NCBI GenBank assembly: GCA_042571645.1
Contig: JBHPFW010000001.1
Span: 25,589-89,588 of the forward strand
Length of the DNA stretch: 64,000 nt
Reading direction: 5' to 3'
From: Nanobdellota archaeon
Lineage (GTDB): Archaea > Nanobdellota > Nanobdellia > Woesearchaeales > JBHPFW01
In this document: positions 1 through 64,000 of the stretch, piece by piece
How positions within the stretch are numbered: position 1 is the stretch's first letter
Layout of the letters: each line of letters opens with the position of its first letter
Made by a program: the position numbers and the translations under genes
Notes under the pieces: generated by a model
The model's input: only the letters and a program-made list of their open reading frames with translations
What the model was told of the DNA's origin: nothing
The model's database searches: none

Positions 1-1
1 T

Positions 2-940
2 GCGTTTGAACAATTAAAGCAGCTTGGTGCAAAAATAAATGCTGATGTTTTTGGAGATCCAGAAATTAAAGATCCAGTTGAAATTTACAAGAAATTTGAA
101 GAGAATATAAATAAATATGATATTGTCATTATTGATACTGCTGGTAGAGATTCATTAAATGATGAATTAATTGAAGAACTAAAGAAAATTAACAATGCTG
201 TTTCTGCTGATGAACGTTTACTAGTAATGGCTGCTGATGTCGGTCAAGCAGCACTTGATCAAGCTAAAACATTCCATGAAACAACTGATGTAACTGGAGT
301 GATCATGACTAGATTAGATGGTACTGCTAAAGGTGGAGGAGCATTGGCTGCGTGTTCTGCTACTGGAGCAAAAGTCAAATTTGTTGGTGTAGGAGAAAAG
401 ATTGATGATTTAGAATATTTTGATCCTGAAGGATTTGTTGGCAGACTTTTGGGAATGGGCGACATAAAAGCTTTAATGGAAAAAGCCAAAGAAGCCATCA
501 CAGAAGAAGAAGCTCAGGATTTAGGAAAGAAATTCTTGAAAGGAGAATTTAATCTTCTTGATATGTACGAGCAGATGCAAGCTGTCAAGAAAATGGGGCC
601 ATTGTCAAAGGTATTAGAGATGATACCTGGCATGGGTCAAATGAAGATCCCTAAAGAATTAGTTAATGTTCAGGAAGGCAAGTTAAAGAAATGGAAGTTT
701 GCAATGGATTCCTGCACAAAAGAAGAACTTGAAGATCCAGACATAATGACTCAGGAAAGAATTTCAAGAATTGCACAAGGTTCTGGAACTTCTAACAGTG
801 AGTTCAGAGAACTCCTCAAACAATACAAGCAGGGCAAAAAAATGATGAAAATGTTAAAGGGCTCTGGAGGAGGAGACATGAAAAAGATGCAGAAGATGAT
901 GTCCAAAATGCAGAAAGGCGGGGCCGGGATGAAGTTTTAA
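2..940 (+). CDS. srp54: Signal recognition particle protein SRP54, 5' end cut by window edge
   Basis: Frame 2 is open from base 2. Contains IIDTAGR and DGTAKGGGALA G-domain motifs, then a Met-rich M-domain tail (GMGQMKIP, MKKMQKMMSKMQKGG). Stop TAA at 938-940. Confidence 0.9.
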   Translation, partial: AFEQLKQLGAKINADVFGDPEIKDPVEIYKKFEENINKYDIVIIDTAGRDSLNDELIEELKKINNAVSADERLLVMAADVGQAALDQAKTFHETTDVTGVIMTRLDGTAKGGGALAACSATGAKVKFVGVGEKIDDLEYFDPEGFVGRLLGMGDIKALMEKAKEAITEEEAQDLGKKFLKGEFNLLDMYEQMQAVKKMGPLSKVLEMIPGMGQMKIPKELVNVQEGKLKKWKFAMDSCTKEELEDPDIMTQERISRIAQGSGTSNSEFRELLKQYKQGKKMMKMLKGSGGGDMKKMQKMMSKMQKGGAGMKF

Positions 941-965
941 TTCTTAAAACCATCATCATTAATAA

Positions 966-1068
966 GTTCACCAGCGCCCAGAGTGCTAAGCATTTTCTGA
1001 ATAGTTTTGCATCCCAATCATGATTGCGAGATACGATTAGATCATGGTTGGCACTCGCCCTGGTGAAC
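966..1068. ncRNA. GC-enriched 103-nt imperfect long hairpin between convergent genes; candidate small structured RNA or bidirectional terminator
   Basis: GTTCACCAG (966-974) pairs with CTGGTGAAC (1060-1068). GAGTGC pairs with GCACTC. Inner CCAATCATGAT pairs with ATCATGGTTGG. Locally much more GC-rich than the flanks. No C/D, H/ACA or tRNA signature recognised. Confidence 0.3.
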
Positions 1069-1095
1069 TTAACATAGAAACTTAATACGGCATTC

Positions 1096-1635
1096 TCAAA
1101 CAAAAACACTGATAATAACACCAGCTAAGAATCCAACAAGAACTCCTAATACAAAATCAACTACACCATAGTTCATCCATTCATGAGCAGAGATTAGTTT
1201 TCCTTTAGATCTTATTTTTTCAAGCTCAGCTATTCTTTCTTCAATTGCCTTTTTTATCTTGTCTCTGTTTTTTAGATCTTTTACATCAACTGCCAGGACA
1301 ATATCTTCAACAGAATGTTCTATCCATTTTGCAAAATCATTTTTGTGCTCATTAATATGATGCTCAAAACTGTCTTTTGACATAACATCTAAAGCCTCAA
1401 TCAATTGGTGAAGACTGCCAATAGAAGCACCCATATGAACATTAAAATGCCTTGACTTCTTTACATTACCAAGTAGGTCCGCTGCCTTATCAGGAGTTAA
1501 ATCAGAAACCTCAGCTAATTCCACAAAACCACCTCTTTTTAAATAATTAAATGAGTCATTATTTATATTGTTTTTGGATTTATGTATTTCGCATTTCGCA
1601 CTAAAATCTGCCAATATATTTAAAAATAAAGGCAT
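1096..1635 (-). CDS. Hypothetical protein with C-terminal transmembrane anchor
   Basis: 179-aa ORF with ATG start and a hydrophobic C-terminus (VVDFVLGVLVGFLAGVIISVFV). No family recognised. Confidence 0.6.
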   Translation of the reverse strand: MPLFLNILADFSAKCEIHKSKNNINNDSFNYLKRGGFVELAEVSDLTPDKAADLLGNVKKSRHFNVHMGASIGSLHQLIEALDVMSKDSFEHHINEHKNDFAKWIEHSVEDIVLAVDVKDLKNRDKIKKAIEERIAELEKIRSKGKLISAHEWMNYGVVDFVLGVLVGFLAGVIISVFV

Positions 1636-1669
1636 TTTTGGAAAATCTACTATATATGGGGGTTTTTAG

Positions 1670-2623
1670 ATGAGTGAAGATAAAGTTTACGATGTTATTG
1701 TAATCGGTGCAGGTGCTGCAGGAATGACCTCAGCCATATATACCTGCAGAAAAGAACTCTCCACATTAATAATTGCACCAGAAGTTGGCGGCCAGACAAA
1801 TCTTACAAGCCATATTGAGAATTATCCTGGTTTTGAAGAAGCATTGGCTGGCTGGGATTTAATGAGCAAATTCAGAAAACAAGCTGAAAGATTTGGAGCA
1901 GAATTTATTACAGGAAAAGTAACAAAAGTTGAAAAAATAGCAGAGCATGATTTCAAAGTTTCTACAGAAGATGGAAAATCATTAAAATCAAAATCAATAA
2001 TGGTTGCTGCAGGAAAAGTCCCAAGAAAACTTGGCGTGCCTGGAGAAGATGATTTCTATGGCAAAGGTGTTTCTGTCTGCGTGACATGCGATGCACCTTT
2101 TTACAAAGAAAAGATTGCTGCTGTTGTAGGCGGTGGAAATTCTGCTGTTGAAGGCGCATTAGAATTATCAAATATCGCAACTAAAGTTTATTTGATTCAC
2201 AGAAGAGAAGAATTCCGAGCAGATGAAATTAGTATAGATAAAATAAAAGCAAATGAAAAAATCGAACTTCTCACAAACTCAGAAGTCAAGGAAATCAAAG
2301 GAGAACAATTTGTTAAGAGCATTAAGGTTATGAATAACAAAGATAATTCAGAAAAAGAAATTGAAGTTGATGGCGTATTCACAGAAATTGGGTATATAGC
2401 AGATACTTCATTTGTCGAAGGTGTTGTAGATCTTAATGAAAGAAAAGAAATAACTATTGATTCAAATAACAGAACATCACAATCAGGAATATTTGCAGCA
2501 GGAGACATAACAAACGTACCCTATAAACAAACAGTAATCTCTGCAGGTGAAGGTGCAAAAGCTGCATTGGAATGTTACAAATATGTTACAGGTCATGATT
2601 TAGGAGATTCAGTTAGTAAATAA
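1670..2623 (+). CDS. trxB: Thioredoxin-disulfide reductase
   Basis: FAD GxGxxG (VIGAGAAGMTSA), redox CVTC motif in VCVTCDAPFY, second dinucleotide motif GGGNSAVEGA, C-terminal AAGD. SD-like GGGGG upstream. Confidence 0.9.
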   Translation: MSEDKVYDVIVIGAGAAGMTSAIYTCRKELSTLIIAPEVGGQTNLTSHIENYPGFEEALAGWDLMSKFRKQAERFGAEFITGKVTKVEKIAEHDFKVSTEDGKSLKSKSIMVAAGKVPRKLGVPGEDDFYGKGVSVCVTCDAPFYKEKIAAVVGGGNSAVEGALELSNIATKVYLIHRREEFRADEISIDKIKANEKIELLTNSEVKEIKGEQFVKSIKVMNNKDNSEKEIEVDGVFTEIGYIADTSFVEGVVDLNERKEITIDSNNRTSQSGIFAAGDITNVPYKQTVISAGEGAKAALECYKYVTGHDLGDSVSK

Positions 2624-2640
2624 ATCAGGGGGGATATATT

Positions 2641-3576
2641 ATGAAAAAAATAAGTGTTATTGGTGCAGGATATGTTGGTTCAACAACAGCATTGAAACTT
2701 GCACAAGATAATCTTGGAGATATTGTGCTTGTAGATAGGGAAGAAGGCCGACCAAAAGGTTTAGCCTTGGATATTATGCAGTCATTGCCATTAGTTGGAA
2801 GTTCATCAAAGGTTACAGGAACAGCAGATCCAAAAGACATCAAAGGTTCTGATATTGTAATAATTACAGCTGGAAAGCCAAGAACACCTGGAATGACCAG
2901 AGAAGACTTGATGAGAGATAATGCAAATATTGTTAAGAGTATTGCAACATATGTCAAGGAACAAGCTCCAGACTGTATTTTAATTGTGGTTACAAATCCT
3001 TTGGACATTATGACTTATCTTGCTAAGCAAATTACTGGCTTTCCTAAGGAAAGAGTTGTTGGAATGGCAGGCATACTTGACTCAACAAGATTCAGGGCAT
3101 TTATTGGAATGGAACTCAACACAACAGTGCATGAAGTCTCTGCTTTAGTTCTTGGAAGCCATGGTGACTCAATGGTGCCAGTACCTGAGTGCTCTACAGT
3201 TTCAGGAATCCCTATAACCAAGCTAATGGACAAAGAAGCTATTGATAGATTATCTGAAAGAACAAGAAAAGGCGGCGGAGAGATTGTGGGATTGCTAAAA
3301 ACAGGTTCTGCTTATTATGCTCCTGCTGCATGTATTGCAGAAATGGTCAGAGCTATTGTTAATGATGAAAAGAAAATCCTGCCTTGCTCAGCACTTCTTG
3401 AAGGAGAATATGATGGCAAAGAGGTCTATATTGGTGTACCAGTAAGACTTGGATCTAAAGGTATGGAAAAGATTGAAGTCATAGACTTTGAATCAGAAAC
3501 CAAAGAATCCTTAGCCAAAACCATAGAAGCAGCCAAGAAGAACATAGAAACTCTGAAGGGTTTGGTTGAGTTTTAG
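2641..3576 (+). CDS. mdh: Malate dehydrogenase (LDH-like, NAD-dependent)
   Basis: N-terminal ISVIGAGYVGSTTA, GKPRTPGMTREDL substrate loop, VTNPLD, GSHGDSMVP. Confidence 0.9.
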   Translation: MKKISVIGAGYVGSTTALKLAQDNLGDIVLVDREEGRPKGLALDIMQSLPLVGSSSKVTGTADPKDIKGSDIVIITAGKPRTPGMTREDLMRDNANIVKSIATYVKEQAPDCILIVVTNPLDIMTYLAKQITGFPKERVVGMAGILDSTRFRAFIGMELNTTVHEVSALVLGSHGDSMVPVPECSTVSGIPITKLMDKEAIDRLSERTRKGGGEIVGLLKTGSAYYAPAACIAEMVRAIVNDEKKILPCSALLEGEYDGKEVYIGVPVRLGSKGMEKIEVIDFESETKESLAKTIEAAKKNIETLKGLVEF

Positions 3577-3682
3577 GATTTTTTAGTTAATTCTTTTAAT
3601 CTTTTTTCTAATTTTTATGATAGTTCTTAGTCATCTATTACACAAACTTTTTAAATTACATAACCTGATTTCATTAAATAAA

Positions 3683-4903
3683 ATGGAACATCCAGAATCT
3701 CCAAAACCTATAACTCCAATGCCTGACAAGTCCAGAAGCAGGATTAAGCATATTGTTATGGGGGTAGTTATTCTAATTATAATAATTGGTTTTGTTAATG
3801 TTGTGAATAATAATGTAAGATTCGCATTCTTAGATGAAGAACCTCCAGAAATTCCTGATGAGCCTGAGCCTATTCCAGAAATGCCTATAGAAGAACCAGA
3901 ACCGCAACCTCAGCCATTATCTTATGCTTTAACTCAAACATTTGAATCAGTTAATCATGCAAGAGCTGCCTTGGCAGTTGACATAGATAATGATGGCTTC
4001 ATAGATATAGTAGCTGGAAATGATGGACAGAATTATCTGATAAAAAATGAAGCTGGCGCACAATTTGCAGAGCAAGAGCAATTTGGCAACAGCCATACAC
4101 ATGCTGTAGCTGTTTTAGACTTTGATAATGATAATGATTTAGATGTAATATTTGGAAATTACGGCCAAAACAAACTTTTTGTGAATAATGGTGATGGTAG
4201 TTTTACAGAAAAAGATGAGTTTGGCAATAAATACAGAAATACAGAAGCACTTGAAATTACAGATATTGATGGCGATGATAAAGATGACGTAATTGTGGGT
4301 AATTACAATCAGGAGAATGAAATATATCTAAACAATGGAGATGGTACTTTCACAAAAGACCTAAAGCTTGGTGATTCATACACAAAAGACATTATTGCTG
4401 AGGATTTTGATGGTGATGGCAAGAAAGATATACTTGTTATAAATTATAACCAACAATGTTATTTATTTATCAATCTTGGATCTGGAAATTTTGATCAAAA
4501 AGAAGTGTTTGACATTGGCTATTCAAATGCAGCAGCAGCAACAGACTTTGATAATGATGGAGATGTTGATGTTGTGCTTGGGAATTATAACCAACCAACA
4601 TATCTATACCTAAACGACGGAAAAGGAAACTTCATAAAATCAACAGAACTGATAAATGGTTATATTCATGATATTGAAGCTTCAGATATAAATAAAGATG
4701 GCAAAACAGACATAATTGCTGGACTTTATGAACAAGAAACTTCTATCCTGATTAATAATGGAGATAACACATTTAGTTCTAAGATGCAGTTGCCTAAACT
4801 TTACATACATGATATTTATATTGGAAATATTGATACTGATTCTGGTGATGAAATTCTTATTAGCGCAGATACCAACACGCTAATGCTTTTCAATAATCCC
4901 TAA
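3683..4903 (+). CDS. Membrane-anchored FG-GAP/VCBS repeat (beta-propeller) protein
   Basis: N-terminal TM (VMGVVILIIIIGFV), a PEP-rich linker, then about 7 repeats of the D-x-D-x-DG-x-x-D-(I/V)(I/V)-x-G-N type. The ORF track starts at 3617; the ATG at 3683 is more plausible. Confidence 0.8.
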   Translation: MEHPESPKPITPMPDKSRSRIKHIVMGVVILIIIIGFVNVVNNNVRFAFLDEEPPEIPDEPEPIPEMPIEEPEPQPQPLSYALTQTFESVNHARAALAVDIDNDGFIDIVAGNDGQNYLIKNEAGAQFAEQEQFGNSHTHAVAVLDFDNDNDLDVIFGNYGQNKLFVNNGDGSFTEKDEFGNKYRNTEALEITDIDGDDKDDVIVGNYNQENEIYLNNGDGTFTKDLKLGDSYTKDIIAEDFDGDGKKDILVINYNQQCYLFINLGSGNFDQKEVFDIGYSNAAAATDFDNDGDVDVVLGNYNQPTYLYLNDGKGNFIKSTELINGYIHDIEASDINKDGKTDIIAGLYEQETSILINNGDNTFSSKMQLPKLYIHDIYIGNIDTDSGDEILISADTNTLMLFNNP

Positions 4904-4922
4904 AAAAGCGGAGGAAAATAAA

Positions 4923-5240
4923 ATGGTTAAGGAACTAACTGAAGAAACTTATGAAGATGCTCTAGGTGAAGAACTCCCTATATTAATAGATTTCTGGGCT
5001 CCTTGGTGCGGTCCATGTAATATGCTGACTCCTGTTATTGAAGAACTATCAGAAGAATACCAGGGAAAACTCAATTTCTATAAAGTAAATACTCAAGACA
5101 ATCAAACTTTAGCAGAAAAGAATGGCATAAGAGGCATTCCCTGCTTAGTAATATTCAAAGAAAACAAAGAAATTGGCAGAATTGTTGGTGCATTGCCAAA
5201 GGAATCTTTGAAAACTAAGATTGACGAGATTCTGGGTTAA
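4923..5240 (+). CDS. trxA: Thioredoxin
   Basis: 105 aa, canonical WCGPC active site, SD GGAGG upstream. Confidence 0.9.
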   Translation: MVKELTEETYEDALGEELPILIDFWAPWCGPCNMLTPVIEELSEEYQGKLNFYKVNTQDNQTLAEKNGIRGIPCLVIFKENKEIGRIVGALPKESLKTKIDEILG

Positions 5241-5261
5241 ATATTAAATTTTTAGAAATTC

Positions 5262-6578
5262 TTATGCAGCCTGATTGTCTCTATAAATCAAATTAAAAGG
5301 CACAACTGGTTTTTCTATCACTGTTCCTCGGTCAATAGGATTATTTTTATCCTTAGGAATAACTACCATGAAATATGGTTTTTCTCCAAAATAACTTGTG
5401 GCAAACGTCTGTCCGCCTAAGTTTTCAGTTATTCTTTGAACACCATACAACCCCATTCCGGAAGACATTGCTAATCTTTCATCAGCAAATCCGCTTAAGC
5501 CCTGAACAAAACATAAATTAGAAATATCTCCACCAGTTATTTTGTGTAAATACAGTGGATTTTCTTGATATTTCAGAAGTTTGTCTTTTAATTCATCAGA
5601 AATTCCTCTTAATTTTTTGCCTTTTTTTAACCATTCTCCTGCTTTTTTCAGCATTTGATCTATTGATATTCCTGCCGCATTATCTCCAACAGCCATATAA
5701 TAACCATCTGCTAATTCCCTTAATTCAATTGAAATTTGCGGTGTGTAATGTTCTGCTCTTCCAGAAGCTATATCCTTCTCAATCTTCTTTACCGCATTGT
5801 TTACAAAATTAGATAATACCCCAAAAAACATTCCTTCAGAACCTTTAGGCATTGAAGTAATTTGATTGTCGAGAATTATTTTTTCTGTTTCTAAAATGTC
5901 TTCTGGTCCGACAATTGGAAATAACCTTCCCCCACAAAGAAATCTTAACTGACCAGCTGATGCAACATCATTTCCTAATTGATACATATCAACCTCATCC
6001 AATAATAATCCGTCTACATGATATTCTACTATTAAGCTTTCAACAGCTGTTTTGGCAGGATAACTTAAGATCCTAGCTATTTGTTCTGTATCATTCAGTT
6101 TGTTTAATAAAGATTCTGTGGTTTCATTAAGTTCATGCTGATAAATGTTCAACAGAACATTAGCAATAGGTATGAGTATATGACCAATATCATGACCAAT
6201 ATCATACCTTTGCTCAAAATCGCCAAATAAAGGATTACTCATTGCCTTAAGCATAGTGGGACTATCTTCATCTTCTTCTCGAATATACATATGAGTATCA
6301 AAAAGTGGCTGCAAAGCAACCATACGCAAATAGTCACTAATCCCAGGACAACTATCATTGAAATGATTATTATAAATATTATAATAAAGATGATCTCTTA
6401 GTTCTAAAATGAACTTTTCTGTATCTTTTAATTCACCTGCCTTCCTTTTTTTCAATAGATCCATAACTGCTTCAACATTTAAACCCTGATAACCTTCAAG
6501 TTTTGGCACATAGTTCTGGATATAAGAATAAGCTGACCTGATTACTCGCTGAGCTCTCTCTATAGATAAATCTGTCAT
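5262..6578 (-). CDS. Soluble GHKL/histidine-kinase-like ATPase (atypical, no TM, no recognised sensor domain)
   Basis: H-box-like DIGHDIGHILIPI, N-box-like NFVNNAVKK, G1-like VGDNAAGI, G2-like SSGMGLYGVQRITENLGGQ. Confidence 0.6.
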   Translation of the reverse strand: MTDLSIERAQRVIRSAYSYIQNYVPKLEGYQGLNVEAVMDLLKKRKAGELKDTEKFILELRDHLYYNIYNNHFNDSCPGISDYLRMVALQPLFDTHMYIREEDEDSPTMLKAMSNPLFGDFEQRYDIGHDIGHILIPIANVLLNIYQHELNETTESLLNKLNDTEQIARILSYPAKTAVESLIVEYHVDGLLLDEVDMYQLGNDVASAGQLRFLCGGRLFPIVGPEDILETEKIILDNQITSMPKGSEGMFFGVLSNFVNNAVKKIEKDIASGRAEHYTPQISIELRELADGYYMAVGDNAAGISIDQMLKKAGEWLKKGKKLRGISDELKDKLLKYQENPLYLHKITGGDISNLCFVQGLSGFADERLAMSSGMGLYGVQRITENLGGQTFATSYFGEKPYFMVVIPKDKNNPIDRGTVIEKPVVPFNLIYRDNQAA

Positions 6579-6644
6579 AATTTGATAGGTGATTTAGAGT
6601 AGCTATATAAATATTTCGGTATTTTTACTACTTTTAAGTCAGAA

Positions 6645-7904
6645 TTAACGCAGAAATTCTTTAATAAACTGGTCTCTCTCAAGAATGCCAAAACTTCCTT
6701 TCTCAGCATTTTTTTCACTAAATTCGGATAAGCCATCCCCCTCTTTACCTGGCCTATAAATCATAAACGGTACAGGCTCTCTTGTATGAGTTTTAACAGT
6801 TATTGGAGTAAAATGATCTGGAAGTACTGCCATAGAAACATTATCTTTTAGATTACCCTCTGTCTCAATCTTTTCTAGTACTCTACCAATAAGGCGTTTA
6901 TCAAAATCCTCAATTGTCTTTTTCTTCAGCTCTGCATCCCCTTCGTGCCCTGCTTCATCAGGAGCTTCAACATGAACATAAACAAAATCATGATCAGCCA
7001 GAGCATTAACACAAGCATCTGCTTTTCCCTCATAATTTGTATCATACAAACCTGTAGCTCCTTCAACATTTATCACATCTAAACCCGCATAAACACTCAT
7101 GCCTTTAACTAAATCAACAGCAGAAATAATTGCTCCTTTCATACCAAATTTCTTTTCAAATAATTCCATTTTTGGCTTTTTTCCTGGAGACCAAGGCCAT
7201 ATTGAATTTGCAGGATCTTTTCCCTCAGAAATTCTTTTCTTATTCACAGGATGATTATTGAGAATTTCATGGGATTTTTTTATTAATTCATTAAGAACAT
7301 TTGAGGTTTGAACACTGTTCTCATCATTATCATTTTCTGGCTTAATAAGTAATTCATTAATATCTTCGCCGAGAAAATCATGAGGTGGGTGGCAAATTAT
7401 TTTTGAGGAAAACTCCTTTTCACAGTCTTTATCTTTTTCACCATCTTTATTATTCTTCAAAACCAATAAATGTCTGTAACTCAAACCATTATAAAACTCT
7501 ATTCTATCGTTACCTAAATGTTCATCCAAATCTTCAATCAGAACTTTGGCTTCCTCATCAGAAATATGACCTGCAGAATGATTTTTTATTTTTCCATCGA
7601 TAACACATATGAGATTGCATCTCAATGCAACATCATTTTTATCAAGTTCAACACCCATACTAGCTGCTTCTAAAACACCTCTGCCTTGAAAACATTCTCT
7701 TGGATCATAACCCAAAACAGTTAAATTAGCCACAGCAGATCCCGTAGGCATTCCTTTTGGCAAAGTAATCAACCTGCCAAGCTTGGAATTCTTAACTAAC
7801 TCATTCATATTTGGTGTATCAGATGCTTCTAATGGTGTTTTTTTGCCTAAAGAATCAATAGGATAATCAGCCATTCCATCCCCGAGAAATATTAGGTATT
7901 TCAC
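6645..7904 (-). CDS. apgM: 2,3-bisphosphoglycerate-independent phosphoglycerate mutase, archaeal type
   Basis: KYLIFLGDGMADYP N-terminus, YVHVEAPDEAGHEGD, LPDHFTP. The ORF track extends to a TTG at 7922 that overlaps thrC. A GTG at 7904 gives the typical MKYLIFLGDG start. Confidence 0.85.
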   Translation of the reverse strand: MKYLIFLGDGMADYPIDSLGKKTPLEASDTPNMNELVKNSKLGRLITLPKGMPTGSAVANLTVLGYDPRECFQGRGVLEAASMGVELDKNDVALRCNLICVIDGKIKNHSAGHISDEEAKVLIEDLDEHLGNDRIEFYNGLSYRHLLVLKNNKDGEKDKDCEKEFSSKIICHPPHDFLGEDINELLIKPENDNDENSVQTSNVLNELIKKSHEILNNHPVNKKRISEGKDPANSIWPWSPGKKPKMELFEKKFGMKGAIISAVDLVKGMSVYAGLDVINVEGATGLYDTNYEGKADACVNALADHDFVYVHVEAPDEAGHEGDAELKKKTIEDFDKRLIGRVLEKIETEGNLKDNVSMAVLPDHFTPITVKTHTREPVPFMIYRPGKEGDGLSEFSEKNAEKGSFGILERDQFIKEFLR

Positions 7905-7911
7905 TTTGAAT

Positions 7912-9189
7912 CTACATGCCAAGAACTTTTTTTACATCTTCCAAATTTGGCTTAACCTTAATAGGTGCATTTGCATACTTGCTTTCTATTCCTTCAAGTT
8001 TGCCCTGGTGATAATTAACAACAACATCTGGATCTTTTAGTATATTCCCTGTCAGTATTCCAACAACACTTTCTGATTTATCTATGACTCCTGCCTCAAC
8101 TAACTTCTTCACACCAGCTACTGTTGCACAGCTCGCTGGCTCTGCACCAATTCCTGAGCTATCAACTATTGCTTTTGCATCCATTATTTCCTGTTCTGTT
8201 ACATCTTCAACAATGCCTTTGCTCCATTTTATTCCTGCTACTGATTTTTTCCAGTTTACTGGATTACCTATTTTAATAGCTGTAGCCAAAGTATCAGGAT
8301 CTTTTAGTGGTTCAAAATCTTTTCCAGTAGACCACATCCTATAAAATGGATTTGCACCATGAGCTTGTATTACACCAATTTTGGGGATTTTATCTATTAT
8401 GCCTAATTGCTCAAGATCTTTAAGGCCGTTAGCTATTGCAGTATTATTTCCAAGATTGCCTCCTGGCAAAACAATCCAATCTGGCACTTTCCATTCCTGT
8501 TGTTGTATCAACTCATATAATATTGCTTTTTGACCTTGTGTTCTGAATGGATTTATTGAATTAAGCAGATAAATATCTGGTTTATCACAGACTTCCTGTA
8601 CTAATTTCATTGCATCATCAAAATTTCCCTCAATCTGCAATGTTTTTGCTCCATAAGCTAATGCCTGAGATAATTTTCCATAAGCTATTTTTCCCTCTGG
8701 TATAAAAACAATGCTTTTCTTGCCACAGCTCGCAGCATAAGATGCCATACTGGCAGAGGTATTTCCAGTTGAAGCGCAAGCAACAGTATTTGCACCTAAA
8801 TAATTTGCATGTGTCATGCCTGCAGTCATACCTCTGTCTTTAAAACTGCCAGTGGGGTTTTCCCCTTCATGCTTTAAGCAAATATTTGGAATCCCTGCAA
8901 ATTTTGATATTTTCTCACTGCAGTAAAGATTGGTATTGCCTTCTATTCTTGAAACAATATGTTTATCAGGAACATCAAGAATTAACTCCTTATATCTCCA
9001 CACTCCAGAGCTATAAGGGAATCTCTTAGCACCATATCTTTTGTCAAACTCTTGTTTTAGATTGAGTTCTTTTAAAGCCTCAATATCCAGTACTACTTCC
9101 AGAAGATCTCCACAATCACATCTATACCTAACTTCATCTATACCATATTCCTTTTTGCATTCTATGCATCTAAGCACTGTTTTTGCCAT
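7912..9189 (-). CDS. thrC: Threonine synthase with N-terminal zinc ribbon
   Basis: CIECKK...CDCG zinc ribbon, PLP-lysine motif GSFKDRG, GNTSASMA, GNLGN. Confidence 0.9.
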   Translation of the reverse strand: MAKTVLRCIECKKEYGIDEVRYRCDCGDLLEVVLDIEALKELNLKQEFDKRYGAKRFPYSSGVWRYKELILDVPDKHIVSRIEGNTNLYCSEKISKFAGIPNICLKHEGENPTGSFKDRGMTAGMTHANYLGANTVACASTGNTSASMASYAASCGKKSIVFIPEGKIAYGKLSQALAYGAKTLQIEGNFDDAMKLVQEVCDKPDIYLLNSINPFRTQGQKAILYELIQQQEWKVPDWIVLPGGNLGNNTAIANGLKDLEQLGIIDKIPKIGVIQAHGANPFYRMWSTGKDFEPLKDPDTLATAIKIGNPVNWKKSVAGIKWSKGIVEDVTEQEIMDAKAIVDSSGIGAEPASCATVAGVKKLVEAGVIDKSESVVGILTGNILKDPDVVVNYHQGKLEGIESKYANAPIKVKPNLEDVKKVLGM

Positions 9190-9249
9190 AAGAAGTACTG
9201 ATTTAGTATGGCTTTTTATATTTTATGGGGTTAGTTCAATAATCATAAA

Positions 9250-9270
9250 GGGCTTACCAAAGGCAAGCCC
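9250..9270. repeat. GC-rich hairpin, partial copy of the intergenic repeat family (copy a)
   Basis: GGGCTTACC-AAA-GGCAAGCCC, preceded by ATAAAG as in copy b. Confidence 0.6.
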
Positions 9271-9317
9271 TCACCTTCTTTTTGTTTTTGGGCTTCGGAG
9301 GTATAAAAGAGTATAAA

Positions 9318-9465
9318 GGGCTTACCAAACAATAGGTAAGCCCATCTCGGTCTTTGGGTGTATTACAAGGGGTAGTTTATGACTGAGAAAACTCAATCAA
9401 CAACTTCACAAAAGCCATGATAGCCAGTTAGTAGTTAATAATTACTGATGAAACATAGCTTTTTT
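9318..9465. repeat. Intergenic repeat, copy b (hairpin plus about 120-nt tail)
   Basis: GGGCTTACC-N8-GGTAAGCCC, then GGTCTTTGGGTG..TAT.TAC, ending in GTAGTTAATAATTA. Parallels 11337-11480. Confidence 0.55.
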
Positions 9466-9659
9466 TTGATTCCAAAAAGAAGAAATTGCTGTTAAATTGT
9501 TCCAGACTGTTTTTCAGAATTCTTCTTTGGAAAATAAGACCTTTCTGTGATTATTGGTTGATTCGAAGGCCAAATAGGGCTCTGAATATCAAAAGAAAGT
9601 CAAATAGAAATTTTCAGAATTCAATAGAACATACAAAAGAAATATTAAAAAAATTTAAT

Positions 9660-10994
9660 TTATTTGTTTTTACCCGTTCCCTTGCTTGAAGATTCTTCTT
9701 CATCTTCTGATTCATCTTCGTCTTCATCCTCAGTTTCAGACTCATCTTCATCTTCAGAATCTTCTTCATCACTGTCTTTGTCTTTCTTGGATTTACTCTC
9801 TGTTTCGGTCTCTGTATCTTCTTCAGATTCTTCTTCATCTACATCCTCAGCATCAGACTCATCTTCAGATTCTTCATCTTCAGTTTCTTCTTCATTACTG
9901 CTTTTGTCTTTCTTAGACTTGCCTTTTGATTTCTCTTCAACTTCAGACTCAATCTCTGCTTCGATCTCTTCAACTTCAGAATCTCCAACATCTTTCTTAG
10001 CTTTTATTTTAACTTTGATCTTGTTTTTCTTTACTTCAATTTGGGCATTAGCCTGGCCAGCTTCTTCAGCCATACCAGAAACCATTGCTTCAATTTGAGC
10101 TCGTTGTTCTTCTGAAAGCTTGCCTTTGATTTTAACTTCAATTTTGTTTTTTAGAACTTTTACATTCTCAACATGTTCTTGAAGTTCTTGCTGAATCTCA
10201 GTTACTTCTTCTAATTCACCTTCAGCATCACCATTGCCAATCTCAGAAATCTCTTCTTCTACTTCTTCAAGAATCTCATCATGCGCTTTTTGAGCTTTAG
10301 CAGCCTTGTCAAGCTTTTTCTGAGAAATCATGGATTGTACTTCAGCTAATCTTTCTTGAGCATGAGCTAATCCCTTTTTAGCTTTAGCAGCTTTATTGAA
10401 TGTTAAAGCCAAACTTATTCTCTCCATAGCTCTTTCTAAGCCGTATAATGGGCTATCAGGTGTGATTCCTGCTTCATCCTCAACTTCTGGTTCAAGCTCG
10501 ATTAATTCTTCTTCAGTTTCTTCTTCTGTTTCTCCCGCTTCGTCATCTGAACCATCTGTTTCTCCAGCTTCATCTGTACTATCATCAGATTCTTCATCAG
10601 AGGTTTCTTCTGAACTTTCATCTTCAGTTTCTTCTTCTAATTCTTCCTCTGTTTCATCTTCAACTTTGTCATCAGAACTTTCTTCATCTGTTTCTTCAGC
10701 TTCATCAGAGCTTTCGTCTGAATCATCTATTTCGTCAGATGTGTCATCTGTACTATCTCCAGAATCATCATCTGAACTTTCATCTTCAGAAGTTTCTTCT
10801 TCACTATCAGATGTGTCATCTGTGCTATCCCCTGACTCATCATCTGAGCTTTCATCATCTCCAGATTCAACAGTTATACCCTCATCTTCTGAAGATCCCT
10901 CATCACCATTAGTGGTGTCTTCTTGGGCTAGTGCTCCTGCAAATGCAGTAAGCATCATAATTAAAATCACAAAAATTGTTGTTATTTTTTTCAT
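9660..10994 (-). CDS. Secreted/anchored hyper-acidic protein with central helical (DUF5667-like) domain
   Basis: Signal/TM MKKITTIFVILIMMLTAFAGALA. Long D/E/S-rich tracts with internal DNA-level repeats. Central PDSPLYGLERAMERISLALTF...AKAKKGLAHAQERLAEV helical core. The track start (GTG 11009) was replaced by the ATG at 10994. Confidence 0.75.
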   Translation of the reverse strand: MKKITTIFVILIMMLTAFAGALAQEDTTNGDEGSSEDEGITVESGDDESSDDESGDSTDDTSDSEEETSEDESSDDDSGDSTDDTSDEIDDSDESSDEAEETDEESSDDKVEDETEEELEEETEDESSEETSDEESDDSTDEAGETDGSDDEAGETEEETEEELIELEPEVEDEAGITPDSPLYGLERAMERISLALTFNKAAKAKKGLAHAQERLAEVQSMISQKKLDKAAKAQKAHDEILEEVEEEISEIGNGDAEGELEEVTEIQQELQEHVENVKVLKNKIEVKIKGKLSEEQRAQIEAMVSGMAEEAGQANAQIEVKKNKIKVKIKAKKDVGDSEVEEIEAEIESEVEEKSKGKSKKDKSSNEEETEDEESEDESDAEDVDEEESEEDTETETESKSKKDKDSDEEDSEDEDESETEDEDEDESEDEEESSSKGTGKNK

Positions 10995-11095
10995 TTTTAT
11001 ATCCTCCACGGATTTGTTTATAGTAAATATGTTAATATATTAAAACCTTGCTATTAATGGTTTATTTCCTTTATTCTCTGAAATTTTATTATTAT

Positions 11096-11263
11096 TTATC
11101 CTGCAACTCCGAAATACCGGGATTTCAGGGTTATTAAGCCACCAAATACCTTTTGCTTGGATTCTATCATCATAAAACCCTTAAGTCTCTCCCTAGCCCA
11201 ATTTTCAACCCTTTTTCCCATTGTGATCAACTCCATTTTGGCTGTAATCCTTGTTTTCTTCAT
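11096..11263 (-). CDS. Possible small ORF (55 aa) below ORF-track cutoff
   Basis: Own translation of the minus strand: MKKTRITAKMELITMGKRVENWARERLKGFMMIESKQKVFGGLITLKSRYFGVAG, stop TAA. No family recognised; it sits in an unusually long intergenic gap. Confidence 0.2.
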   Translation of the reverse strand: MKKTRITAKMELITMGKRVENWARERLKGFMMIESKQKVFGGLITLKSRYFGVAG

Positions 11264-11336
11264 TTTAGTTATTTTTGGTTATATGTCCGTATACAATGTA
11301 TTTTTGTCATTTGTCATATTTTTATGAGTTTTAATA

Positions 11337-11480
11337 GGGCTCACCAAAAAAGGTAAGCCCAGAGGTCTTTGAGGGTGGGTATGTACCAACAAGCACATAA
11401 AGTGGCTTATCGATAATAAACCACAAAACCCTTATTGGCAAGAAAGTAGTTAATTATTATCTTATAAACTCTAGCTTTAA
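11337..11480. repeat. Intergenic repeat, copy c
   Basis: GGGCTCACC-N6-GGTAAGCCC, then GGTCTTTGAGGGTGGGTATGTAC, ending in GTAGTTAATTATTA. Same order and orientation as 9318-9465. Confidence 0.55.
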
Positions 11481-11529
11481 GTTAGATTAGAAAGGCTTCT
11501 AATATCCTTAGTAGTTCGGGATTGTTCAT

Positions 11530-12414
11530 TTATAGTTCTTTAAGAAAAACAAGGTTTTTTTTGCCTCTTTTTTCCTTATGAATGACTTTACGCTCTTCTA
11601 GCTCCTTGAGAAGCCCGGAAATCTTGGCTTTAGAAAATCCAGTTATAACTCTTAAGGTTCCTTGTTCTACCTGACCTTCTCTCTGCTTTAAGATATTCAC
11701 TATCTGCTCTTCATCCTCTTTAAGATGCTTCTCCACCATATCTACAGTTTCCTTGACTATTTCCTTTTCTCTGATTACTTTTGGTTTTCTTAAGATTAAA
11801 AAACCTATAATAAGACCTGATAGAATGATGATAAATGTGAATGCCAATAAACCAACTCCTTTTTTCGGTGTTTCATATAGCACTAGTAGAGAAATCTCTT
11901 CATCTTTGCCAAGATAACCAAAATCCCACTCCAGCACCAAACTTCTACCATCAGAACTTATGCTATCTGCTGCTGGAAACATATTCTTTTGGTTTTTAGT
12001 CTTTCTTAAATAGGCTTCTTCTGGCAGACTTAGTTCTATATTTAGCTCATTAATAGTTATGATGGGCTTTAAGCCAATAACAAAACTTTCTTTGTCTAAG
12101 TAGTATTTTGTGTTGAATGTATATCTTATTGAGGTTATATTTTCAGCATTTACTGTTGTTGTTTTCTCCTTGCCATATAGATTATTATCAAGATAAAGGG
12201 AAAAAGCACTTGCATCAGAGGGTATATTAAGGTTAAAAGGCCCTGAAAAAGATTCACTGAATTTCACTGTTTTATCTACCACCACAACATCATCAACAAT
12301 ATAAAATTTAGATGTTTGTTCAGTATATTGTTCTGCAGTCACAGAATTAACTAATAGTATAATTAGAAATATGCTGATAGATAAAATTCTAGAGATTTTT
12401 GCTTGCAATGCCAT
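11530..12414 (-). CDS. Membrane-anchored protein with C-terminal cytoplasmic winged-helix DNA-binding domain
   Basis: N-terminal signal/TM, extracytoplasmic domain, TM (GLLAFTFIIILSGLIIGFLIL), then a MarR/TrmB-like wHTH (EEQIVNILKQREGQVEQGTLRVITGFSKAKISGLLKELEERKVI). Confidence 0.65.
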   Translation of the reverse strand: MALQAKISRILSISIFLIILLVNSVTAEQYTEQTSKFYIVDDVVVVDKTVKFSESFSGPFNLNIPSDASAFSLYLDNNLYGKEKTTTVNAENITSIRYTFNTKYYLDKESFVIGLKPIITINELNIELSLPEEAYLRKTKNQKNMFPAADSISSDGRSLVLEWDFGYLGKDEEISLLVLYETPKKGVGLLAFTFIIILSGLIIGFLILRKPKVIREKEIVKETVDMVEKHLKEDEEQIVNILKQREGQVEQGTLRVITGFSKAKISGLLKELEERKVIHKEKRGKKNLVFLKEL

Positions 12415-12526
12415 GTTTTTATGGGTATTTTGAGCAATTATATAAATTTGTTGGAGAAAAAGCTCTGCAAAAACTTGTCTTAGTGCTTACTGAACCTCTT
12501 AATGATAAAGTAGATCACATTAAAAG

Positions 12527-13537
12527 TCATATAATTCTTGTTCCTTGGTCAGATACTCTTGTGATTATGCTAAAAGTCTCAATACCTCTGCAATTGAAGA
12601 CTTTTTCCATGCTCTTCTGTATATCTAATGCTATTTTAATGTCATTTGTAGCTGCAAAAACACTTGGTCCTGAACCGCTTATTGAAAAAGCTGATGCTCC
12701 AACATCTAATGCTGCTGTTTTAACTTCATTAAAGCCTGGAATTAACTTTGCTCTGAAAGGCTCAACAACATTATCAACCATGTTTTTTGCAGCAAGCTCG
12801 AAATTGTTATTTTTTATAGCGCTTATAAGATTCTGTAAATTTTCCTCATTTCTATTTTTATCTTCTTCTTTTATTTCATCCCATTTTATTATATCTCTGG
12901 CTTCCTCTGTTCTAATCTCAATATCTGGCTTTACTACAACAAAAATTAAGTCATTCACTATACCTAATTTATCAATACCTAATGGATTGCTGCTGGTTAT
13001 ATTTACAAAGCCCCCAAATAAACATGGTGCTAGATTGTCTGCGTGTTTTCCTGGTTCCAAATTGATCCCAATCTCCAGTAACTTTTCTTTGCTTAATTTA
13101 TTTCCGAAAAGTTCATTTGCTGCAACTAGTCCAGCACAGATACTAGCTGAACTACTGCCTAAACCAGAACCAACTGGCAGTCCCTTATGAAGAACTAACT
13201 CAACACCTTCGTCTATATTTAATTCATCCATTATTGCTTTTACTGCTATTGAAGCAAGATTTTCATTGGAATCTTCTGAAACTCTTCCTTTTTCTGCAAA
13301 TACTTTTAGTTTAATGGTTTTCTCGTGAAGTTTTCTTGCCTGCAGAATATCTCCTGGACCTTGTAAACAAGCACCCAATACATCAAATCCTGGCCCGCAA
13401 TTTCCTATTGTCGCAGGAGAAAACACAGTCACATACTCACTACCTGCATCATTGTCTTTTAAGATCAATTTTCTAAGATCAACTTTTTCTTCTGCAAAAT
13501 TCATTAATTCCATTTTATCATCAGTTCCTGGATTCAC
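12527..13537 (-). CDS. thrB: Homoserine kinase
   Basis: GHMP kinase motif GLPVGSGLGSSSAS, N-terminal PATIGNCGPGFDVLG. The GTG start overlaps the upstream stop (GTGA). Confidence 0.85.
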   Translation of the reverse strand: MNPGTDDKMELMNFAEEKVDLRKLILKDNDAGSEYVTVFSPATIGNCGPGFDVLGACLQGPGDILQARKLHEKTIKLKVFAEKGRVSEDSNENLASIAVKAIMDELNIDEGVELVLHKGLPVGSGLGSSSASICAGLVAANELFGNKLSKEKLLEIGINLEPGKHADNLAPCLFGGFVNITSSNPLGIDKLGIVNDLIFVVVKPDIEIRTEEARDIIKWDEIKEEDKNRNEENLQNLISAIKNNNFELAAKNMVDNVVEPFRAKLIPGFNEVKTAALDVGASAFSISGSGPSVFAATNDIKIALDIQKSMEKVFNCRGIETFSIITRVSDQGTRII

Positions 13538-14328
13538 CCATATAACTCAAATAATATCTTAGCTCCTAATTTTGAGGTCATATCTCCCTGATCTTTTTTT
13601 GGATTTATCTCAACTAGATCTATCTGCTTTAAATTTTTTAGTTTTTTTAATCTTTGGAGGAAATATAATAATTCTCTTGATGACAAGCCACCTGGCTCAC
13701 AATAACCTGTACCTGGAGCAAATGCCGGATCAACTGCATCTATATCAATTGAAAGATATAATGATGGAAAATTCCTAGATAATTCCATTAAACTATCGCA
13801 TACTTCTGTAATTCCATCTTCAAAGATTCTTTTCATAGTAAAACAGGCCATATTGTTTAAAGTTATGAATTCTTTTTCCTGGCCTTCCCAATTTCTGATA
13901 CCAACTAAAATTACTTTTTTTGGATCGATCAGTTTTTCATCAATAAGCATTCTAAGATAATCCTCTTGTGTGGGAGTTCCAGAACTTGACATTAAATCAG
14001 GATGAGCATCAAACACAATAACACCCGCTCCCGGATTATTTTGGAAGAATGCTTTCATTAAACCATAACTTACTGAATGATCTCCGCCTAGAAATATTGC
14101 TTTTTCATTGTTTTGATTAACTTTTTTGCTGGATTCATATATTTTCTTTTGGCTTTCCTCAATATTATTCTCATCAAGTTCTAATGCTTCAATCTCAAAC
14201 TTTGGCTTTAAACCATCTTCATTTACAAATAACTCATCAAACTGCTCAATAATCTTATCTGGTGCTAAGTTTGCTCCATTACCATGTCCTAACCCGCCAC
14301 CTGAAAAGGGTATTTTGATGATTTTCAT
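13534..14328 (-). CDS. Arginase/agmatinase/formiminoglutamase-family ureohydrolase (short form)
   Basis: Mn-binding motifs GGDHSVSYG, VFDAHPDL, SIDIDAVDPAFAPGTG. 264 aa. Confidence 0.8.
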   Translation of the reverse strand: MKIIKIPFSGGGLGHGNGANLAPDKIIEQFDELFVNEDGLKPKFEIEALELDENNIEESQKKIYESSKKVNQNNEKAIFLGGDHSVSYGLMKAFFQNNPGAGVIVFDAHPDLMSSSGTPTQEDYLRMLIDEKLIDPKKVILVGIRNWEGQEKEFITLNNMACFTMKRIFEDGITEVCDSLMELSRNFPSLYLSIDIDAVDPAFAPGTGYCEPGGLSSRELLYFLQRLKKLKNLKQIDLVEINPKKDQGDMTSKLGAKILFELYG

Positions 14329-14477
14329 GCTTCAGGTAAGTTCATAGAGTTTTATAAAGGTTCTTCAATAAGAATTATTTTCAATATAGAATATAATTCA
14401 TTTTGGCTTAATTCTGCTAAAATTTTATAAATACAGCCAAAATCCCTTAATTAAGACTAATTAAGGAGTGACTTAAC

Positions 14478-14672
14478 ATGGGAAGAATAAAGACATCATT
14501 GGTCAAACGAATTACAAACGAAGCAATAGCAGCTCATCCAGATGAAGCTAGCAAAGAATTTGAAAAGAACAAAGCTTTTGTACAAGCATCTACAACTGTA
14601 ATGTCCAAAAAAATGAGAAATGTTATTGCAGGGTATGTGACAAGACAAAAAAAGAATGCCAAAGAATACTAA
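14478..14672 (+). CDS. rps17e: Ribosomal protein eS17
   Basis: MGRIKTSLVKRIT N-terminus, 64 aa, SD AAGGAGTGA upstream. Confidence 0.9.
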   Translation: MGRIKTSLVKRITNEAIAAHPDEASKEFEKNKAFVQASTTVMSKKMRNVIAGYVTRQKKNAKEY

Positions 14673-14748
14673 TATATGTATCAGTGAATTTATTTTCTTT
14701 AGTTAACATAAAACAAAAAGACAACAAGGAACCGTGGGGGTGACAGAC

Positions 14749-15039
14749 ATGTCAGAAGAAAAAGCAGATAACTCTATTTTTGTTGGTGAGAGACCATTTA
14801 TGAATTATGTGACAGGAGTAGTGATGCAATTTACAACAAAAAACGCAAGTGAAGTGATTATCAAAGCCAGAGGAAAATTCATTTCCCGAGCAGTAGATAT
14901 CGCAGAGGTTACAAGAAAAAGATTTCTAACAGATTCATTAGATATAAAGAACATAGCGATTGACAGCGAAGACTTCCAAAACAAAGAAGGCAAAGAAGTC
15001 AGAGTCAGTACAATCGAGATTACGCTTGGAAAGAGATAA
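14749..15039 (+). CDS. albA: DNA/RNA-binding protein Alba
   Basis: IFVGERPFMNYVTGVVMQF...VIIKARGKFISRAVDIAEV. The track start (GTG 14734) was moved to the ATG at 14749. Confidence 0.9.
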   Translation: MSEEKADNSIFVGERPFMNYVTGVVMQFTTKNASEVIIKARGKFISRAVDIAEVTRKRFLTDSLDIKNIAIDSEDFQNKEGKEVRVSTIEITLGKR

Positions 15040-15064
15040 AACTTAAATTATTTTAAATTATTAT

Positions 15065-15490
15065 TTATTCACCAATAATCTTAACCATAACTCTTTTCTT
15101 TCTCATACCATCAAACTCAGCATAATATATTTGTTCCCACGGACCAAAATCCAATTGGCCTTTAGTTATTGCACAAGTAACTTCTCTGCCCATAATTGTT
15201 CTCCACAAATGTGCATAACCATTATCTTCTCCAGTTTGATGATGTCTGTAATCTTTCTTTTGCGGAGCGAGTTTCTCCAACCATTCCTGAAAATCCGCAA
15301 TCAAACCAGATTCTGCATCATTTATGTAAACAGAAGCAGTAATGTGCATTGCATTAACCAAAACAAAGCCTTCTTTTATCCCAGCTTCATCAATGCATTC
15401 CTGAACATCATCAGTTATGTTGATGAATTCATGTCTTTTGCTTGTATTAAACTGTAAATGTTTTGTATATGATTTCATAGGAAATAGCAT
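15065..15490 (-). CDS. YjbQ/UPF0047 family protein (secondary thiamine-phosphate synthase-like)
   Basis: [43 protein letters not shown]. Confidence 0.85.
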
Positions 15491-15638
15491 TTTTTGGTTA
15501 TTTTTAATTTTTTCCCATACCCTTTAAAGTGGCCATATTGGCTAATTTCGACAAATATTGCCAAAGAACATATTAACTACTTATAAGTGATTAAAAATAG
15601 AAAGGTTTATATAGTAGAAGTACAAATCAATAGCCAAT

Positions 15639-16373
15639 ATGACTCCTTCACCTGAAAACATCGCAGATGCAGTAAGTACAAGTCAAGACTTTCTTCCAGC
15701 AAGAGAAGAATTTATTACTAATTTTCCTACTCCAGAACTATCAATTGCAAACGCACCTGGAAAAGCTATTGATAGTGTAATAAGCGCACTTGAAGATACC
15801 GCTTTCAATTTGGGCGTTGACAGTTATTCTGTTGCAGAAAAGATTGGGTGGCGACCAAAAGAAGTTGAAGAAATGTACAATGCCGCATTAGCAGGTGCAG
15901 GACTTATTGCAGGATTTGTCGGATTGGCAGCAGCCCTTCACGTATATGCCCATCGTGAAGAACTGGCTTCTAAAACTAGTAAAGCAACAAAAAAATATTT
16001 TACAAAATTAACAGACGCAGCTTACGCAATAGCTCAGGGTAAAGAATTAATTCCTAAAGCAAGTAAAGCAGCAGAAAAATACCTCGCAAGAAATGAAAAA
16101 TTGTTTCTATGGAACCAACAACGAAAGTATGAAAATAAGTTCTCAGATAATAGAGAAGAAAGAAGAAAATATAGACAATTTGAAGGAAAGATAAATAAAC
16201 TTTTTGGTTATTGTTCGAATGGAACGCAAAAAACAGTTGCAAGAGGAATAATAGTAAATGCGATTGAATCTGAAAATCCTTATGCAACACTTAGCTCTGC
16301 TGTGAGAGAAATAAATCCTAATATGAGCACAAGTGAAATGAAAACTATTGCTCATAAATATATTAGTAATTAA
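15639..16373 (+). CDS. Hypothetical protein with one central hydrophobic segment
   Basis: 244-aa ORF with ATG start and an AALAGAGLIAGFVGLAAAL segment. No family recognised. Confidence 0.5.
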   Translation: MTPSPENIADAVSTSQDFLPAREEFITNFPTPELSIANAPGKAIDSVISALEDTAFNLGVDSYSVAEKIGWRPKEVEEMYNAALAGAGLIAGFVGLAAALHVYAHREELASKTSKATKKYFTKLTDAAYAIAQGKELIPKASKAAEKYLARNEKLFLWNQQRKYENKFSDNREERRKYRQFEGKINKLFGYCSNGTQKTVARGIIVNAIESENPYATLSSAVREINPNMSTSEMKTIAHKYISN

Positions 16374-16408
16374 ATATTCTTTTTAGTGAATTAATTCTTA
16401 GAATAATA

Positions 16409-17146
16409 TCAAAACCCATCCAATTTCCTTTGCTTTTTATCATGCCTTTCTAAATACTTGGGAGGGTTAATTGCTCTGAATTCAAAACCAAAATCATTTA
16501 GCATTTTTTCTGTGTTTTTGGAAATCTTTGGTGCAACCAATATTCCTCTGACTTTGTCTAAGCCTTTTGCTTTCTTAATCTTTTCCACATACCTACGCAA
16601 TTGACTTACTGCTTTCAGATCTCCTTGGAATCTTTTGCATTCAATAACAACTAAGGCATTATCTTTATCATAACCAAACACATCAATAAAACCATACTTA
16701 GTGTGTTCTTCTCTTGTTAATGGTTTAAAACCATCTTCAATTAAATTTGGATCATTGAATATCATGTCAGCCATATCTTTTTCTGAACCAGCTAACTGAA
16801 TTTTCTGATCATCTTCTAATGGATGAGTATTAAGAAAATGTATTTCTTTTATCTTAAGATCCAAATATTCCTTTAATCCTAAATTTTTTGTTTTAAACAA
16901 AATATGATCTTTATTAATTTCCAAATCAAAACTGCAGCCTTCTTTCATATAATTTATAGGGGTATTTCCTTTTGGCTGGTGTATCAGCAAAGTATTATCT
17001 GCTTTTATTATTACAACTCTATCTCCTACTGGAAGAAAACTCTCTGCTCTGCCAGAATAAACAACTTCACAATTACATCCAAAAACTACTGTTTCATTTC
17101 TGGCTATAGCTTCCTGAATAGTATCACTAAATTTATTGAACTCCAA
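16409..17146 (-). CDS. nucS: Endonuclease NucS/EndoMS
   Basis: N-terminal beta-barrel region (GDRVVIIKADNTLLIHQP) and a C-terminal RecB-like nuclease core (GFIDVFGYDKDNALVVIECKR). Apparent TTG start. Confidence 0.9.
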   Translation of the reverse strand: MEFNKFSDTIQEAIARNETVVFGCNCEVVYSGRAESFLPVGDRVVIIKADNTLLIHQPKGNTPINYMKEGCSFDLEINKDHILFKTKNLGLKEYLDLKIKEIHFLNTHPLEDDQKIQLAGSEKDMADMIFNDPNLIEDGFKPLTREEHTKYGFIDVFGYDKDNALVVIECKRFQGDLKAVSQLRRYVEKIKKAKGLDKVRGILVAPKISKNTEKMLNDFGFEFRAINPPKYLERHDKKQRKLDGF

Positions 17147-17370
17147 TGCAATGCCCCCAATTATGCGAATCTTTCCGCTAGTCTAAAAGGCTTGAGAAGG
17201 GTTTTTTAAAGTTTGCTGTAAATTCTTAATATTTCTTAAAAGAATATTGGTTTCTAATTGATTTAAAAGAATGAATCACCCCTTATCCGCTAAAAGTTAA
17301 TTTAAAAGATCAATGCACATTACAAAAGAACATACAAAGTTTTATTAAAGGTCCTAAAATAAAAGTATAA

Positions 17371-18081
17371 ATGCAAAGAACATATTTTCCGCCGAGAGTG
17401 CCAGAAATAAAAAGTAGATTGCTGGATGAAGCTTATATAGAAATCTATAAATCTAGAGCGGATATTATAAAACAATTCGATACTGGACAAGCATGTTTTA
17501 TGGGCGGGTCTATTGATTATAATCCCGGTCTGATTCTGGATGTAGCATGTGGATGCGGCGGTTCTTCTTATAATATAGCGAAGAAATTCCCTGATTCAGA
17601 AGTAATTGGAATAGACAAGGACGAATCAGCTCTAGAAGTTGCAAATGAACTTTTTAGTGATCTTGAAAATATAAGCTTTGAGTCAGGAAATGTTTATGAC
17701 TTAAAAAGATATCGAGGTGCCGCAAGCATAGTAAGTGTTCTTAACTCCTTACATCATTTTAACAATTTGAGGTTAGCATTAAAACAAATTTATGATTCCT
17801 TGCAGCAAGGAGGAGAGTTCTTCTTCCAGGATTTGGATCGTATGGCGCAAGATAGTTTTTTGGAAAAAATGGTTATTGGCGGCTATATTCTTTCAAGAAT
17901 ACTAATCCCTGATAAGGTATACTTAAAATTGGTTAAAAGGGATGCCCTTTTTTTAAGCCTTTTATCCTCTGTAGCTGCTTATACCCCTTTAGAAATTAAA
18001 CGTGCCCTCGAAAAAGAGAATTTTTCTGTTAATTTTATTGAACCTATAGAAGAGTCATATAGAGGATTTGCCTCTAAGTAA
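17371..18081 (+). CDS. Class I SAM-dependent methyltransferase
   Basis: Motif I ILDVACGCGGSS, motif post-I GIDKDESAL. Confidence 0.75.
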   Translation: MQRTYFPPRVPEIKSRLLDEAYIEIYKSRADIIKQFDTGQACFMGGSIDYNPGLILDVACGCGGSSYNIAKKFPDSEVIGIDKDESALEVANELFSDLENISFESGNVYDLKRYRGAASIVSVLNSLHHFNNLRLALKQIYDSLQQGGEFFFQDLDRMAQDSFLEKMVIGGYILSRILIPDKVYLKLVKRDALFLSLLSSVAAYTPLEIKRALEKENFSVNFIEPIEESYRGFASK

Positions 18082-18093
18082 GTAAGAAATAAA

Positions 18094-18236
18094 TGAGCCC
18101 GAGAGGATTCGAACCCCTGACCTGCCGGTCCCTGGCCAGAGTTGCAATAGCAGACTCTTGAAGCCGGCCGTACTATTTGCCTTAAGGCAAACCCACAAAT
18201 CGCAGATTTGTTGTATCCAGACTATACTACGGGCCC
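18094..18236 (-). tRNA. tRNA with two introns (D-arm region about 41 nt; anticodon loop 28 nt). Best BHB fold gives tRNA-Arg(UCG)
   Basis: Read on the minus strand: acceptor GGGCCCG/CGGGCTC, D arm GTAT-AGTCTGG..TA-GTAC, anticodon stem GCCGG/CCGGC, variable AGGTC, T arm AGGGG-TTCGAAT-CCTCT, discriminator A. No encoded CCA. 143 nt = 74 + 41 + 28. Confidence 0.8.
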
Positions 18237-18347
18237 ATATTAGCTAGCATGATTGGGGTATTTAAAAGATTTATGGCGAAAATGGTCATTAAATCACCAA
18301 AAATCATGAGAAAACTTAAAAATAACCCCTTATTACCTTATTTAAAA

Positions 18348-19154
18348 ATGTTAAATAGGCTAATCGGATTTATTGGGGCTGGAAAAATGGCTCAAGCACT
18401 TATCACGAGTTTGCTAGATACCAATACAGTAGGTTGTGGGCAAATTATTGTTGGTAATAGAAACCAGGAAAAGCTTGAATTACTGCAAAAAGAAACCTGT
18501 GTACAAGTAGCAGCTAACAATATTGAAGTAGCTAAAAAATCAAGTATCTTATTTCTTACAGTTAAACCGCAAGATATGGATTCATTATTGGATGAAATAA
18601 AGGATACTGTAAAAGAAGACCAGATCATAATCTCAATAGCTGCAGGTATTAGTATAGAACAATTAGAATCAAAACTTAAAGCGAAAGTAGTAAGAGTGAT
18701 GCCTAACACTCCCTGCATTGTTGGAGAAATGGCTGCTGGTTATTCATTTGGAAAAGGAATAAAGAATGATGATAAAACTGCAGTTGAAGAATTGCTTAAT
18801 GCTGCTGGAGTTGCAATTGAAGTTGAAGAAGAAAAACTTGATGCAGTTACTGGACTTAGTGGTTCTGGGCCTGCATTTGTTGCATTACTAATCCAAGCAT
18901 TTCAGGAAGCAGGAACTAATCAAGGTCTCAATAAAGAAGAATCTACTAAATTAGCAGTCCAAACTTTCTTAGGTACAGCAAAACTTTTGAAAGAAAAAGA
19001 AATCTCTGCAGAGGAATTAATCAAAATAGTTGCCAGCCCCGGTGGCACAACTGAAAAAGGTTTAGAAGTACTTAATAATTCTAATATCAAAGAACTTATT
19101 GAAAATGCAGTAGTTGCTGCAGCAAGAAGAAGCAAAGAGCTAAGAAGCAAATAA
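18348..19154 (+). CDS. proC: Pyrroline-5-carboxylate reductase
   Basis: IGFIGAGKMAQAL Rossmann start, PNTPCIVGEMAAGY, SPGGTTEKGL. The track start (18249) was moved to the ATG at 18348. Confidence 0.85.
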   Translation: MLNRLIGFIGAGKMAQALITSLLDTNTVGCGQIIVGNRNQEKLELLQKETCVQVAANNIEVAKKSSILFLTVKPQDMDSLLDEIKDTVKEDQIIISIAAGISIEQLESKLKAKVVRVMPNTPCIVGEMAAGYSFGKGIKNDDKTAVEELLNAAGVAIEVEEEKLDAVTGLSGSGPAFVALLIQAFQEAGTNQGLNKEESTKLAVQTFLGTAKLLKEKEISAEELIKIVASPGGTTEKGLEVLNNSNIKELIENAVVAAARRSKELRSK

Positions 19155-19175
19155 TTATATGTAATTGTGATTAAC

Positions 19176-20483
19176 ATGAATGTAACAGATATGGCTAAAA
19201 AAGCAAGAGAATCCTCACTAAAATTAGCTAATTTAGATACTAATACAAAAAATAAAGTACTTGAAGCTATGGCTGTTGCTATTGAAGAAAATACTCAACA
19301 AATTCTTGAAGCTAATAAAAAAGATCTTGATGAAGCTAAAGTACTAGTTGAAAAAGGTGAAATGAGTAATGCTTTATACAAAAGATTAGTTGCAGATGAA
19401 TCTAAAATAAAACAAATGGCTGAAAGCATAAGAAGTGTTGCTAAACTTGAAGATCCTGTTGGTAAAAAAATCTCTGGTTTAGAACTTGACAAAGATCTTG
19501 AACTCTACCAAATAACCTGTCCTATCGGTGTTATTTGTACTATTTTTGAATCCAGACCAGATGTTGTACCCCAAATTACAAGCTTATGCTTAAAATCAGG
19601 TAATGCAGTATTACTTAAAGGGGGCTCTGAAGCTATTAACACAAATAAAGTAATGGTTGAACTACTAGCAAACTCTGGAACAGATGCTGGGGCTCCTGAA
19701 GATTTTGTACAATTATTAGAAACTAGAGAAGATATTCAAAAAATACTTGATTTAGATGAATATGTTAGCTTAATTATTCCTCGGGGAAGTAATGCCTTAG
19801 TGAAACACATTCAAAATAACACCCGCATTCCAGTACTAGGTCATGCTGATGGAATTTGTCATGTTTTTGTTGATAAAGAAGCAGATATAGACCTGGCTGT
19901 TAACATTAGTGTTGATTCTAAAACTCAATATCCTGCTGTCTGCAATGCAATGGAAACTCTTTTAGTAGATGAAAGTGTTGCTGAAGAATTCTTACCTGGA
20001 GCAATCAAGCAGCTCCTAGAAAAAGAAGTAGAGATCAGAGGAGATGAAACTACAACTAAAATTGCAGAAAGTAACAATCTCAAGATCAATAAAGCCGAAG
20101 AAAAGGATTGGTCAACAGAATATAATGACCTAATATTATCAATCAAAGTAGTTAAAGATCTTGATGAGGCTATTTCCCATATAAACAAATTTGGCTCAGG
20201 ACATACAGATTCAATTGTCACAAAAAACCAAGATACTGCTAAGAAATTCCTTGATGAAGTTGATTCTGCTTGTGTATTCCACAACTGCTCAACAAGATTC
20301 AGTGATGGGTTTAGATTTGGCAAAGGAGCAGAAGTTGGCATTTCTACAAATAAGATCCATGCTAGAGGACCTGTTGGATTAGAAGGCCTAGTAATTTACA
20401 AATACAAACTTTATGGAAAAGGCCAAATTGTTGCAGAGTATGGATCAGAAGGGAAAAAGTTTACTCATAAAAAGATAGATTAA
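19176..20483 (+). CDS. proA: Gamma-glutamyl phosphate reductase
   Basis: ESRPDV, LIIPRGSNALV, catalytic AVCNAMETLLV, GHTDSIVT, STRFSDGFRFG. Confidence 0.9.
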   Translation: MNVTDMAKKARESSLKLANLDTNTKNKVLEAMAVAIEENTQQILEANKKDLDEAKVLVEKGEMSNALYKRLVADESKIKQMAESIRSVAKLEDPVGKKISGLELDKDLELYQITCPIGVICTIFESRPDVVPQITSLCLKSGNAVLLKGGSEAINTNKVMVELLANSGTDAGAPEDFVQLLETREDIQKILDLDEYVSLIIPRGSNALVKHIQNNTRIPVLGHADGICHVFVDKEADIDLAVNISVDSKTQYPAVCNAMETLLVDESVAEEFLPGAIKQLLEKEVEIRGDETTTKIAESNNLKINKAEEKDWSTEYNDLILSIKVVKDLDEAISHINKFGSGHTDSIVTKNQDTAKKFLDEVDSACVFHNCSTRFSDGFRFGKGAEVGISTNKIHARGPVGLEGLVIYKYKLYGKGQIVAEYGSEGKKFTHKKID

Positions 20484-20495
20484 GAAACATTCTAC

Positions 20496-21965
20496 TTAAA
20501 TATAAGAAATCACAATTCTGTCAACATTCAATTTATCCAAATTTTTAGGCAGTTTTTCATTTATATAATACTGAGTATTTCCCTTTAAGATTAATCTATG
20601 AGGGATAGTTATGTTATCGAGAACAAAACTGTAATTCATGCAATCTGCCCTGCAATCATCAACCGTGATGTGTTTTCTTTTTGATAATTTATCACAATTT
20701 GCACTTAAACACAACCTAGTTGTTGTTGTGTAAACATATGGAAGATGTAAAGATGATTTTAAGCCGGATTTTCTTAGATCTAAATTAATACCCTGAACAA
20801 CATTATCCAGTTCTATCCTATTTACCCTGTTTTGTTTAAGAAATTCCTGCAAAACACTATTTTCAACATTAGTCTGTTTGAAATAATCATATGCCTTCCT
20901 TGGAATTTCTCCTTTTAATAACTCTGTTCTCGGACCTTTTTTTTGTTCAACAAGGAGCCTCCCAAGCGATAGTTTTAGATGATTCAATAATTTATCACCT
21001 ACAATTCTATTTAACAAACCAAAGTCATTAACAATAACTTCTGCATTAGGCATATTAATACTAATTAATCTAAGAATTCCGATATAAGCCTGGAAATATT
21101 TCTCAGTAAGAAAAGGAGTGACAAAAGTAAGTTTCTTATTCTTTTGCTTGCACAAGTCAAGTACAAATAACATTTCATCTTTAGAAGGAATTAATCTTTG
21201 ACAAAATTCATCACCAAAATAAATCCTTTCAAATGAATCCAACAAAGTATGAGATTTATTATCAATTTTTAATTTTCCTTTAAGTTGTATCAAGTCTTTT
21301 ACCCAAATAGCTTTTTCGCAATTCTTGGGGATGTCAAAATTAAGTTTTTCCAGCTTCTTTTCCTTTCTCCTCTGTAAACTAATAAAAAATCCTTTTTTTT
21401 TCTCAAATTTTATATCATTAAGATAATTAAAATCAAAATACAATCCAAAAAGTCTTGTCAGCTGATTTTTGTTTGAAAAGAATATCCCCTCATAATCATC
21501 ATTTTTATCTGAGAAACATCTAAGGAATATTTTGCCATCATTCTTCAGAACTCTGTCTATTTCTGAGAGATATTTTCTTCTTTTATTTGGCAAAATTGAA
21601 TGATAACAACCTATATCGATAAGGATATCAAATTCATTATCTTTGAAGAGAAGTTCTAAGGCATCTCCAACAAATAATTTTGAGGATTTGCATTTTTTTT
21701 CTGCTAATCTTATTGCTGTTTCAGAAATATCTATTCCAGTAACATTAAAACCGTTTTTCTCGAGGAAAGCTGTGTTTTTTCCATCTCCGCAGCCAAGGTC
21801 CAGAATTTTTAATTTCTGATAATTTTTTTCTTTTTTTAGATCTCTAACTATCTGCTTTATTTCTCTATCTGGTCTGTTACCCCATGGAAGTCTGCTTACT
21901 TTATTATTCTCATAAAAGCTTTCCCATTTCTCTTTTGGTGTTTGTTCTTTTATTGGCATTTTCAT
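20496..21965 (-). CDS. Fusion protein: N-terminal class I SAM methyltransferase plus C-terminal UbiV(YhbV)-like U32-family domain
   Basis: N-terminus: ILDLGCGDGKNTAFLEKNGFNVTGIDISETAI. C-terminus: RIYFGDEFCQRLIP (compare YhbV IYLGEAVCSKR) and LPYVYTTTTRLCLSANC...DDCRADC (compare YhbV LPLAYSARCF...DECETCC), giving four Cys placed like the UbiV 4Fe-4S ligands. Confidence 0.7.
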   Translation of the reverse strand: MKMPIKEQTPKEKWESFYENNKVSRLPWGNRPDREIKQIVRDLKKEKNYQKLKILDLGCGDGKNTAFLEKNGFNVTGIDISETAIRLAEKKCKSSKLFVGDALELLFKDNEFDILIDIGCYHSILPNKRRKYLSEIDRVLKNDGKIFLRCFSDKNDDYEGIFFSNKNQLTRLFGLYFDFNYLNDIKFEKKKGFFISLQRRKEKKLEKLNFDIPKNCEKAIWVKDLIQLKGKLKIDNKSHTLLDSFERIYFGDEFCQRLIPSKDEMLFVLDLCKQKNKKLTFVTPFLTEKYFQAYIGILRLISINMPNAEVIVNDFGLLNRIVGDKLLNHLKLSLGRLLVEQKKGPRTELLKGEIPRKAYDYFKQTNVENSVLQEFLKQNRVNRIELDNVVQGINLDLRKSGLKSSLHLPYVYTTTTRLCLSANCDKLSKRKHITVDDCRADCMNYSFVLDNITIPHRLILKGNTQYYINEKLPKNLDKLNVDRIVISYI

Positions 21966-21980
21966 ATTTTACATTATAGC

Positions 21981-22919
21981 TTAATAAAAAGAGCTGTTTT
22001 TCGGCAATGAAAAACCGAATGAATTCTCAAATAATTCTTCTGCTTTTTCTTGATAATCTTTCTTGCTGCTAATTTTGGTTAATTCTTTCACTAAACTTAC
22101 CACTTTTGCCTTTTCTTTTGTTGGAAATCTTCTTCCAGATATCTTAAGATGACTTACTCCTGCATTCTTAAGTTTAGGTATGTCTTTTACTGCAAAAAAG
22201 AAGCCCAAAGGCAGATTTCTTAGTCGTTGATTAATTATTCTTGCCTTATCCTTGCTTGCCCCTATAACTTCAAACTGATTATATAAATTACAGATATGAT
22301 CCACGCCAAGAATGTCCTCTGTACCATGCTGATATCCGCAAAATCCGTCCTCATTCCTGCATAAGTCATTTGCAACAAAACATTCAAACTCATTGTTTTT
22401 GTTTTTCTGGACTATCGGCTCAATTTCCTCTATTTTTATGTGCCTAGGTAAAACAATTTTTTTTGCTCCTAATCCCGAATAGAATTTTGCAGATTCTGAA
22501 TTATAAACAGATGCACAAGTGCTGATACATATTTTGAAAGTATTTAACAAATCCTTATTTTCTTTCTTATTCAACCACAATAATAAGGACAAATCAGAGA
22601 TAATAATTCCATTAACCTTGTATTCTGCTAATTTTCTTATTTCTTTTTCTAATTCTTTCAACTGTTCTTTTGTATAATATGGAGAATTAAGAGTATAATA
22701 AAGAATTTTTTTCTTTTTTCTGCATTCCTCAGAGATTACCTCTATTTCCTTAAAACTTTTTACCTGAGATTGCTCAAAATAACGTCGGTTAGGTGAAGCG
22801 AGATAGCCATATTTCTTTTTCCACCAACTTGTTAATGCCCCGCAGTAAAATTCATCTGCCCCTGCTTTCGCTAAAGGTGCTATTTCCTCAACTGATTTTA
22901 TTGGAGTTGTTATTTTCAT
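21981..22919 (-). CDS. Peptidase-U32-family protein (UbiU/RlhA/TrhP-like putative Fe-S hydroxylase subunit)
   Basis: AKAGADEFYCG N-terminus. ECFVANDLCRNEDGFC matches the U32 signature E-x-F-x2-G-[SA]-[LIVM]-C-x4-G-x-C except at the G-[SA] positions. Confidence 0.75.
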   Translation of the reverse strand: MKITTPIKSVEEIAPLAKAGADEFYCGALTSWWKKKYGYLASPNRRYFEQSQVKSFKEIEVISEECRKKKKILYYTLNSPYYTKEQLKELEKEIRKLAEYKVNGIIISDLSLLLWLNKKENKDLLNTFKICISTCASVYNSESAKFYSGLGAKKIVLPRHIKIEEIEPIVQKNKNNEFECFVANDLCRNEDGFCGYQHGTEDILGVDHICNLYNQFEVIGASKDKARIINQRLRNLPLGFFFAVKDIPKLKNAGVSHLKISGRRFPTKEKAKVVSLVKELTKISSKKDYQEKAEELFENSFGFSLPKNSSFY

Positions 22920-22937
22920 CTTTATCTCTCTTTAAAA

Positions 22938-24116
22938 CTATCTCCATGATTGCCAAACATTCTTCCTGCCAGGACTTATGGCTTGATCAAAATCTATAAC
23001 ATATAATTTTTTTCCTTCCTTATCAAAACAAAAATTACCAGAATGTAAATGCCCATGAAATATTTTAAGATCGTCTAAAACACGAATTATTTTTTCTCTA
23101 ACTTTATTATATTCCATGAATTTATCCACATCCTGAATCTCACTAATTGAAACCAGATCCCTACCTAAAACCTTACTGTATACCTTAATAGATTCATCTT
23201 TCTGCTTATAGGCCATTAATTCTCCGGAAGAAGGACTACGTACAATTGGTTCGACAGGTATATAATCAAATCCCGCTTTCTTCCATGCCTCTTCTGCTTC
23301 AAAAGCCTTTTTCCAAGCAAGAAAAGCTTTTTCAGATATTACCCTAACAATTATTTTCCCAGCTAAATTTCCACCAAGTAAAATTATATCTGAACCAGTT
23401 TTTTCAAATATCTTTCTTGTAGCACTAGATCTTCTAAAGCCTCTCCTATCCTGCTCAAAAAACTCAGCACGTTGTTTAGAATATAATTTCAAATGTTCTG
23501 TCTTATCGGAGAGAAGTTCAAGAAAGTTTTGTGCACTAGCCTGACTAAGAGGATAATCTGTTCTATGAAGGAAAAGTTCAACTAGCGACACACTTTCAAC
23601 AGATTTTAACTGAAATAAAGAACCAATTGTCATGGAACACAGGTAATCTACATGATCTACATCAGTATTATCTACATCAATAAAAAGAAGTTGCTCTACT
23701 AGGATAGCGCAGGAATCTTTCTGATATTTAGCCAAACCCAAACCACGCAAAGCCTCATCTTGCTTGTATAGATTTCTATGCCTTAAAAGGACGGCAAATT
23801 TCTTAAGTTTCTTTGGTAAAGAATTAACTATTTTATTAAATTCTTTTTCAGACAATCGTCTATTTAATATATAAAATTCTTTTTCATTTATTATCTTTGG
23901 CACTAATTCTGATTTGAACCGTTTTAATTGTTTTCTAAATTCTTCTAGAGTGATTTTATTTTTACAGTAACGCTCAATAAAACCATATTCAAAGAGTTTT
24001 TCCCTTTTATCATCCGACAAAAAAGCCAGAGGATCTATTTTTATTCTATTAAAAGAACTAAAGATATTTGGAAAATTAATAGAAATGATTGGATAGAGAA
24101 ATGGTATTTGATTCAT
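22938..24116 (-). CDS. Atypical protein-kinase-fold (RIO/Kdo-kinase-like) protein with large helical N-terminal region
   Basis: C-terminal catalytic-loop-like HGHLHSGNFCF and a metal-binding VIDFDQA. Upstream GKIIVRVISEKAF...EAE resembles the beta3-Lys / helix-C Glu. The ATG overlaps the upstream stop (ATGA). Confidence 0.55.
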   Translation of the reverse strand: MNQIPFLYPIISINFPNIFSSFNRIKIDPLAFLSDDKREKLFEYGFIERYCKNKITLEEFRKQLKRFKSELVPKIINEKEFYILNRRLSEKEFNKIVNSLPKKLKKFAVLLRHRNLYKQDEALRGLGLAKYQKDSCAILVEQLLFIDVDNTDVDHVDYLCSMTIGSLFQLKSVESVSLVELFLHRTDYPLSQASAQNFLELLSDKTEHLKLYSKQRAEFFEQDRRGFRRSSATRKIFEKTGSDIILLGGNLAGKIIVRVISEKAFLAWKKAFEAEEAWKKAGFDYIPVEPIVRSPSSGELMAYKQKDESIKVYSKVLGRDLVSISEIQDVDKFMEYNKVREKIIRVLDDLKIFHGHLHSGNFCFDKEGKKLYVIDFDQAISPGRKNVWQSWR

Positions 24117-24391
24117 TTCTTATCACCCTTAACTTCATCCAACTTTGTCTTTAAAACAAGATTACAATAACCATAAACCATTTTTTTGTCTAGTTTGCCT
24201 TTTCTCGGAAATAATTCAACGATGATATAAGAAGAATCCCCTTCTGATTGTCTCTGAAAAAAAGAGAATGTCATTGAAGAGTTTATATCATCATAATATT
24301 TTGTTGCTGCTGCTCCAATATGATGAGTTGTATAAAAATGCCTGCTTAATTTCAATCTTGCTTTATTTTTGAGAAACTTTAATCTTAACAT
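24113..24391 (-). CDS. Hypothetical small protein (92 aa), operon member
   Basis: ATG start, translationally coupled (ATGA) to the downstream kinase-like gene. No family recognised. Confidence 0.4.
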   Translation of the reverse strand: MLRLKFLKNKARLKLSRHFYTTHHIGAAATKYYDDINSSMTFSFFQRQSEGDSSYIIVELFPRKGKLDKKMVYGYCNLVLKTKLDEVKGDKK

Positions 24392-24418
24392 TACACTAAC
24401 AACCCCCTAGCAATCAAA

Positions 24419-24682
24419 TTATTTTGATTTTCCTTTTGATGTAATCAACAAATCCATGAATTTATTACAAGTATCTTCAATTGAACCCTCAGATCTAAGC
24501 CTCAACTCAATTAGTAATTCCTGCTCAGGATCTCCATCAAGAATTATTACTGCTTTTTCCATGATTTCTTCAGCTGCCTTATAGATCTTATCTAATGAAT
24601 AAATGCCTGGATCAAGGCTTATTATGGCAGCATTCCGCTTTTTGTCAATCTCAATATTTTCCAGCATATTGTATTTTTGCAT
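24419..24682 (-). CDS. Hypothetical small protein (87 aa)
   Basis: C-terminal part of track ORF 24419..25054, starting at MQKYNMLENIE. The longer N-terminal extension is antisense to proB and was rejected. Confidence 0.4.
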   Translation of the reverse strand: MQKYNMLENIEIDKKRNAAIISLDPGIYSLDKIYKAAEEIMEKAVIILDGDPEQELLIELRLRSEGSIEDTCNKFMDLLITSKGKSK

Positions 24683-24767
24683 ATATCCTTCTGGTAATGG
24701 ATTGTTTTTAAATTTAGCCTCTTTATGGACTAAAACTTTATAAATAAACTGGGCTTGATTTGATAAT

Positions 24768-25889
24768 ATGAGAGACACAATAAAACATGCTAAAAGAATT
24801 GTAATCAAGATAGGTACAAGTGTCATAACTGACAAAAAAGGTAGAATAAATTCTAAATATATGAAAAATCTTGCCAAGCAAATTATGGGTATAAAAAGGC
24901 AAGGCAAAGAAATTATCATGGTTAGTTCTGGTGCTATTGGCTCTGGCATGGAAGAACTCCAACTCAACCAACGCCCAAGACTCATCCCTTTAAAACAAGC
25001 TACAGCAGCTATTGGCCAGCCATTAATGATGCAGGCATGGAGAGATGTATTCAAGAAATATAAGCAGTCAGTAGCTCAGCTTCTTATAACATATAAGAAT
25101 TTCTCTCACAGAGAGACATATCTTAATTTAAGAAACGCATTAGGCAAACTCCTGGCTTTAGGAGCTATACCTGTTGTGAATGAAAATGATGTTGTTAGCA
25201 TAGAAGAAATAGATGCAACCTTTGGGGATAATGATAAACTTTCCAGTATGGTGGCTACTAGAATGGATGCTGATCTTCTGATAATATTATCTGATGTTGA
25301 CGGACTTTATGACCATAATCCTAAAAGAAGAAAAGATGCAAAACTCATAAACACAGTCGAAAAAATCACTAAGGAAATTGAAAAAATGGCTTTTGATGAC
25401 AAAAGCTCCACTAGAGCTGTAGGGGGAATGAAAGCAAAAATTGAAGCTGCAAAAATCTGCATGGAAGACTGCTGTCAAATGATAATAGCAGACGGCTCTG
25501 AAAAAAATATACTTACAGAGATTTTCGAAGGTGAAGAAATTGGCACAATATTCTTATGCTCTCCAAAAAAACTCTCAAACAAAGAAAAATGGATATCTCA
25601 TTCAAGATCAAAAGGAAGCTTAATTATCGATGATGGAGCAGAAAACGCTCTAAAAAACAAAAGAAGTTTATTGCCTTCAGGAGTCAAAGGATTAAAAGGA
25701 AGTTTTGAAGTAGGAGATGTTGTAACTCTTATCAATAATAAGAAAGAAATTGGCAAAGGCCTTACTGATTATTCCTCAAGTGAACTCAAGAGAATCAAAG
25801 GCAAAAAAACAGACAAAATAGAGAAAATCCTGGGCTATAAGAATTATGATTCTGTTATAAGAAGGGAAAATCTTATAATAAAGGAATAA
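24768..25889 (+). CDS. proB: Glutamate 5-kinase with C-terminal PUA domain
   Basis: RIVIKIGTSVITD, VSSGAIGSG, NENDVVS, GGMKAKIEAA, C-terminal PUA-like LLPSGVKGLKGSFEVGDVV. Confidence 0.9.
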   Translation: MRDTIKHAKRIVIKIGTSVITDKKGRINSKYMKNLAKQIMGIKRQGKEIIMVSSGAIGSGMEELQLNQRPRLIPLKQATAAIGQPLMMQAWRDVFKKYKQSVAQLLITYKNFSHRETYLNLRNALGKLLALGAIPVVNENDVVSIEEIDATFGDNDKLSSMVATRMDADLLIILSDVDGLYDHNPKRRKDAKLINTVEKITKEIEKMAFDDKSSTRAVGGMKAKIEAAKICMEDCCQMIIADGSEKNILTEIFEGEEIGTIFLCSPKKLSNKEKWISHSRSKGSLIIDDGAENALKNKRSLLPSGVKGLKGSFEVGDVVTLINNKKEIGKGLTDYSSSELKRIKGKKTDKIEKILGYKNYDSVIRRENLIIKE

Positions 25890-25920
25890 ATTCCATTAAT
25901 TAAAACTTACTTGTTTAAAA

Positions 25921-27375
25921 ATGGCAAAAGAAAAAGAACTTACACAGGGAATTACTGTAAAAAAAGATGAGGATTTTGGTGAGTGGTACTCCCAAGTAAT
26001 CCAGAAATCAGAATTAGCTGATTATAGTGCTGTCTCGGGTTGTATTGTGTTTAGGCCTTATTCTTATGAAATCTGGGAAAGAATCAAGCAATTAATGGAC
26101 GAACGTATAAAGAAACTTGGTGTGCAAAATGCTTATTTCCCATTATTCATTCCTGAATCCTTGTTAACAAAAGAAGAAGAGCATGTTGAGGGTTTTGCTC
26201 CAGAAGTAGCTTGGGTTACACATGGAGGAAATACAGAACTTGGTGAAAGACTAGCTGTTAGACCAACATCTGAAACAATTATGTATGATTCTTATTCAAA
26301 ATGGATCAGAAGCCACAGAGATCTTCCACTCAAATTAAATCAATGGAACTCTGTCGTAAGATGGGAATTCAAGCATCCTGTGCCGTTCCTTAGAACCAGA
26401 GAATTCCTTTGGAATGAAGGACATACTGCTTTTGCCACAAAAAAAGAAGCCGAACAGGAAATTAAAGATATTCTTGAAGCTCAAAAAGATGTTGTTCACA
26501 ATAATTTAGCATTATATGGCATAACTGGCAGAAAATCTCAGAAAGAGAAATTTGCTGGAGCAGAATATAGCATGGCCATGGAACATTATATGCCTTCTGG
26601 AAAGGCCATCCAAGGTTCTGATGCTCATTTTGATGGTCAGAATTTTGCTAAAGCTTATGATATAAAATTCTTGGATAAAGATGGAAAATCACAATATGTT
26701 TGGCAAAATACCTGGGCTATTACAACAAGAATGATTGGAGTAATGATTGCTGTTCACGGCGATGATAAAGGTTTAGTGATACCTCCAAGAATGGCTCCTA
26801 CTAAAGCAGTTATTGTTCCTATTTTATTTGACAAAACCAAAAAAGAAGTTCTTGAAAAATGCAATGAAATCAAAAAAGAACTGGAAAAGAAAAACCTTGC
26901 AGTACATCTTGACGATCGTGAAGAAGTCAGTGCGGGCTGGAAATACAATGAATGGGAGTTAAAAGGCATTCCAATAAGAATTGAACTCGGCCCTAAGGAT
27001 CTAGAAAAACAACAAGCAGTTGTTGTAAGAAGAGACACTGCAGAGAAAGAATTTATTCCACTAAAAGATGTTTCTAAAAAAGTAAATGATTTGCTTGAAA
27101 ACATGCAAAAAGATCTGTTTGAGAAATCCAAAAAAATGATGCTTGATGCTATTGTCAGTGTTAAAACCGAAGAAGAATTCAAAAAAGTTATTGAATCTGA
27201 CAAGATTGCTAAAGCTTATTTCTGCAATGACCCTAAAGAAGAAGAAATAATAAAAGACAAATATGGCGGTGCAAAGACTTTGTGCAGTCCACTTGAAGAC
27301 TCAGCCAAGAAAGGAAAGTGTATTTTTACTGGTAAAGAAGATTGCCAGATATTTTTGTTTTGTAAGACTTATTGA
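25921..27375 (+). CDS. proS: Prolyl-tRNA synthetase, archaeal/eukaryotic type
   Basis: Class II motifs (FRPYSYEIWE, RPTSET, FLRTREFLWNEGHT), anticodon-binding domain, and a C-terminal Zn-like domain ending in the conserved terminal Tyr (..CKTY), followed by TGA. Confidence 0.92.
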   Translation: MAKEKELTQGITVKKDEDFGEWYSQVIQKSELADYSAVSGCIVFRPYSYEIWERIKQLMDERIKKLGVQNAYFPLFIPESLLTKEEEHVEGFAPEVAWVTHGGNTELGERLAVRPTSETIMYDSYSKWIRSHRDLPLKLNQWNSVVRWEFKHPVPFLRTREFLWNEGHTAFATKKEAEQEIKDILEAQKDVVHNNLALYGITGRKSQKEKFAGAEYSMAMEHYMPSGKAIQGSDAHFDGQNFAKAYDIKFLDKDGKSQYVWQNTWAITTRMIGVMIAVHGDDKGLVIPPRMAPTKAVIVPILFDKTKKEVLEKCNEIKKELEKKNLAVHLDDREEVSAGWKYNEWELKGIPIRIELGPKDLEKQQAVVVRRDTAEKEFIPLKDVSKKVNDLLENMQKDLFEKSKKMMLDAIVSVKTEEEFKKVIESDKIAKAYFCNDPKEEEIIKDKYGGAKTLCSPLEDSAKKGKCIFTGKEDCQIFLFCKTY

Positions 27376-29955
27376 TTATTTCTTGTCTTTTTTACCTACA
27401 TCCAAATCAATTACTCTCCGGGTCGGGTCTGCATTATATCCTGATCTATTTAATTCAATTTCTCTAATTTCAGGCAAATCTCCCAATCTACCCATCCCCA
27501 TAGTATCTGGTAGAGGCGGTGGTTGAGATGTTTGTGTTTTAATTGCAGTTAAATTATACAATGCCTCCACCATGTTTCTTGTACCAGAAGTTGTTGATCT
27601 AACCCAAGAATCTCTATCAACCTTTTTATCAACAGTAAATTGAGCTGCATGAGAAACATTTCCTGTCACTACCAGATAAACTGTGCCTTCTGCTGCAGAA
27701 CTTAATTGAGATAACCTATTCTGACAACTATAACCAAAAACCTTCAAGTCCCCAATATTTAAATACTTCCCGAGTCTTTCCTGATAGTCAATTCCTTTTC
27801 TACCGCCAATGATAACTAGCCTGTTTAAATACGGTCTTGAATCTTCTGGTACTTCAATAGAATCCGGATCATATGCAAGAGGATAATCTGCTGGTTTATC
27901 AAAATCATCAGAAATTGCATTAATCTCATAAAAATATCTTATCAAAAGGTCCTTTTTTTCCTCTCTATCAGCAATATTGGATAATTGAACTAAAAAAGGC
28001 CAATAAAACATTTCTCCCTTAACTGACACATATCTTCTTCCCCTTACTAAATCTATGTCATCTCCAATATCAATATAGCCAGCTGAATTTCTGATAAGGT
28101 CCTCCTCCAATCTCCACAAATCTCTTCTTATTTGTATGAGATCTTTCAAATGATCAGAGACGAAACTAATATCTTCTTCTAGTAAAGTAATAAGATCCTG
28201 ATTAAAGGGATGTTCCTTTCTGACAGACATGCTCAATTTATTATAAATTTTATCATATTTTCCTTGGCGTTCAATTGATTCATAAATATCAATTATTTCT
28301 TCCATAGCTGCAAAATCTCGCTTAGCATAAATCTCACCAAGTTTAGGAAACATAGCTCTTAACTCATTTCCTCTCTTCAAATCTTCTCTTAGTTCTTGAG
28401 CAATATCAACATAAACTTCATGATTTTTTAGAAAGTCTACTAGAATAATTGCATTGTTGACATTATCTTTGAGCACCTCTGCTACAACAGGAATACGATT
28501 TTTCCCTTTACTAACTAAATAACTCAGGCGCCTATCACCATCTAAAGCCAACCACTCATTAATATTTCCCTCATCTATATATTTAGAAAGAGGCTGATCC
28601 TCGCCATAATAATAAGTTGACAAAAAGCCACATACTGTTTCTGGTTCCTCAAATGAACCAAACTCCTCTGAAAATCTCGCTCTAAGACTAAAGTCTGATT
28701 TATTCATCGAACTTAAAACAAATTGAGGATTAGGAGAATTTCTACCTCGCTTATATTTCTTGTGGAATTTCCCAAGTTCTTCATTTAATCCTATCTTTTT
28801 TTCAATTGTGCCAGAATATAATTCATAAACCTCTAAAAATGAAGCAATCTCATTTCCTATAATATGAGGAAGTAAAAATTGCTTCCTGTCCATATCAACG
28901 ACTATATTGATAATTCTTTCTAACTCAATAGTCTTAACATAAGTTGTTTGCAAATAATCTCTGATATCTTCTTGTTCAATTCCCCTATAAATATCTCTAG
29001 CATATTTTAAATTTTCAATTACATATCCCAATGCAAGATTTCTTAATAAATCCAAAGAAGATCTTTTTGTTTCAATTACTTTGGCCAAATAAGGAAATGC
29101 CTGAGCAAACTCATTTCGTTTTTCTTTAACTCCAACTCCTGGAAGAATCTCTTTGACTTCATCTTGCTGTTCTTTCATCCTATAAAATAAACTAATATCG
29201 TAATCAACTCGTATATCATCCAAAGAATCATTCCATTCAGAATTCCCTAATTCCGGATTTTTAAGCAGTGCTTCAAGAGATTTATGTGCAATCTGACTCT
29301 TTTTTGTTTGAGAATTAAATCGCTCTTGTAATTTCATTGGCTCTGGCAAGAAATACATCTTTTGCCTGAAAAAAGGCAAACTATCTAATAACTGAGTTAT
29401 GAATAAAAGATGTTTATTATATGTTTTTCCCCACCCATAAATATTTTTCCGATAATAAGATCTAGCTGAACCCCACTTTTTCATATATGTTGGTGAGCTA
29501 AACGGAAAACCAGCTATTGATTTAAACCTTGGAAAATTTTTAAGCATATACGGATCTTGTTTTATTTGATTTTCATAAAACAAAATTTTTCTTGTAGTGT
29601 CCATGTTAAGACAATTTGGACCATCTGAATGCAAATAAGCAGCCCACAAGAAATATTTAGACTCAAATGGCAAATCCAACTCATCAAGGAATGATGGGGG
29701 TTTATCTTCTACTATTAAGCCAGGATAATCAAAATAATCCATAAGTAAACAAATATCAACTAATGGGAAAAAATCATGAGACCCTGGAACAACATCAATA
29801 GCTCTTCTTTCTAAAGGATCAACATATTTAGTAGGCAAAGGCATGTAATCATACTTCATACGCGCTGAATTACTTTCTTTCCCTGGTTTCTTCTTTACCG
29901 TTTGTTTCTTCTTAGATCTTTTATTATTTTTATCACTAAAATATCTTTTCGCCAT
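27376..29955 (-). CDS. Large orphan protein (859 aa) with C-terminal DUF2325-like module
   Basis: Uninterrupted 2.58-kb ORF, ATG start, basic N-terminus. C-terminal RLVIIGGRKG...VYLVVTGNVSHAAQFTVDKK resembles DUF2325 (from memory). The rest is unrecognised. Confidence 0.7.
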   Translation of the reverse strand: MAKRYFSDKNNKRSKKKQTVKKKPGKESNSARMKYDYMPLPTKYVDPLERRAIDVVPGSHDFFPLVDICLLMDYFDYPGLIVEDKPPSFLDELDLPFESKYFLWAAYLHSDGPNCLNMDTTRKILFYENQIKQDPYMLKNFPRFKSIAGFPFSSPTYMKKWGSARSYYRKNIYGWGKTYNKHLLFITQLLDSLPFFRQKMYFLPEPMKLQERFNSQTKKSQIAHKSLEALLKNPELGNSEWNDSLDDIRVDYDISLFYRMKEQQDEVKEILPGVGVKEKRNEFAQAFPYLAKVIETKRSSLDLLRNLALGYVIENLKYARDIYRGIEQEDIRDYLQTTYVKTIELERIINIVVDMDRKQFLLPHIIGNEIASFLEVYELYSGTIEKKIGLNEELGKFHKKYKRGRNSPNPQFVLSSMNKSDFSLRARFSEEFGSFEEPETVCGFLSTYYYGEDQPLSKYIDEGNINEWLALDGDRRLSYLVSKGKNRIPVVAEVLKDNVNNAIILVDFLKNHEVYVDIAQELREDLKRGNELRAMFPKLGEIYAKRDFAAMEEIIDIYESIERQGKYDKIYNKLSMSVRKEHPFNQDLITLLEEDISFVSDHLKDLIQIRRDLWRLEEDLIRNSAGYIDIGDDIDLVRGRRYVSVKGEMFYWPFLVQLSNIADREEKKDLLIRYFYEINAISDDFDKPADYPLAYDPDSIEVPEDSRPYLNRLVIIGGRKGIDYQERLGKYLNIGDLKVFGYSCQNRLSQLSSAAEGTVYLVVTGNVSHAAQFTVDKKVDRDSWVRSTTSGTRNMVEALYNLTAIKTQTSQPPPLPDTMGMGRLGDLPEIREIELNRSGYNADPTRRVIDLDVGKKDKK

Positions 29956-30047
29956 ATAAACGGTTTCAGAAACACATCTCCTTTAAATACCTTTCTATAT
30001 GTTACCACTACGGAGTACTTCATCTATAGAGAAGCTTATAAAACCCA

Positions 30048-30251
30048 TCACAAATCCTTAATCTCAAACACTAATTTTACAACACTCACAAAACACAATG
30101 CCATTATCAGCATGCTTTCAAAGCCATAACCTAATCCAATGTTCAATAATTCCTTTCTCCTGATTAAATCAAGATATGCTATAAAGAATATTGCTAAGAA
30201 TACTAGAAGAATTATTCCATAAGATATTATTAGCTTTTTTTTGTGTGTCAT
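30048..30251 (-). CDS. Small two-TM membrane protein (67 aa)
   Basis: ATGA overlap with the upstream nucleotidyltransferase gene. Two hydrophobic helices (LIISYGIILLVFLAIFFIAYL; MLIMALCFVSVVKLVF). Confidence 0.45.
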   Translation of the reverse strand: MTHKKKLIISYGIILLVFLAIFFIAYLDLIRRKELLNIGLGYGFESMLIMALCFVSVVKLVFEIKDL

Positions 30252-30778
30252 TTTATCTTTATAAATCCATAAAGAATTATCCCATTAATTATGTTATTTC
30301 TTAATTCTTTAGAAAGCTTATTTATATTTGGTTCGAATAATAAATTAATTTTCCTCTTTAATTTCTTTTCATATATTGATAAATCAAGTTTTGATTCTTT
30401 TGATTCAACAAAGATATCTATATCGCTATTTTGATTAAAATCACCTTTAGAACAACTACCAAACAAAATTAGTGATGAGGGAAATAGTTTCTCTTCCAGA
30501 TAATTGACTAAGCCAGATTCATTTATTTCATGAATTATGTAATTTTTCTTATAAAACTTATATTTCCTATTCTCACTATTTGCATAGTATGTGGGGTACA
30601 GTGTGTCTTCTTTCTTTTTAACCAACTTAAGCTTCACAAGATCTTTAATATGCTTTATTACAGTTGCATGACTTAATTTCAATTGCCTAGCAATACCCCT
30701 GATAGAGAAATCTCTAGAAGAATATTCTATAAACAGCTCTAATATTCTATAATTATTGTTTTTGAAGGCTTTATCCAT
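30248..30778 (-). CDS. wHTH plus minimal nucleotidyltransferase (MNT-type) protein
   Basis: N-terminal IRGIARQLKLSHATVIKHIKDLVKLKLV. NTase motif LFGSCSKGDFNQNSDIDIFV (GS...DxD). Confidence 0.75.
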   Translation of the reverse strand: MDKAFKNNNYRILELFIEYSSRDFSIRGIARQLKLSHATVIKHIKDLVKLKLVKKKEDTLYPTYYANSENRKYKFYKKNYIIHEINESGLVNYLEEKLFPSSLILFGSCSKGDFNQNSDIDIFVESKESKLDLSIYEKKLKRKINLLFEPNINKLSKELRNNIINGIILYGFIKIK

Positions 30779-30900
30779 TTTAATTGGTCAAATAATCAAC
30801 CATCTGGTTATAAAAATGACCAGAAGTATATAAATTTTGCGGATTAGTTTAAAAAGCATTATTGATAAGGTTTAAATAAGACCTATTGATCCCCGGTTTA

Positions 30901-31734
30901 ATGGCAAAAGAAGAAGAAGTCATACCTCTTACTTTAGATGATCTGGATCGTATACAACATAGACAAATAATCACAAAACTTAAAGAATTATATAGGGGGG
31001 ATACTCTAAGGATTCTTGATATTGCAACAGGAATGAGTGCAACAAATCCAGGAATAATAAAAAAATTATCTGAAGAAAACATCCCCTTTGAATTTGTTCT
31101 TTCAGATATCTCTCCTGGTTTATTAGATATGGGTTATTCATTCGCTACAGATTATCTTGGACAAACTGGAAAACTTATTTGCGTATTAGCAGATGCAACA
31201 GATTTAAGAAAAGAACTAACAGATATTCCTGATTTCCACAAAGATGGTGCAAATACTATTAAACTTGAAAAAATTTTAAGAAACCCCCATTACAAATTTT
31301 TAAGAACAGGCTATGATGGATTAAAAAGAAAGGTAAATTTTAATGATGCAAGTTTTGATTTGGTGCTTGGAGAAACACCATACTTCAGCATGCAATTATA
31401 CGCAGAATCATTAAGAGAAGCTGGAATGATAGTAGATTTTAAAGACGCAGTCAAAGAAGTCGCAAGAGTTCTTAAACCTGGAGGATATCATATAATTATG
31501 GAAGAAGAAACTGAATCTATTAATAAAGAAGTGGAACGTACTCCAGATGCAATGAAGAAAGCACAAAAAAACTACACTGCCAATATCATTGCTGAATTAA
31601 ATAAACATCTTAAACCAATATCAATTATTTCAGCAATGGAAAAACATACTACCCACAGAGAATATGACCCAACACTCATTCGCCAACCAGGAGACATTAT
31701 AAAATATGCTCTCATCGTATATCAAAAAGAATAA
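30901..31734 (+). CDS. Class I SAM-dependent methyltransferase
   Basis: ILDIATGMSATNPG motif I-like, VLKPGGYHIIME. The track start (TTG 30886) was moved to the ATG at 30901. Confidence 0.7.
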   Translation: MAKEEEVIPLTLDDLDRIQHRQIITKLKELYRGDTLRILDIATGMSATNPGIIKKLSEENIPFEFVLSDISPGLLDMGYSFATDYLGQTGKLICVLADATDLRKELTDIPDFHKDGANTIKLEKILRNPHYKFLRTGYDGLKRKVNFNDASFDLVLGETPYFSMQLYAESLREAGMIVDFKDAVKEVARVLKPGGYHIIMEEETESINKEVERTPDAMKKAQKNYTANIIAELNKHLKPISIISAMEKHTTHREYDPTLIRQPGDIIKYALIVYQKE

Positions 31735-31737
31735 TTC

Positions 31738-32031
31738 TCAATCAACAGTAAACAACCTAGAATCACTAACCTTAAACAATTTTATTCTTGCACCTGCATC
31801 TAACCAGCCATGAGCGTAATTCAAAGCTGCAAACGCTGTAACAATGTCTCCTTTGTCTTTGAAATGTCCAGCATCTGAGTAATATCTTTCTGCCATGTCT
31901 AGAAAATCTTCTGCTTGTGCCTTTTTTTCCTCAGTAGAATCATCTATTCCTTTTTCTTTAATCATATCTAAAGCTTCTTTTGTAACAGAGAAGTATTTTT
32001 CCAGTTTTTCAGGAGTTATTGTGTTGTTCAT
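31738..32031 (-). CDS. DUF357-family archaeal protein
   Basis: AERYYSDAGHFKDKGDIVTAFAALNYAHGWLDAG. Conserved tail member of the exosome/RpoK neighbourhood. Confidence 0.75.
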   Translation of the reverse strand: MNNTITPEKLEKYFSVTKEALDMIKEKGIDDSTEEKKAQAEDFLDMAERYYSDAGHFKDKGDIVTAFAALNYAHGWLDAGARIKLFKVSDSRLFTVD

Positions 32032-32065
32032 TTTTTAAGAAATGGATAAAAAAATAGTTAAAAAA

Positions 32066-32281
32066 TTAATTTTTCTCTTTAGTTGCTTCTCTTTTAACAT
32101 CTAATGGAACTACACCCTGTTCAAACTCCAACTTAGCAATTGCAAGAGTATCATAATTTATTTTCTCAAGCTCTTTTTCAGACAGCTTTACCTTAAACGG
32201 AGCACCCATTGCTATTTGCAAAGCTCTGCTTCCGATAATCCTGGCTTTTTCATATTTTGTATATTTTTTTTCTTCAGCCAT
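32066..32281 (-). CDS. rpoK: DNA-directed RNA polymerase subunit K (Rpo6)
   Basis: YTKYEKARIIGSRALQIAMGAPF. The ATG at 32281 is preferred over the longer track ORF. Confidence 0.9.
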   Translation of the reverse strand: MAEEKKYTKYEKARIIGSRALQIAMGAPFKVKLSEKELEKINYDTLAIAKLEFEQGVVPLDVKREATKEKN

Positions 32282-32341
32282 ATAACGATCACCTACAAAA
32301 TTTATTTTGGAGGTGCCAGAAATTCTCTGATTTCTGATCAC

Positions 32342-33118
32342 CTACAATTTTACAGACTTTCTAACTTCTTCTGATTTTTTAACTGCAAACTTGATCATTT
32401 CTTTTATTTGATCAATAGTAAGATCTAACTCTCCGCCTTTCTGCAAAGCACAAAGCCTGCCATCAGCTAAGACAGCTACTGTAAGTCTTGCATCAATTGC
32501 TTCCTCTTCTTCAGGTATTGGATCAACAATTAAATGTTCTCCAATCTTAAAAACTGTTACAGAAACAGGTGCATCGGTCAAAGGCAGTTTCTTCTTTGTC
32601 TTGTGCTTATAGTCGAGAGTTTCTCCATCATATTCAGGATACACTGCATCTTTCAAAGCCAATAACGCAGCAAGGAATGATGCATCAAACAAATTTCCTG
32701 CAGCATTTATAGGACAGACATCAACAGAAACCATCCAAACTTTTTCTCCAACCTCTATACAAAGATCTTTTGTATCGATAAGCTTAGATTCCCTTAATGC
32801 TCTATCAACTATCCTTGCCAATTCAATTGACTTTATATTTGGAGGACCTGATTCGAAATCAGGAGAAGCCAAAGGCAATAACTCAGTATTCACTGACATT
32901 GTACCTTCATCAGGACTGTCTGGATACGGCGTACCAATGCTTAATTTTACACCAGCTAAAACTTCTGTGTCTCCTATCTTTACTCTGGCTGAGCCCTCTG
33001 CTGTACCTATTAATCCTGATTCAAACTCTATGTTTCTGTATTCATCTGTTTTTCTGCCATCAAACCTAACATTTTTGTTTAAGCATGCGATTATGTGTTC
33101 TTTCATATCTCTATTCAT
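32342..33118 (-). CDS. rrp42: Exosome complex component Rrp42
   Basis: RNase PH-like RFDGRKTDEYRNIEFESG..AEGSARVKIGDT. Overlaps the rrp41 stop by 8 nt. Confidence 0.9.
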   Translation of the reverse strand: MNRDMKEHIIACLNKNVRFDGRKTDEYRNIEFESGLIGTAEGSARVKIGDTEVLAGVKLSIGTPYPDSPDEGTMSVNTELLPLASPDFESGPPNIKSIELARIVDRALRESKLIDTKDLCIEVGEKVWMVSVDVCPINAAGNLFDASFLAALLALKDAVYPEYDGETLDYKHKTKKKLPLTDAPVSVTVFKIGEHLIVDPIPEEEEAIDARLTVAVLADGRLCALQKGGELDLTIDQIKEMIKFAVKKSEEVRKSVKL

Positions 33119-33821
33119 TCTTACCCTCTCCGGTGTATTTCTCTTTTAGTGCTTTTTTTTGGATTTCGTAAATCTCATTTCCTACTTCTTTAGCCTTATC
33201 AAGTGCATCAAATAAATGTTCTTGATCAACATGGCCATCCATTTGTAACAAGGAAACTTGCCCTGTGCTTGGAATTATAGCAACTGGAATGTCTGCTACT
33301 TCTCCTTCAGAAGCTTCTTCATTGTAATCAAGGTCAATAAGAACTTCTCCATCAATAACTCCTGCAGCAACAGATACAACTAAATCCGTCATCTTTATGC
33401 CTGCATCTGCTAAAGCCATAGAGGCAGCACATATACCTGCACATCTGCTTCCTGCATCAGTTTGTGGGAGTTCTATGAATACATCCACAACCGAATTTGG
33501 AGAATCTCCAAGATCAATTACTGGCAATAATGCCTTTTCTGTAACCATGGATATTTCCTTTGATCTTCTGCTTCCTCCTGGTCTGACTCTGTCGCCCATT
33601 CCTGAGAAAGGCATCATGTTATATTTGCATCTTAGTAATCCTTTTGAAGGATTTTTTAAGAAAGAAGGATAAAGATCTCTAGGACCATACACTGCTGCAT
33701 ATGCAATAGTGTTTCCTATTTTGAAATATGCAGAACCATTTGCTCTTGGTATTACTCCTGCTTTTGCTTCAATCTTTCTTGTTTCTTCTGGTTTTCTTCC
33801 ATCTGATCTCTTGAATGCCAT
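33111..33821 (-). CDS. rrp41: Exosome complex exonuclease Rrp41
   Basis: RSDGRKPEETRKIEAKAGV..NGSAYFKIGNT, GGSRRSKEI phosphate-binding region. Confidence 0.92.
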   Translation of the reverse strand: MAFKRSDGRKPEETRKIEAKAGVIPRANGSAYFKIGNTIAYAAVYGPRDLYPSFLKNPSKGLLRCKYNMMPFSGMGDRVRPGGSRRSKEISMVTEKALLPVIDLGDSPNSVVDVFIELPQTDAGSRCAGICAASMALADAGIKMTDLVVSVAAGVIDGEVLIDLDYNEEASEGEVADIPVAIIPSTGQVSLLQMDGHVDQEHLFDALDKAKEVGNEIYEIQKKALKEKYTGEGKNE

Positions 33822-34573
33822 TATTGATCACCTCTATTCTGCTGAGGACTCGGCAAAGGAGCATCTAAATTTACTTCTTCTCCTAGTTTTTTGAGTTCTC
33901 CTATCAAATAATCCTTTACCTTGTCTGTTAATCCTGACAGATGTGATTTCTTTTCTATCATCTTTATTGCATCAACGACTATGCGCTCTTTTTCTGGCTC
34001 GCCGGAAAACCATATCCAACCATTCTGGCCGACTATGATCTGAGCACCAGTAGCTTTCTTTATCATGCTTACCATACTTCCCTGCTTTCCGATTATCCTA
34101 GGAACTTTATGGGTATTAACAGATAATATTCTGCCCCCTCTCAATCTTCTTAAGCCAGGACCTTTAGTTGATACGTCAATTAATTTTTGGGAAGTAACTC
34201 TTGTTATTCTTGCTGCCAGATAATCACCAATTGCAAAATACCTTGTAAGATCTGCATCTTTTGGGATGAAATCTGATGAAGCTTCTGCTAGTGACAGTAC
34301 AGCTGTATATGGAGAATTTGTTTTCACTCTCCAACCACTCATAAGAACATCAGAGACCTTGCAAACAATCGTGTCTCCTCTCTTAGGAGAGTAAGCTCCT
34401 GACATAGGAATAAGTTTGATAACTTTTCCATCTATCTTTACTAGACCAAGCATGCCTGCTCTAATATCATCTTCTAATCTATATGTACCATAAGACGGCA
34501 GATAATCCATACCTGCTGCCAATTTTTCTCCAGGCACAACTATATCTCTATCTTTTGTTAATAATTCACTCAT
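33821..34573 (-). CDS. rrp4: Exosome complex RNA-binding protein Rrp4 (S1 + KH)
   Basis: VVPGEKLA N-terminus, S1 region GDTIVCKV, KH region IIGKQGSMVSMIKKATGAQIIVGQNGWIW. Confidence 0.9.
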   Translation of the reverse strand: MSELLTKDRDIVVPGEKLAAGMDYLPSYGTYRLEDDIRAGMLGLVKIDGKVIKLIPMSGAYSPKRGDTIVCKVSDVLMSGWRVKTNSPYTAVLSLAEASSDFIPKDADLTRYFAIGDYLAARITRVTSQKLIDVSTKGPGLRRLRGGRILSVNTHKVPRIIGKQGSMVSMIKKATGAQIIVGQNGWIWFSGEPEKERIVVDAIKMIEKKSHLSGLTDKVKDYLIGELKKLGEEVNLDAPLPSPQQNRGDQ

Positions 34574-34661
34574 TTTTTATTCACCTTGTATCTCTTAATC
34601 ATAACAATAAATTCATTTCATTCATTATTATCTATTTTCTTTCTATTATTTATCTACTTGT

Positions 34662-35378
34662 TTATTCTATTTTTATCTCAGCAGAACCGTGCGTTATATT
34701 GTTAAGTTTATCCATTAACTCTCCAACAATACCCGCAGGAAGTTCCAAAACACATGACAAACTCCCATCTTGATTCCATGATTCCTCTTTTGGCTTTCCA
34801 AATTGCATTATAACAGGATAACATTTTCCTGCAACAGTTGCTGGAATTCTCATAGAAACATTTTTTGTCTCAAATCTTATTGGTAGTATAGGCTGAAGTT
34901 TTTTTACTATATCTTGTATTTGATCTTCTGCTGATTTAAACTCATCTATTTTGACCTTTGATTCTGCTAGAGCATTCTCAATTCTCTGTCTGGGATGTGG
35001 AATTTTTGTAGTTGGATCAATTGCATTCTTAGCAATTATATCCGCTACCCTATTTCTTTTTTCTTCTCTTAACTTAGCCCTATATTCTGCTGTAAGTTGG
35101 ATTTCTCCTTCATCAATAATTATTTTAGATACTTCTGCAGAATTAGTTGAACCAAATAATTCTTGCATTTTCTCTTCAGATGCTAATAAACCTTTTTGCA
35201 TGTCATGAAATACTTTATCAGAATCAATGATATCCGCGACATCCACATCTCCTTTAGCTTTGTATTCCATTGCCTTATCAGCATCTATAGCTATCTCAAA
35301 ATTTAAACCGCCTTTTTTTAGCTTAGCCAAATTGTGTGATATTTTTTCCCTGTCCATGAATTGAGGTTGTTCTCTCAT
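34662..35378 (-). CDS. sdo1: Ribosome maturation protein SBDS/SDO1
   Basis: AKLKKGGLNFEIAIDADKAMEYK, VFHDMQKGLLASEE, TTKIPHP. The ATG at 35378 is preferred to the TTG at 35390. Confidence 0.9.
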   Translation of the reverse strand: MREQPQFMDREKISHNLAKLKKGGLNFEIAIDADKAMEYKAKGDVDVADIIDSDKVFHDMQKGLLASEEKMQELFGSTNSAEVSKIIIDEGEIQLTAEYRAKLREEKRNRVADIIAKNAIDPTTKIPHPRQRIENALAESKVKIDEFKSAEDQIQDIVKKLQPILPIRFETKNVSMRIPATVAGKCYPVIMQFGKPKEESWNQDGSLSCVLELPAGIVGELMDKLNNITHGSAEIKIE

Positions 35379-35401
35379 TTTTTTATCCAAATACTAATCA
35401 T

Positions 35402-36130
35402 TTATTTTTTGATTTCCTTCATTATTTTCTCTATATCCTCTTTTGATAACTTAGTAAAAGTTGGATTATCCTTTTTTATGTAGACACAATCAAGTCTTTC
35501 TGCACTGAAATTATCATCAAGAACTTTGTTTAAAGCTTTTATTGCAAGTCGAAGAGCTTGGTCAACAGTAATGTCTTTTTTGTATTCCTTATAGAGTATT
35601 TCCTCTATCTCATCTTCGCCTTCCCCTATTACTGTAGCGTTATATCCAAAAAATATCCCTGTTGGGTCTGTTTCAAACAAAACAGGTTTGCCGTAATCTA
35701 TTCCAGCAACAAGCAAAGACACACCAAACGGCCTCAAACCACCTGATTGTGTGAAGTATTGTTTTATATCGCAAAGATCTTTTACAACAGTTAAGACATC
35801 AATCGGACTGTCATATGTTACTTTGTGCTGTTGTGATTTTAATTGTGCACGTTCTATTAGCACTCTTGCATCTGAGATTATTCCTGCTGCTGTTGCAGCA
35901 ATATGATTGTCAACCTGAAATATTTTCTCTATTGATTCTGGAACAATTAGTTTGTCTATGATTCTTTTATCTGTGACTAACAATACTCCGTCCTTACATA
36001 CTATTCCAATTGCTGTTGATCCCTGCTTAACTGTTTTTTTAGCATATTCAACTTGAAGTAATCTTCCATCTGGACTGAACATTGTGATTGCTCTGTCATA
36101 ACCCATTGCTTGATGATTCATTGGCTGCAT
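35402..36130 (-). CDS. psmA: Proteasome subunit alpha
   Basis: YDRAITMFSPDGRLLQVEYA hallmark N-terminus. Confidence 0.93.
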   Translation of the reverse strand: MQPMNHQAMGYDRAITMFSPDGRLLQVEYAKKTVKQGSTAIGIVCKDGVLLVTDKRIIDKLIVPESIEKIFQVDNHIAATAAGIISDARVLIERAQLKSQQHKVTYDSPIDVLTVVKDLCDIKQYFTQSGGLRPFGVSLLVAGIDYGKPVLFETDPTGIFFGYNATVIGEGEDEIEEILYKEYKKDITVDQALRLAIKALNKVLDDNFSAERLDCVYIKKDNPTFTKLSKEDIEKIMKEIKK

Positions 36131-36214
36131 TTTAATTTCCTCCTCTTTTACCCCTTGATTATTATTCTATTGTTTTCGTTTTAATTTTATTATTATTTTA
36201 TTAATGATATTAAG

Positions 36215-36616
36215 TTAAGCCGCCAAATAATTATTAACTGCTTTCTTCATTATACCGCTAACTCCTATTACCTGGACAGCTACTTCTTTGCCATCAATGT
36301 CTTTAATTAAAGCCATAGAAGCTCTCATTTTATCAATATTTTTATGTGTAACTTTTACTATGCCTCTTTGTGTGATGGGTTGCCATTTGTCTTTAAACAG
36401 CCTTAAACTCATATCCCCAACTCCTTCTTGACCATACAAATCCAGCGCAGAACCTCTAATTTTGCCTGAAACAGTCCCAAAATCGTCTATTTTGCCTTTA
36501 GAGACTATTTCGAAGACTAGATACCTATTACGGTCCTTTAAAGTGGGTAATATTGTCTTTAATTTCTTTTTTATGCCCAACACCTTATTAAGGTTAATAT
36601 CAATTTGAGAAAACAC
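36215..36616 (-). CDS. rnp2: RNase P protein component 2 (Pop5/Rpp14 homolog)
   Basis: LPTLKDRNRYLVFEIVS. Start uncertain (GTG at 36616, or an internal GTG/TTG). Confidence 0.8.
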   Translation of the reverse strand: MFSQIDINLNKVLGIKKKLKTILPTLKDRNRYLVFEIVSKGKIDDFGTVSGKIRGSALDLYGQEGVGDMSLRLFKDKWQPITQRGIVKVTHKNIDKMRASMALIKDIDGKEVAVQVIGVSGIMKKAVNNYLAA

Positions 36617-36696
36617 AATTGGGCGCGTTCTCTCTCTTCTCTCACAGAATTCTTAGATGAAAAGGTCCTTTATAAAGGTAGTGGTTTTTTAGTTTG

Positions 36697-36736
36697 CACT
36701 GGACATTTATGCCAAACAGATTTTTATACCATTTCT
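36697..36736 (+). promoter_or_regulatory. Copy 3 of the CACTGGACATTTA...TTTA(A/T)ACCA(A/T)TTCT promoter-like repeat
   Basis: CACTGGACATTTATGCCAAACAGATTTTTATACCATTTCT. The first 13 nt are identical to copies at 41811 and 41978. The distal part contains a TATA-like TTTTTATA. Confidence 0.45.
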
Positions 36737-36798
36737 CAATACCAATAATAAACAAAACCAAAAGATTTATATATAATTATATCATATAAACTTATATA

Positions 36799-37092
36799 AT
36801 GATTAAAAAACCCAAAATGTCATCAAAACAAGAACTGAAAATATTACATCAACCAAGATTAGACACAATTATGATGATAGAAGAAACAATAAAAGAACAT
36901 GGCGGAGAACTCGGTAAATTCCAGATGTGGAGAAAACTTCCTAAGGCAGTTATGTATCAAACATATTTAACAGTTCTTGATTATTTGGAGTATTCTAATA
37001 AAATAGCTTTTGACAAAAAAGGTAAAGTAGGATGGATATTTAGTCCAAATATCTATAAAAAATTCAAGAGTAATTCAAAACTTAAAAGATAA
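36799..37092 (+). CDS. Small putative winged-helix protein (97 aa)
   Basis: Helix-turn-helix-wing-like pattern (TIMMIEETIKEHGGELGKFQMWRKLPKAVMYQTYLTVLDYLEYSNKIAFDKKGKVGWI). Fold assignment is by eye only. Confidence 0.45.
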   Translation: MIKKPKMSSKQELKILHQPRLDTIMMIEETIKEHGGELGKFQMWRKLPKAVMYQTYLTVLDYLEYSNKIAFDKKGKVGWIFSPNIYKKFKSNSKLKR

Positions 37093-37212
37093 TCTGATTA
37101 TTTAAATACTGATTTAAATATGGCTTTTAAACTACTCATTTTTCTTGATAAACTTTAAATAACCTACCAAAAACCCGCTTTAGGACCCTTATAGTGCTTG
37201 AGGTTGGGTAAT

Positions 37213-40200
37213 ATGAGCTTAGATGAGAAAGTAAAAAAAGAAGGAAAATATTATGTTGGACTTGATGTAGGGTCTGATTCTGTTCATGCAATTGTATTAG
37301 ATAAAGATGGCAAAGTTGTTTTTAATCCTAAATCTTTAATGCACTTTGGAAATCCAGTTGATACAGTAAAAGAAGCTTATGAAATAATTATAGAAGAAGT
37401 AGGAAAAGAAAATATTGCTGCAACTGCTTTTACAGGTTCTGTTGGAGAAACAATAGCAAGAAACACTAGCACATCTTTTTATTACGATACAATTTCTATT
37501 CCAGCAGGTGTAGAAGTTATTGCGCCAGAAGCTGAATACATAATTCATATCGGTTCAAAAGATCCGTATTTTTTTGAAAGAGAAAGATTAAAAACACAAC
37601 AAATTTCATCTGAAGCAGATATGCCTTCATCTTTTGTATCAGATAGTCAAACTGGCACAAAATGTGGTGGCGGTTCTGGAATTCTAATTAATAAACAGGT
37701 AAGAAGATTTTTTGGAAAAGAACACCCAATTAATATAGAAGTTTCAGCTTCTGAAGAAAACAGACAGGAAACACAAAAAGAAAATAGGGACAGATTACAA
37801 GCACAAGTAGAGAAAATACATGAAACTGCTTTAAATGCAATAACTAGTTCTGAAAAAGACATTGATGTCGGGGGGAGATGTGGTGTTGTAATACACTCCG
37901 ATATGATTCATCTTCAGAATTCAGGGGAAGGAATTCCCGATATATTAAGGGGGATGTATGAAAGGATTGTTAGTAATTATGTTACTGATGTTATAAGGAC
38001 AAGAAAACTTGATGGAACTAAAAATGCAATTGTAAGTGGCGGTGTTTTTCTAAATAATTATGTGTTTGATTCTATTGAAAGACAACTAGATATTAATATA
38101 AAACGGCCAGATAATTTTGAGAAAATAGGTGCAGCAGGAGCTGCACTAAATGCATTAAGAGAAAACATACAAACAAAACTTAACTTTGATAGTTTAGAGA
38201 ATGTTATTGAAGCTCAAAAAGCAGAAATAAGATTTGCTGATCCGATATCATCTGCATTGCATAGAGTCCATGATTATTCAGATGAACCAATACTCGAAGA
38301 AACAGAAAATGGATTAATAATTTACAAAACTCTTGATGCTAGCCAAAAAAAATCTGTTGTTATTGGAATGGATGGCGGTTCAACAACCACTAAAGCTTTA
38401 ATTGCAGACGCGGATAATCTTGATATACTTGCAGAGATCTGTTTGGATACAAATGGCAAGCCTTTAGAAACCGCCCAAGAAGTTTTCAGAGAAATAAGAG
38501 AGTATATTGGAGACAGAATAAACATAAAGGGGATTGCTTATACTGGAAGTTCAGGAGCATTCTATAATAGATTATTTACTGACAATACTAAAAACCCCGA
38601 GCTTGCTAGTACTGATATGACAGTAGATGAAATAACTTGTCATGCTCGCGGTGTCAAGCATTATAACTCCCAGGTCGATACAATATTTGAATGTGGCGGC
38701 CAAGATGCTAAGTATACAAGATTTAATGCAGATGGAACAGTAAGTAAAGCAAAAATGAACCTTAGCTGCATGGCTGGCACAGGACAATCAATGAAAAACA
38801 TACTCGATATGGTCGGGCTTGATTTCAAAACATTTGAAGAACTTGCATTAAAAGCAGAAAGAACTCCCATTACAGATGAAACTTGTGCTATTTTTACAGA
38901 AGCTGGAATTCTAAAGTTGGTTGCATTAGGTCTTCCAAGAGAAGAGATTGCGGCTGCAATTGCTTATGGATTTATGGGTGGTTATGCAAACAAATTTGTT
39001 GGTAATGAAACATTTGGAGAATATGCATCTGCACAAGGAGGGCCGTTTAAGAGTAAGGCAAATTTAGCTGCTTTAGCTTTGCATACAGAAACAGAGGTTC
39101 ATGCATTTCCTCACAGACAATTATTTGGAGCTTTCGGTGCTGCAATTTCAGTTTATAACGAGATAGAAGCAATGGAAGCAAAAGGTATTGAGTTCAGATC
39201 CAAGTTTAAAGGATTGGATATAGCTGATATGTATTTTGAGAAAAAAACTGAAAGTTGTAGTGATATGCTTGAAGAAAACAGTTGTGGTAAAAAAGATTGT
39301 AGTTTAGGAACATATACCCTTGGTGAAGACACAATATTTTCAGGAGGCGCATGCCCAAAAGGAAATACTGATACAGTTACAAAAAAGGCACCAAATTATA
39401 CTGAAATTTATAAGAGATTACTTGATAAAGAATTAAAAAAAATCGGAGTTAAATCAATAGATGATATATTAGATGGTGATGGAAAAGTTATTGAATCAGG
39501 TAAACCAAGAATATTTATCCCGAGAAGTTTGACATTCTTGAATGAAAAAGGAGTATTTTATGCAAAATTATATTCTTCTTTAGGCTTTGATGTGGTTGTT
39601 TCTCCTGAATCAAATGATGAAATAGCAAATTTAGGAATAACTAATTCCCATACAGAATCATGCTATCCTGCAAAACTAGCAAATGGTCATGCAACTTTTC
39701 TTTCTAAATATTTAAGAGAAGAAAAAGATGGAAAAGCAAAAGACAAGCTATTACTTGTTAATGCAATTAGTGTTGGAGAAGAAAAAAGGAAATTCTGTCC
39801 TTATGTTGCCGCATCAGGATTTGTTGCTAAAGGAGCCTTAAATCTTTCTGATGATGAAGTCTTACTTCCAGTACTGCATTTTGATGATCCAAATTATAAG
39901 ATAGATGATGCTATCTATAAAGACATAGCAAGAGCATTTGGTAAAGAAAAATTCAGAAAAGAAGATATTGCAAGTGCTGTAAATATTGCTGAACAGGAAC
40001 AAAATGAATTCTTAGATGGAATTTATACTAAAGGAGAGAGATTTATAGAAGCTATAAAGAAAAGAGGGGAGAAAATCTTTTTAGGAGTTGGGAGAGGTTA
40101 TACTGTTTTGGATAATAAAGCAAATTCAAATGTTCATGATTTGTTTGCATCTTATGGTATGCATTTTATTCCTGCATTCTTTTTGAGAACTCCTGATGTA

Positions 40201-41802
40201 GATCTTGATAAGATAGCACTAAATATGTATTGGTTCCAGGGACAAAATATGATAAAACAGGAAGTGGGTGTTACTCAAGATAAAGATATATACGCAGTAA
40301 GACTAACAAACTTTAACTGCGGCACAGATGGTATGTTACTATATCACGAAGGAAGAATAATGGATGTAGCAGAAATGCCCTTTTTGATTCTGCAAACAGA
40401 TGGCCATAATAGTAATGCTCAATTTGGAACAAGGATACAAGCTCATAGAGAGGTTGTAAAAACTCATACTCCTAGAGAGGTGCATATAGATGAGCTCCTG
40501 ATTGAAAAACCAGAAGCAAAAGATCTTGACAATAGGACTATAGGCGTCCCTAGTATGGGAGATGAGAATGCAAACTTACTAGTGGCTGTTCTAAAATCAC
40601 TTGGATATAAAGCAGAAGCTATTCCTTCAGGAACTGAAGCTGCAAGTCATTGCGCAAAAAAAGTCTTAACAACAAACAATTGTCAGCCATTTACTTTTGT
40701 AACAGGAGAAACTCTTTCATGGATTAATAATATGGAAGAACTAGGTTATGATCCAAATAAAGATTTAGCTATACTTTTACCTGATGCAATGGGCCCGTGC
40801 AGATTTGGGCAGTATAGTGTCATTATGAGAATGTTTTATGATCAAGCTGGATTTAAAGAACTCCCTGTTCTTTCTCCTTCTGCTCAGAATGATTATGCAG
40901 ACATGCCTATACCAAAAAAACAAATACGTCTTATGACAAAAACATTCTATAAATCCCTTATAGCTTATGATATATTGCATAATACTCTGCTTAGAACTAG
41001 GCCTTATGAAACAAAGTCTGGCCAGACAGATCATGTTTATAACGCATTACAAGAAAGATTTTTAGAAATCGTGGAGAAGGGGTGTAATACAAAACAACTT
41101 CAGAGATTCATGCAGGAAGCCAGTGATAAATTTCAATCAATTCCAATAACAGATGATGAAAGAAAGCCAAGAGTGGATATGCTGGGAGAGATTTTTGTGA
41201 GATGCCAACCAAAATCAAATCAATATTCTGTAAGAACATTAGAAGAAAATGGTTTAGAAGTTTATACTCCTTCAGTAGCTGAGTGGGTTGATTATATAAA
41301 TCGGAATTCTATAAGAAAATTCTGGAAGGATAAAAGATATGGTGAAATGGTTAAATCAATTATTAAAGGGGCTTATGGTCATCATATAAGAAGAAAATTA
41401 GTCAAACCATTTGAAAACTATTTAGATGGCAGAATAGCTCATAATCCTCTTGAACTCATAGATGAGTGTCAAGAACGTTTGATATATCATCAAGCAATTG
41501 AAGGAGAATCACCTATATCAATAGCAGAAGCCTATCACTTTATGACAGGAAATTCAAATGGAGATGTTCCAATATGTGGAATCTATGAAGTTGGACCATT
41601 TGGTTGTATGCAGGAAACAGTAGCAGCTGCTATGATTCAATCATTGATCCATAAAACAAGAAGGTCTGAAGATCACCCAGGAAAAAGGGTTATCCCTTAT
41701 ATGCATGCAGTATTTGGAGATTCTGAATCATCTAATCTACATCCAGAGATTGCTGCTTTTGCAAAAAGCTGCGATGCAAGAAAAAAACTAACTAAGAGTT
41801 GA
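37213..41802 (+). CDS. Giant fusion: two BadF/BadG/BcrA/BcrD(HgdC)-type ATPase modules plus DUF2229 (CoA-enzyme-activase domain) plus HgdB/D-component-like domain
   Basis: Module 1: YYVGLDVGSDSVHA, TKCGGGSG. Module 2: VVIGMDGGSTTTKALIA, ITCHARGV, FECGGQDAKY, CMAGTGQS, AQGGPFKS. DUF2229: IFIPRSLTFLNEKGVFY, ESCYPAKLANGHATFL. C-terminus: IGVPSMGDENANLL, NNCQPF, GPCRFGQY. Stops TGA TAA. The ATG at 37213 has GAGGT upstream. Confidence 0.85.
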   Translation: MSLDEKVKKEGKYYVGLDVGSDSVHAIVLDKDGKVVFNPKSLMHFGNPVDTVKEAYEIIIEEVGKENIAATAFTGSVGETIARNTSTSFYYDTISIPAGVEVIAPEAEYIIHIGSKDPYFFERERLKTQQISSEADMPSSFVSDSQTGTKCGGGSGILINKQVRRFFGKEHPINIEVSASEENRQETQKENRDRLQAQVEKIHETALNAITSSEKDIDVGGRCGVVIHSDMIHLQNSGEGIPDILRGMYERIVSNYVTDVIRTRKLDGTKNAIVSGGVFLNNYVFDSIERQLDINIKRPDNFEKIGAAGAALNALRENIQTKLNFDSLENVIEAQKAEIRFADPISSALHRVHDYSDEPILEETENGLIIYKTLDASQKKSVVIGMDGGSTTTKALIADADNLDILAEICLDTNGKPLETAQEVFREIREYIGDRINIKGIAYTGSSGAFYNRLFTDNTKNPELASTDMTVDEITCHARGVKHYNSQVDTIFECGGQDAKYTRFNADGTVSKAKMNLSCMAGTGQSMKNILDMVGLDFKTFEELALKAERTPITDETCAIFTEAGILKLVALGLPREEIAAAIAYGFMGGYANKFVGNETFGEYASAQGGPFKSKANLAALALHTETEVHAFPHRQLFGAFGAAISVYNEIEAMEAKGIEFRSKFKGLDIADMYFEKKTESCSDMLEENSCGKKDCSLGTYTLGEDTIFSGGACPKGNTDTVTKKAPNYTEIYKRLLDKELKKIGVKSIDDILDGDGKVIESGKPRIFIPRSLTFLNEKGVFYAKLYSSLGFDVVVSPESNDEIANLGITNSHTESCYPAKLANGHATFLSKYLREEKDGKAKDKLLLVNAISVGEEKRKFCPYVAASGFVAKGALNLSDDEVLLPVLHFDDPNYKIDDAIYKDIARAFGKEKFRKEDIASAVNIAEQEQNEFLDGIYTKGERFIEAIKKRGEKIFLGVGRGYTVLDNKANSNVHDLFASYGMHFIPAFFLRTPDVDLDKIALNMYWFQGQNMIKQEVGVTQDKDIYAVRLTNFNCGTDGMLLYHEGRIMDVAEMPFLILQTDGHNSNAQFGTRIQAHREVVKTHTPREVHIDELLIEKPEAKDLDNRTIGVPSMGDENANLLVAVLKSLGYKAEAIPSGTEAASHCAKKVLTTNNCQPFTFVTGETLSWINNMEELGYDPNKDLAILLPDAMGPCRFGQYSVIMRMFYDQAGFKELPVLSPSAQNDYADMPIPKKQIRLMTKTFYKSLIAYDILHNTLLRTRPYETKSGQTDHVYNALQERFLEIVEKGCNTKQLQRFMQEASDKFQSIPITDDERKPRVDMLGEIFVRCQPKSNQYSVRTLEENGLEVYTPSVAEWVDYINRNSIRKFWKDKRYGEMVKSIIKGAYGHHIRRKLVKPFENYLDGRIAHNPLELIDECQERLIYHQAIEGESPISIAEAYHFMTGNSNGDVPICGIYEVGPFGCMQETVAAAMIQSLIHKTRRSEDHPGKRVIPYMHAVFGDSESSNLHPEIAAFAKSCDARKKLTKS

Positions 41803-41806
41803 TAAC

Positions 41807-41903
41807 AAACCCACTGGACACAATTTTCGCAAAAAGCGAAAATGTGCATTTTCAGCTGTGCTGAAAATTGCATTTACGGTACAAGAGTATTTAAATCAAT
41901 TCT
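41807..41903 (+). promoter_or_regulatory. Copy 1 of the promoter-like repeat, interrupted by a 51-nt palindromic insert
   Basis: AAACCCACTGGAC[51-nt insert]ATTTACGGTACAAGAGTATTTAAATCAATTCT, against the uninterrupted copy 2. Confidence 0.55.
41821..41871. repeat. 51-nt insert with 8-bp terminal inverted repeats and two internal hairpins
   Basis: Termini CAATTTTC...GAAAATTG. Hairpins ATTTTCGC-AAAAA-GCGAAAAT and GCATTTTCAGC-TGT-GCTGAAAATTGC. Lies about 20 nt after the stop of the giant gene. Confidence 0.55.
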
Positions 41904-41971
41904 GGCTTACGACTAATATGAAACCCTCGTAAATAAAATAATTTAGGCAGCTAGCACCAAGATCTAATCCT

Positions 41972-42016
41972 AAACCCACTGGACATTTACGGTGCAAGAG
42001 TATTTAAACCAATTCT
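41972..42016 (+). promoter_or_regulatory. Copy 2 of the promoter-like repeat; likely promoter of the DUF4186 gene
   Basis: AAACCCACTGGACATTTACGGTGCAAGAGTATTTAAACCAATTCT. The TATA-like TATTTAAA centre is about 30 nt upstream of the ATG at 42035, which suggests a leaderless or near-leaderless mRNA. Confidence 0.55.
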
Positions 42017-42034
42017 AACTACCCTTTATTCACA

Positions 42035-42481
42035 ATGTGGACTCAATTAATGCATCATGACAATCTGGCTAAGACAAAAACAAGCCATTTCAGGAGAAAA
42101 TTCCATCTTAATGAAGCAGAAAAGAAGTATATTGCAGATAAAGGCTTAGACCACCTGAGAAAACAGGCAGAATTTGTGATCTCTACAAAAATACTTCATC
42201 CTCTAGCTAATGATGGATATCAAACACCTTATTATGGACATCCAATATTCAAAGCTCAGCATGCAACTGCAACTTGCTGTAGAAATTGCATTAGAAAATG
42301 GTGGAGATTCCCCTCAAATAGATCTTTAAACAAAACAGAGTTTAGTTTTATTGTAAATTTAATAATGAAATGGGTGAAAAAAGAAATGGAAAAGTATGAA
42401 GACTCCTCAAAAACAAAGCAACAAAGAATTACAACCTTGTCGGATTATCACACAGAGGAACAAAGAAAAGCAACTACATAA
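42035..42481 (+). CDS. DUF4186-family protein
   Basis: NDGYQTPYYGHPIFKAQHATATCCRNCIRKWW matches the remembered DUF4186 core (DGkQTP..GHPvF.AQHATAtCCR.Cl.KWH). Confidence 0.7.
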   Translation: MWTQLMHHDNLAKTKTSHFRRKFHLNEAEKKYIADKGLDHLRKQAEFVISTKILHPLANDGYQTPYYGHPIFKAQHATATCCRNCIRKWWRFPSNRSLNKTEFSFIVNLIMKWVKKEMEKYEDSSKTKQQRITTLSDYHTEEQRKATT

Positions 42482-42486
42482 ATTAA

Positions 42487-43380
42487 CTAATCCTTATTTA
42501 TCAAGTCTTTAACAACTGATATTATAAACATCCTTGAAATACTAATAAATGGCATTAGAAGAAGGGTACCTGTAATATACATAGTTATTGAGTGAATCAT
42601 AAACAACAATATCATAAACTGATTAATAACAACAAAACCCAAAAAAATAATTAAATAAACCGGCACTAATATTTTAGCATTCTTAAAACCCAAAACAAAA
42701 CTATTCTTAAAAGATTGCCATACTGATTTTTTGTTTGAAATTAAAGAATAACTCAAAGGCATAAGATAAATCAGCAGCAGAAAAACTAAAAAAGTAACTA
42801 CACCAAAGACTGTTATTCCTGAAACACCAAACTTCTTGCCCATTCTCGTCTGAAAAGCAACAAGTATGCTTAAGAAATGATAGACTGCAACAGGTACTAA
42901 CCAAAAAAGATTAACCAAGAAAAATTTCTTCACATAATCAAAAAGTCCTATTCTATTTTTTTTCTCCTGGCAAAAATTAAGGCAGAACCTCCAACTTATG
43001 CCCTGAAAAAAAGAATATATCACTAACACAACCAAGCCAAGCAACAAATAGCTAAAGATTATGTTTTTAATATAAATTCCTGAAAATTCATTTAAAGTGA
43101 ATACATCCAATAAACCAGAATTGCTTCCGAGAGCTTTGCCAAATTGTTCTGAATTCTGCATTGCAACTATTCCAAGCTGTTGGATATTTTCTACAATTTT
43201 TGCAAATATGTTTGCTGTGAAAAATCCAAAAAGCAATAAGAAGAAAATATCAAAGAAAACCGGTAAAGCAAGAGAGAATTTAACTTTTTTTAGCAAACAG
43301 AATAAATCAATAACCTGAATATAAATAGCGTGCTTCTTGATCCTGTCCTTTACATTTCTTATTTTTGAGGATTTCTTCAT
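42487..43380 (-). CDS. Polytopic membrane protein, unknown family
   Basis: 297 aa, about 6 hydrophobic helices, basic N-terminus, CLNFC pair after TM2. Confidence 0.6.
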   Translation of the reverse strand: MKKSSKIRNVKDRIKKHAIYIQVIDLFCLLKKVKFSLALPVFFDIFFLLLFGFFTANIFAKIVENIQQLGIVAMQNSEQFGKALGSNSGLLDVFTLNEFSGIYIKNIIFSYLLLGLVVLVIYSFFQGISWRFCLNFCQEKKNRIGLFDYVKKFFLVNLFWLVPVAVYHFLSILVAFQTRMGKKFGVSGITVFGVVTFLVFLLLIYLMPLSYSLISNKKSVWQSFKNSFVLGFKNAKILVPVYLIIFLGFVVINQFMILLFMIHSITMYITGTLLLMPFISISRMFIISVVKDLINKD

Positions 43381-43415
43381 CTTTTCTCGAATATAAAAAT
43401 ATGCCTTAATTTGCT

Positions 43416-44108
43416 TTAATTCAAAAACTCTTGTTCTATTAATGAACGTATTGCTTCTAAATTAGCTCCTGGAATTGGTTTTCCATTAACCATAAATGTT
43501 GGTGTTCCCTGAACACCTCTGGAAATACCTTCATTTAAATCTGCCAGAACAATATCCTTTTTTTCTCTTGAATCAAGGCATTTGTCAAACTGTTGTCTAT
43601 CCAACCCTACAGAGTCTGCATATCTCTTCAAATTGTTTCTGCTAAGATCATATTGGTTCGCAAACAGCATGTCATGCATCTCCCAGAATTTTGCTTGATC
43701 TCTGGCGCATTCAGTTGCCTCTGCTGCCAATTGAGCATCAGGATGCATTTGCGATAAAGGGAAATGCTTGAAAACAACATTTATATCGTCACCATAAATT
43801 TGAAGAAGCTGTTTTACAATAGCATGGCCATTCTTACAAAAAGGACATTGAAAATCAGAGAACTCTTCAACTAGCACACTTGCATCAGGATTAGTCCCTC
43901 TTTCTAAAGCTCCTTCTCCACTGACCAAAGAATCATAATCCGCAGTCGGCATAGTTGGTAACTTTATTTCCTGCTTAGGTGTTGGGAAAATTTTATCAAT
44001 ATTAACCATTACAATTCCCAAAAGCACTATTAGCACCAAAGCACCAGCTGCAAAGATTCTGTCTTTAGTGACAAATTTCTTTGTAGAAACCCCTTTTTTC
44101 TTTTTCAT
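43416..44108 (-). CDS. Membrane-anchored DsbA-like thiol:disulfide oxidoreductase
   Basis: N-terminal TM (IFAAGALVLIVLLGIVMV), CPFC active site (FSDFQCPFCKNGH), GTPTFMVNGK cis-Pro loop region. Confidence 0.8.
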   Translation of the reverse strand: MKKKKGVSTKKFVTKDRIFAAGALVLIVLLGIVMVNIDKIFPTPKQEIKLPTMPTADYDSLVSGEGALERGTNPDASVLVEEFSDFQCPFCKNGHAIVKQLLQIYGDDINVVFKHFPLSQMHPDAQLAAEATECARDQAKFWEMHDMLFANQYDLSRNNLKRYADSVGLDRQQFDKCLDSREKKDIVLADLNEGISRGVQGTPTFMVNGKPIPGANLEAIRSLIEQEFLN

Positions 44109-44146
44109 TTTTGATTAAGTAAAAAGTTAAAAAAAAAATTAAAAAA

Positions 44147-45232
44147 TTAAGCTCCGCAGGCTGCAGCAATGTCTGTATCTCCTGAACTGCCGAGACCAAA
44201 TCCTGGTGAAGGACTAGCTGAAGGAACTTCTTCATTGCATTCTTCTGGCTGTTCATTGAAACTATTGCAGATTCCTGCTAAATAACTTGATGGAGATCTT
44301 CCTGCATTAGACTGAACACCATTAATGATCAATGATGGAGATCCTTGTACCCCGTACTTATCATTCAAATCCTTATGTACATTAAACTGAGGGTATCTTC
44401 CTCCAGACCATGTGGATTTGTCTCCGAAAAGCTCTGTAACCTTAAATTCCTCATCAGTTGCTTTTACACAGGCCTGTAGTTTATCTTCATCAATGCCAAC
44501 TTTTTCTCTACAAGCAATTGACTCTTCATCCGTGCCTGAAGTTCCTGACAAGAAGCAGAATAAGAAGTCATTATACTTTTCAGGTTGTTCTTCCTGAACA
44601 CAGTAATGCACTAACTGCTCATCTAATTCTCTTTTTCCATGCATTGCATAATCAACAAACTTGATGCTGAAATCGATCTTATCACCTAAAAGTTTTGCTA
44701 CGGGCAACATTCCTTTTTCTGCCTGAGTACCAAATGGACAGTGTGTCATCACAAACAGCTCAACTACTGGTTTGTCTGATTTTGGGACATCTGCTGGAGC
44801 TTGCTGAGCTTCTGCAGGTTGTTCTGGTGGCTCAACTGGCTCATTCAAATCTATTCCTTGAGGAAATAAGAATTTGCCGTCTTTTGTTATATATGATGTG
44901 AATGTCTGACCATTAACCTCAAGTTCTGCTTTATACAATTCTCCTTCCTCTGTAATACTTTTAATTGAAGCAGAATTACCTGGCTGCAACAAATTTGTGT
45001 TGACATAATCAACTACTTTATTCTTTGCATCTTCAGAAGATAATTCTTTTTCTGTTAATGAAGAAAAACCATCTGTAAATATTGATACTGCAAGCAAGAT
45101 TACTGCGATAATCGCAATAATTGCCCATGAATGAGCAGAAATGCCATGACACCCCTTTTTAGGTTTCTTATGGCTGTGTTCAGCATGCTTATGATGTTCT
45201 TTACTATGCGATGTGTGTTCGTGTTTTGTCAA
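44147..45232 (-). CDS. Membrane-anchored DsbA/thioredoxin-fold protein with His-rich cytoplasmic tail and single-Cys CPFG site
   Basis: TKHEHTSHSKEHHKHAEHSHKK tail, TM (WAIIAIIAVILLAVSIF), FVMTHCPFGTQAE, GSPSLIINGV. TTG start with GGGGGTG SD-like upstream. Confidence 0.65.
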   Translation of the reverse strand: MTKHEHTSHSKEHHKHAEHSHKKPKKGCHGISAHSWAIIAIIAVILLAVSIFTDGFSSLTEKELSSEDAKNKVVDYVNTNLLQPGNSASIKSITEEGELYKAELEVNGQTFTSYITKDGKFLFPQGIDLNEPVEPPEQPAEAQQAPADVPKSDKPVVELFVMTHCPFGTQAEKGMLPVAKLLGDKIDFSIKFVDYAMHGKRELDEQLVHYCVQEEQPEKYNDFLFCFLSGTSGTDEESIACREKVGIDEDKLQACVKATDEEFKVTELFGDKSTWSGGRYPQFNVHKDLNDKYGVQGSPSLIINGVQSNAGRSPSSYLAGICNSFNEQPEECNEEVPSASPSPGFGLGSSGDTDIAAACGA

Positions 45233-45336
45233 TTAATACACCCCCTGTTTATTTATAATTAAGTTAATAGATCACCTAAAAGGCGTTGCTTTTTAAATAT
45301 TACGGATTTCAGAAATGAAATTCCCTTAAGAATAAC

Positions 45337-45455
45337 AAAAACTCGCTGCTCGGAGCTATCCACTTGCTAAAGCCAGTGTTTTACGCTCCTCGCTTTATCA
45401 CGAGTTTTTGGAATTAAAAAGGGCGCACTAAAGAGCGAGGTTTTAAACACTGAGC
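45337..45455 (+). promoter_or_regulatory. GC-enriched structured element in the gdhA upstream region (candidate leader or small RNA)
   Basis: AAAAACTCG (45337-45345) pairs with CGAGTTTTT (45401-45409). CAGTGTTT (45374-45381) pairs with AAACACTG (45445-45452). CCTCGCT can pair with either GGAGC upstream or AGCGAGG downstream, so the helices are mutually exclusive. TTTAAATA lies at about 45292. Confidence 0.3.
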
Positions 45456-45548
45456 CATTTTTAATAATATTAACAATAAACTATTTAAATAAAACCCTAA
45501 AAATATCCTCTAAAACACTCAAATTAGCAAATAAGGGGGCGTGGCGAA

Positions 45549-46793
45549 ATGGAAGAATCATTACATGGTAATGCAAAAAAGCAATTTGATATTGCAGCAA
45601 AGCAGATGAAGTTAGATGATGATATGACTACTTGTTTAAGACTACCTGAAAGAGAACTCACAGTTAATTTCTATGTCAAAATGGATGATGGAAAGCTCAA
45701 GACATTTACAGGCTTTAGAGTACAGCATAATAATGCTCGTGGGCCGTACAAAGGAGGCATAAGATACCACCAAGATGTCAGCATAGAAGAAGTAAAGGCT
45801 TTAGCTACATGGATGACCTGGAAATGTGCTATTGTAGATATTCCATTTGGTGGAGGCAAAGGTGGCATAATTTGCAATCCAAAAGAGCTTTCAGAAAAAG
45901 AGCTTCGAAGAATTACAATTGCATTCACAAACTCAATAAGCAGAATCATAGGACCTAATGTGGATATACCTGCTCCCGATGTTAACACCAATCCTAAAAT
46001 AATGGGCTGGATTGTTGATGAGTACAGTAATATTGCTGGCTATACAGAACCAGGAGTAGTTACTGGAAAACCTTTAGAACTAGGTGGCAGTTTAGGAAGA
46101 AGAGAAGCTACTGCTCGCGGATGTGTATGTACAGTCATTGAAGCCTGCAAAAAACTAGGCATTGAGGTAAAAGGAGCAAAAGTTGCAGTACAAGGCTTTG
46201 GTAATGCCGGCAGTATTGCTGCTGAATTACTTGAAGAAGTAGGAGCTAAAGTAATTGCTGTAAGTGACTCCCAAGGAGCCATTCTTTGTGAAGCTGGTTT
46301 AAGTATTAAAGATGTTATTAAGCACAAGGAAAGTACAAAATCAGTTATTAATTTTCCTGGTTCAAAGAAAATTTCAAATCAGGATATTCTCGAGCTTGAT
46401 TGTGATGTCTTGATTCCTTCTGCTCTTGAAAATCAGATTACTAAAGATAATGCTGACAAAATTAAGGCAAAGATAATAGCAGAAGCAGCTAACGGCCCAA
46501 CAACACCAGATGCAGATGATATATTGCACAAGAATGAAGTGCATGTTATTCCTGATATCCTCGCTAATGCTGGCGGAGTTACAGTCAGTTATTTTGAGTG
46601 GGTGCAAAACAGACAAAGATATTACTGGACAGAAAGAGAAGTTAATGATAAATTAACACAGAAAATGATAGCTGCGTATAATGCTGTCTTTGATACTGCT
46701 CAAAATGACAAAGTCAATATGAGAACTGCGGCTTATTTAGTTGCAATTCAAAGAGTAGCAAAAACTGTCCAAATTAGAGGAACTCATTTGTAA
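45549..46793 (+). CDS. gdhA: Glutamate dehydrogenase
   Basis: RGPYKGGIRYH, catalytic-Lys region PFGGGKGGI, VQGFGNAGS dinucleotide fold, EAANGPTTP. Confidence 0.93.
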   Translation: MEESLHGNAKKQFDIAAKQMKLDDDMTTCLRLPERELTVNFYVKMDDGKLKTFTGFRVQHNNARGPYKGGIRYHQDVSIEEVKALATWMTWKCAIVDIPFGGGKGGIICNPKELSEKELRRITIAFTNSISRIIGPNVDIPAPDVNTNPKIMGWIVDEYSNIAGYTEPGVVTGKPLELGGSLGRREATARGCVCTVIEACKKLGIEVKGAKVAVQGFGNAGSIAAELLEEVGAKVIAVSDSQGAILCEAGLSIKDVIKHKESTKSVINFPGSKKISNQDILELDCDVLIPSALENQITKDNADKIKAKIIAEAANGPTTPDADDILHKNEVHVIPDILANAGGVTVSYFEWVQNRQRYYWTEREVNDKLTQKMIAAYNAVFDTAQNDKVNMRTAAYLVAIQRVAKTVQIRGTHL

Positions 46794-46831
46794 TTAATTT
46801 ATTTTATTATTTCTTTTTTAGTTTCATGATT

Positions 46832-47025
46832 AGGGACGCCGCCAATATTGAGATTTTTGCGAAGTGCGGCACCATCATCCGTGAGCCCTACTGCAAATCT
46901 AAATGATTTGAGGTTAGGGGGTTGCCCCCTACGGGGATAGCCGATCATGGTTTAACAAATGCGACAGGGCGAACCCGATGGTGCCCGAACAAAGCGAGTC
47001 TTCGCAAAAATACGCCAATTCTCAA
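46832..47025. ncRNA. GC-rich, highly structured RNA candidate of about 190 nt, family not recognised
   Basis: Closing helix TTTTTGCGAAG (46854-46864) / CTTCGCAAAAA (47000-47010). GGCACCATC/GATGGTGCC. GCCCT/AGGGC. Apical hairpins CAAATC-TAAAT-GATTTG and AGGGGG-TTG-CCCCCT. Tandem GA-type internal loop (GTGA/GAAC). Strong GC island in an AT-rich intergenic gap of 320 nt. Confidence 0.45.
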
Positions 47026-47113
47026 AAAGGTTTAAATACTATTAAATATTACATCACAAAAAAGAGGTGGCAATACATAAGTCACTTCAAGCTATGTTCT
47101 TGGAGAGGTTAAA

Positions 47114-48067
47114 ATGTCAAAAGAAAATGAACTAAAAACATTAATCATTGAAAACTTTGGCCAAGCAGCATTGCAGCTTCCCGACATATATGAAAAAGGA
47201 TGGACATTTCCTTTGGCAGAAGATAATTTAGAAGAAGCAGCAGAGATTCTTGTTGATTTTGCAAAATCAGATGTTGTTGATGAATTACCTCCACTTGTAC
47301 ATAGAATCTCACGAACCTTTGAGGATTTAAAAGAGTCTTATACAGGTAGAGATAATGTTTATTTTGCATCTGGCATGTTTGGACACGAATTAGGAAATAT
47401 ACTTGGAATTATTGTTCCATCCGCTTATAACATTATTAAAGGCGGGAAACCTTTCTTAGATGAACCAGGAAGAATTGATAAATTCTTAGCAAGTTTAACA
47501 ACTGATAGAGTGATTTCTTTGGGAATATGTTATCTTGCTTCATCTGGAGATGAACAATTTCTTGCAAAAGTTCCTCTTACTCAATTACAATATGTGTTTA
47601 TGTTATATGCATTTGAGCCTAGTGGAAGGAAAACAGCAAAAGTATTCCCAACACCATCTGAAGATATTTTTAGTCCAGAATATTTAGCACTCTATCATAT
47701 AGCTAGAAATGCCCCAACAGATTATGATATTAGAGCAGAAGAAGATGGAGATAATCTAAAAATAAGTTTACAAGATTATGGAAAAGGCATCCTAGACAAA
47801 AACGAAAAACCTCTTCCTCCAGAAAGATTTCATGAAATATTTGGGGAGTTCTCGACGACGGGCGGAGGATTAGGACTTCAAATAGCTAAAGCATTAATAG
47901 ATTTACGAGGAGGATATATTGAAGTTATAACAAAAACAAAAGACAATCCGGCATTTGCATACAGAACTGATACAAAACAAGATTACCTCTATACAGGTCC
48001 GCTTCAACCTAAAATAACTTCAACAGGAACTATCTTTGTTCTTAATGTCCCTAAAGAAATCACATAA
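47114..48067 (+). CDS. Soluble histidine-kinase-like ATPase (paralog A)
   Basis: H-box-like MFGHELGNILGII, N-box LYHIARNA, G1 LQDYGKGI, G2 TTGGGLGLQIAKALIDLRGG. Confidence 0.65.
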   Translation: MSKENELKTLIIENFGQAALQLPDIYEKGWTFPLAEDNLEEAAEILVDFAKSDVVDELPPLVHRISRTFEDLKESYTGRDNVYFASGMFGHELGNILGIIVPSAYNIIKGGKPFLDEPGRIDKFLASLTTDRVISLGICYLASSGDEQFLAKVPLTQLQYVFMLYAFEPSGRKTAKVFPTPSEDIFSPEYLALYHIARNAPTDYDIRAEEDGDNLKISLQDYGKGILDKNEKPLPPERFHEIFGEFSTTGGGLGLQIAKALIDLRGGYIEVITKTKDNPAFAYRTDTKQDYLYTGPLQPKITSTGTIFVLNVPKEIT

Positions 48068-48076
48068 CAATAAAAA

Positions 48077-49879
48077 ATGTCACTAAAAAAACTACTCACA
48101 GGTGTTGATAAAGGACTAGTTGAAAAACTAGAAGCCATTAACAGCAGAATAGCAAAAAAAGATAAAGATTCGAGTAAAGCTTTTTTGGGAGCACTACCTG
48201 GTTTTGTTAAAGATTCTGTTGAACATGAGTTAACAGATTATATTGAAAGATTTGTGTCTTTAGGAGAAAAAATAATAGATCAACAAAAAGATCATGCACC
48301 AAATTACTTTGGCAGTCTGCATGGAATCGTATTCGGATTCATACTTAATAAAGTCACAGATCATTTAGACGCAAGTTTTGATTTGTGTGAAAAAATATCA
48401 GACATTGCACAAAAACCTGCTTATGCTGGAAACTTAATGTTTCATTTACCTCAACCACTCAGAACATTCAAAGATTATGATCTTGATCAATATGTAAAAG
48501 ATGCATTTGAATTAGCAGGAAACCTCGCTCTCACAAGGGACGGAACAGATATAACTTTTCCATTTCTAGAAAAATCAGCTAAGGTAGTAAAAACATTTCA
48601 TAAAAATAATTTAACACAACATCTGGCTGGAATTTATGATGCGGTTGGTAAAATTGCTCAGAAAAAAACAAAAATGGCTTTAAATTTCTTTGATGAGTCT
48701 GCCTATTTGATTAAGACCGGGATTGAAAAAGGCTTGAGTAAAGAACAACTAGAAAATGATGTAAAAGAATTTGCGAGATTTGGCCAAAAATTAGGAGAAC
48801 AAAACATTCCTGACATGAACTATTTTTTGGAAGAAAATGTTGCAGAAAAGTTAAACGCATATTCATTGGTTAGACTTCAAGGATTTCTAGAAGGATATAT
48901 GTCTGCGAGCTGCTCTAATTATTCGCCTGCACAAGAAGCGGAAGAGCTCATGCCTCTTCTAAAAGAACTAAAAATCCAAGGAACCAAGAAACTCGTGACT
49001 CATGAAATTGGATATGTAGCCAAAAAATTACCAAATCCATTTGAAAAAGGCCAAACATTTCCATTAAACGACAAAGACCTCCAAGAAGTAGTAGAAAATA
49101 TAGATGAAACAAGTGCAGCACTATCTGAAATGATAAAAATCAGCAGATATATTGGTACAGCTAAACATGAATATTCAGAACCAGACCAAATAAAGCTGTG
49201 CTCAAGAATATTTGGACATGATCTAAACAATGCTCTTAACTCACCAGTTTGCGCATATAACACAATCCTACTTAAAGATAAAGAATACAAAGAAATTTCT
49301 GGAGAAATTAATACTTATTTAAGAAATCTTCTCGAACTAAGAATCATGGGTCTATCCACAGCATATATTGCTTCGGAGGGTAATGAAGAATTTCTAATGC
49401 AAATTCCAAATGATCAAATAGAATATGCTATTCCTTCTGATAAAAAACAATCAGATTACAGATTAAAAGAGCTAAAAACTGTTGAGGGCCACATATTAAA
49501 TCCTGAATGTCAAGCTTTATATCAACTAGTGAAAAATGCCAAAGGAGATTACACTATCGATATTCAAGAAGATAAAGATAACACAATAATAACTTATCAA
49601 GATAACGGTCCTGGAATTCTTGACGAGGAAGGGAATCCACTTCAAGCAGATAGACTTCATGAAATATTTGGAAGTTTCTCAACTACAGGCGGAGGATTAG
49701 GACTTCAAATAGCAAAAGCACTAATAGAATTAAGAGGTGGCTGGATTGATGTTATGACTAAAACAAAAGGAAATTCTCCTATTCATTATAATACAGAAAC
49801 AGGTGTTGACTCAACTTATGGCGGAGATCTAAAAAAAGGAACTATGTTTGTTATGCATGTGCCAAAAGAAATATTATAA
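48077..49879 (+). CDS. Soluble histidine-kinase-like ATPase (paralog B) with about 300-aa unique helical N-terminal extension
   Basis: The C-terminal 290 aa are collinear with 47114-48067 (IFGHDLNNALNS, LYQLVKNA, YQDNGPGI, TTGGGLGLQIAKALIELRGG). The DNA around the G2 box is near-identical between the two genes. Confidence 0.65.
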   Translation: MSLKKLLTGVDKGLVEKLEAINSRIAKKDKDSSKAFLGALPGFVKDSVEHELTDYIERFVSLGEKIIDQQKDHAPNYFGSLHGIVFGFILNKVTDHLDASFDLCEKISDIAQKPAYAGNLMFHLPQPLRTFKDYDLDQYVKDAFELAGNLALTRDGTDITFPFLEKSAKVVKTFHKNNLTQHLAGIYDAVGKIAQKKTKMALNFFDESAYLIKTGIEKGLSKEQLENDVKEFARFGQKLGEQNIPDMNYFLEENVAEKLNAYSLVRLQGFLEGYMSASCSNYSPAQEAEELMPLLKELKIQGTKKLVTHEIGYVAKKLPNPFEKGQTFPLNDKDLQEVVENIDETSAALSEMIKISRYIGTAKHEYSEPDQIKLCSRIFGHDLNNALNSPVCAYNTILLKDKEYKEISGEINTYLRNLLELRIMGLSTAYIASEGNEEFLMQIPNDQIEYAIPSDKKQSDYRLKELKTVEGHILNPECQALYQLVKNAKGDYTIDIQEDKDNTIITYQDNGPGILDEEGNPLQADRLHEIFGSFSTTGGGLGLQIAKALIELRGGWIDVMTKTKGNSPIHYNTETGVDSTYGGDLKKGTMFVMHVPKEIL

Positions 49880-49882
49880 TTC

Positions 49883-52075
49883 TCAATGTATCCTGAAATC
49901 GATCTTATCAAAAGCCATAACAACTAAACTGACCTTTAATTTTTCTGTGTAATTGTTAATTCCCTCAATGATATCCTCATCGGATTTTCTCTCTCTAAAA
50001 CCCGGGATGCCCAAAAGAACCAAGTCAGAATGCTGTGAATGCTCATTGATAATGTCTTTCATATCTTCTTCTTTGCCTGTAAGTATGTGTAATTCAACAT
50101 TTTCCATTCTTGACTCTGCAATTATTTTCTCAAGTTCCTCTCTATGATATTGCTCATCTTTATCATCTTCAACTACTTTGAATATTCTGACAGTTGCCTT
50201 TTGCTCTAGCCATTGTCTAGAATGAGTAATCAAATAAGCCAGCATAATCATGAAATTTCCATTATGCCTTGTATTCCACCAAACATCTATTGTTTTGAAA
50301 TTTGAAAAACCAGTTTGATTCCTCATTATAATTATATTCTTATGCAGACACACCATATCAGCAATTACTTTATTAAGTTTCATCTGTCTATCAAAATCTA
50401 TAAGCACAGTATTCAACGGTCTGTCTCCTAAAGTTTCTGTTTGAAGTATTGTGGTAATGGTATCTTCAAAATTATCTGACATGACAAATCTTGGATATAT
50501 CTCCAACTCGTGCTCCTTCACATATTCTTTCATTGAGTCTTCGAATTTCTCTCTTTCCTGATATTCATTCTTAAGATCTCCCTGTGTTAAAAAATAAAAC
50601 TTAGTAATACCTCTCTTAGAGCTTATCCAATGAAGGACTGTTGCCAGTGGAGTTTTATTTACTTCATTTGCATTAAAAGCCACTATTGTTGGGCGCCAAT
50701 TCTTCTTGCTTTTTTCTGAAGCAGCCATGTGCTTTAACAACTTCCTAAATAATTGGAAAAACACACCATCCCAAACACTCTCTAGTTTTACTGATGTCTT
50801 TGTTTTGTAAAGTACATAGAAAACTAGAAGTTGGAAAACAATACTAACAACCATGATGATTGGATTGAATAAAAACATTATGGCATAGCATGCAAACATA
50901 CCAAAGAATGAAATTATAACAGGAGCATTGAATGTTGGCCTATAACTTGGGTTCTGAGATATTTTTTCAAAAAACGCAGCTCCATTAATCCAACCGTATA
51001 CACTCAGGAAAAACATAGACACAATCTGTGAAACTATCTCTAAGCCTCCTGAAAAAAGTACGCCTACTGCTATTATTAAACTGAATATTATTGCCACTCT
51101 CGGTTCTGTCTTGTTTTTTCCTATACCTTTTCCTAAAAAGCTTAAGAATCTTGGAAGAATCTTATCATCTACCATTGCTCTCAAGCATCTTGGTGCTGTC
51201 ATAAGTGTGCTTAAAGCTGAGGAAGAAGTTGCCATAATAACACCCAACAATACAAGTTGAGGTACTACAGCAATTTTCTGGATAATATACGGATCAGAAG
51301 AAAGCTGACCTGGAGAAGCTGCAAAAGACATTTTGATAATAAGTGCTATATATACAATCATTGTAAAGAAGATTGCCACAAACGTACCTCTAACCAAACT
51401 TTTTCTTGCATCTTTTAACTCTCCGCTCATTCCCACACCAGCATCTATGCCTGTTACTGCTGGGAAATACATTGCAAACGCAACCCAGAAAGAAAAAGCA
51501 GAAGTACCAACTAAAATACCATTTGTTGGATCAACTGTATTAGGTCCTAAAAAGATTGATACCAAAGACAAAATAATTGCTGCAAGAATTAAATATTGTA
51601 GTTTCACCACAAATCTTGCTCCAATAAAAACCATGATGCCGAATATCATTAGTGCTATTAATGAGACATAAAGCTCAGGCACTATTATATTAAATGATGA
51701 AAGTACACTAACAATACCTCTAGCAAATGCTATAGAATAAAATGTTGAGGCAATTGTCTGCGCCAAAAAAAGAAGTATTCCCAAACTGCCCCCAAACTCA
51801 CTGCCAAGACTTCTCGAAATCAAATAGTACAACCCGCCACCTTTGACATTAATATTTGTGGCAATTCCTGATATTGAAAATGCAGTAGCAATTGTAACTG
51901 AATGAGCAATTAGAATTATAATCAACATCTTAAACAATCCTACACTGCCAAGAACTTGAGGAGCAATATAGTACATTACTGCACCTAGAATAGCCAGTGT
52001 AGAAGGCATAATCACACCAGAAAATGTACCAAATTTATTCTCTACTCCACTATGACCGTTACCGTTTGCTTTCAT
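49883..52075 (-). CDS. APC-superfamily transporter of the cation-chloride cotransporter (SLC12-like) type with large cytoplasmic C-terminal domain
   Basis: FGTFSGVIMPSTLAILGAVMYY N-terminal CCC-like motif, about 12 TM, about 290-aa soluble C-terminus. The ATG at 52075 is preferred to the TTG at 52087. Confidence 0.8.
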   Translation of the reverse strand: MKANGNGHSGVENKFGTFSGVIMPSTLAILGAVMYYIAPQVLGSVGLFKMLIIILIAHSVTIATAFSISGIATNINVKGGGLYYLISRSLGSEFGGSLGILLFLAQTIASTFYSIAFARGIVSVLSSFNIIVPELYVSLIALMIFGIMVFIGARFVVKLQYLILAAIILSLVSIFLGPNTVDPTNGILVGTSAFSFWVAFAMYFPAVTGIDAGVGMSGELKDARKSLVRGTFVAIFFTMIVYIALIIKMSFAASPGQLSSDPYIIQKIAVVPQLVLLGVIMATSSSALSTLMTAPRCLRAMVDDKILPRFLSFLGKGIGKNKTEPRVAIIFSLIIAVGVLFSGGLEIVSQIVSMFFLSVYGWINGAAFFEKISQNPSYRPTFNAPVIISFFGMFACYAIMFLFNPIIMVVSIVFQLLVFYVLYKTKTSVKLESVWDGVFFQLFRKLLKHMAASEKSKKNWRPTIVAFNANEVNKTPLATVLHWISSKRGITKFYFLTQGDLKNEYQEREKFEDSMKEYVKEHELEIYPRFVMSDNFEDTITTILQTETLGDRPLNTVLIDFDRQMKLNKVIADMVCLHKNIIIMRNQTGFSNFKTIDVWWNTRHNGNFMIMLAYLITHSRQWLEQKATVRIFKVVEDDKDEQYHREELEKIIAESRMENVELHILTGKEEDMKDIINEHSQHSDLVLLGIPGFRERKSDEDIIEGINNYTEKLKVSLVVMAFDKIDFRIH

Positions 52076-52244
52076 ATACTTCCCCAAACCCTGTTTTCAA
52101 TAAACAAACCCTGTTTTTAATAAAACTACTTGAAGGGTATTTATAAAATTTCTGCTTGCTAAATTCCAAGCCCAAATATGGAATAAACAATGTTTATTTA
52201 AAAATGATATTTAAATGAAGTCCTATTTATTATCTTGTATTACT

Positions 52245-53783
52245 TCACTTCTTGGCATACTCAAATATCATCTTATCAGTAAATATCTCTACAGGAGCTT
52301 TGTCATCAGTGAGAACCAGTATATTAGGATCAAACTCTATATTCTCATGATTAAATTGAACAAAATGAACCATCATGAATAAGTCTGCAAGCTCTGATTT
52401 TTGCTGATAATTTTCAATAACACCAATATTTTCTGAAATAGTGCTTAAATTATAATAAGATTCGCTTCCCAAAACCAAGAAATTAAGGGAATTTTTTACA
52501 GGCACCAACCAAACATTATCAAACACAGACTTCATGGTATTCAAAATAAAACCAAGAACTTCAGAATTTCTGTCTGTTGAACCGACATTTATTGCAACAA
52601 CTCCTTTTTGCTTGAGATGCAATTTAACTTCTTTGAAAAACTCTTTTGTAGTTAAATGAAAGGGTATGTAAGGTTGCTTATATGCATCAATTATTATTGC
52701 ATCATAATATTTTTCTGTTGTCTTAAGAAAAACTCTGCCATCTATTTCATAATTAACAAGATTTGAATTTAGTTCATTAGTGTTATCTTTCATTCCAAAA
52801 TATTTTCTGCCAACTTCGAGTATGCTGCTGTCGATTTCAACCCCGTCTATATTGATATTTGGGAAAAAATAATCATATTCTCTGGCAATAGTACCTGCAG
52901 CGATCCCAATTATCAGAATTTCTTCTGAATCATTTTTCAAGAGAGGAATGATATTGAAATAATCCCAGACACCATTTATGATAATTTTATCAGGATCATA
53001 GATTGAATGGGTGGAAACACCCTCATTAAGATGAAGGTTTATTCTACCTTCATTGTCCTCGACAACCTGAATATAATTATATATTGATTCATCCTCAAAA
53101 ATTAAGCCATTAACGGGCTTTATTGTGTTAACAAAAAAAAAGAGAAAAACAGCCAATAATGGAAATATTAGAAATAATTTTGATTTTCCTTTTTTTCTTA
53201 ACAAACCAATACTGCTAAACACCATTAGAAACAACGCAAATAATATTATTGTTCTTGCTGTTCCCATAAAGGGTATGGTGATTAATGCCGGGATAAATGT
53301 TCCAATAATACTGCCAACAGTTGATAAAGAATAGATATTTCCTGCAGTATTCCCGACTTTAGTTAATTTTGAGGAGCAAACTCGTATTGCATATGGACTG
53401 ACCATGCCAAGCAAAATTAAAGGTAACGAAAAAAGAACAATAGTAGCCACCAAAGAACCATAAAACAAACCAATTGAGCTTTGATCTATTGCTGTTAGTG
53501 ATAATGCCATTATTGGTTTAGAGATTAATGGAATCAATGCAATAAAAAAAGATGCCCCAATAATTATTTCATACAGAAGAAACTCATCAACAAACTTATC
53601 TCCTAATTTTCCGCCAACATAATAGCCTATTGAAAGAGCCATCATTATTATTCCAATTATATTAGTCCAGACAAACAAAGAACTGCCAAAATAAGGCGCC
53701 AATAGCCTTGATGCAGACATCTCAATAGCCATAATACTCATGCCTGAGATAAAAACTACTAGCAAGAGATATTTATGCTGCAT
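52245..53783 (-). CDS. Fused membrane domain plus spermidine-synthase-like (aminopropyltransferase fold) protein
   Basis: About 7 N-terminal TMs, then ILIIGIAAGTIAREY, IDGVEIDSSILEV, YDAIIIDAY...PFHLTTKEFF. The ATG at 53783 is preferred. Confidence 0.8.
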   Translation of the reverse strand: MQHKYLLLVVFISGMSIMAIEMSASRLLAPYFGSSLFVWTNIIGIIMMALSIGYYVGGKLGDKFVDEFLLYEIIIGASFFIALIPLISKPIMALSLTAIDQSSIGLFYGSLVATIVLFSLPLILLGMVSPYAIRVCSSKLTKVGNTAGNIYSLSTVGSIIGTFIPALITIPFMGTARTIILFALFLMVFSSIGLLRKKGKSKLFLIFPLLAVFLFFFVNTIKPVNGLIFEDESIYNYIQVVEDNEGRINLHLNEGVSTHSIYDPDKIIINGVWDYFNIIPLLKNDSEEILIIGIAAGTIAREYDYFFPNINIDGVEIDSSILEVGRKYFGMKDNTNELNSNLVNYEIDGRVFLKTTEKYYDAIIIDAYKQPYIPFHLTTKEFFKEVKLHLKQKGVVAINVGSTDRNSEVLGFILNTMKSVFDNVWLVPVKNSLNFLVLGSESYYNLSTISENIGVIENYQQKSELADLFMMVHFVQFNHENIEFDPNILVLTDDKAPVEIFTDKMIFEYAKK

Positions 53784-53956
53784 ATTCTTCTTAAGCTTCT
53801 TTAGCAATCTTCTCAAACCCCCACATATGACTGAATAAGGCAAAATAAGGAGTTATATTAATCTTTGGTTATTAGAACGAAAGGTTTATAAACATCTCCT
53901 TATCTTCTAATGACTTCAAAGTAGTGAAAACTACTCAAAGAGGATCCAGGAAGAAA

Positions 53957-55069
53957 ATGGCCAATAAAAAACAGATCTTTCACAAACCAACACCTGAGCA
54001 AATCACCAAGGGAAGAGAAGCTGTTGAATATTATTTTAATATAGACACAGACAGCCCCACTAGTGAAATAATCACTGCTAGGAATGAACTTGTTGATATT
54101 CTCCAAAATATTGATCCAGAAAAACAATACCTAGAGATAAAGGGTGATTTGATTCCAGATGATTTCTTTTATACAAGAAAAGATAAGACTGACAGTCGTC
54201 TATCGAGAACAGTTGCAAACAGAAAATTCATGAAACACGGACCAGAAGTTATGTTTCCAAGATACAGATCAGTTGATGCAGCTGTTAAAGCGATGCGAGA
54301 CCAAAGAAAAGTTCCAGTTTATGTTAGGGAAGAAAAATTTGATGGATTAAAACCCGGATTTTATTGCGCATATTCTTTTGTTCCAATAATACCAGGAAAT
54401 GATAAAAGAAAAAGAAAAGTGCCGTTAATAGAAGTTGTGGATGGTTCTAAATTGTTTGCTTACGCACTCCGACAAGGAACAGGTATTGAAATAACTCCTT
54501 ATTCTGATTCAGAAAGAGTTGAAACAGATGGAGGAACTGTTAAAGTAAAAATCCCGTCAAGAACCCCTAAGAGAGGAAGTTATGAGTTCATAATATCTGC
54601 CATCCCTATCGTAGATAATGATAAGAAGTATGCTATTGCAAACAGCATAGTATCAAATCATGATTGCGCAGATATGCTCCACAAAATAAGATATAAATAT
54701 GCTTATGAAAAGGAAAATTCAAGAGTTTTCAATTGGGATGTTCATGATATAGCAGGATTCTATGCAGCAATACAACATTACTTGGAAGAAGAGCATAATA
54801 TGATTCCCTTGGCCATGTCACAAATACCAATACCTTCTCAAGAATTTATCAGACTGCATGATATGCTCAGATACAATACAGTTATCTCCACAAAAGAACA
54901 TGAAGAACAAGAACAAGAAAAATTATATTCATTAAACAATGCTGAAAGAGAAATCTCGCTTCAATTCATAGCCCAAGCACTTGGCCATAATGAAACATTG
55001 TTTGCTAAAGGAACTAGAGATGGAAACTTTAAAGATTATGATTATAGAGAACTATCTAGAACTGCATAA
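53957..55069 (+). CDS. Orphan protein (370 aa)
   Basis: Long ORF with coding-like composition. No motif recognised. The ATG at 53957 is preferred to the GTG at 53924. Confidence 0.55.
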   Translation: MANKKQIFHKPTPEQITKGREAVEYYFNIDTDSPTSEIITARNELVDILQNIDPEKQYLEIKGDLIPDDFFYTRKDKTDSRLSRTVANRKFMKHGPEVMFPRYRSVDAAVKAMRDQRKVPVYVREEKFDGLKPGFYCAYSFVPIIPGNDKRKRKVPLIEVVDGSKLFAYALRQGTGIEITPYSDSERVETDGGTVKVKIPSRTPKRGSYEFIISAIPIVDNDKKYAIANSIVSNHDCADMLHKIRYKYAYEKENSRVFNWDVHDIAGFYAAIQHYLEEEHNMIPLAMSQIPIPSQEFIRLHDMLRYNTVISTKEHEEQEQEKLYSLNNAEREISLQFIAQALGHNETLFAKGTRDGNFKDYDYRELSRTA

Positions 55070-55109
55070 ATTCTTTAAAATTAAGAAATATATCTTAATA
55101 AAAAAAAGT

Positions 55110-56582
55110 TTAATACACAAAATAATGTTCTGCTTTGAACTTTCTTGTGAAGTGATGGAAGTCATCTGCGTAAAGTTTTTCTGCTTCAGCCTTGCTTAGT
55201 TGAAGATCATGCATTTCATCTTTTGTTGGTTTTCTCCAGATAGTGCTACACTTTAAGCATTTATAATAAGAAGTTTTCTGTGCTTTACATTTTGGGCATA
55301 AATTAGGACCTCTGTTCCTAAGGAAAGTTCCCTTTGAGAACAAAGAAGTAAAAGGATCCAAGATAGAAGGTGATTTAATAACAGAATGTGTTTTTGTACT
55401 TAATGGTTTTTGAAATGATTCACCAGATTCCTCGAGATATTTTTGAAGATCATCTCCAAGTTCCTGCATTGCCGCGCTTACACTTTCATCAACTAATGCT
55501 AACATATCAAAATCATCCTGTCTCTTAAATCTTTTATACTCTGCAAGCTGTTCTGGTGTCCAAACATATGTTCTCACAGTCATTGTTGTTCTGCCCAAAT
55601 GATAAGGACCTTTTTGATATTCTTGATGATAACCCATCTCTGGCCTGGTTCTGTAGAAGAAATGAACATTCATACAAAAAAAGCATTTTCCATTATCCAC
55701 TGGTTTTCTTGCGAGAAGTTCTATCTCTATCATTGAACCTTCAAAAGCTGCAATTAGATGAGGGGATTTTGCTTTTGACATACTTGCATCATCCTGCATT
55801 ATAAGATGTCTTATATTGGTTAGATAAGGCTTAACCCAATCCATGTACATCTTAATTATGTCATAATGTTGTCTAAGATATTTTAGGGTAAATGTCCTCT
55901 TATTTGCCATCTCGTCTCTTGTAAATGCTTTCCATGTTAGGAATTGTTTGATTTTTCTTTTTAGAACACTTCTAACCTTAACATTAAAATCTGTTAGCTT
56001 ATCCACTGCAGCACTAACTGATTCATGAGTTAATGGGTGAACTGAAAAAAACAGATCTGGCAAAGCTGTAAATTCTATCTCTCTTGCCATACCATAAACA
56101 CTGCTTGGGTTTTTGGCACCTTGTTCAACCATATCAATCCAGTAACCCTTTAATGCTATTTCAGCTGCTTCTGAACCTTCTGCTGCAGATTTATACAAAT
56201 GCGCTCTTTCATCAAGCATCCTCAATTCCCTTACTAACTGGAACATCTCCTTGACCATTTTGCCAATAGTTGCTAGAAATTGAGAAGCCTTATCTTGTTG
56301 CAGACCTAATTTCTGCTCAGAAGCACCAAAAAAACTTGAGAATTCTGAGGCTGCAAAAACATCTGATATCTTTTCTATTATGGGATAATGTACTAGCTCT
56401 TGAAGATTGGTAACAGCCCAGTAATAGATCTCTTCAATTGATTCCTTAAAGACCTCATTAACTAATCTAGCTCTTCCCAGAGGCATTGGCCAGTTCGTCT
56501 TCTTAAATACTCTAAATGCCTCTTCTGCATATTCTTCCTTAAACTTTTCATGTGCAGGTCCAAATTCTGTTATTTTAGCCAA
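55110..56582 (-). CDS. Orphan protein (490 aa) with C-terminal CPxC...CxxC zinc ribbon
   Basis: CPKCKAQKTSYYKCLKCS near the C-terminus. TTG start directly after an in-frame TAA, with GAGGT 6 nt upstream. Confidence 0.6.
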   Translation of the reverse strand: MAKITEFGPAHEKFKEEYAEEAFRVFKKTNWPMPLGRARLVNEVFKESIEEIYYWAVTNLQELVHYPIIEKISDVFAASEFSSFFGASEQKLGLQQDKASQFLATIGKMVKEMFQLVRELRMLDERAHLYKSAAEGSEAAEIALKGYWIDMVEQGAKNPSSVYGMAREIEFTALPDLFFSVHPLTHESVSAAVDKLTDFNVKVRSVLKRKIKQFLTWKAFTRDEMANKRTFTLKYLRQHYDIIKMYMDWVKPYLTNIRHLIMQDDASMSKAKSPHLIAAFEGSMIEIELLARKPVDNGKCFFCMNVHFFYRTRPEMGYHQEYQKGPYHLGRTTMTVRTYVWTPEQLAEYKRFKRQDDFDMLALVDESVSAAMQELGDDLQKYLEESGESFQKPLSTKTHSVIKSPSILDPFTSLFSKGTFLRNRGPNLCPKCKAQKTSYYKCLKCSTIWRKPTKDEMHDLQLSKAEAEKLYADDFHHFTRKFKAEHYFVY

Positions 56583-56732
56583 TTTATACCTCTTTTAATG
56601 CTTTTAATAGACTCTAACCTATCTAGATCCCTTTTTTGTTATCTTTATTTAAAAAAATTGTGGAGAAAAACGCATTAAAACAGGCAAAACACCAAGACAA
56701 TATTTTTAAATCATCATACAACTGTTCTAGCC

Positions 56733-58661
56733 ATGAAATACCTATACTTAGTCAATGTATATCAAAGGCTTGATTCCACAACAAAACGCCTTGAGAAAAC
56801 ACATTATATCTCAAAGCTTCTCCAAGAGACTGAAATAGAGGACCTCCCCCAAATCACACAATTACTGCAAGGCAGAGTATTTCCTCCATGGGATGATCGC
56901 AAAATAGGAGTAGCAGCAAAATTAGTGTTAAAAGCAATTAATGTTGCTTCAGGTATTGATGCCAAAAAAATAGAAAACGAATGGAAAAAAACTGGTGATC
57001 TAGGAATAGCTGCTGAAAATTTGATTGGCAAAAAAAAGCAAGCGACATTATTTTCTCAAAATTTAACAGTAAACAAAGTTTTTTCTAATCTCCAAAAACT
57101 TGCCAGCTTAGAAGGCATTGGCAGTGTTGATAGAAAGATTAAATTAATAGCAGAGCTTCTCACAAGTTCTCAAGCACAGGAAGCTAAGTATATTGTTAGA
57201 ACTGTTCTGGAAGAATTAAGAGTTGGTGTAGCAGATGGCAGTTTGAGAGATGCAATTGCCTGGGCTTACCTGCCTAAAGTTTCCGGGATCTTCTTCAGAT
57301 GCAAATGTGGGGAACTTAATCCTGCAAATAAAATTTGCTTGAAATGCGGAGAAGAATTGAATAAAAAATATAATGCTGAGATAAAGACAATTAAAGAAGA
57401 CAAAGCTTTCAAAGAAAATGAAATTCTAGAAGTTAATGATGTTAGTGAGATAAAAGAACTTAAAGGGATAAAAATAATTATTTCTAAAGACGAGAAATCT
57501 GCCAGAGAAATTTATAATTATTTAGTTAATCTTGTCCAGGAAGCATATGATGTTGTTAATGATTTTGGAGAAATTGCTAGAATCGCAAAAACAGAGGGAA
57601 GAGGTGGCTTGTTAGGTGTGGAATTAGAAACACTAAAGCCAATAAAAGTAATGCTTTACCAAAAAGCCAAAGGCATAGCTGATGCTTTTGAGACAGTAGG
57701 CAAACCAGCTGCTTTTGAGTACAAGTATGATGGGTTTAGATTACAAATTCACAAGAAAGGAGATGAGATAAAACTGTATACTAGAAGTCTCGAGGATGTT
57801 ACTGCACAATTCCCTGATGTTGTTGATGCAATAAAATCTCACACAAAATCTAATAACTTTATTCTTGATGCAGAAGCTATTGGTGTTGATCCAAAAACTG
57901 GTAAGTACAAACCATTCCAACAAATCTCTCAAAGAATTAAAAGAAAATACGACATTGATAAACTTGCAAAAGAAGTTCCTATTATTGTTAATGTTTTTGA
58001 TGCTATTGAAATTGACGGGAAAAATCTTATAAAAACTCCTCTTAAAGAAAGAAGAGAAAAATTTTGCAGTATTATTGAAGCAACTGATATTTTTAGGCCA
58101 GCAGAACAACTTGTTACAGATGATGAAGAAAAAGCTCAAGAATTTTATGAAAAAGCCCTTAAGTTAGGAAATGAAGGAGTAATGGCAAAAAATCTTGATT
58201 CGCCTTACAAACCTGGTTCGAGAGTTGGACATGGAGTTAAAGTTAAACCAGTAATGGAAACTCTTGATTGTGTTATAGTTGGAGCAGAATGGGGTGAAGG
58301 CAAACGTTCTCAATGGCTTAGCAGTTTTACTATTGCTGTAGTTGATGAAGATACTGGAGAATTTGTTGAGATTGGCAAGGTAGGCACAGGCATTAAAGAA
58401 CTTGAAGAATCTGGCGGTGTGACTTTCCAACAAATGACTGACACATTAAAACCATTAATCATCACAGAAAAAGGCAAAGAAGTTTCTGTTCACCCAAAAA
58501 TAGTTGTTGAAATAAATTACGAAGAAATCCAAAAATCCCCAACTTATTCATCAGGTTATGCATTAAGATTCCCAAGAGTTGTTAATTTAAGAACTGATAA
58601 GCCTGCTGATGAAGCAAGCAGTGTTGGAATGGTTGAAGATTTATATCATGGTCAGAAATAG
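56733..58661 (+). CDS. lig: ATP-dependent DNA ligase with zinc-ribbon-containing insertion in the DNA-binding domain
   Basis: Motif I EYKYDGFRLQIHK, LDAEAIG, EGVMAK, VKVK. Insertion RCKCGELNPANKICLKCGEEL plus about 60 aa between the LRVGV...DAIAWAY and EAYDVVNDFGEIA segments. Confidence 0.92.
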   Translation: MKYLYLVNVYQRLDSTTKRLEKTHYISKLLQETEIEDLPQITQLLQGRVFPPWDDRKIGVAAKLVLKAINVASGIDAKKIENEWKKTGDLGIAAENLIGKKKQATLFSQNLTVNKVFSNLQKLASLEGIGSVDRKIKLIAELLTSSQAQEAKYIVRTVLEELRVGVADGSLRDAIAWAYLPKVSGIFFRCKCGELNPANKICLKCGEELNKKYNAEIKTIKEDKAFKENEILEVNDVSEIKELKGIKIIISKDEKSAREIYNYLVNLVQEAYDVVNDFGEIARIAKTEGRGGLLGVELETLKPIKVMLYQKAKGIADAFETVGKPAAFEYKYDGFRLQIHKKGDEIKLYTRSLEDVTAQFPDVVDAIKSHTKSNNFILDAEAIGVDPKTGKYKPFQQISQRIKRKYDIDKLAKEVPIIVNVFDAIEIDGKNLIKTPLKERREKFCSIIEATDIFRPAEQLVTDDEEKAQEFYEKALKLGNEGVMAKNLDSPYKPGSRVGHGVKVKPVMETLDCVIVGAEWGEGKRSQWLSSFTIAVVDEDTGEFVEIGKVGTGIKELEESGGVTFQQMTDTLKPLIITEKGKEVSVHPKIVVEINYEEIQKSPTYSSGYALRFPRVVNLRTDKPADEASSVGMVEDLYHGQK

Positions 58662-58664
58662 ATT

Positions 58665-59357
58665 TCAAGGGAATGGTATTTCTTCGCTTAATCCCTTCCT
58701 TGAACTTCTTTTTTTAGTTTTATAGTTAAACTCCATGACAACTGTATGGAATTTATCAACTGGAACGTGTCCACTATACTCGATAAAATCAGCCTCCTTC
58801 CAATAACGATATGTGAATCTCCCTATCTGCTTATTATCCCAGAAAAGCCAACTTCTTTCAGTGAATGTGCCAGAAGACCGTATACCGCTCTCGTGCTTTA
58901 TCTTCCATTCTCCCCCAAATTGTTTAAGATAATTGAAGAAGTTAGGAAACGCCTTTAGAGTATAATTATTGTGCAAAACTGGAGGCACCATTTTGTCCCC
59001 AATCATTCTCAGTTCACTTGGTGTTATCAACCGTTTATCGATTTCTGCTATCAGTTTCTTTAAGTCATCACTGACTTCTTTAAACCATATCTCAACATTA
59101 TCAATATCTTTATGCTTGATTAGTTCATCCAGAAGTTCTATTAATCTTTCCGCTTCTTTTTCTCCTTTAACTTGGCCGAGTCTTTCTTTTAGCCAGGGTA
59201 TGAGTTCTATGACATCATGCTCTACTTTTTTAATCTCATCTAATGATTCATTAAGCCATATTTTACCTAAATCAATCTTGGCATTGTCATGCAGAACTCT
59301 AATAAGTCTTTTCCAGTGATATAATATGTCTTTTTCAACATCTGTTATATCTCTCAT
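58665..59357 (-). CDS. Hypothetical protein
   Basis: ORF with coding-like composition. The internal ATG at 59357 (MRDITDVEKD) avoids overlap with the divergent PIN gene. No family recognised. Confidence 0.5.
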   Translation of the reverse strand: MRDITDVEKDILYHWKRLIRVLHDNAKIDLGKIWLNESLDEIKKVEHDVIELIPWLKERLGQVKGEKEAERLIELLDELIKHKDIDNVEIWFKEVSDDLKKLIAEIDKRLITPSELRMIGDKMVPPVLHNNYTLKAFPNFFNYLKQFGGEWKIKHESGIRSSGTFTERSWLFWDNKQIGRFTYRYWKEADFIEYSGHVPVDKFHTVVMEFNYKTKKRSSRKGLSEEIPFP

Positions 59358-59430
59358 GACAAATAAAGAAGCGGGTTTATTTTTAAAGTAATCGGAAACA
59401 TTTATATTTAAACATAGTTTAAACAAAGCA

Positions 59431-59913
59431 ATGAAAGAATTATTTACTGCTTTACAACACAAATTCATGAACGAAGTAAAAAAGAAACCCTTCTTTGACA
59501 CTTGCTTTTTCTTTTATATGTTTGAACACAAAAAAGAATTAGAGCGTGCAGAGAAAATGAAAGAGATTTACTTAACAAGTTTTAATGTTCAGGAAATTCT
59601 TTACAAAGAAGATAATGTTGGACATAATATCAAGCATGAAATAAGGAAATTCCTAAAAGACAATAAAGACAAAATCAAAGTTGTTGATGTTGATGTTTTC
59701 CCAGGAAATGTAGAGAGGGAAAAAGAATTTGTTAATAATATTGATGAAAACATTCTAAAACACATTGAAGATGCTTCTGATGCAGTTTTACTGGCAATTG
59801 CTATTAAGACAGAAAGCACTATCTACACAAGAGACAAACACCATTTGTTTAATGCAGATTTAGAGAATTATGTAAATGAAAAAGGTGTTAAGGTTCTGAA
59901 TACAATTGAATAA
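59431..59913 (+). CDS. PIN-domain (VapC-like) protein, no obvious cognate antitoxin
   Basis: Acidic residues in PIN-like spacing: FFDTCFF, NVQEIL, EDASDAVLLAIAI, IYTRDKH. Confidence 0.6.
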   Translation: MKELFTALQHKFMNEVKKKPFFDTCFFFYMFEHKKELERAEKMKEIYLTSFNVQEILYKEDNVGHNIKHEIRKFLKDNKDKIKVVDVDVFPGNVEREKEFVNNIDENILKHIEDASDAVLLAIAIKTESTIYTRDKHHLFNADLENYVNEKGVKVLNTIE

Positions 59914-59937
59914 ATATATTTGAAAGGAAATAATAAA

Positions 59938-60177
59938 ATGACTAAAAAATCTTGGGGTTGGGGTGCTGCTTCACTAATAACCGCGGCAATCGATATTCCG
60001 TTATTCTGGTTTCCTTTTGTTGGATCCTTACTAGCGATTGTGGCAATTATTCTTGGAATAATAGCAATAGCTAAAAAAAGTGGAAAAACAATGGGTATTG
60101 CAGGATTAGTTCTTGGAATATTATTGCTAATAGTCTCTTTGATAATGTTATTGATTATATCAAGAAGATATTTTTAA
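59938..60177 (+). CDS. Small two-TM membrane protein
   Basis: 79 aa from the ATG at 59938, with two hydrophobic helices. Confidence 0.5.
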   Translation: MTKKSWGWGAASLITAAIDIPLFWFPFVGSLLAIVAIILGIIAIAKKSGKTMGIAGLVLGILLLIVSLIMLLIISRRYF

Positions 60178-60195
60178 TATATGAATTAAAATAAA

Positions 60196-60338
60196 CGCCC
60201 GCGCGAGGAATTCCACAACCACACATTTGTATGATTCTCTTGAACCCCGGTTTCAGCCTTTTTACTTCTAAAAGAACCGCAAGGCTGTGTACTTTATGGC
60301 GATCAACTAAATGATCAAATCCACTATACTACGCGGGC
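60196..60338 (-). tRNA. tRNA-Arg(GCG) with three introns (D loop about 24 nt, canonical 37/38 17 nt, T loop 29 nt)
   Basis: Minus strand: acceptor GCCCGCG/CGCGGGC, D arm GTAT..GTAC, anticodon stem CAGCC/GGCTG with loop TTGCGG|17 nt|A, T stem CGGGG/CCTCG with loop TTCAA|29 nt|TT, discriminator G. 143 nt = 73 + about 70. Confidence 0.8.
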
Positions 60339-60373
60339 ATTTAAGAAGAGAAATTGTAAGGTGTTTTTTAAAC

Positions 60374-61027
60374 TTATTGCTTAATTGCTATAGTGCTAGG
60401 AGCCTTTCTCCCAACACAAGGACCATCTCTTACCTCAAAACTAGCACTTTCTAAATTCTTTCTAACACTACCAGCACAACTATAAGTAGTCAATATCCCG
60501 CCTTTCCTAACCAAAGCAGAAATATCCTTGAAAAACTCTTCTGTCCATAACTCAGGACATTTTTTTGGGGAAAAAGAATCTAAAAATACACAATCAAACT
60601 CAGATTCTGCAATATTTTGGATTGTCTCGCGAGCATCTCCGAGTAATAATGTTATTTCAATATTATCTTGATTATAATTATGATAATTCGCAGCATCTCT
60701 GATTATCTCATAACAATCAAACTCAGGATTAACTTCATTTGTTTTCTTTAATATTTCATCATCACTCTCAAGAGCAAATATTATTATCTTACAATCCGCA
60801 CTATATTTTCTTATCTCATCAATTGCTGCTGCAGAATTATATCCTAACCCGAAACAAACATCCAATATCTTAATCATTTTCTGCTTAGCAACTAATTCCT
60901 TGAAATTACTTGGCTCGGCAAACTTCTTAACAGCTTCTTCTTTAGCTCCAGAAGTGGAATGATAAGTCTCATCATACTCCTCATTATGGAATGTTATTGA
61001 GCCGTCTTTAGTTGTTACTTCTTTCAT
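60374..61027 (-). CDS. MnmC-type (DUF752) SAM-dependent tRNA methyltransferase-like protein
   Basis: ETYHSTSGA, ILDVCFGLGYN, LLLGDARE, FLDSFSPKKCPELWTEEFF. The ATG at 61027 is preferred. Confidence 0.75.
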   Translation of the reverse strand: MKEVTTKDGSITFHNEEYDETYHSTSGAKEEAVKKFAEPSNFKELVAKQKMIKILDVCFGLGYNSAAAIDEIRKYSADCKIIIFALESDDEILKKTNEVNPEFDCYEIIRDAANYHNYNQDNIEITLLLGDARETIQNIAESEFDCVFLDSFSPKKCPELWTEEFFKDISALVRKGGILTTYSCAGSVRKNLESASFEVRDGPCVGRKAPSTIAIKQ

Positions 61028-61064
61028 ATTTGCTAGAAACCTGTATAGATTTATAAAAATATTT

Positions 61065-62192
61065 TTATTCTGGAATTTTAGGACCCTCATAAAAATAATT
61101 GATGTGAAACTGACAATCGACACAGCCACTTATAGCCCCAATCGCGTGAGATAAGACTATGCCAAGAAATTCTTCACGTTCTGCATTCAAAAGTCCTTCC
61201 TCATCAAGTTTTTTCTTAAACTTGTTTAATTCTTCATATGAAGCCAATGCTTCATCTGCCTTAAAATCTCCCCTACGAGGTCTTTTTATTTCTTCATTCG
61301 GAAGTTTAATAAGTTCTTTTACTGAAACATCATTCCTCGTAGCATAAGCAGTCAATATATCATCACTCAATCTATCAATTTGCGTTTGAGCTAAAGCCAT
61401 ACTTTTTCCCAACAATATTTGCCTATCTGTTTCAGAGCTAAGGAGTCTATCTACTTCCTCTTCAACTGAATCAGATTCAGTTATGCCAGAAGAATCATCT
61501 ATTTCTGGTTTGGCTAATCCTTCTTCTGATAAGTCATTAGAATCAGAAGATTTGACATCCGATCCCTCCATTAACCAACCCATACCAAAATAAAGAATAA
61601 CACCCGCTACAATAAAAGCAATAATAGTTAACTCCGCAGATTTCCCCAATACATCTCGAGCTTTTAGAGGACCATCATGTGATGCACTTAAATGAGTATA
61701 ACGACCAGATTTTTTAAGATGACTTTCAACTTTTTTTATTATCTTTTCAAGACTAATTATTTTACTATTTAATGCTTTTTCTTTTTCCAATAAGCCATCA
61801 TATTCCTTTGTTCTTTCAGGATGTTTTAATCTTTCTCTCTCTAAATCAAGTCTTTCATCAAATAAAAAAGTCATTTTTTGTAAAACATTCTTCATAACCT
61901 TAAATGGCTTAGATGTAATTATAGTTCCATGTTCTGAAGAAATTTCATTTTGTTTAAGAAATATTTCAACTAATTTTAAACATTCATCATCTGCTTTCTC
62001 AGCAAAATCAGCATAATGAATTAACTCTTCAGATTTTTTTATCTCTTCTTTTAATTTTTCTAATCTTTTTGGCCAATTATGCTTTTTTTCAGATTTAACC
62101 TCTGCAAGAAATGCCTCTTGATGATCCTGCTCATATTTAATTATTTTTTTAGATAATTTTACTAATTTTTTGTTCGAAGATGTATAAGCCAT
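61065..62192 (-). CDS. Coiled-coil protein with single TM segment
   Basis: 375 aa, K/E-rich heptad-like N-terminal half, TM (LTIIAFIVAGVILYFGMGWL), C-terminal C..C..H patch. Confidence 0.55.
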   Translation of the reverse strand: MAYTSSNKKLVKLSKKIIKYEQDHQEAFLAEVKSEKKHNWPKRLEKLKEEIKKSEELIHYADFAEKADDECLKLVEIFLKQNEISSEHGTIITSKPFKVMKNVLQKMTFLFDERLDLERERLKHPERTKEYDGLLEKEKALNSKIISLEKIIKKVESHLKKSGRYTHLSASHDGPLKARDVLGKSAELTIIAFIVAGVILYFGMGWLMEGSDVKSSDSNDLSEEGLAKPEIDDSSGITESDSVEEEVDRLLSSETDRQILLGKSMALAQTQIDRLSDDILTAYATRNDVSVKELIKLPNEEIKRPRRGDFKADEALASYEELNKFKKKLDEEGLLNAEREEFLGIVLSHAIGAISGCVDCQFHINYFYEGPKIPE

Positions 62193-62288
62193 AAAATATG
62201 TCTGGAGTCTTTATTTTATAAATTTTATTAACTTAAGCAGCTAGAAAATCATATATCTTTATAAACCTAACCTATTCCCCCCAATAAT

Positions 62289-63008
62289 ATGTTAGAAAGA
62301 GTCCAAAAAATCATAGCAAACTCAGATTATTGCTCTAGAAGAAAGGCTGAAGAATTAATCAAATCTGGAAAAGTTGTAGTGAATGATGAATTCATCACAA
62401 TAGGCGATAAAGCTGATCCTGAAAAAGATACAATTTATGTTGAAGGAAATGAGCTTAACACAAAAATAAAGAAACTCTACATTTTATTCTACAAGCCCCA
62501 GAATTGTGTGACTACTTTATCAGATCCACAAGGAAGAAGGACTATTTTCCATTATATAAACATTAAGGAAAGAGTAATACCTGTTGGAAGGCTGGATGTT
62601 AAATCAGAAGGGATATTATTATTAACAAACGACGGTGATTTTGCCAACAGTGTAATGCACCCAAGATATGAAGTTACTAAAACTTATGAAGTAGAAGTTA
62701 GTGAAAATATAAACAAAAAAGATTTAGCTCACATCACACAAGGAGTTCAAGTTAGTGATAAAAAAGGGAAATTCAGAACACGACCAGCAAAAGCGAGGTT
62801 TATCAAAGGCAAAAAGAATGCAGCAGAAATCATAATTCACGAAGGTAAAAATCAAATAATCAAAAGAATGATGAAAGCATTGGGATATTCTACAACTAAA
62901 TTAAAAAGAACAAAGATAGGAAACTTGACCTTAGGAAATCTTAAGCTTGGAGAACATAGGGATTTAACAAAAGAAGAAATAAGACAATTAACTAAATCCA
63001 CTTCTTAA
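62289..63008 (+). CDS. RsuA/RluB-family pseudouridine synthase with S4 domain
   Basis: S4 N-terminus (RVQKIIANSDYCSRRKAEELIKSGKVVVN), catalytic GRLDVKSEGILLLTNDG. Confidence 0.85.
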   Translation: MLERVQKIIANSDYCSRRKAEELIKSGKVVVNDEFITIGDKADPEKDTIYVEGNELNTKIKKLYILFYKPQNCVTTLSDPQGRRTIFHYINIKERVIPVGRLDVKSEGILLLTNDGDFANSVMHPRYEVTKTYEVEVSENINKKDLAHITQGVQVSDKKGKFRTRPAKARFIKGKKNAAEIIIHEGKNQIIKRMMKALGYSTTKLKRTKIGNLTLGNLKLGEHRDLTKEEIRQLTKSTS

Positions 63009-63945
63009 TTCTAAACACTATCAACATAAACACTCCTAGACCAAACATAAAGGCTATTACTCCCCAAAACCCCCAAGTTTCTTTAGCACCGGGAAGATTA
63101 AGAAAATTCATTCCATAAATTCCTGTAATGAATGTCAATGGCAGCATTATTGTTGCAATAATACTCAGCATCTTCATGACTTCATTCATTTTATTTGACA
63201 AAGAAGACATATGCGCATCAAATGTCCCAAGAATTGCTTCACGATAATTCTCAATCTTATCTGAAACCCTGACTGAATGATCATAAGCATCTCTGAAATA
63301 TGCCAGAGATTCTTTGCTGATTATCGCATAATGCCCTCTGGCCAGCAGTGCAAGTTTGTCCTGTTGAGCAATTGCTATTCTTTTTATGCCAAGAATTTTT
63401 CTTTTTAGCTCTAATAATTTATTCAGATGTTCTTGTTCAGGATTTTCAGTTATATCTTCTTCTAATCTATCTATCTTCTCATCTACTTTCTCAAGAACAG
63501 GATAGTAATTCTCTAATTCAGAATCAATCAAATCATGCAGTAAAAAATCAGGGCCTTTTTTCATTAAATGCCTTAGACGTTCTTCATGCATCTCTATCTT
63601 TTGGAACATTTCAGAATCAGACAAATGGCTGCTTATAAGAAAATTCTTACCCAGAACAAAATCAATCTCATTTAACTCAACTTCCCTATGTTTCATTATA
63701 CCATAAAGAACAATGTAAAGGTAATGTTTGAATTCCTCAACCTTAACTCTTGATTTTCTTGTATGAAGATCCTCAACAGTCAATGGATGCAAACCAAAGA
63801 TATCTCTTATAGCTTCTAGCTCATCCAGGCTCGGATTAATCATATCTACCCAAATAGTCTTATTATGCTTATTTAGAGCTTTTAGAGTTTTCCTGCTAAA
63901 ATCGACTTTCTCTACTTTTCTATTTAGATAGAATACCTGTATCAT
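62992..63945 (-). CDS. corA: Magnesium/cobalt transporter CorA
   Basis: YGMNF signature before the last TM, two C-terminal TMs. Confidence 0.9.
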   Translation of the reverse strand: MIQVFYLNRKVEKVDFSRKTLKALNKHNKTIWVDMINPSLDELEAIRDIFGLHPLTVEDLHTRKSRVKVEEFKHYLYIVLYGIMKHREVELNEIDFVLGKNFLISSHLSDSEMFQKIEMHEERLRHLMKKGPDFLLHDLIDSELENYYPVLEKVDEKIDRLEEDITENPEQEHLNKLLELKRKILGIKRIAIAQQDKLALLARGHYAIISKESLAYFRDAYDHSVRVSDKIENYREAILGTFDAHMSSLSNKMNEVMKMLSIIATIMLPLTFITGIYGMNFLNLPGAKETWGFWGVIAFMFGLGVFMLIVFRIKKWI

Positions 63946-64000
63946 TTAGCACCTCTTTCTCATTAAATTAAGAGTGATTATTTAAAAAGTTTCTCTGAAA

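Follow-up and report, generated by a model that had tools for sequence, protein, structure and literature searches.

An interrupted tRNA gene in the genome of a DPANN (Woesearchaeales-type) archaeon raises the question of which anticodon its mature product carries. Depending on where an insert in the anticodon loop is cut out, the product would bear either UCG, the anticodon of an arginine tRNA, or UCA, the anticodon of an opal suppressor or a selenocysteine tRNA. The genome, which we label G000, is represented by a 1.49-Mb assembly that is 82% complete, and the gene lies in a 64,000-nt stretch of it that we refer to as the window. A preliminary description of the window had placed a 143-nt tRNA gene at 18094-18236, and the Rfam tRNA model RF00005 matches identical coordinates on the minus strand (18236..18094; 38.9 bits, gathering score 29, model positions 1-71). 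The RF00005 alignment contains an insert of 47 nt in the D region and one of 30 nt in the anticodon loop, the latter being placed after CUUCA. All of the strings quoted earlier are present in the DNA, namely GCCGG, CTTCAAGAGT...CCAGGGA and CCGGC in the anticodon arm, the helix strands GGCT/GGCC and AGAGT/ACTCT, and the bulges TCA and AGG. The arithmetic was also correct: a cut at the 37/38 position leaves the loop CUUCAAA, with the anticodon UCA. Nevertheless, the evidence set out below leads us to conclude that this is very probably a working-looking tRNA-Arg(UCG) gene with two bulge-helix-bulge (BHB) introns, one of which is located inside the anticodon triplet, between positions 35 and 36.

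On the evidence of the Rfam match and of a single solution that satisfies both the BHB and the cloverleaf, the complete gene (18094..18236, minus strand, 143 nt) would be made up of three exons and two introns, with the CCA end not encoded. Exon 1 (18217..18236, minus strand; gene positions 1-20, GGGCCCGTAGTATAGTCTGG) contains the 5' strands of the acceptor and D stems, U8 and the D loop as far as G19, and it matches the tRNA-Arg(UCG) of relatives. It is followed by intron 1, which a BHB scan places in the D loop between G19 and A20 (18177..18216, minus strand), with a helix GUCU/AGGC and the bulges GG^A and AA^A. Exon 2 (18160..18176, minus strand; gene positions 61-77, ATAGTACGGCCGGCTTC) spans A20 to C35, its 3' end consisting of the anticodon bases U34 and C35. 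Intron 2, 28 nt in length (18132..18159, minus strand), separates C35 from G36 and can form a helix GGCU/GGCC, the bulges UC^A and AG^G, and a 5-bp inner helix, AGAGU/ACUCU. Finally, exon 3 (18094..18131, minus strand; gene positions 106-143, GGACCGGCAGGTCAGGGGTTCGAATCCTCTCGGGCTCA) extends from G36 to the discriminator base A73 and is a 100% BLAST match to the mature query. Of the two intron lengths proposed previously, about 41 and 28 nt, the second stands (18159..18132), but the D-loop intron is 40 nt (18216..18177). The D loop of the spliced product, AGUCUGGAUA, includes A20, and its GGATAG is found in nearly all of the relatives listed; this fixes intron 1 at 40 nt with A20 kept, as removal of 41 nt would give U20.

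To place the splice sites, we applied the rule that a BHB consists of a 4-bp helix between two 3-nt bulges and that each strand is cut after the second base of its bulge. This cutting rule was compared with the anticodon-intron pair of yeast. Possible introns in the gene were enumerated exhaustively, and the gene was then searched for combinations of BHB introns and a cloverleaf in a manner blind to isotype. The blind search returned one solution only, with introns of 40 and 28 nt and the anticodon TCG. The claim that the 35/36 register contains the sole strict BHB therefore survives both approaches, each of which recovers the 28-nt intron and the loop CTTCGGA. Eight registers leave a 7-nt loop, and besides 35/36 a 4/4 central helix is found in just one of them, where it lacks a flanking helix. 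The 37/38 register pairs only two of the four central-helix positions (C32-G and U33-A). As a control for chance, the 35 nt between the halves of the anticodon stem were shuffled 20,000 times and any of the eight registers was allowed; a 4/4 central helix combined with an inner helix of 5 bp or more arose in 38 of the 20,000 shuffles. Registers that would give AGG, UGG or UCA anticodons were considered and set aside, as none has a BHB with a flanking helix. The UGG case corresponds to a cut one base earlier, at 34/35, which would give the loop CUUGGGA and hence a tRNA-Pro(UGG). Taking out 28 nt in this register does leave a 7-nt loop with U33 and G37, but the central helix is absent and the body of the tRNA matches Arg, not Pro. 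We regard this reading as so improbable that it can be neglected.

The predicted folding of the precursor speaks partly for and partly against the two introns as assigned. When the complete precursor is folded by minimum free energy, the central helix GGCU/GGCC, the inner helix AGAGU/ACUCU and the UCA bulge all form, but the 3' bulge is 1 nt, not 3 nt. The outer helix of the anticodon BHB requires that the anticodon stem be shifted by one register, and four of its five pairs then form (C29-G37, G27-C39, G26-C40 and C25-G41, with a mismatch at C28-A38). At the D loop, the flanking helices of the BHB are just 2 bp each. The interior of intron 1 consists of two hairpins, which the full-length fold favours over the D-loop BHB, while a local fold of the D-loop region does form GUCU/AGGC.

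Removal of both introns gives a 75-nt cloverleaf with stems of 7, 4, 5 and 5 bp and a 7-nt anticodon loop, CUUCGGA. All stem positions are standard pairs, three of them G-U, and the conserved positions are all kept (U8, A14, G18 G19, A21, U33, G53 U54 U55 C56, A58 and C61). The sequences on either side of the gene were read by eye. A candidate archaeal TATA box, TTTTAAATA (18259..18267, minus strand), is situated 23-31 nt upstream of G1, and its agreement with the known consensus makes a role as the promoter likely. Directly after A73 there is a T-rich stretch, TTTATTTCTT (18084..18093, minus strand), which is likely a termination signal. The tRNA gene itself sits within a 167-nt gap between genes for a class I methyltransferase (17371-18081) and a pyrroline-5-carboxylate reductase (18249-19154), and no mobile-element genes were found near it.

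For the identity of the product we turned to relatives of the gene. The spliced sequence, used as a BLAST query against 200 further genomes sampled from its GTDB order, gave full-length, intron-less matches with 79-89% identity over the aligned length. The best of these intron-less relatives share the D arm and the anticodon arm with the spliced gene. One of them (L014) is identical to it over 39 nt, GTAGTATAGTCTGGATAGTACGGCCGGCTTCGGACCGGC, across both splice junctions. When the 29 best loci were fetched and given to ARAGORN, 25 were called Arg(tcg), two Lys(ctt) and one Arg(tct), with no call for the remaining locus (L060); from a wider fetch of L060, our BHB-plus-cloverleaf finder rebuilt an Arg(UCG) gene interrupted in the T loop. 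The query included the UCG loop, a small circularity that concerns 7 of its 74 nt and cannot account for identities of 79-89%.

The spliced product also has features that would suit it to arginine. The identity elements of ArgRS known from E. coli and yeast are C35 together with G36, as well as A20. C35, G36, A20 and G37 are all present in the spliced product, given the predicted cut sites, and charging with arginine is predicted. The preliminary description had further noted that the resulting G37-A38 recurs in the other Arg tRNA of the window, and this is confirmed by a tRNA-Arg(GCG) gene with three introns (60196-60338, minus strand), whose loop is TTGCGGA. Neither BLAST with the spliced query nor the BHB finder detected a second UCG-like tRNA gene in the 82%-complete assembly. 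Provisionally, given that level of completeness, the gene at 18094-18236 is the sole tRNA-Arg(UCG) found.

Alternatively, the insert could be removed at 37/38, in which case the CUUCAAA loop would belong either to an opal (UGA) suppressor built on an Arg-type body or to a tRNA-Sec. The uninterrupted reading of the DNA, CU-UCA-A, is in keeping with this alternative, as are the Rfam placement of the insert after CUUCA and the SeC(tca) calls that ARAGORN makes for two related genes. However, the 37/38 register has only half of its central helix, the body of the tRNA is orthologous to tRNA-Arg(UCG), and the codons CGA and CGG would be left with no reader; both are in use, though rare, at 1.31 and 0.51 per 1,000 codons, respectively. 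A tRNA-Sec is recognizable by its 9/4 (archaeal) acceptor/T architecture, long variable arm, extended D stem and G73, in addition to its UCA anticodon. The spliced product instead has a 7-bp acceptor stem and a 5-bp T stem, a 5-nt variable region, a 4-bp D stem and A73, and we rejected a tRNA-Sec identity on these grounds.

If UGA had been reassigned or were suppressed, TGA would be expected to be depleted as a stop and to occur in frame in conserved genes, which is not the picture observed. TGA terminates 324 of 1,088 long open segments (30%), and it is flanked by open frame on both sides no more often than TAA or TAG. Beside the tRNA gene, the NucS gene (16409-17146, minus strand) ends in a TGA stop three residues past its Pfam domain. 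Reading TGA as sense raises ORF coverage by only 1-3% on the two large contigs tested. Some small contigs contain ORF-free stretches of several kb, but these stay largely closed when TGA or TAG is read as sense, and the partial gains obtained with TAA are those expected for AT-rich sequence. UGA is an ordinary stop codon in G000. We therefore rejected reassignment and opal suppression, and consider it highly improbable that the product carries UCA. The locus is unusual, but the kind of gene is known, and there is no sign of an altered genetic code.

Is the 35/36 intron peculiar to G000? We searched 401 genomes of the order, among them G000, with two patterns and inspected the context of the matches. 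The central helix was fixed in both patterns, and the bulges too in the first; the looser pattern left the 5' bulge free at its third base and the 3' bulge free at its first two. The same junction, GGCT TC^A ... RGCC AR^G GACCG, was found in the tRNA-Arg(UCG) gene of five other genomes (G085, G191, G193, G252 and G315), which together with G000 span five GTDB families of one order. A scan of metagenomes yielded six further loci with a 35/36 intron, five of them distinct. Altogether, ten further sequences beyond G000 have an intron at the C35-G36 junction, five from genomes and five from metagenomes. The remaining pattern matches were chance occurrences outside tRNA genes, in agreement with a reversed-pattern control. 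In a separate pattern scan of genome contigs, all of the loci among the matches listed came from bacterial genomes, mostly of GC-rich groups, as chance matches would.

The homologous introns vary in ways that argue for the predicted structure. At the positions that the looser pattern left free, the true matches always had A as the third base of the 5' bulge, and the 3' bulge began with either AA or AG. In the central helix, the 3' strand starts with G or A, both of which pair with U33. The inner helix was left unconstrained in the patterns, yet it pairs in every homologous intron with a sequence that differs each time (AGAGU/ACUCU, UUAGC/GCUAA, AUAUC/GAUAU, UGAU/AUCA, an 8-bp A/U stem, and others), as is typical of compensatory changes. 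The outer helix, imperfect in G000, is a perfect 5 bp in G315, in G191 and in four of the five distinct metagenome sequences. For the G315 precursor, energy alone gives the exact strict hBHBh' structure, with bulges UCA and AGG. The tRNA-Arg(UCG) reading that was originally proposed is thus supported by four independent lines: the BHB register, the intron-less Arg(UCG) relatives, this recurring junction and the normal use of UGA as a stop.

The D-loop intron has counterparts as well. One of the five genomes (G193) also has a second intron in the D region, as in G000, and another member of the order (G082) is interrupted at the D-loop site of intron 1 by an intron of 18 nt, with the junction GTCT GG^T ... 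AGAC AA^A. Within G000, intron 1 is about 90% identical to a 41-nt intron found at the same site in a tRNA-Arg(CCU) gene on another contig (G000:C33), a likeness that resembles the intron copying described for Thermoproteales. At the anticodon, a single genus includes one genome with a 37/38 intron (G105) and two with a 35/36 intron (G191 and G252), so the intron moves or turns over fast. Sister genomes with 37/38 and 35/36 introns in the same gene would be a clean system in which to study the movement of archaeal tRNA introns.

Not every relative is equally clear, and some are consistent with the use of both registers, in which most precursors would give Arg(UCG) and a minority would give a UCA or aberrant-loop tRNA by way of competing anticodon-arm folds. 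For G191, the fold of lowest energy contains a 6-bp helix, with its 5' bulge 2 nt downstream. In G046, CTTCGGA is contiguous in the 5' exon, yet the only strict BHB, which is of the 35/36 type, would yield CTTCAAA. The 1-nt 3' bulge in the minimal fold of the G000 precursor could also be taken in this sense. Against this, the alternative registers of G000 offer no BHB with a flanking helix. In G046, TGA is the commonest stop and CGA and CGG are in use, so the functional product there must be UCG; a UCA product would do harm and is improbable as the functional one. It follows from G046 that BHB geometry alone can mislead in this clade. In G000, the predicted BHB geometry and homology agree, and we think it very unlikely that both registers are used.

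We also asked how standard tRNA finders treat this genome. In its default mode, ARAGORN reported no tRNA in the window and none in the whole 1.49-Mb assembly; in intron mode it reported three genes across the genome, and the gene at 18094-18236 was again missed. The Rfam model, run on the window at a permissive E-value, found no tRNA besides 18094-18236 and missed the three-intron Arg(GCG) gene. Over the genome, RF00005 gave only ten weak matches, and at E <= 0.01 there was one match in G000 versus 9-43 in 20 relatives. About five intact T arms are present in the assembly. A screen for tRNA exons as GC islands was too unspecific, returning 747 islands. With relaxed settings, our BHB-plus-cloverleaf finder rebuilt 11 tRNA genes, all of them with one to three introns. 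This inventory is incomplete, as the finder omits nested introns, acceptor-stem introns and weak BHBs. Eight of the 11 appear to have a T-loop intron at 59/60, by numbering done by eye. In the whole 1.49-Mb assembly, at 82% completeness, we found no tRNA gene free of introns.

The preliminary description had warned that predictors assuming 37/38 could mis-call the gene as a suppressor or Sec tRNA, and this warning holds in part. ARAGORN does call the related genes L191 and G046 tRNA-SeC(tca), but the native gene is missed rather than mis-called, and once intron 1 is removed ARAGORN reports Arg(tcg), with intron 2 placed as here at 28 nt. The danger exists, but it does not extend to all tools or all genes. 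For annotation, placing such introns at 37/38 leads to suppressor or Sec calls, from which unfounded claims that DPANN archaea recode UGA could arise. For the grading of genomes by tRNA count, this assembly would score near zero tRNAs, though at least 11 can be rebuilt.

A gene with two inserts that is missed by the standard finders, and in which one of the BHBs (that of the D loop) is weak, might instead be a decaying or silent tRNA pseudogene whose inserts are never spliced. However, the spliced cloverleaf is fully paired and its conserved positions are kept, and the gene is accompanied by a TATA-like box and a T-rich tail. Moreover, it is the sole UCG gene found, all 11 of the rebuilt tRNA genes in G000 are interrupted likewise, and the intron sites are kept in other genomes. 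We accordingly judge a pseudogene to be a very poor prospect and favour a working tRNA-Arg(UCG) gene.

If the gene is to work, G000 must be able to splice it, and the genome encodes proteins that could do so. There is one EndA of 177 aa (PF01974, 85.6 bits in the genome and 84.6 bits in the protein; PF02778, 57.4 bits). The EndA gene (G000:C5; 1474-2007 of locus L070, minus strand) adjoins an ORF with a metallo-beta-lactamase-type HxHxDH motif, which is probably RNase Z. RtcB is encoded as well (PF01139, 570.8 bits). The closest solved relatives of the EndA are the alpha subunit of N. equitans (3iey_A) and the alpha4 enzyme of M. jannaschii (1a79). In a pairwise alignment, the G000 EndA is without a 6-residue insertion that precedes the catalytic His in the N. 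equitans alpha subunit, an insertion that we infer to be L3. No EndA paralogue or beta subunit was found in the 82%-complete assembly, and at that level of completeness a homotetramer is the likely form of the enzyme.

We propose the following pathway. The gene would be transcribed from its own TATA-like promoter into a precursor of about 143 nt. EndA would recognise the BHB at each intron and cut after the second base of the 3-nt bulges. In the D loop, cuts at GG^A and AA^A would release 40 nt and join G19 to A20; in the anticodon arm, cuts at UC^A and AG^G would release 28 nt and join C35 to G36. To present the second of these BHBs, G30 G31 C32 U33 would have to pair with the intron GGCC, with the outer helix slid by one register. 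The exons would then be sealed by RtcB, and CCA would be added to the 75-nt product. The anticodon UCG, which is non-contiguous in the DNA, would be put together only by splicing, and the mature tRNA, with its CUUCGGA loop and with A20, C35 and G37, would read the rare CGA and CGG codons. An essential anticodon can, in this scheme, be assembled by splicing, and the 35/36 site at which this would happen is found in at least five families of one order. A broader proposal is that the tRNA set of G000 is without any uninterrupted gene, so that translation is wholly dependent on EndA and RtcB, and that introns are tolerated even inside the anticodon, although the one EndA found is plain, alpha4-sized and lacking the insertion loops that are at present taken to permit non-canonical sites. 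In a rarer variant of this proposal, competing folds of the anticodon arm would cause a minority of precursors to be cut in another register, producing an opal-reading tRNA on an Arg body. We put the proposal forward tentatively, and lean against it on present evidence.

How does this gene compare with known systems? In the literature, up to 87% of tRNA genes are reported to be disrupted in archaea. In the Thermoproteales (Pyrobaculum, Thermofilum and Caldivirga), a tRNA gene may contain up to three short BHB introns at sites other than 37/38 (PMC4090602, PMC8450103). As appears to be the case in G000, these introns are cut by EndA and joined by RtcB, are missed or misplaced by standard finders, and include near-identical introns in different tRNA genes. 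The two systems differ in that G000 is the low-GC genome of a DPANN archaeon and encodes one short EndA, whereas the Thermoproteales have an (alpha-beta)2 enzyme with a crenarchaeal loop, and in that the G000 site, 35/36, lies inside the anticodon triplet. The site lists of the reviews in our comparison, which name 20/21, 22/23, 25/26, 29/30, 30/31, 45/46, 53/54, 56/57, 59/60 and 3/4 before closing with "etc.", do not name 35/36. We make no claim that the site is new, and the kind of gene, with several non-canonical BHB introns, is well known.

The tendency of such introns to be misplaced is also known. With tRNAscan-SE 2.0, 54 introns that had formerly been mis-annotated as canonical were corrected, and four non-canonical introns were still annotated, wrongly, as canonical (PMC8450103). 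The G000 gene is open to the same class of error, and here the wrong register turns UCG into UCA; we saw this error with ARAGORN in the two related genes.

Among DPANN archaea, ARMAN-2 (Ca. Micrarchaeum) has 56% of its tRNA genes disrupted and an epsilon2 EndA (PMC3239211). It resembles G000 in being a DPANN archaeon with many interrupted tRNA genes and with T-loop introns at 59/60, which apparently occur in eight of the 11 genes rebuilt here. It differs in its three-unit epsilon2 EndA with a specific loop, as opposed to the one 177-aa EndA, with no paralogue found, of G000, and in the extent of disruption, as 56% compares with no intact gene found in G000. Other DPANN lineages, with an EndA of the alpha4 type, show marked tRNA gene disruption that has been linked to the "L3" insertion, and for some DPANN genomes complete tRNA sets could not be predicted and manual curation was urged (PMC5829648). 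The gene at 18094-18236 is a case in point, as it is a tRNA gene that needs such curation. G000 departs from these lineages in that its EndA is without the 6-residue insertion of the N. equitans alpha subunit, the putative L3, and a single short EndA that faces so many odd sites would provide a direct test of the rule that relates insertion loops to substrate range.

No uninterrupted tRNA gene was found anywhere in the source genome (G000, of which the window is C1:25589-89588), and ARAGORN run without introns reported 0 tRNA genes across it. At E ≤ 0.01 the Rfam tRNA model matched this genome only once, compared with 9-43 times in 20 relatives, and only about five intact T arms are present. 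Using a finder that combines bulge-helix-bulge (BHB) candidates with a cloverleaf test, we rebuilt 11 tRNA genes, a partial inventory against the roughly 40 expected. Every one (11/11) carries one to three introns, and in 8 of the 11 an intron appears to lie at position 59/60 of the T loop. The tRNA-Arg(GCG) gene (window 60196-60338, minus strand), which was confirmed by this finder, has three: a 25-nt intron in the D loop, a 17-nt one at 37/38 and a 29-nt one in the T loop; Rfam returned no match to it, even at E ≤ 10. At G000:C10:23025-23153, ARAGORN called a Leu(taa) gene with one 36-nt intron, and the BHB-plus-cloverleaf search gave Ser(GGA) with two introns, one of 16 nt in the anticodon stem and one of 30 nt at 37/38. 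The body of this tRNA is similar to that of the Ser(UGA) gene on contig C9. The Leu(taa) label is probably another mis-call due to a non-canonical intron.

The anticodon-loop intron of tRNA-Arg(UCG) does not keep to one site in three genomes of a single GTDB genus: it lies at 37/38 in G105 (locus L043) and at 35/36 in G191 (L069) and G252 (L227). The G191 intron retains a GAAG, which could base-pair to CUUC in the manner of the canonical form. These positions and the retained GAAG hint that the intron has slid. A tRNA-Arg(UCG)-type gene of another relative, G046 (L058; G046:C36, about 265-400), looks like a hybrid of the 37/38 and 35/36 forms. Its 5' exon contains CTTCGGA unbroken, but its sole strict BHB (GGCT TC^G ... 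GGCC AG^A) would yield the loop CTTCAAA. ARAGORN labels this gene SeC(tca), and the commonest stop codon of G046 is TGA.

In the D loop of tRNA-Arg(UCG), the 40-nt intron (window 18177-18216, minus strand) is approximately 90% identical to a 41-nt intron that occupies the same G19/A20 site in tRNA-Arg(CCU), a gene on another contig (G000:C33:3826-3986). No further copies of this intron were found in the genome. The two introns are no less alike than their flanking exons (80%); the comparison suggests that intron copying or gene conversion took place between the two isoacceptor genes.

Elsewhere in the window, three segments within 1 kb (9728-9776, 10224-10287 and 10595-10652, all on the minus strand) match families of C/D-box small RNAs at sub-threshold scores. 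The best of these matches, to SNORD75 (28.3 bits, E = 0.0016), has clear C and D boxes, and several archaeal C/D sRNA genes may be clustered here. In the wider assembly, we observed stretches of 3-10 kb with few or no ORFs of at least 150 codons under standard stops on contigs C36, C37, C34 and C40 and in parts of C31, C28, C30, C26 and C13. Their GC content is near the genome value. Reading TGA or TAG as sense opened them little; with TAA as sense the gains were partial, and AT-rich sequence is expected to behave in this way.

The splicing endonuclease EndA, which cuts BHB motifs, is encoded by a single gene (L070, on G000:C5, 1474-2007, minus strand). Adjoining it is a 300-aa ORF (2126-3028, plus strand) that is probably RNase Z, judging by its metallo-beta-lactamase-type HxHxDH motif; if so, two tRNA-processing genes would lie side by side and be transcribed in opposite directions. 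The alpha subunit of the N. equitans enzyme has an insertion ahead of the catalytic His, whereas the EndA encoded here does not.

Follow-up and report, generated by a model that had tools for sequence, protein, structure and literature searches.

The proA–proB interval of this Nanoarchaeota MAG holds five co-directional genes on the minus strand, flanked on both sides by proline genes in the opposite orientation. An ORF check on the window, by which we mean the whole 64,000-nucleotide stretch of DNA that was analysed, confirmed the layout described in the original prediction, including the ORF boundaries, the gaps (15, 18 and 27 nt) and the ATGA at 24113-24116, where the start codon of the 392-aa gene overlaps the stop of the 92-aa gene. 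The features are as follows.

18249-19154, plus strand: proC, flank on one side
19167-20483, plus strand: proA, flank on the same side as proC
20496-21965, minus strand: 489-aa ORF
20496..21323, minus strand: putative UbiV-like, highly divergent U32-like Fe-S domain (by Cys, hhalign and fold), residues 215-489 of the 489-aa protein plus stop codon
21351..21965, minus strand: class I SAM methyltransferase domain (Methyltransf_11, TPMT), residues 1-205 of the 489-aa protein
21981-22919, minus strand: 312-aa ORF, UbiU-like U32 subunit (PF01136 match)
22938-24116, minus strand: 392-aa ORF
22938..23519, minus strand: atypical kinase-like domain of the 392-aa protein (OspG_kinase match)
23520..24116, minus strand: N-terminal half of the 392-aa protein, helical, HEAT-like in homologs
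24113-24391, minus strand: 92-aa ORF, HxsD-family small protein type B, a distant paralog of type A
24419-24682, minus strand: 87-aa ORF (internal ATG within a longer TTG ORF), first operon gene, HxsD-family small protein type A by family-level TIGR03976/NF038315 matches
24683..24767, no strand: divergent intergenic region of 85 bp between the first operon gene and proB, putative promoter region
24768-25889, plus strand: proB, flank on the other side
25921-27375, plus strand: proS, flank on the same side as proB

Reading the sequence directly, we found an A/T-rich stretch (tttaaaaa) that precedes the ATG at 24682 by ~30 nt, and the region 24683..24767 is presumed to be the promoter region of the operon.

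The 312-aa protein is a clear U32 protein whose closest relative is UbiU. A profile search matched it to PF01136 (E 1.2e-27), and the profile of its family in turn matched E. coli UbiU over the full length at 1e-45. The near-canonical U32 signature reported earlier, ECFVANDLCRNEDGFC, is indeed present and begins at residue 179. The three invariant Cys of the family (C187-x6-C194-x15-C210) are retained together with C26. The family-conserved CxxC (242, 245) and CX4C (305, 310) pairs are missing, a loss that the earlier description had overlooked; the four positions are F, K, L and S here and Cys in 96-98% of 56 relatives, so that the cluster content of this subunit is uncertain. The U32 protein of locus L055 likewise lacks the CX4C pair, which makes that pair at least dispensable within this subclade.

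As had been read from its sequence, the 489-aa protein joins a class I SAM methyltransferase to a second domain. Its N-terminal half matched Methyltransf_11 (E 1e-20) and TPMT (1e-10) in a profile search, the SAM motif ILDLGCGDGKN is intact at residues 54-64, and the closest solved relatives of the domain are the archaeal small methyltransferases 6mro and 8gdu. The fusion recurs elsewhere: the methyltransferase lies N-terminal to the UbiV-like domain in the window, P0002, P0069 and L089, while P0113 has a methyltransferase of this subfamily on the C-terminal side (35% identity, E 6e-21). The existence of two independent domain orders argues for functional coupling.

The family of the second domain (~275 aa) is large and unannotated; it comprises more than 130 clusters, with 511 matches in species-representative genomes. 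It had been proposed that profile searches would place both proteins in the U32 family; this held for the 312-aa protein, but the second domain of the 489-aa protein was matched by none of the Pfam or NCBIfam U32/UbiV models, a result that formally counts against the proposal. The Cys of its GDEFC, RLC, DDC and ADC motifs are residues 255, 419, 438 and 442, and in alignments of 36 and 50 homologs all members retain C255, C419 and C442, and at least 90% retain C438. Of the claim that this domain lines up with UbiV, the conservation of the four Cys thus stood up across the 50 homologs, and the four Cys fall on UbiV C39/C180/C193/C197 in a colinear alignment, but one that is not statistically significant, with hhalign giving a probability of 2% against a shallow UbiV profile. 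The Cys ligands of UbiV, established by mutagenesis (PMC6747719), are spaced C-Xn-C-X12-C-X3-C, whereas those of the domain follow C-Xn-C-X18-C-X3-C. Against the family of its U32 partner, hhalign returned 90% probability for the domain. The AF2 model (pLDDT 92.3) found 5d88 (U32 Mk0906) as its top PDB match in Foldseek (E 8.8e-5), with a TM-score of only ~0.5 and generic TIM barrels ranking close behind. Mk0906 is the sole U32 protein with a solved structure. Taken together, the profile-profile, fold and genomic evidence points to a very divergent U32-like protein, a weaker basis than a Pfam-level match.

The proposed operon pairing of a UbiU-like with a UbiV-like protein is supported by the co-occurrence of the two genes in many genomes. 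A UbiU-like gene is immediately adjacent on the same strand for 44 of the 74 UbiV-like genes in genome loci, and of 80 metagenome loci collected with the U32 gene as seed, 53 have a UbiV-like gene next door. Across adjacent pairs (n=103), a mirror-tree comparison of pairwise identities gave r = 0.90, against a permutation maximum of 0.14; the partners co-evolve. Most pairs elsewhere sit in other contexts, either rSAM/B12-rSAM/DegT or FAD_binding_4/CCG/ETF, and since these contexts differ, the pair is a generic module whose substrate is not transferable from one context to another.

Both small proteins are assigned to the HxsD family on family-level profile matches. Taken alone, the 87-aa protein reaches only E 0.1 against TIGR03976 and the 92-aa protein E 0.06 against NF038315; at family level, NF038315 matches 9 of 14 members (best 7.9e-13) and TIGR03976 matches 7 of 14 (best 3.6e-10), and L009_95 connects the two types (E about 1e-5). 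Their HxsD identity had escaped the original prediction. Type-A homologs occupy the same position upstream of the U32 gene in L089, L055, L093, L094 and L001, and are found as well in the HXS-like loci L009, L046 and L015; type B directly follows type A in L089, L055, L001, L009, L093 and L094. The order HxsD-A, HxsD-B, U32, (MTase::)UbiV-like is complete in L089, L001, L055, L093 and L094, and partial in L087. Overall, six to seven other loci, from separate samples and other anaerobes, carry this four-gene core. In the Iainarchaeal loci L009 and L046, a full HXS-like set (two rSAM-SPASM genes and an HxS-repeat peptide) sits 1-4 kb from the U32 / UbiV-like pair. Neither an rSAM gene nor an HxS-repeat peptide was found within the window.

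The C-terminus of the 392-aa protein matched OspG_kinase (3e-7, 30.9 bits, cut-off 27) and, weakly, RIO1 and APH. Its HGHLHSGN (residue 354) and IDFD (residue 374) motifs agree with the kinase core described earlier, with the reservation that His replaces what we take to be the catalytic Asp of RIO/Bud32/OspG-type kinases. Among 535 homologs the N-termini are variable, with PF13646 HEAT_2 in the full-length homologs P0132, P0133 and P0140, while HGHxHxxNF and IDFD are conserved family-wide; the substitution is thus a feature of the family rather than a sign of decay. No kinase-like homolog was present in about 170 related loci, the homologs being located elsewhere. The suggested conservation of a five-gene neighbourhood therefore holds for the four core genes and fails for the kinase, which is a lineage-specific insertion in the core and not a member of the module.

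Our tentative interpretation, to which we assign a probability of roughly 45%, is that of an O2-independent hydroxylase pair with a fused methyltransferase and HxsD-like adaptors. The UbiU-like protein and the UbiV-like domain would form a two-subunit U32-type enzyme, a putative heterodimer whose subunits would bind iron-sulfur clusters and be co-transcribed with the two small proteins, that may carry out O2-independent hydroxylation by analogy with UbiU-UbiV, TrhP1-TrhP2 and RlhA. The fused TPMT/Methyltransf_11-type methyltransferase would subsequently add a methyl group to the hydroxyl so formed. Hydroxylation in the characterised U32 systems requires prephenate. In vitro hydroxylation has so far been shown for no U32 enzyme (PMC10990095). 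HxsD binds the radical-SAM Fe-S enzyme HxsC for processing of the protein HxsA (PMC13128918). The small proteins may similarly serve as adaptors, docking on the Fe-S barrel enzyme and presenting its substrate. These partners point to a protein substrate, and the context as a whole leans weakly towards a peptide or protein over RNA or a quinone. The closest precedent is B. subtilis yrrM(trmR)-yrrN-yrrO, in which hydroxylation by a U32 pair is followed by methylation by the operon partner (PMC6599085); the view that no characterised system has such an architecture had overlooked it. The B. subtilis methyltransferase is unfused and COMT-like, whereas that of the window is fused to the UbiV-like subunit and is of the TPMT/Methyltransf_11 type.

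Of the alternatives, tailoring of a small molecule fares best, though we consider it unlikely. An aromatic or other metabolite (a cofactor, lipid head group, sugar-linked or scavenged compound) would be hydroxylated and then methylated, with the HxsD-like proteins as scaffold or carrier, loosely as UbiT in UbiTUV. The substrate of UbiU-UbiV is itself a small lipid-soluble aromatic, the methyltransferase is nearest to small-molecule enzymes (TPMT, TehB, UbiE/UbiG-type, 6mro), and most pairs elsewhere lie in biosynthetic-looking clusters (radical SAM, B12-radical SAM, DegT aminotransferase, PEMT, GT2). However, pro genes flank the window operon and no further biosynthetic genes occur in or beside it, a SCP2/UbiT-like protein is absent, DPANN genomes have little biosynthetic capacity, and the HxsD family has so far been seen solely in protein maturation.

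The RNA substrate preferred in the original prediction found no positive evidence, and we regard it as doubtful. The U32 pair would hydroxylate a pyrimidine of tRNA or rRNA (ho5U/ho5C type), which the fused methyltransferase would convert into the methoxy derivative, and the system would be the archaeal equivalent of TrhP1/TrhP2-TrmR. Quinone synthesis is unlikely in a reduced DPANN-type genome, the neighbourhood is a housekeeping one that includes exosome subunits and proS, and all characterised U32 functions other than UbiU-UbiV act on RNA; yrrM-yrrN-yrrO follows the same logic (PMC6599085, PMC11574389). Against this, Pfam searches found Peptidase_U32_C (PF16325), present in the TrhP-type P0129 and P0130, nowhere in the module and an RNA-binding domain in none of the five proteins, the score against the TrhP NCBIfam model was 47 (cut-off 534), and neither the methyltransferase type nor the HxsD-family partners fit. 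We know of no report of mo5U or ho5C from archaeal RNA.

It is improbable that the module, while real elsewhere, is decayed or repurposed in this genome and here inactive or non-hydroxylating. The four Cys replaced in the U32 protein, the His at the expected catalytic Asp of the kinase-like protein and the reverse orientation within the pro gene run would fit such a decay. The five ORFs are nevertheless intact, tightly packed and partly overlapping, the remaining U32 Cys, all four UbiV-like Cys and the SAM motif are retained, the His substitution is family-wide and the CX4C loss is shared with L055. Chance adjacency of unrelated genes that form no functional unit, to which the kinase-like gene, never found with U32 genes elsewhere, and the heterogeneous contexts of the U32 pair might be taken to point, is very improbable in view of the core gene order shared by six or more further loci from separate samples, the fusions in two orders, the mirror-tree correlation and the 15-27 nt gaps with one ATGA overlap, and for the four core genes it is effectively refuted by their recurrence.

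All five minus-strand ORFs of the original prediction are present, with coordinates that match exactly.

Genes of the module (positions counted within the stretch)
20496-21965, minus strand: ORF of 489 aa, methyltransferase fused to a UbiV-like domain (MTase::UbiV-like)
21981-22919, minus strand: ORF of 312 aa, UbiU-like U32 protein
22938-24116, minus strand: ORF of 392 aa, kinase-like C-terminus
24113-24391, minus strand: ORF of 92 aa, putative HxsD-family protein, type B
24419-24682, minus strand: ORF of 87 aa, putative HxsD-family protein, type A

The genes are separated by 15, 18 and 27 nt, except that those for the 92-aa and 392-aa proteins share an ATGA overlap. Plus-strand genes flank the module, proC and proA to one side of it, proB and proS to the other. 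Further out, the genes are of archaeal housekeeping type (NucS, two exosome RNase PH subunits, a GHMP kinase and an arginase-family protein), and GC content is flat across the region at ~0.31-0.35.

The 312-aa protein scored 97.1 bits against the U32 family PF01136 (cut-off 22.4, E 1.2e-27, profile positions 1-209 of 233). Its nearest NCBIfam models were UbiU and TrhP, both far under their equivalog cut-offs, at 59.9 bits against 440 for UbiU (NF047963) and 47.3 bits against 534 for TrhP. A profile of the protein and its relatives nevertheless aligned over the full length with E. coli UbiU at 1e-45, and because of this combination we describe the protein, judged by its sequence, as UbiU-like and not as a UbiU ortholog. 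Membership among the RNA hydroxylases of the TrhP/RlhA type was rejected, since the equivalog score lies under the cut-off and the U32 C-terminal domain PF16325 was absent from the protein in the Pfam scan; two distant matches, P0129 and P0130, carry that domain. A word-indexed homolog search seeded with the 312-aa protein returned 10 proteins only, and PDB sequence searches with this protein and with the profile of the UbiV-like domain returned no U32 entry.

Eight cysteines are conserved among 56 partner-type U32 proteins (numbering of the 312-aa protein): C187, C194 and C210 in 100%, C26 in 88%, a CxxC (242, 245) in 98% and a CX4C (305, 310) in 96%. The reference 4Fe-4S patterns for U32 proteins were CX6CX15CX3/4C, or CX6CX16CX38C in UbiU. 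The 312-aa protein keeps C187-x6-C194-x15-C210 and has a private cysteine at C180, while F, K, L and S replace cysteine at 242, 245, 305 and 310. In its relatives the CxxC sits 32-35 residues after the C187-x6-C194-x15-C210 motif, at the place of the F and K. The nearest relatives are without C26 and keep the CxxC, the reverse of the 312-aa protein. From these alignments, C26 and C180 could be candidate substitutes for the missing cluster ligand, and the changes possibly reflect either exchanged ligands or a lost auxiliary metal site.

The C-terminal domain of the 489-aa protein, predicted to be the second U32 member of the pair, is not placed in the family by standard Pfam and NCBIfam profiles: residues 215-489 matched none of these models, including PF01136 and the UbiV models NF047965 and NF011991. 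When 50 members of its family were scanned, two touched PF01136, with E no better than 0.068, while NF011991 matched one (E 0.046). The family consists mostly of stand-alone proteins of ~263 aa annotated as 'hypothetical', with 131 clusters in the protein collection and 511 confirmed matches among species-representative genomes. Archaeal hosts include Bathyarchaeia, Iainarchaeota, Undinarchaeota, Nanoarchaeota, Hadarchaeota, Helarchaeota and Methanosarcinales, and bacterial hosts include Thermodesulfobacteriota, Chloroflexota, Omnitrophota and Planctomycetota, among others; we take these to be anaerobic lineages.

An hhalign comparison of the C-domain family with the partner U32 family reached a probability of 90% (E 1.5e-6, 79 columns), and phmmer matched the 312-aa protein directly to one UbiV-like family member (from locus L036) at 5e-5. 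The AlphaFold2 model of the domain (pLDDT 92.3, pTM 0.90) had as its top Foldseek match in the PDB the U32 protein Mk0906 (5d88, E 8.8e-5, TM ~0.5), the sole U32 structure returned by the structure searches, with generic TIM barrels ranking next. These sequence and model comparisons suggest, with modest strength, that the domain shares remote homology or fold with U32 proteins.

The four cysteines noted in this domain proved to be conserved in alignments of 36 and 50 homologs, with C255, C419 and C442 invariant and C438 present in at least 90%, giving the pattern CX163CX18CX3C. UbiV has the pattern C-Xn-C-X12-C-X3-C, and its experimentally defined cluster ligands are C39, C180, C193 and C197 (PMC6747719). 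In a colinear hhalign alignment to a UbiV profile the four cysteines of the domain fall on these ligands; the score was not significant (probability 2%) and the alignment was used for colinearity alone. The low probability is explained by the shallowness of that profile, which holds enterobacterial sequences at least 85% identical throughout, among the matches listed. On the available sequences and model, we regard the domain as U32-like, UbiV-like in design and too divergent for membership under current models.

Gene order across genomes ties the two proteins together. In 84 genome or contig loci, a same-strand UbiU-like gene directly adjoins 44 of 74 UbiV-like genes (upstream in 36, downstream in 8), an adjacency that mirrors ubiU-ubiV and yrrN-yrrO. 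Approached from the U32 side, in a metagenome scan with an alignment of the U32 subclade as query, a UbiV-like gene adjoins in 53 of 80 loci. In a mirror-tree analysis of 103 adjacent pairs, the pairwise identities of one protein correlate with those of the other at r = 0.90, against a maximum of 0.14 in 300 permutations. The U32/UbiV-like pair is a conserved, co-evolving unit. With adjacency and the mirror-tree correlation as genomic proxies, the two subunits are predicted to form a heterodimer carrying 4Fe-4S clusters. This partner family, which Pfam and NCBIfam miss, is widespread, and its members mostly pair with a UbiU-like protein and evolve together with it; two-subunit U32 enzymes therefore appear far commoner than the proteobacterial UbiUV and Firmicute TrhP1/P2 suggest. 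Recognition of the family would also improve annotation, as members are now labelled 'hypothetical' or just 'methyltransferase'.

The pair occurs in several kinds of surroundings. In Bathyarchaeia, Hadarchaeota, Helarchaeota and Chloroflexota it lies beside FAD_binding_4 and CCG-domain genes (GlcD/GlcF-like), sometimes with ETF genes (loci L005, L007, L010, L017, L023, L030, L033, L052, L053, L080 and others), and these neighbours might encode the electron acceptor chain still missing for U32 hydroxylation. The pair of Omnitrophota, Planctomycetota and some DPANN genomes is part of a large cluster (L003/L004, L018, L022, L034, L036, L037, L079), which encodes several radical SAM and B12-binding radical SAM proteins, a DegT aminotransferase, a POR-like TPP enzyme and a PEMT-like membrane methyltransferase. 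UbiV-like genes without an adjoining U32 gene are found mostly in Thermodesulfobacteriota (L026, L042, L043, L045, L076 and L039, L047, L059, L066, L070, L071, L075), with Ham1/HlyD or GT2/cupin genes as neighbours; a further copy, which is paired, is present in several of these genomes.

The fusion to a methyltransferase is confirmed and also recurs elsewhere. Residues 1 to ~205 of the 489-aa protein form a class I SAM methyltransferase that matched Methyltransf_11 (74.6 bits, cut-off 21.2, E 1e-20) and TPMT (41.9 bits, cut-off 26, E 1e-10), with motif I intact (LDLGCGDGKN, residues 55-64) and 6mro and 8gdu as the closest solved structures. A methyltransferase of the TrmR (YrrM) type was rejected, as there was no Methyltransf_3/COMT-type match for the 489-aa protein among the 20 Pfam families listed. 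The methyltransferase is N-terminal in the window protein, P0002 (L087), P0069 (L001) and a 509-aa protein of L089, whereas P0113 carries a methyltransferase of the same subfamily at its C-terminus (35% identity, E 6e-21). Fusions are a small minority of the UbiV-like family; the two orders point to independent fusion events and therefore to functional coupling. The PADLOC model mad2 (mads_2) also matched the methyltransferase (residues 11-228 of the 489-aa protein, 3.4e-23), which may be generic methyltransferase similarity. Two more stand-alone class I methyltransferases are encoded in the window, at 17371-18081 and 30886-31734 (both plus strand), neither with a phmmer match to the fused domain at E 0.01 or better.

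The two small proteins at the head of the module individually scored 13-13.5 bits against the HxsD models TIGR03976 and NF038315 (cut-offs 50 and 41). Among 14 aligned type A and B homologs, however, the NF038315 'HxsD-like' model matched nine (best 7.9e-13) and TIGR03976 matched seven (best 3.6e-10), and the homolog in L089 has a precomputed weak match to PF27806 (HxsD). Types A and B are distant paralogs bridged by one sequence. By these profile matches, both proteins are putatively assigned to the HxsD family of adaptors. Several further loci show the order A, B, U32, (MTase::)UbiV-like, with the fusion in L089 and L001, unfused in L093 and L094 and partially in L087; in L055, a Methanosarcinales MAG, the unfused four-gene core is interrupted by a HATPase gene on the opposite strand.

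To date, HXS is known as an antiphage system of bacteria, where the binding of HxsD to the radical SAM enzyme HxsC serves the processing of the protein HxsA (PMC13128918). Two Iainarchaeal loci, L009 and L046, have A and B genes leading a complete HXS-like set, in which two rSAM-SPASM enzymes flank a short peptide ending in His-Xaa-Ser repeats (HEHSHLSHSSHSSY). In the related locus L015, A and B genes, similarly sized rSAM-like genes and a U32/UbiV-like pair are present, and the repeat peptide was not found.

HXS-like sets in DPANN (Iainarchaeum-type) MAGs (positions within each locus)
L009, 3710-6941: HXS-like set
L046, 1842-5323: HXS-like set
L015, 1586-5214: HXS-like set

The distance from the A and B genes down to the U32/UbiV-like pair is ~5-7 kb in each of the three loci, and in L009 and L046 the repeat peptide and the second rSAM-SPASM gene are within ~2-6 kb of the pair. 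Ahead of the set is a gene for an A24 prepilin-type peptidase; after it come an NHL-repeat protein gene and the pair. The window module resembles HXS in having small, putative HxsD-family proteins at the operon head that would partner an Fe-S barrel enzyme; the bacterial order is HxsD-HxsB-HxsC-HxsA (PMC13128918). It differs in having two HxsD paralogs in place of one and U32 proteins as its Fe-S enzymes. Pfam found no rSAM gene in the window operon, and there is no HxS-repeat ORF in any frame of the window, so that membership in HXS itself, with its two rSAM-SPASM enzymes and His-Xaa-Ser repeat protein, was rejected.

A conflict or defence role like that of bacterial HXS is a possible reading of these comparisons. 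PADLOC gave no match for the U32, HxsD-like or kinase proteins of the module. STAND/AAA NTPase, HATPase_c and NTP_transf_2 genes are frequent in defence islands. Among the unfused cores, the one in L094 is flanked or interrupted by a STAND/AAA NTPase (3619-5091, minus strand), and the one in L055 by a HATPase_c protein and an NTP_transf_2 nucleotidyltransferase (3896-4789, minus strand, and 5709-6530, plus strand).

The kinase, which had been counted as part of the module, did not hold up as a general component. The C-terminus of the 392-aa protein is a small kinase-like domain (OspG_kinase 30.9 bits, cut-off 27; RIO1 and APH weak), with 535 or more homologs whose N-termini are variable and carry HEAT_2 in the closest relatives. 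None of ~170 related loci encodes a homolog, and the three full-length relatives that could be placed, P0132, P0133 and P0140, lie in unrelated contexts, unlinked to U32 genes (homologs of the domain at 22938-23519 are labelled P0132-P0280). The general statement that the kinase belongs to the system was thus rejected, although the gene is co-transcribed in the window; it is an add-on to the core, translationally coupled in this genome through the ATGA overlap. The protein resembles RIO, Bud32 and OspG kinases in its compact fold and in its HGxLxxxN and IDFD-type motifs, and differs from them in its HEAT-like N-terminal region and in being unlinked to the U32 module in other genomes. The family-wide motif is HGHxHxxNF ... 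IDFD, which reads HGHLHSGN in the 392-aa protein with the IDFD Asp present. The His in HGHxH sits at the catalytic-Asp position of the RIO/Bud32/OspG kinases, so that an assignment to that type by its HxD Asp was rejected family-wide and kinase activity of the 392-aa protein is uncertain.

By analogy, the module is best seen as a U32 hydroxylase of two subunits whose product a methyltransferase would then modify, a variation on a known theme. It shares with UbiU-UbiV (E. coli YhbU/YhbV) adjacent longer and shorter U32-type genes with the UbiU-like one first, a UbiU-like subunit bearing C-x6-C-x15/16-C, and a UbiV-like subunit bearing an N-terminal 'Y-x-G-x-x-x-C' Cys and C…C-x3-C near the C-terminus. 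A small accessory protein also stands alongside in both, UbiT in the one and the HxsD-like proteins in the other. The differences are the UbiU score (60 against 440), a C-domain without UbiV or PF01136 match, a Cys spacing of x18 against x12, the absence of an SCP2/UbiT protein, the archaeal host and the methyltransferase fused to the UbiV-like subunit. The closest characterised architecture is B. subtilis yrrM(trmR)-yrrN(trhP2)-yrrO(trhP1), which makes mo5U34 in tRNA with a methyltransferase and two paralogous U32 proteins, both required for a hydroxylation whose new OH is then methylated (PMC6599085). YrrM (TrmR) is a separate, COMT-like methyltransferase (PMC6599085), whereas that of the window is TPMT/Methyltransf_11-like and fused. 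In addition, TrhP1 has a U32 C-terminal domain and the window module none, the second subunit of the window is far more divergent, and only the window has HxsD-like genes.

With TrhP1/TrhP2 and TrmR as precedent, O2-independent hydroxylation of the U32 type followed by SAM-dependent methylation would be the likeliest chemistry from homology and architecture, and the methyltransferase fusions offer a handle on it. To our knowledge, U32 'oxidases' are the sole enzymes that hydroxylate without O2 from an organic oxygen donor, prephenate, and only three substrates are known to us: ubiquinone precursors, tRNA U34 and 23S rRNA C2501. Prephenate is the oxygen donor of UbiUV, and since none of the U32 enzymes has been reconstituted in vitro so far (PMC10990095), hydroxylation by the module is something we infer, as the most likely activity by analogy. 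No shikimate-pathway genes were found among the window proteins scanned, and the window covers 64 kb of the genome only.

The boldest reading, to which we give roughly one chance in five, is that the HxsD-A/HxsD-B/U32/UbiV-like(::MTase) module is the first U32 system to act on a protein or peptide, and that the UbiV-like family is the missing second subunit of widespread anaerobic hydroxylases in archaea and bacteria. Adaptors borrowed from HXS would hand a polypeptide to the O2-independent hydroxylase, and the fused methyltransferase would O-methylate the product. The context leans weakly toward such a substrate because of the HxsD adaptors, the SPASM maturases and HxS peptide that related archaea encode nearby, and a fold resembling that of protein kinases; a protein substrate is credible but unproven, and the HxsD association is a testable lead to a new substrate class. 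A small metabolite is a live alternative: the methyltransferase is TPMT-like, and biosynthetic-looking contexts occur elsewhere, with rSAM/B12-rSAM/DegT and FAD_binding_4/CCG/ETF genes. The original prediction had favoured RNA, for which we obtained no positive evidence; the module lacks PF16325, its Pfam matches include no RNA-binding domain, and the methyltransferase family differs from that of TrmR. A quinone substrate, with the pair as UbiUV orthologs, was rejected because the equivalog scores fail and UbiT is absent; the annotated parts of the window contain no quinone genes. The literature we found on U32 function covers UbiUV, TrhP (and TrhP1/P2) and RlhA only, and we found in it no account of the UbiV-like family, its methyltransferase fusions or the HxsD-U32 association.

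A few further features of the window were recorded. Rfam found no ncRNA in the module region and matched the window only once, with a tRNA (18094-18236, minus strand) in which 143 nt correspond to a 71-position model, so that the gene probably contains an intron; ARAGORN reported no tRNA in the window. Adjoining proS is an 859-aa ORF at 27376-29955 (minus strand) without a Pfam match, and a 1534-aa protein at 37198-41802 (plus strand) carries BcrAD_BadFG ATPase and DUF2229 (CoA-enzyme activase) domains.

Follow-up and report, generated by a model that had tools for sequence, protein, structure and literature searches.

Which reaction might a single polypeptide of 1529 residues, built of two ATPase modules and a reductase-like core, carry out in a DPANN archaeon, and how did its gene come to lie there? 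The question arises from a 64-kb window, the whole stretch of archaeal DNA analysed here. An initial annotation had described one of its genes as encoding a self-contained, ATP-driven member of the BCR/HAD superfamily, and had suggested horizontal acquisition and an unknown substrate.

The Gene and Its Surroundings

The 1529-aa gene is real. The open reading frame with its lead-in spans 37198-41802 on the plus strand, translation from the ATG at 37213 gives 1529 residues, and a GAGGT motif (37200-37204) is located 8 nt 5′ of this codon. The product is 100% identical, over an equal length, to an NCBI protein named [quoted passage not shown]. As initially described, the gene is the largest of the window (the second-largest ORF has 859 aa), and the motifs quoted for it (GLDVGSDS, TKCGGGSG, GMDGGSTTTK, ECGGQDAKY, CMAGTGQS, and CYPAKLANGH) are all present in the translation. 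On the minus strand directly upstream, Pfam recognizes Rpp14/Pop5, proteasome alpha, SBDS, Rrp4, Rrp41, Rrp42, and Rpb6/RpoK. This confirms the vicinity of the core exosome operon, a 97-aa ORF lying between the operon and the gene. A glutamate dehydrogenase gene is found 3.7 kb downstream (see Table 1 for the other features).

Table 1. Coordinates of the gene, of its parts and of neighboring elements in the window.
Feature	Coordinates	Strand	Basis or remark
Copy A of ~41-nt element, CACTGGACATTTA ... TTTTTATACCATTTCT	36696..36737	+	Upstream of small ORF and gene
97-aa ORF between exosome operon and gene	36799..37092	+	No family match; absent next to homologs elsewhere
Complete fused PlsA/Ger-family gene, 1529 aa + stop	37213..41802	+	ORF, translation, GAGGT, NCBI identity
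ATPase module 1, ~residues 8-335, divergent	37234..38217	+	BcrAD_BadFG 1.6e-11; hhalign against module 2
ATPase module 2, residues 384-645, canonical HgdC/HadI-like	38362..39147	+	Pfam 2.3e-35; TIGR00241; PDB matches
Four-cysteine linker, C682-x8-C691-x4-C696-x17-C714	39256..39354	+	Fully conserved (115 close homologs, 85 distant)
DUF2229 half of catalytic core, to ~residue 1085	39511..40467	+	PF09989; pLDDT >90; C817, C862, C1036 invariant
C-terminal half, residues 1086-1529, PlsR equivalent	40468..41799	+	HAD/BCR/DCCP catalytic-subunit fold; C1157, C1196, C1465 invariant
Copy B, split by 50-nt twin-hairpin insert	41811..41903	+	CCACTGGACA at 41811-41820; remainder 41871-41903
Twin hairpins, 41823-41843 and 41848-41868	41823..41868	+	Terminator-like site; fold z = -3.2; unique in window
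Copy C, TTTAAA box ~30 nt 5′ of DUF4186 ATG	41976..42016	+	Sequence comparison
DUF4186 gene downstream	42035..42481	+	PF13811 3.4e-36; no tblastn hit in other loci

Domains, Cysteines, and Fold

Pfam detects BcrAD_BadFG in two stretches of the protein, the best at residues 384-645 (2.3e-35), as well as DUF2229 (PF09989) at residues 767-987 (1.5e-34). The protein also exceeds the cut-off of the TIGR00241 (CoA_E_activ) model. The N-terminal module searched in isolation again matches BcrAD_BadFG (1.6e-11), and the two ATPase modules align with each other with 97% probability (hhalign, E 3e-11). These searches agree with the two HgdC-type ATPases and the DUF2229 domain initially proposed. In module 1, GLDVGSDSVH stands in place of the canonical GSTxxK, and a charged insertion of ~45 residues separates the cluster cysteines C151 and C223. 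The corresponding residues of module 2 are C519 and C558. In the PDB, the closest ATPase sequences are those of MbdQ (9gai_D, 3e-17), HadI (4eht, 4e-17), HgdC (1hux, 2e-15), and DCCP-R (7yyl_E, 2.6e-15). The linker that follows connects the ATPases to the core and may bind a further metal center, Fe-S or Zn; its pLDDT in the model is low (50-77), and the model does not define its geometry. Altogether, 14 cysteines (4 + 4 + 3 + 3), including both pairs of the ATPase modules, never vary, either among 115 close homologs or among 85 full-length but distant ones sharing 24-38% identity.

The C-terminal half has no Pfam match at E ≤ 10, HGD-D (PF06050) included, and no PDB sequence match. Its AF2 model (pLDDT 91.9) gives four confident Foldseek matches only, namely HadB (3o3m_C), DCCP (7yyl_B), BzdNO (8s02_B), and MbdON (9g87_A), with probabilities of at least 0.99 (1.0 for 7yyl_B), TM scores of 0.35-0.47 and 8-11% identity. 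The D-component-like domain previously assigned to this region therefore holds at the level of the fold but not at that of sequence families. With hhalign, the DUF2229 half and the C-terminal half are shown to be homologous to each other at the sequence level (86%, E 5.5e-6), C817 being aligned with C1157. As modeled, the core is shown to fold like HadBC, BzdNO, MbdON, and DCCP. Membership of the BCR/HAD superfamily is thus upheld by domain and core fold matches.

Family and Probable Function

Within the superfamily, the exact fused layout is that of the PlsA/Ger family, whose tested members convert the sn-1 acyl ester of glycerolipids into a vinyl or alkyl ether (PMC13159169; PMC12838417). 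The Ger proteins of T. maritima and D. alkenivorans, described with an equal domain order, gave 1-O-alkyl glycerols when expressed in anaerobic E. coli (PMC13159169). Plasmalogens, in turn, were made by proteins with this order from E. faecalis, L. cremoris, and B. longum (single-gene PlsA) and from C. perfringens (two-gene PlsA-PlsR) (PMC12838417). The 1529-aa protein is probably a functional single-chain enzyme of this family, that is, an ATP-dependent, oxygen-sensitive iron-sulfur lipid-ester reductase. Domain order, fold, and family distribution all agree with the kinship to PlsA/PlsR already suspected, and to call the substrate unknown was too cautious.

Up to now, Ger and PlsA are not separable by primary sequence, and the detection of two activase domains correlates with alkyl-ether producers (PMC13274423). 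Two points make us lean toward a Ger-like alkyl-ether product: each of the ATPase modules is detected, and the clade-mates among bacteria belong to Desulfobacteraceae and Spirochaetes. We infer this choice between alkyl and vinyl ether, as we do the lipid substrate in the archaeon. A strict plasmalogen synthase, with PlsA and PlsR fused, would stop at the vinyl ether and give alk-1′-enyl lipids. The domain order is that of the single-gene PlsA of facultative anaerobes, whose AlphaFold3 models likewise contain a pair of activation and a pair of reduction domains (PMC12838417). Moreover, PlsR is matched by the C-terminal half, and stand-alone relatives of PlsR size exist. The correlation with two Pfam-detectable activase modules nevertheless points the other way, as do the named bacterial clade-mates, which are Desulfobacteraceae and Spirochaetes and not Firmicutes or Actinobacteria, the groups in which plasmalogen producers cluster (PMC9702350). 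Neither argument is decisive, and we regard such a synthase as unlikely.

It appears somewhat more doubtful still that the protein is an ATP-driven reductase or dehydratase of BCR/HAD/DCCP type whose substrate is not a lipid but, for example, a 2-hydroxyacyl-CoA, an aromatic CoA ester or a small molecule, as in double-cubane cluster proteins. The structural neighbors of the core, the ATPase sequences closest to MbdQ, HadI, and HgdC, the uncharacterized status of the protein's own subfamily and the glutamate dehydrogenase gene downstream would all fit such an activity. However, the resemblance in structure is distant (TM 0.35-0.47, 8-11% identity), PF06050 is not matched, and the NCBIfam benzoyl-CoA reductase equivalogs all score far under their cut-offs (e.g., 62.9 versus 312.85 bits). 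Moreover, the window contains no CoA-transferase, 2-hydroxyacid dehydrogenase, acyl-CoA dehydrogenase or ferredoxin partner, and the fused layout with its invariant four-cysteine linker is common to the whole family of PlsA/Ger length.

Among the best 120 relatives of the protein, or of its Desulfatiferula clade-mate, neither Desulfatibacillum nor Thermotoga appears in the named hits, most hits being nameless. These searches thus do not tie the ~1470-1530-aa subfamily to a validated enzyme. A relative from Brocadiia, a group flagged in the literature, shares only 32% identity over the C-terminal half.

What a lipid-ester reductase would act on in this host deserves attention. To our knowledge, archaeal isoprenoid lipids offer no ester to reduce. 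The host had been presented as an archaeon with ether lipids, which is an assumption: the 64-kb window holds no lipid-synthesis gene, whether for fatty acids or for glycerolipids. Such genes are generally held to be absent from DPANN archaea (PMC11868695). When T. maritima Ger served as the search sequence, homologs came up in Woesearchaeota and Pacearchaeota (PMC13159169), and Woesearchaeia MAGs from the Black Sea contain them too (PMC11868695). Published in 2022 and 2025, these homologs were presented together with the idea that such archaea remodel bacteria-derived lipids. A PlsA/Ger-type gene in Woesearchaeota-type DPANN archaea is therefore not a new kind of find.

Distribution and Origin of the Gene

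Homolog searches agree with the view that the family is mostly bacterial. The subfamily of the 1529-aa protein comprises Woesearchaeota, Spirochaetes, and Desulfobacteraceae. The C-terminal half retrieves 1357 cluster representatives at E ≤ 1e-3. Split forms occur as stand-alone PlsR-like proteins of 400-460 aa and as D+R proteins of 800-860 aa; in a Pacearchaeota locus, the gene is split into BB and D+R parts. The copies from DPANN archaea do not group together but are scattered (polyphyletic) among those of bacteria, and 0/100 bootstraps recover archaeal monophyly. Several DPANN lineages retain the gene; in one, a sister Woesearchaeal lineage, its context (Trm1-gene-EF1beta) is syntenic, and the proteins share 72% identity. 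Between DPANN lineages, gene neighborhoods are not conserved and give no hint on lipids. In Pacearchaeota, a neighbor of the PLD superfamily has its highest scores with nuclease-type models, whose cut-offs it does not reach. The composition of the gene is native: GC is 0.343 versus a window mean of 0.342, and the codon-usage distance is the lowest among all genes of the window. This native composition, together with the synteny conserved in one Woesearchaeal lineage, suggests that the transfer was old and that the gene is not an island. Horizontal acquisition thus stands, on phylogenetic grounds, as an old event only.

The "private repeat" said to bracket the gene is in part borne out, since an exact 13-mer, CACTGGACATTTA, occurs on either side, at 36697 and 41977 (0.06 expected). 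It belongs, however, to a ~41-nt element. This element is promoter-like and not a mobile-element boundary; its three copies are direct, carry a TATA-like box in register and include one before the unrelated DUF4186 gene. The latter gene, which shares the upstream element and is not linked to homologs elsewhere, is possibly co-regulated with the main gene. The twin hairpins directly 3′ of the stop codon, inside the split copy B, are probably the terminator of the gene. That a recently inserted mobile island, perhaps decaying or irrelevant to the host, is bounded by the repeat, as the 13-nt match around the small ORF and the gene and the varying neighborhoods might suggest, is highly improbable given the native composition, the lack of any detected integrase, transposase, tRNA target or inverted terminal repeats, the promoter-like nature of the element, and the intactness of all 14 family-invariant cysteines.

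Proposed Mechanism

Every step below is inferred from the BCR/HAD paradigm and from the proposals summarized in PMC8788747. The two tandem ASKHA ATPase modules would hold one bridging [4Fe-4S] cluster via C151/C223 and C519/C558, and ATP hydrolysis would push a low-potential electron into the core, possibly via the four-cysteine linker. In the core, the DUF2229 half would be fused with the PlsR-like half into a pseudo-heterodimer, the three invariant cysteines of each half binding a [4Fe-4S] cluster with one open iron. There, reduction of the sn-1 acyl-ester carbonyl of a glycerolipid via a ketyl-type intermediate, followed by dehydration, would give a vinyl ether, which Ger-type enzymes would further reduce to a saturated alkyl ether. 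Inside a DPANN archaeon, the enzyme would need fatty-acyl ester lipids to act on, and a bacterial partner is their most plausible source. Old transfers between domains probably brought the gene into DPANN lineages, which have kept it.

Comparison With Known Systems

Ger of T. maritima (Tmari_0479/AGL49404) and D. alkenivorans (SHJ90043) is likewise a single chain with two BcrAD_BadFG domains, DUF2229 and a further reductase/dehydratase-like part; it is tied to anaerobic life and has homologs in Woesearchaeota and Pacearchaeota (PMC13159169). Both Ger proteins are reported to carry small C-terminal HGD-D (PF06050) fragments, of which none is detected in the 1529-aa protein even at E ≤ 10, and the present host, a DPANN archaeon, shows no pathway for ester lipids in the window. 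PlsA-PlsR (C. perfringens CPE1194/1195, Q8XL48/Q8XL47; E. faecalis PlsA, Q835P9; L. cremoris; B. longum) shares the order Act1, Act2, Red1, Red2 (PMC12838417; PMC9702350), its [4Fe-4S] cysteines are conserved, and PlsR corresponds to the C-terminal half. By analogy, the archaeal enzyme should be oxygen-sensitive. Its gene is fused, unlike that of C. perfringens, and its phylogenetic neighbors are Desulfobacteraceae, Spirochaetes, and DPANN archaea.

The 2-hydroxyacyl-CoA dehydratases (HadBC with HadI, 3o3m/4eht; HgdAB with HgdC, 1hux) resemble the protein in the bridged ATPase cluster, with two cysteines per module, and in the two homologous core halves with a three-cysteine cluster site each; they are the best fold matches. 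In contrast, the 1529-aa protein is one chain, its ATPases form a tandem pair and not a homodimer, it has the extra four-cysteine linker and no PF06050 match, and the similarity amounts to 8-11% identity and TM ~0.4-0.5. HAD enzymes act on CoA thioesters. Class I benzoyl-CoA reductases (BzdNOPQ, 8s02; MbdONQP, 9gai/9g87) have a related core fold and two unlike ATPase subunits around one cluster, recalling the two unequal modules seen here, but their subunits are separate, their equivalog models score far under cut-off, and no aromatic-degradation genes lie near the present gene. Finally, DCCP and DCCP-R (7yyl) match both the core and the ATPase; DCCP is, however, a single chain of ~420 aa with one [8Fe-9S] cluster, whereas the core described here has two halves with three invariant cysteines each, as in HAD.

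Gene and genomic setting

The gene under study is a real, intact and conserved member of the PlsA/Ger enzyme family in the genome of a DPANN archaeon of the Woesearchaeota type. Its ATG is located 8 nt past a GAGGT motif and opens a frame of 1529 codons. The protein has the same length and sequence as an NCBI entry named 'BadF/BadG/BcrA/BcrD ATPase family protein [Nanoarchaeota archaeon]', carried by a 109-kb MAG contig. All the motifs quoted in the initial annotation are found in the translation, and the ORF listing bears out that this gene is the largest of the window. The archaeal setting and the adjoining exosome operon were also correctly recognized: genes for Rpp14/Pop5, proteasome alpha, SBDS, Rrp4, Rrp41, Rrp42 and RpoK stand directly upstream on the minus strand, and further archaeal markers (NucS, an ATP-dependent DNA ligase and an archaeal-type ProRS) are found elsewhere in the window. 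Besides the exosome operon, the flanks comprise a small ORF, a DUF4186 gene, a membrane protein and DsbA-like proteins. At eight other loci, homologs of the gene show no linkage to either the small ORF or DUF4186, and scanning the flanks with Rfam and for tRNAs gave nothing related to the gene.

Positions of the features discussed, in the window and on contigs carrying homologs
Feature	Sequence	Position (strand)	Remarks
Fused PlsA/Ger-type gene	window	37198-41802 (+)	unbroken ORF; ATG at 37213
Element, copy 1	window	36696-36737	upstream of the 97-aa ORF preceding the gene
Small ORF	window	36799-37092 (+)	97 aa
Element, copy 2	window	41811-41903	just past the stop codon of the gene; split by a 50-nt twin-hairpin insert
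Element, copy 3	window	41976-42016	about 30 nt ahead of the DUF4186 start codon
Tandem promoter-like copies	window	41811-42016 (+)	two copies, 165 nt apart, between the gene and DUF4186
DUF4186 gene	window	42035-42481 (+)
DsbA-like pair	window	43416-45232 (-)	two adjacent thioredoxin/DsbA-like proteins, downstream of the gene
HATPase_c protein	window	5262-6578 (-)
HATPase_c protein	window	47114-48067 (+)	adjacent to the next
HATPase_c protein	window	48077-49879 (+)
Homoserine kinase	window	12527-13537 (-)	adjoins an arginase-family gene
Probable intron-containing tRNA	window	18094-18236 (-)	143 nt
Large ORF	window	27376-29955 (-)	859 aa, second in size within the window
Split homolog	L005, Pacearchaeota DPANNHV_H1.bin.39	7992-12393	two overlapping ORFs
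Homolog locus	L007, Woesearchaeal contig	6938-12733
Homolog locus	L008, Woesearchaeal contig	6937-12732
Fused gene with split-type set	L009, contig of P0004	2782-10429

Domain organization of the protein

The protein begins with two ATPase modules. Pfam recognizes BcrAD_BadFG (PF01869) in two stretches, the best one being residues 384-645 (2.3e-35), and the isolated N-terminal module still matches this family (1.6e-11). The two modules are homologous (hhalign 97%), module 1 being divergent, with GSDSVH where GSTTTK is expected. The query also scores above the cut-off of NCBIfam TIGR00241 'acyl-CoA dehydratase activase'. The activases are followed by DUF2229 (PF09989; residues 767-987, E 1.5e-34, 120 bits for a cut-off of 29.4). 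The BcrAD_BadFG and DUF2229 domains announced in the initial annotation were therefore recovered, whereas searches at E<=10 with the whole protein and with the C-terminal half alone gave no HGD-D domain (PF06050).

For the C-terminal 444 residues (1086-1529), Pfam gave nothing at E<=10, and neither phmmer nor a family profile retrieved a PDB sequence; the annotation of this part was resolved by structure prediction alone. AlphaFold2 models, built from a 58-sequence alignment, reached a pLDDT of 91 and a pTM of 0.89 for residues 670-1529, and a pLDDT of 92 for the C-terminal half. The first structural matches of the whole core were BzdNO and HadC. With the C-terminal half, Foldseek returned exactly four confident matches (probability >=0.99, TM 0.35-0.47), namely HadB (3o3m_C), a double-cubane protein (7yyl_B), BzdNO (8s02_B) and MbdON (9g87_A), the next match having a probability of 0.16. 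The modeled fold thus shows the unannotated C-terminal half as a predicted duplicated HAD/BCR-type core domain. Moreover, hhalign detects homology between the DUF2229 half and its C-terminal counterpart (86%, E 5.5e-6), with C817 aligned to C1157, and the core can therefore be viewed as a fused pseudo-heterodimer resembling the alpha/beta pair of HAD. An exhaustive phmmer search with the C-terminal half retrieved 1357 cluster representatives at E<=1e-3, among them fused forms of 1350-1560 aa, D+R forms of 800-860 aa and PlsR-sized proteins of 400-460 aa that stand alone.

Across 115 close homologs, as well as 85 distant full-length representatives (24-38% identity), fourteen cysteines never vary. 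They follow a 4+4+3+3 pattern, with C151, C223, C519 and C558 in the ATPase pair, C682, C691, C696 and C714 in the linker, C817, C862 and C1036 in the DUF2229 half, and C1157, C1196 and C1465 in the C-terminal half. Such conservation suggests that these residues bind cofactors. In particular, C151/C223 and C519/C558 would provide each module with a cysteine pair for a bridging [4Fe-4S] cluster.

Relatives and origin of the gene

The best matches of the query are proteins from Woesearchaeota MAGs (61%). Next come, at 45-58%, mixed sequences from Woesearchaeota, Spirochaetes and Desulfobacteraceae (Desulfatiferula, Desulfoluna), to which this subfamily is common. A second tier (36-39%) has Phycisphaerae and another Nanoarchaeota MAG among its members. 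The neighboring genes of several homologs confirm to which domain they belong: bacterial for P0006 (MurJ, LepA, DivIC, RF1, FtsX), P0007 (TonB), P0021 (CheB, CheR) and P0027 (sigma-70, HU), and archaeal for P0014, P0019 and P0076, which are surrounded by archaeal housekeeping genes. A bacterial source is probable for P0004, given a Peptidase_C10 gene at its locus and the label 'WOR-3 bacterium' on a partial sequence of the same cluster. The Woesearchaeal P0002 resembles P0004 (69%) and the bacterial P0006 (64%) more than it does the query (62%).

In neighbor-joining trees on corrected p-distances, a crude method, the query joins P0002-P0004 with 74% bootstrap. A second Woesearchaeal clade is found elsewhere with 100% support, the split Pacearchaeota copy branches apart from both, and the archaeal sequences were monophyletic in 0 of 100 replicates. 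The GC content of the gene (0.343) is close to the mean of the window genes (0.342), and its codon-usage distance is the lowest among all 49 genes, gene length contributing to this low value. The comparison of composition proposed initially, made here with the genes of the window, hence gave a native composition. P0014 and P0019 (72% identity) share the order Trm1 (TRM), gene, EF1-beta, (aS21), RTC on their two contigs (L007 and L008). Of the horizontal acquisition suggested at first, an old transfer is favored by the absence of archaeal monophyly, while a recent one is argued against by native GC and codon usage and by the context shared by P0014 and P0019. We conclude that DPANN lineages received the gene through several old transfers between domains and then retained it vertically, and that their copies do not go back to one recent insertion.

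The surroundings of the homologs deserve mention. On L007 and L008 the gene stands among translation genes, which may be compared with the exosome operon beside the gene in the window. On the Pacearchaeota contig L005, the homolog is split into a 613-aa ORF with the two ATPases and an 855-aa ORF with the four-Cys linker, DUF2229 and the C-terminal half, at a point other than the one dividing PlsA from PlsR in C. perfringens. Downstream are a PLD-superfamily gene and a form III RuBisCO; the former was considered as a lipid link and rejected, its best NCBIfam matches being nuclease or DrmC-type and below cut-offs. On L009, where the fused protein is 58% identical to the query, the fused gene is immediately preceded by three separate genes organized in the classical split way (DUF2229/HGD-D, 317 aa; HGD-D/DUF2229, 369 aa; single BcrAD_BadFG, 331 aa), so that two BCR/HAD-type systems stand side by side.

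A repeated element around the gene

The 13-mer CACTGGACATTTA has two exact occurrences (0.06 expected), one on either side of the gene. It belongs to an element of about 41 nt, ending in a TATA-like box and CCAWTTCT, which is present in three direct copies. The 50-nt insert of the second copy has 8-nt terminal inverted ends (CAATTTTC...GAAAATTG) and forms two hairpins; it looks like the terminator of the gene, although a tiny insertion is another possibility. Past the gene, the first TATA-like box is followed only by a 4-codon ORF. Reading the repeat as the boundary of a mobile island was rejected: no inverted repeats, integrase or tRNA were found bounding the gene, the composition is native, and the element occurs in three direct copies. 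Thus, the bracketing of the gene by a private repeat holds as far as the 13-mer is concerned, but not as an insertion boundary. The simplest reading is that of a shared regulatory or promoter element.

Other features of the window

The window is unusually biosynthetic for a DPANN genome, with a homoserine kinase and proline-pathway genes (glutamate 5-kinase-PUA, P5C reductase and an aldehyde dehydrogenase). The homoserine kinase, near which a PLP-dependent enzyme is also encoded, is a GHMP kinase recognized by NF002288 (284 bits for a cut-off of 194); a mevalonate kinase function was considered for it and rejected. The probable intron-containing archaeal tRNA was matched by Rfam (38.9 bits, full model 1-71), and ARAGORN in bacterial mode returned none. 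In three proteins a C-terminal HATPase_c is the sole match, neither HisKA nor a sensor domain being recognizable; in the adjacent pair the C-terminal segments are near-identical (…FGxFSTTGGGLGLQIAKALIxLRGG…). Pfam gave no match for the 859-aa ORF at E<=0.01. The two DsbA-like proteins are secreted or membrane-anchored, and the second (361 aa), which lacks a Pfam match, has CPFG and DsbA-like motifs and a His-rich N-terminus.

Possible role in membrane lipids

Bacteria make lipids with ester bonds and fatty acids, and archaea lipids with ether bonds and isoprenoids, a difference known as the 'lipid divide'. A putative ester-to-ether enzyme encoded amid core housekeeping genes and kept in several DPANN lineages offers a handle on this divide and on the origin of DPANN membranes. 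The presence of the PlsA/Ger family in the Woesearchaeota lineage is already in the literature. Ger homologs were reported in Ca. Woesearchaeota, Pacearchaeota, Methanosarcinales, Methanomicrobiales and Asgard archaea (Sahonero-Canavesi et al., 2022; PMC13159169), the T. maritima Ger used as a query recovering Woesearchaeota and Pacearchaeota proteins at E<=1e-50 (PMC13159169). A 2025 Black Sea study found Ger, Mss and ElbD matches in Woesearchaeia MAGs, and put forward the idea of an ether membrane made from bacterial lipids (PMC11868695). Therefore, neither the observation nor its most attractive interpretation is new. The present analysis adds to these reports the map of the invariant cysteines with predicted cofactor sites, the predicted duplicated core domain, and the several old transfers.

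It is possible, though rather unlikely, that in a DPANN archaeon devoid of its own lipid synthesis a bacterial-type Ger would turn ester phospholipids taken from a bacterial partner into ether lipids, giving an 'archaeal-style' membrane; repeated and independent capture of the gene would then be explained by its service to a lipid-scavenging lifestyle. No lipid-synthesis genes were found within the 64-kb window, the contig being of 109 kb.

Comparison with known systems

The 2-hydroxyacyl-CoA dehydratases (HgdAB/HadBC and activator) differ from the query by the PF06050 match of their catalytic subunits and by their CoA-transferase and 2-hydroxyacid dehydrogenase gene cluster, none of which adjoins the gene. 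As for class I benzoyl-CoA reductases (Bcr/Bzd/Mbd), the query scores far below the NCBIfam equivalog cut-offs for BcrA/BcrD/BzdQ (62.9 vs 312.85, 57.7 vs 578 and 54.4 vs 380.2 bits).

The layout of the query (activase, activase, DUF2229, second PlsR-equivalent core domain) is that of PlsA/Ger, the family to which we assign it with high confidence. PlsA-PlsR, the anaerobic plasmalogen synthase, is encoded by two genes in C. perfringens (Q8XL48/Q8XL47), whereas E. faecalis (Q835P9), L. cremoris and B. longum have a single gene for it (PMC12838417, PMC9702350). Ger was described as a 'modified PlsA'; when E. coli was grown anaerobically with the enzyme of T. maritima (AGL49404) or D. alkenivorans (SHJ90043), 1-O-alkyl glycerol ethers were formed (PMC13159169). 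The recovery of Woesearchaeota and Pacearchaeota proteins with T. maritima Ger, mentioned above, indirectly supports a similarity of the query to validated members. Validated Ger proteins display small PF06050 fragments in their C-terminal part (architectures BBDHDDH and BBDHDHDH), which the query lacks at a detectable level, this part being variable according to the same authors (PMC13159169). Among the 120 best relatives of the query, and likewise among those of its Desulfatiferula clade-mate, no named match is from Desulfatibacillum or Thermotoga, most matches being unnamed; hence, the subfamily of the query is not linked to a validated enzyme, and its putative function is extrapolated from the PlsA/Ger family. 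Sequence currently cannot separate Ger from PlsA, and alkyl-ether producers correlate with two detectable activase domains (PMC13274423). Family, substrate class and product are therefore graded separately: beyond the family itself, a lipid ester as the class of substrate can be proposed with moderate confidence by analogy, and we merely lean toward an alkyl ether as the product.
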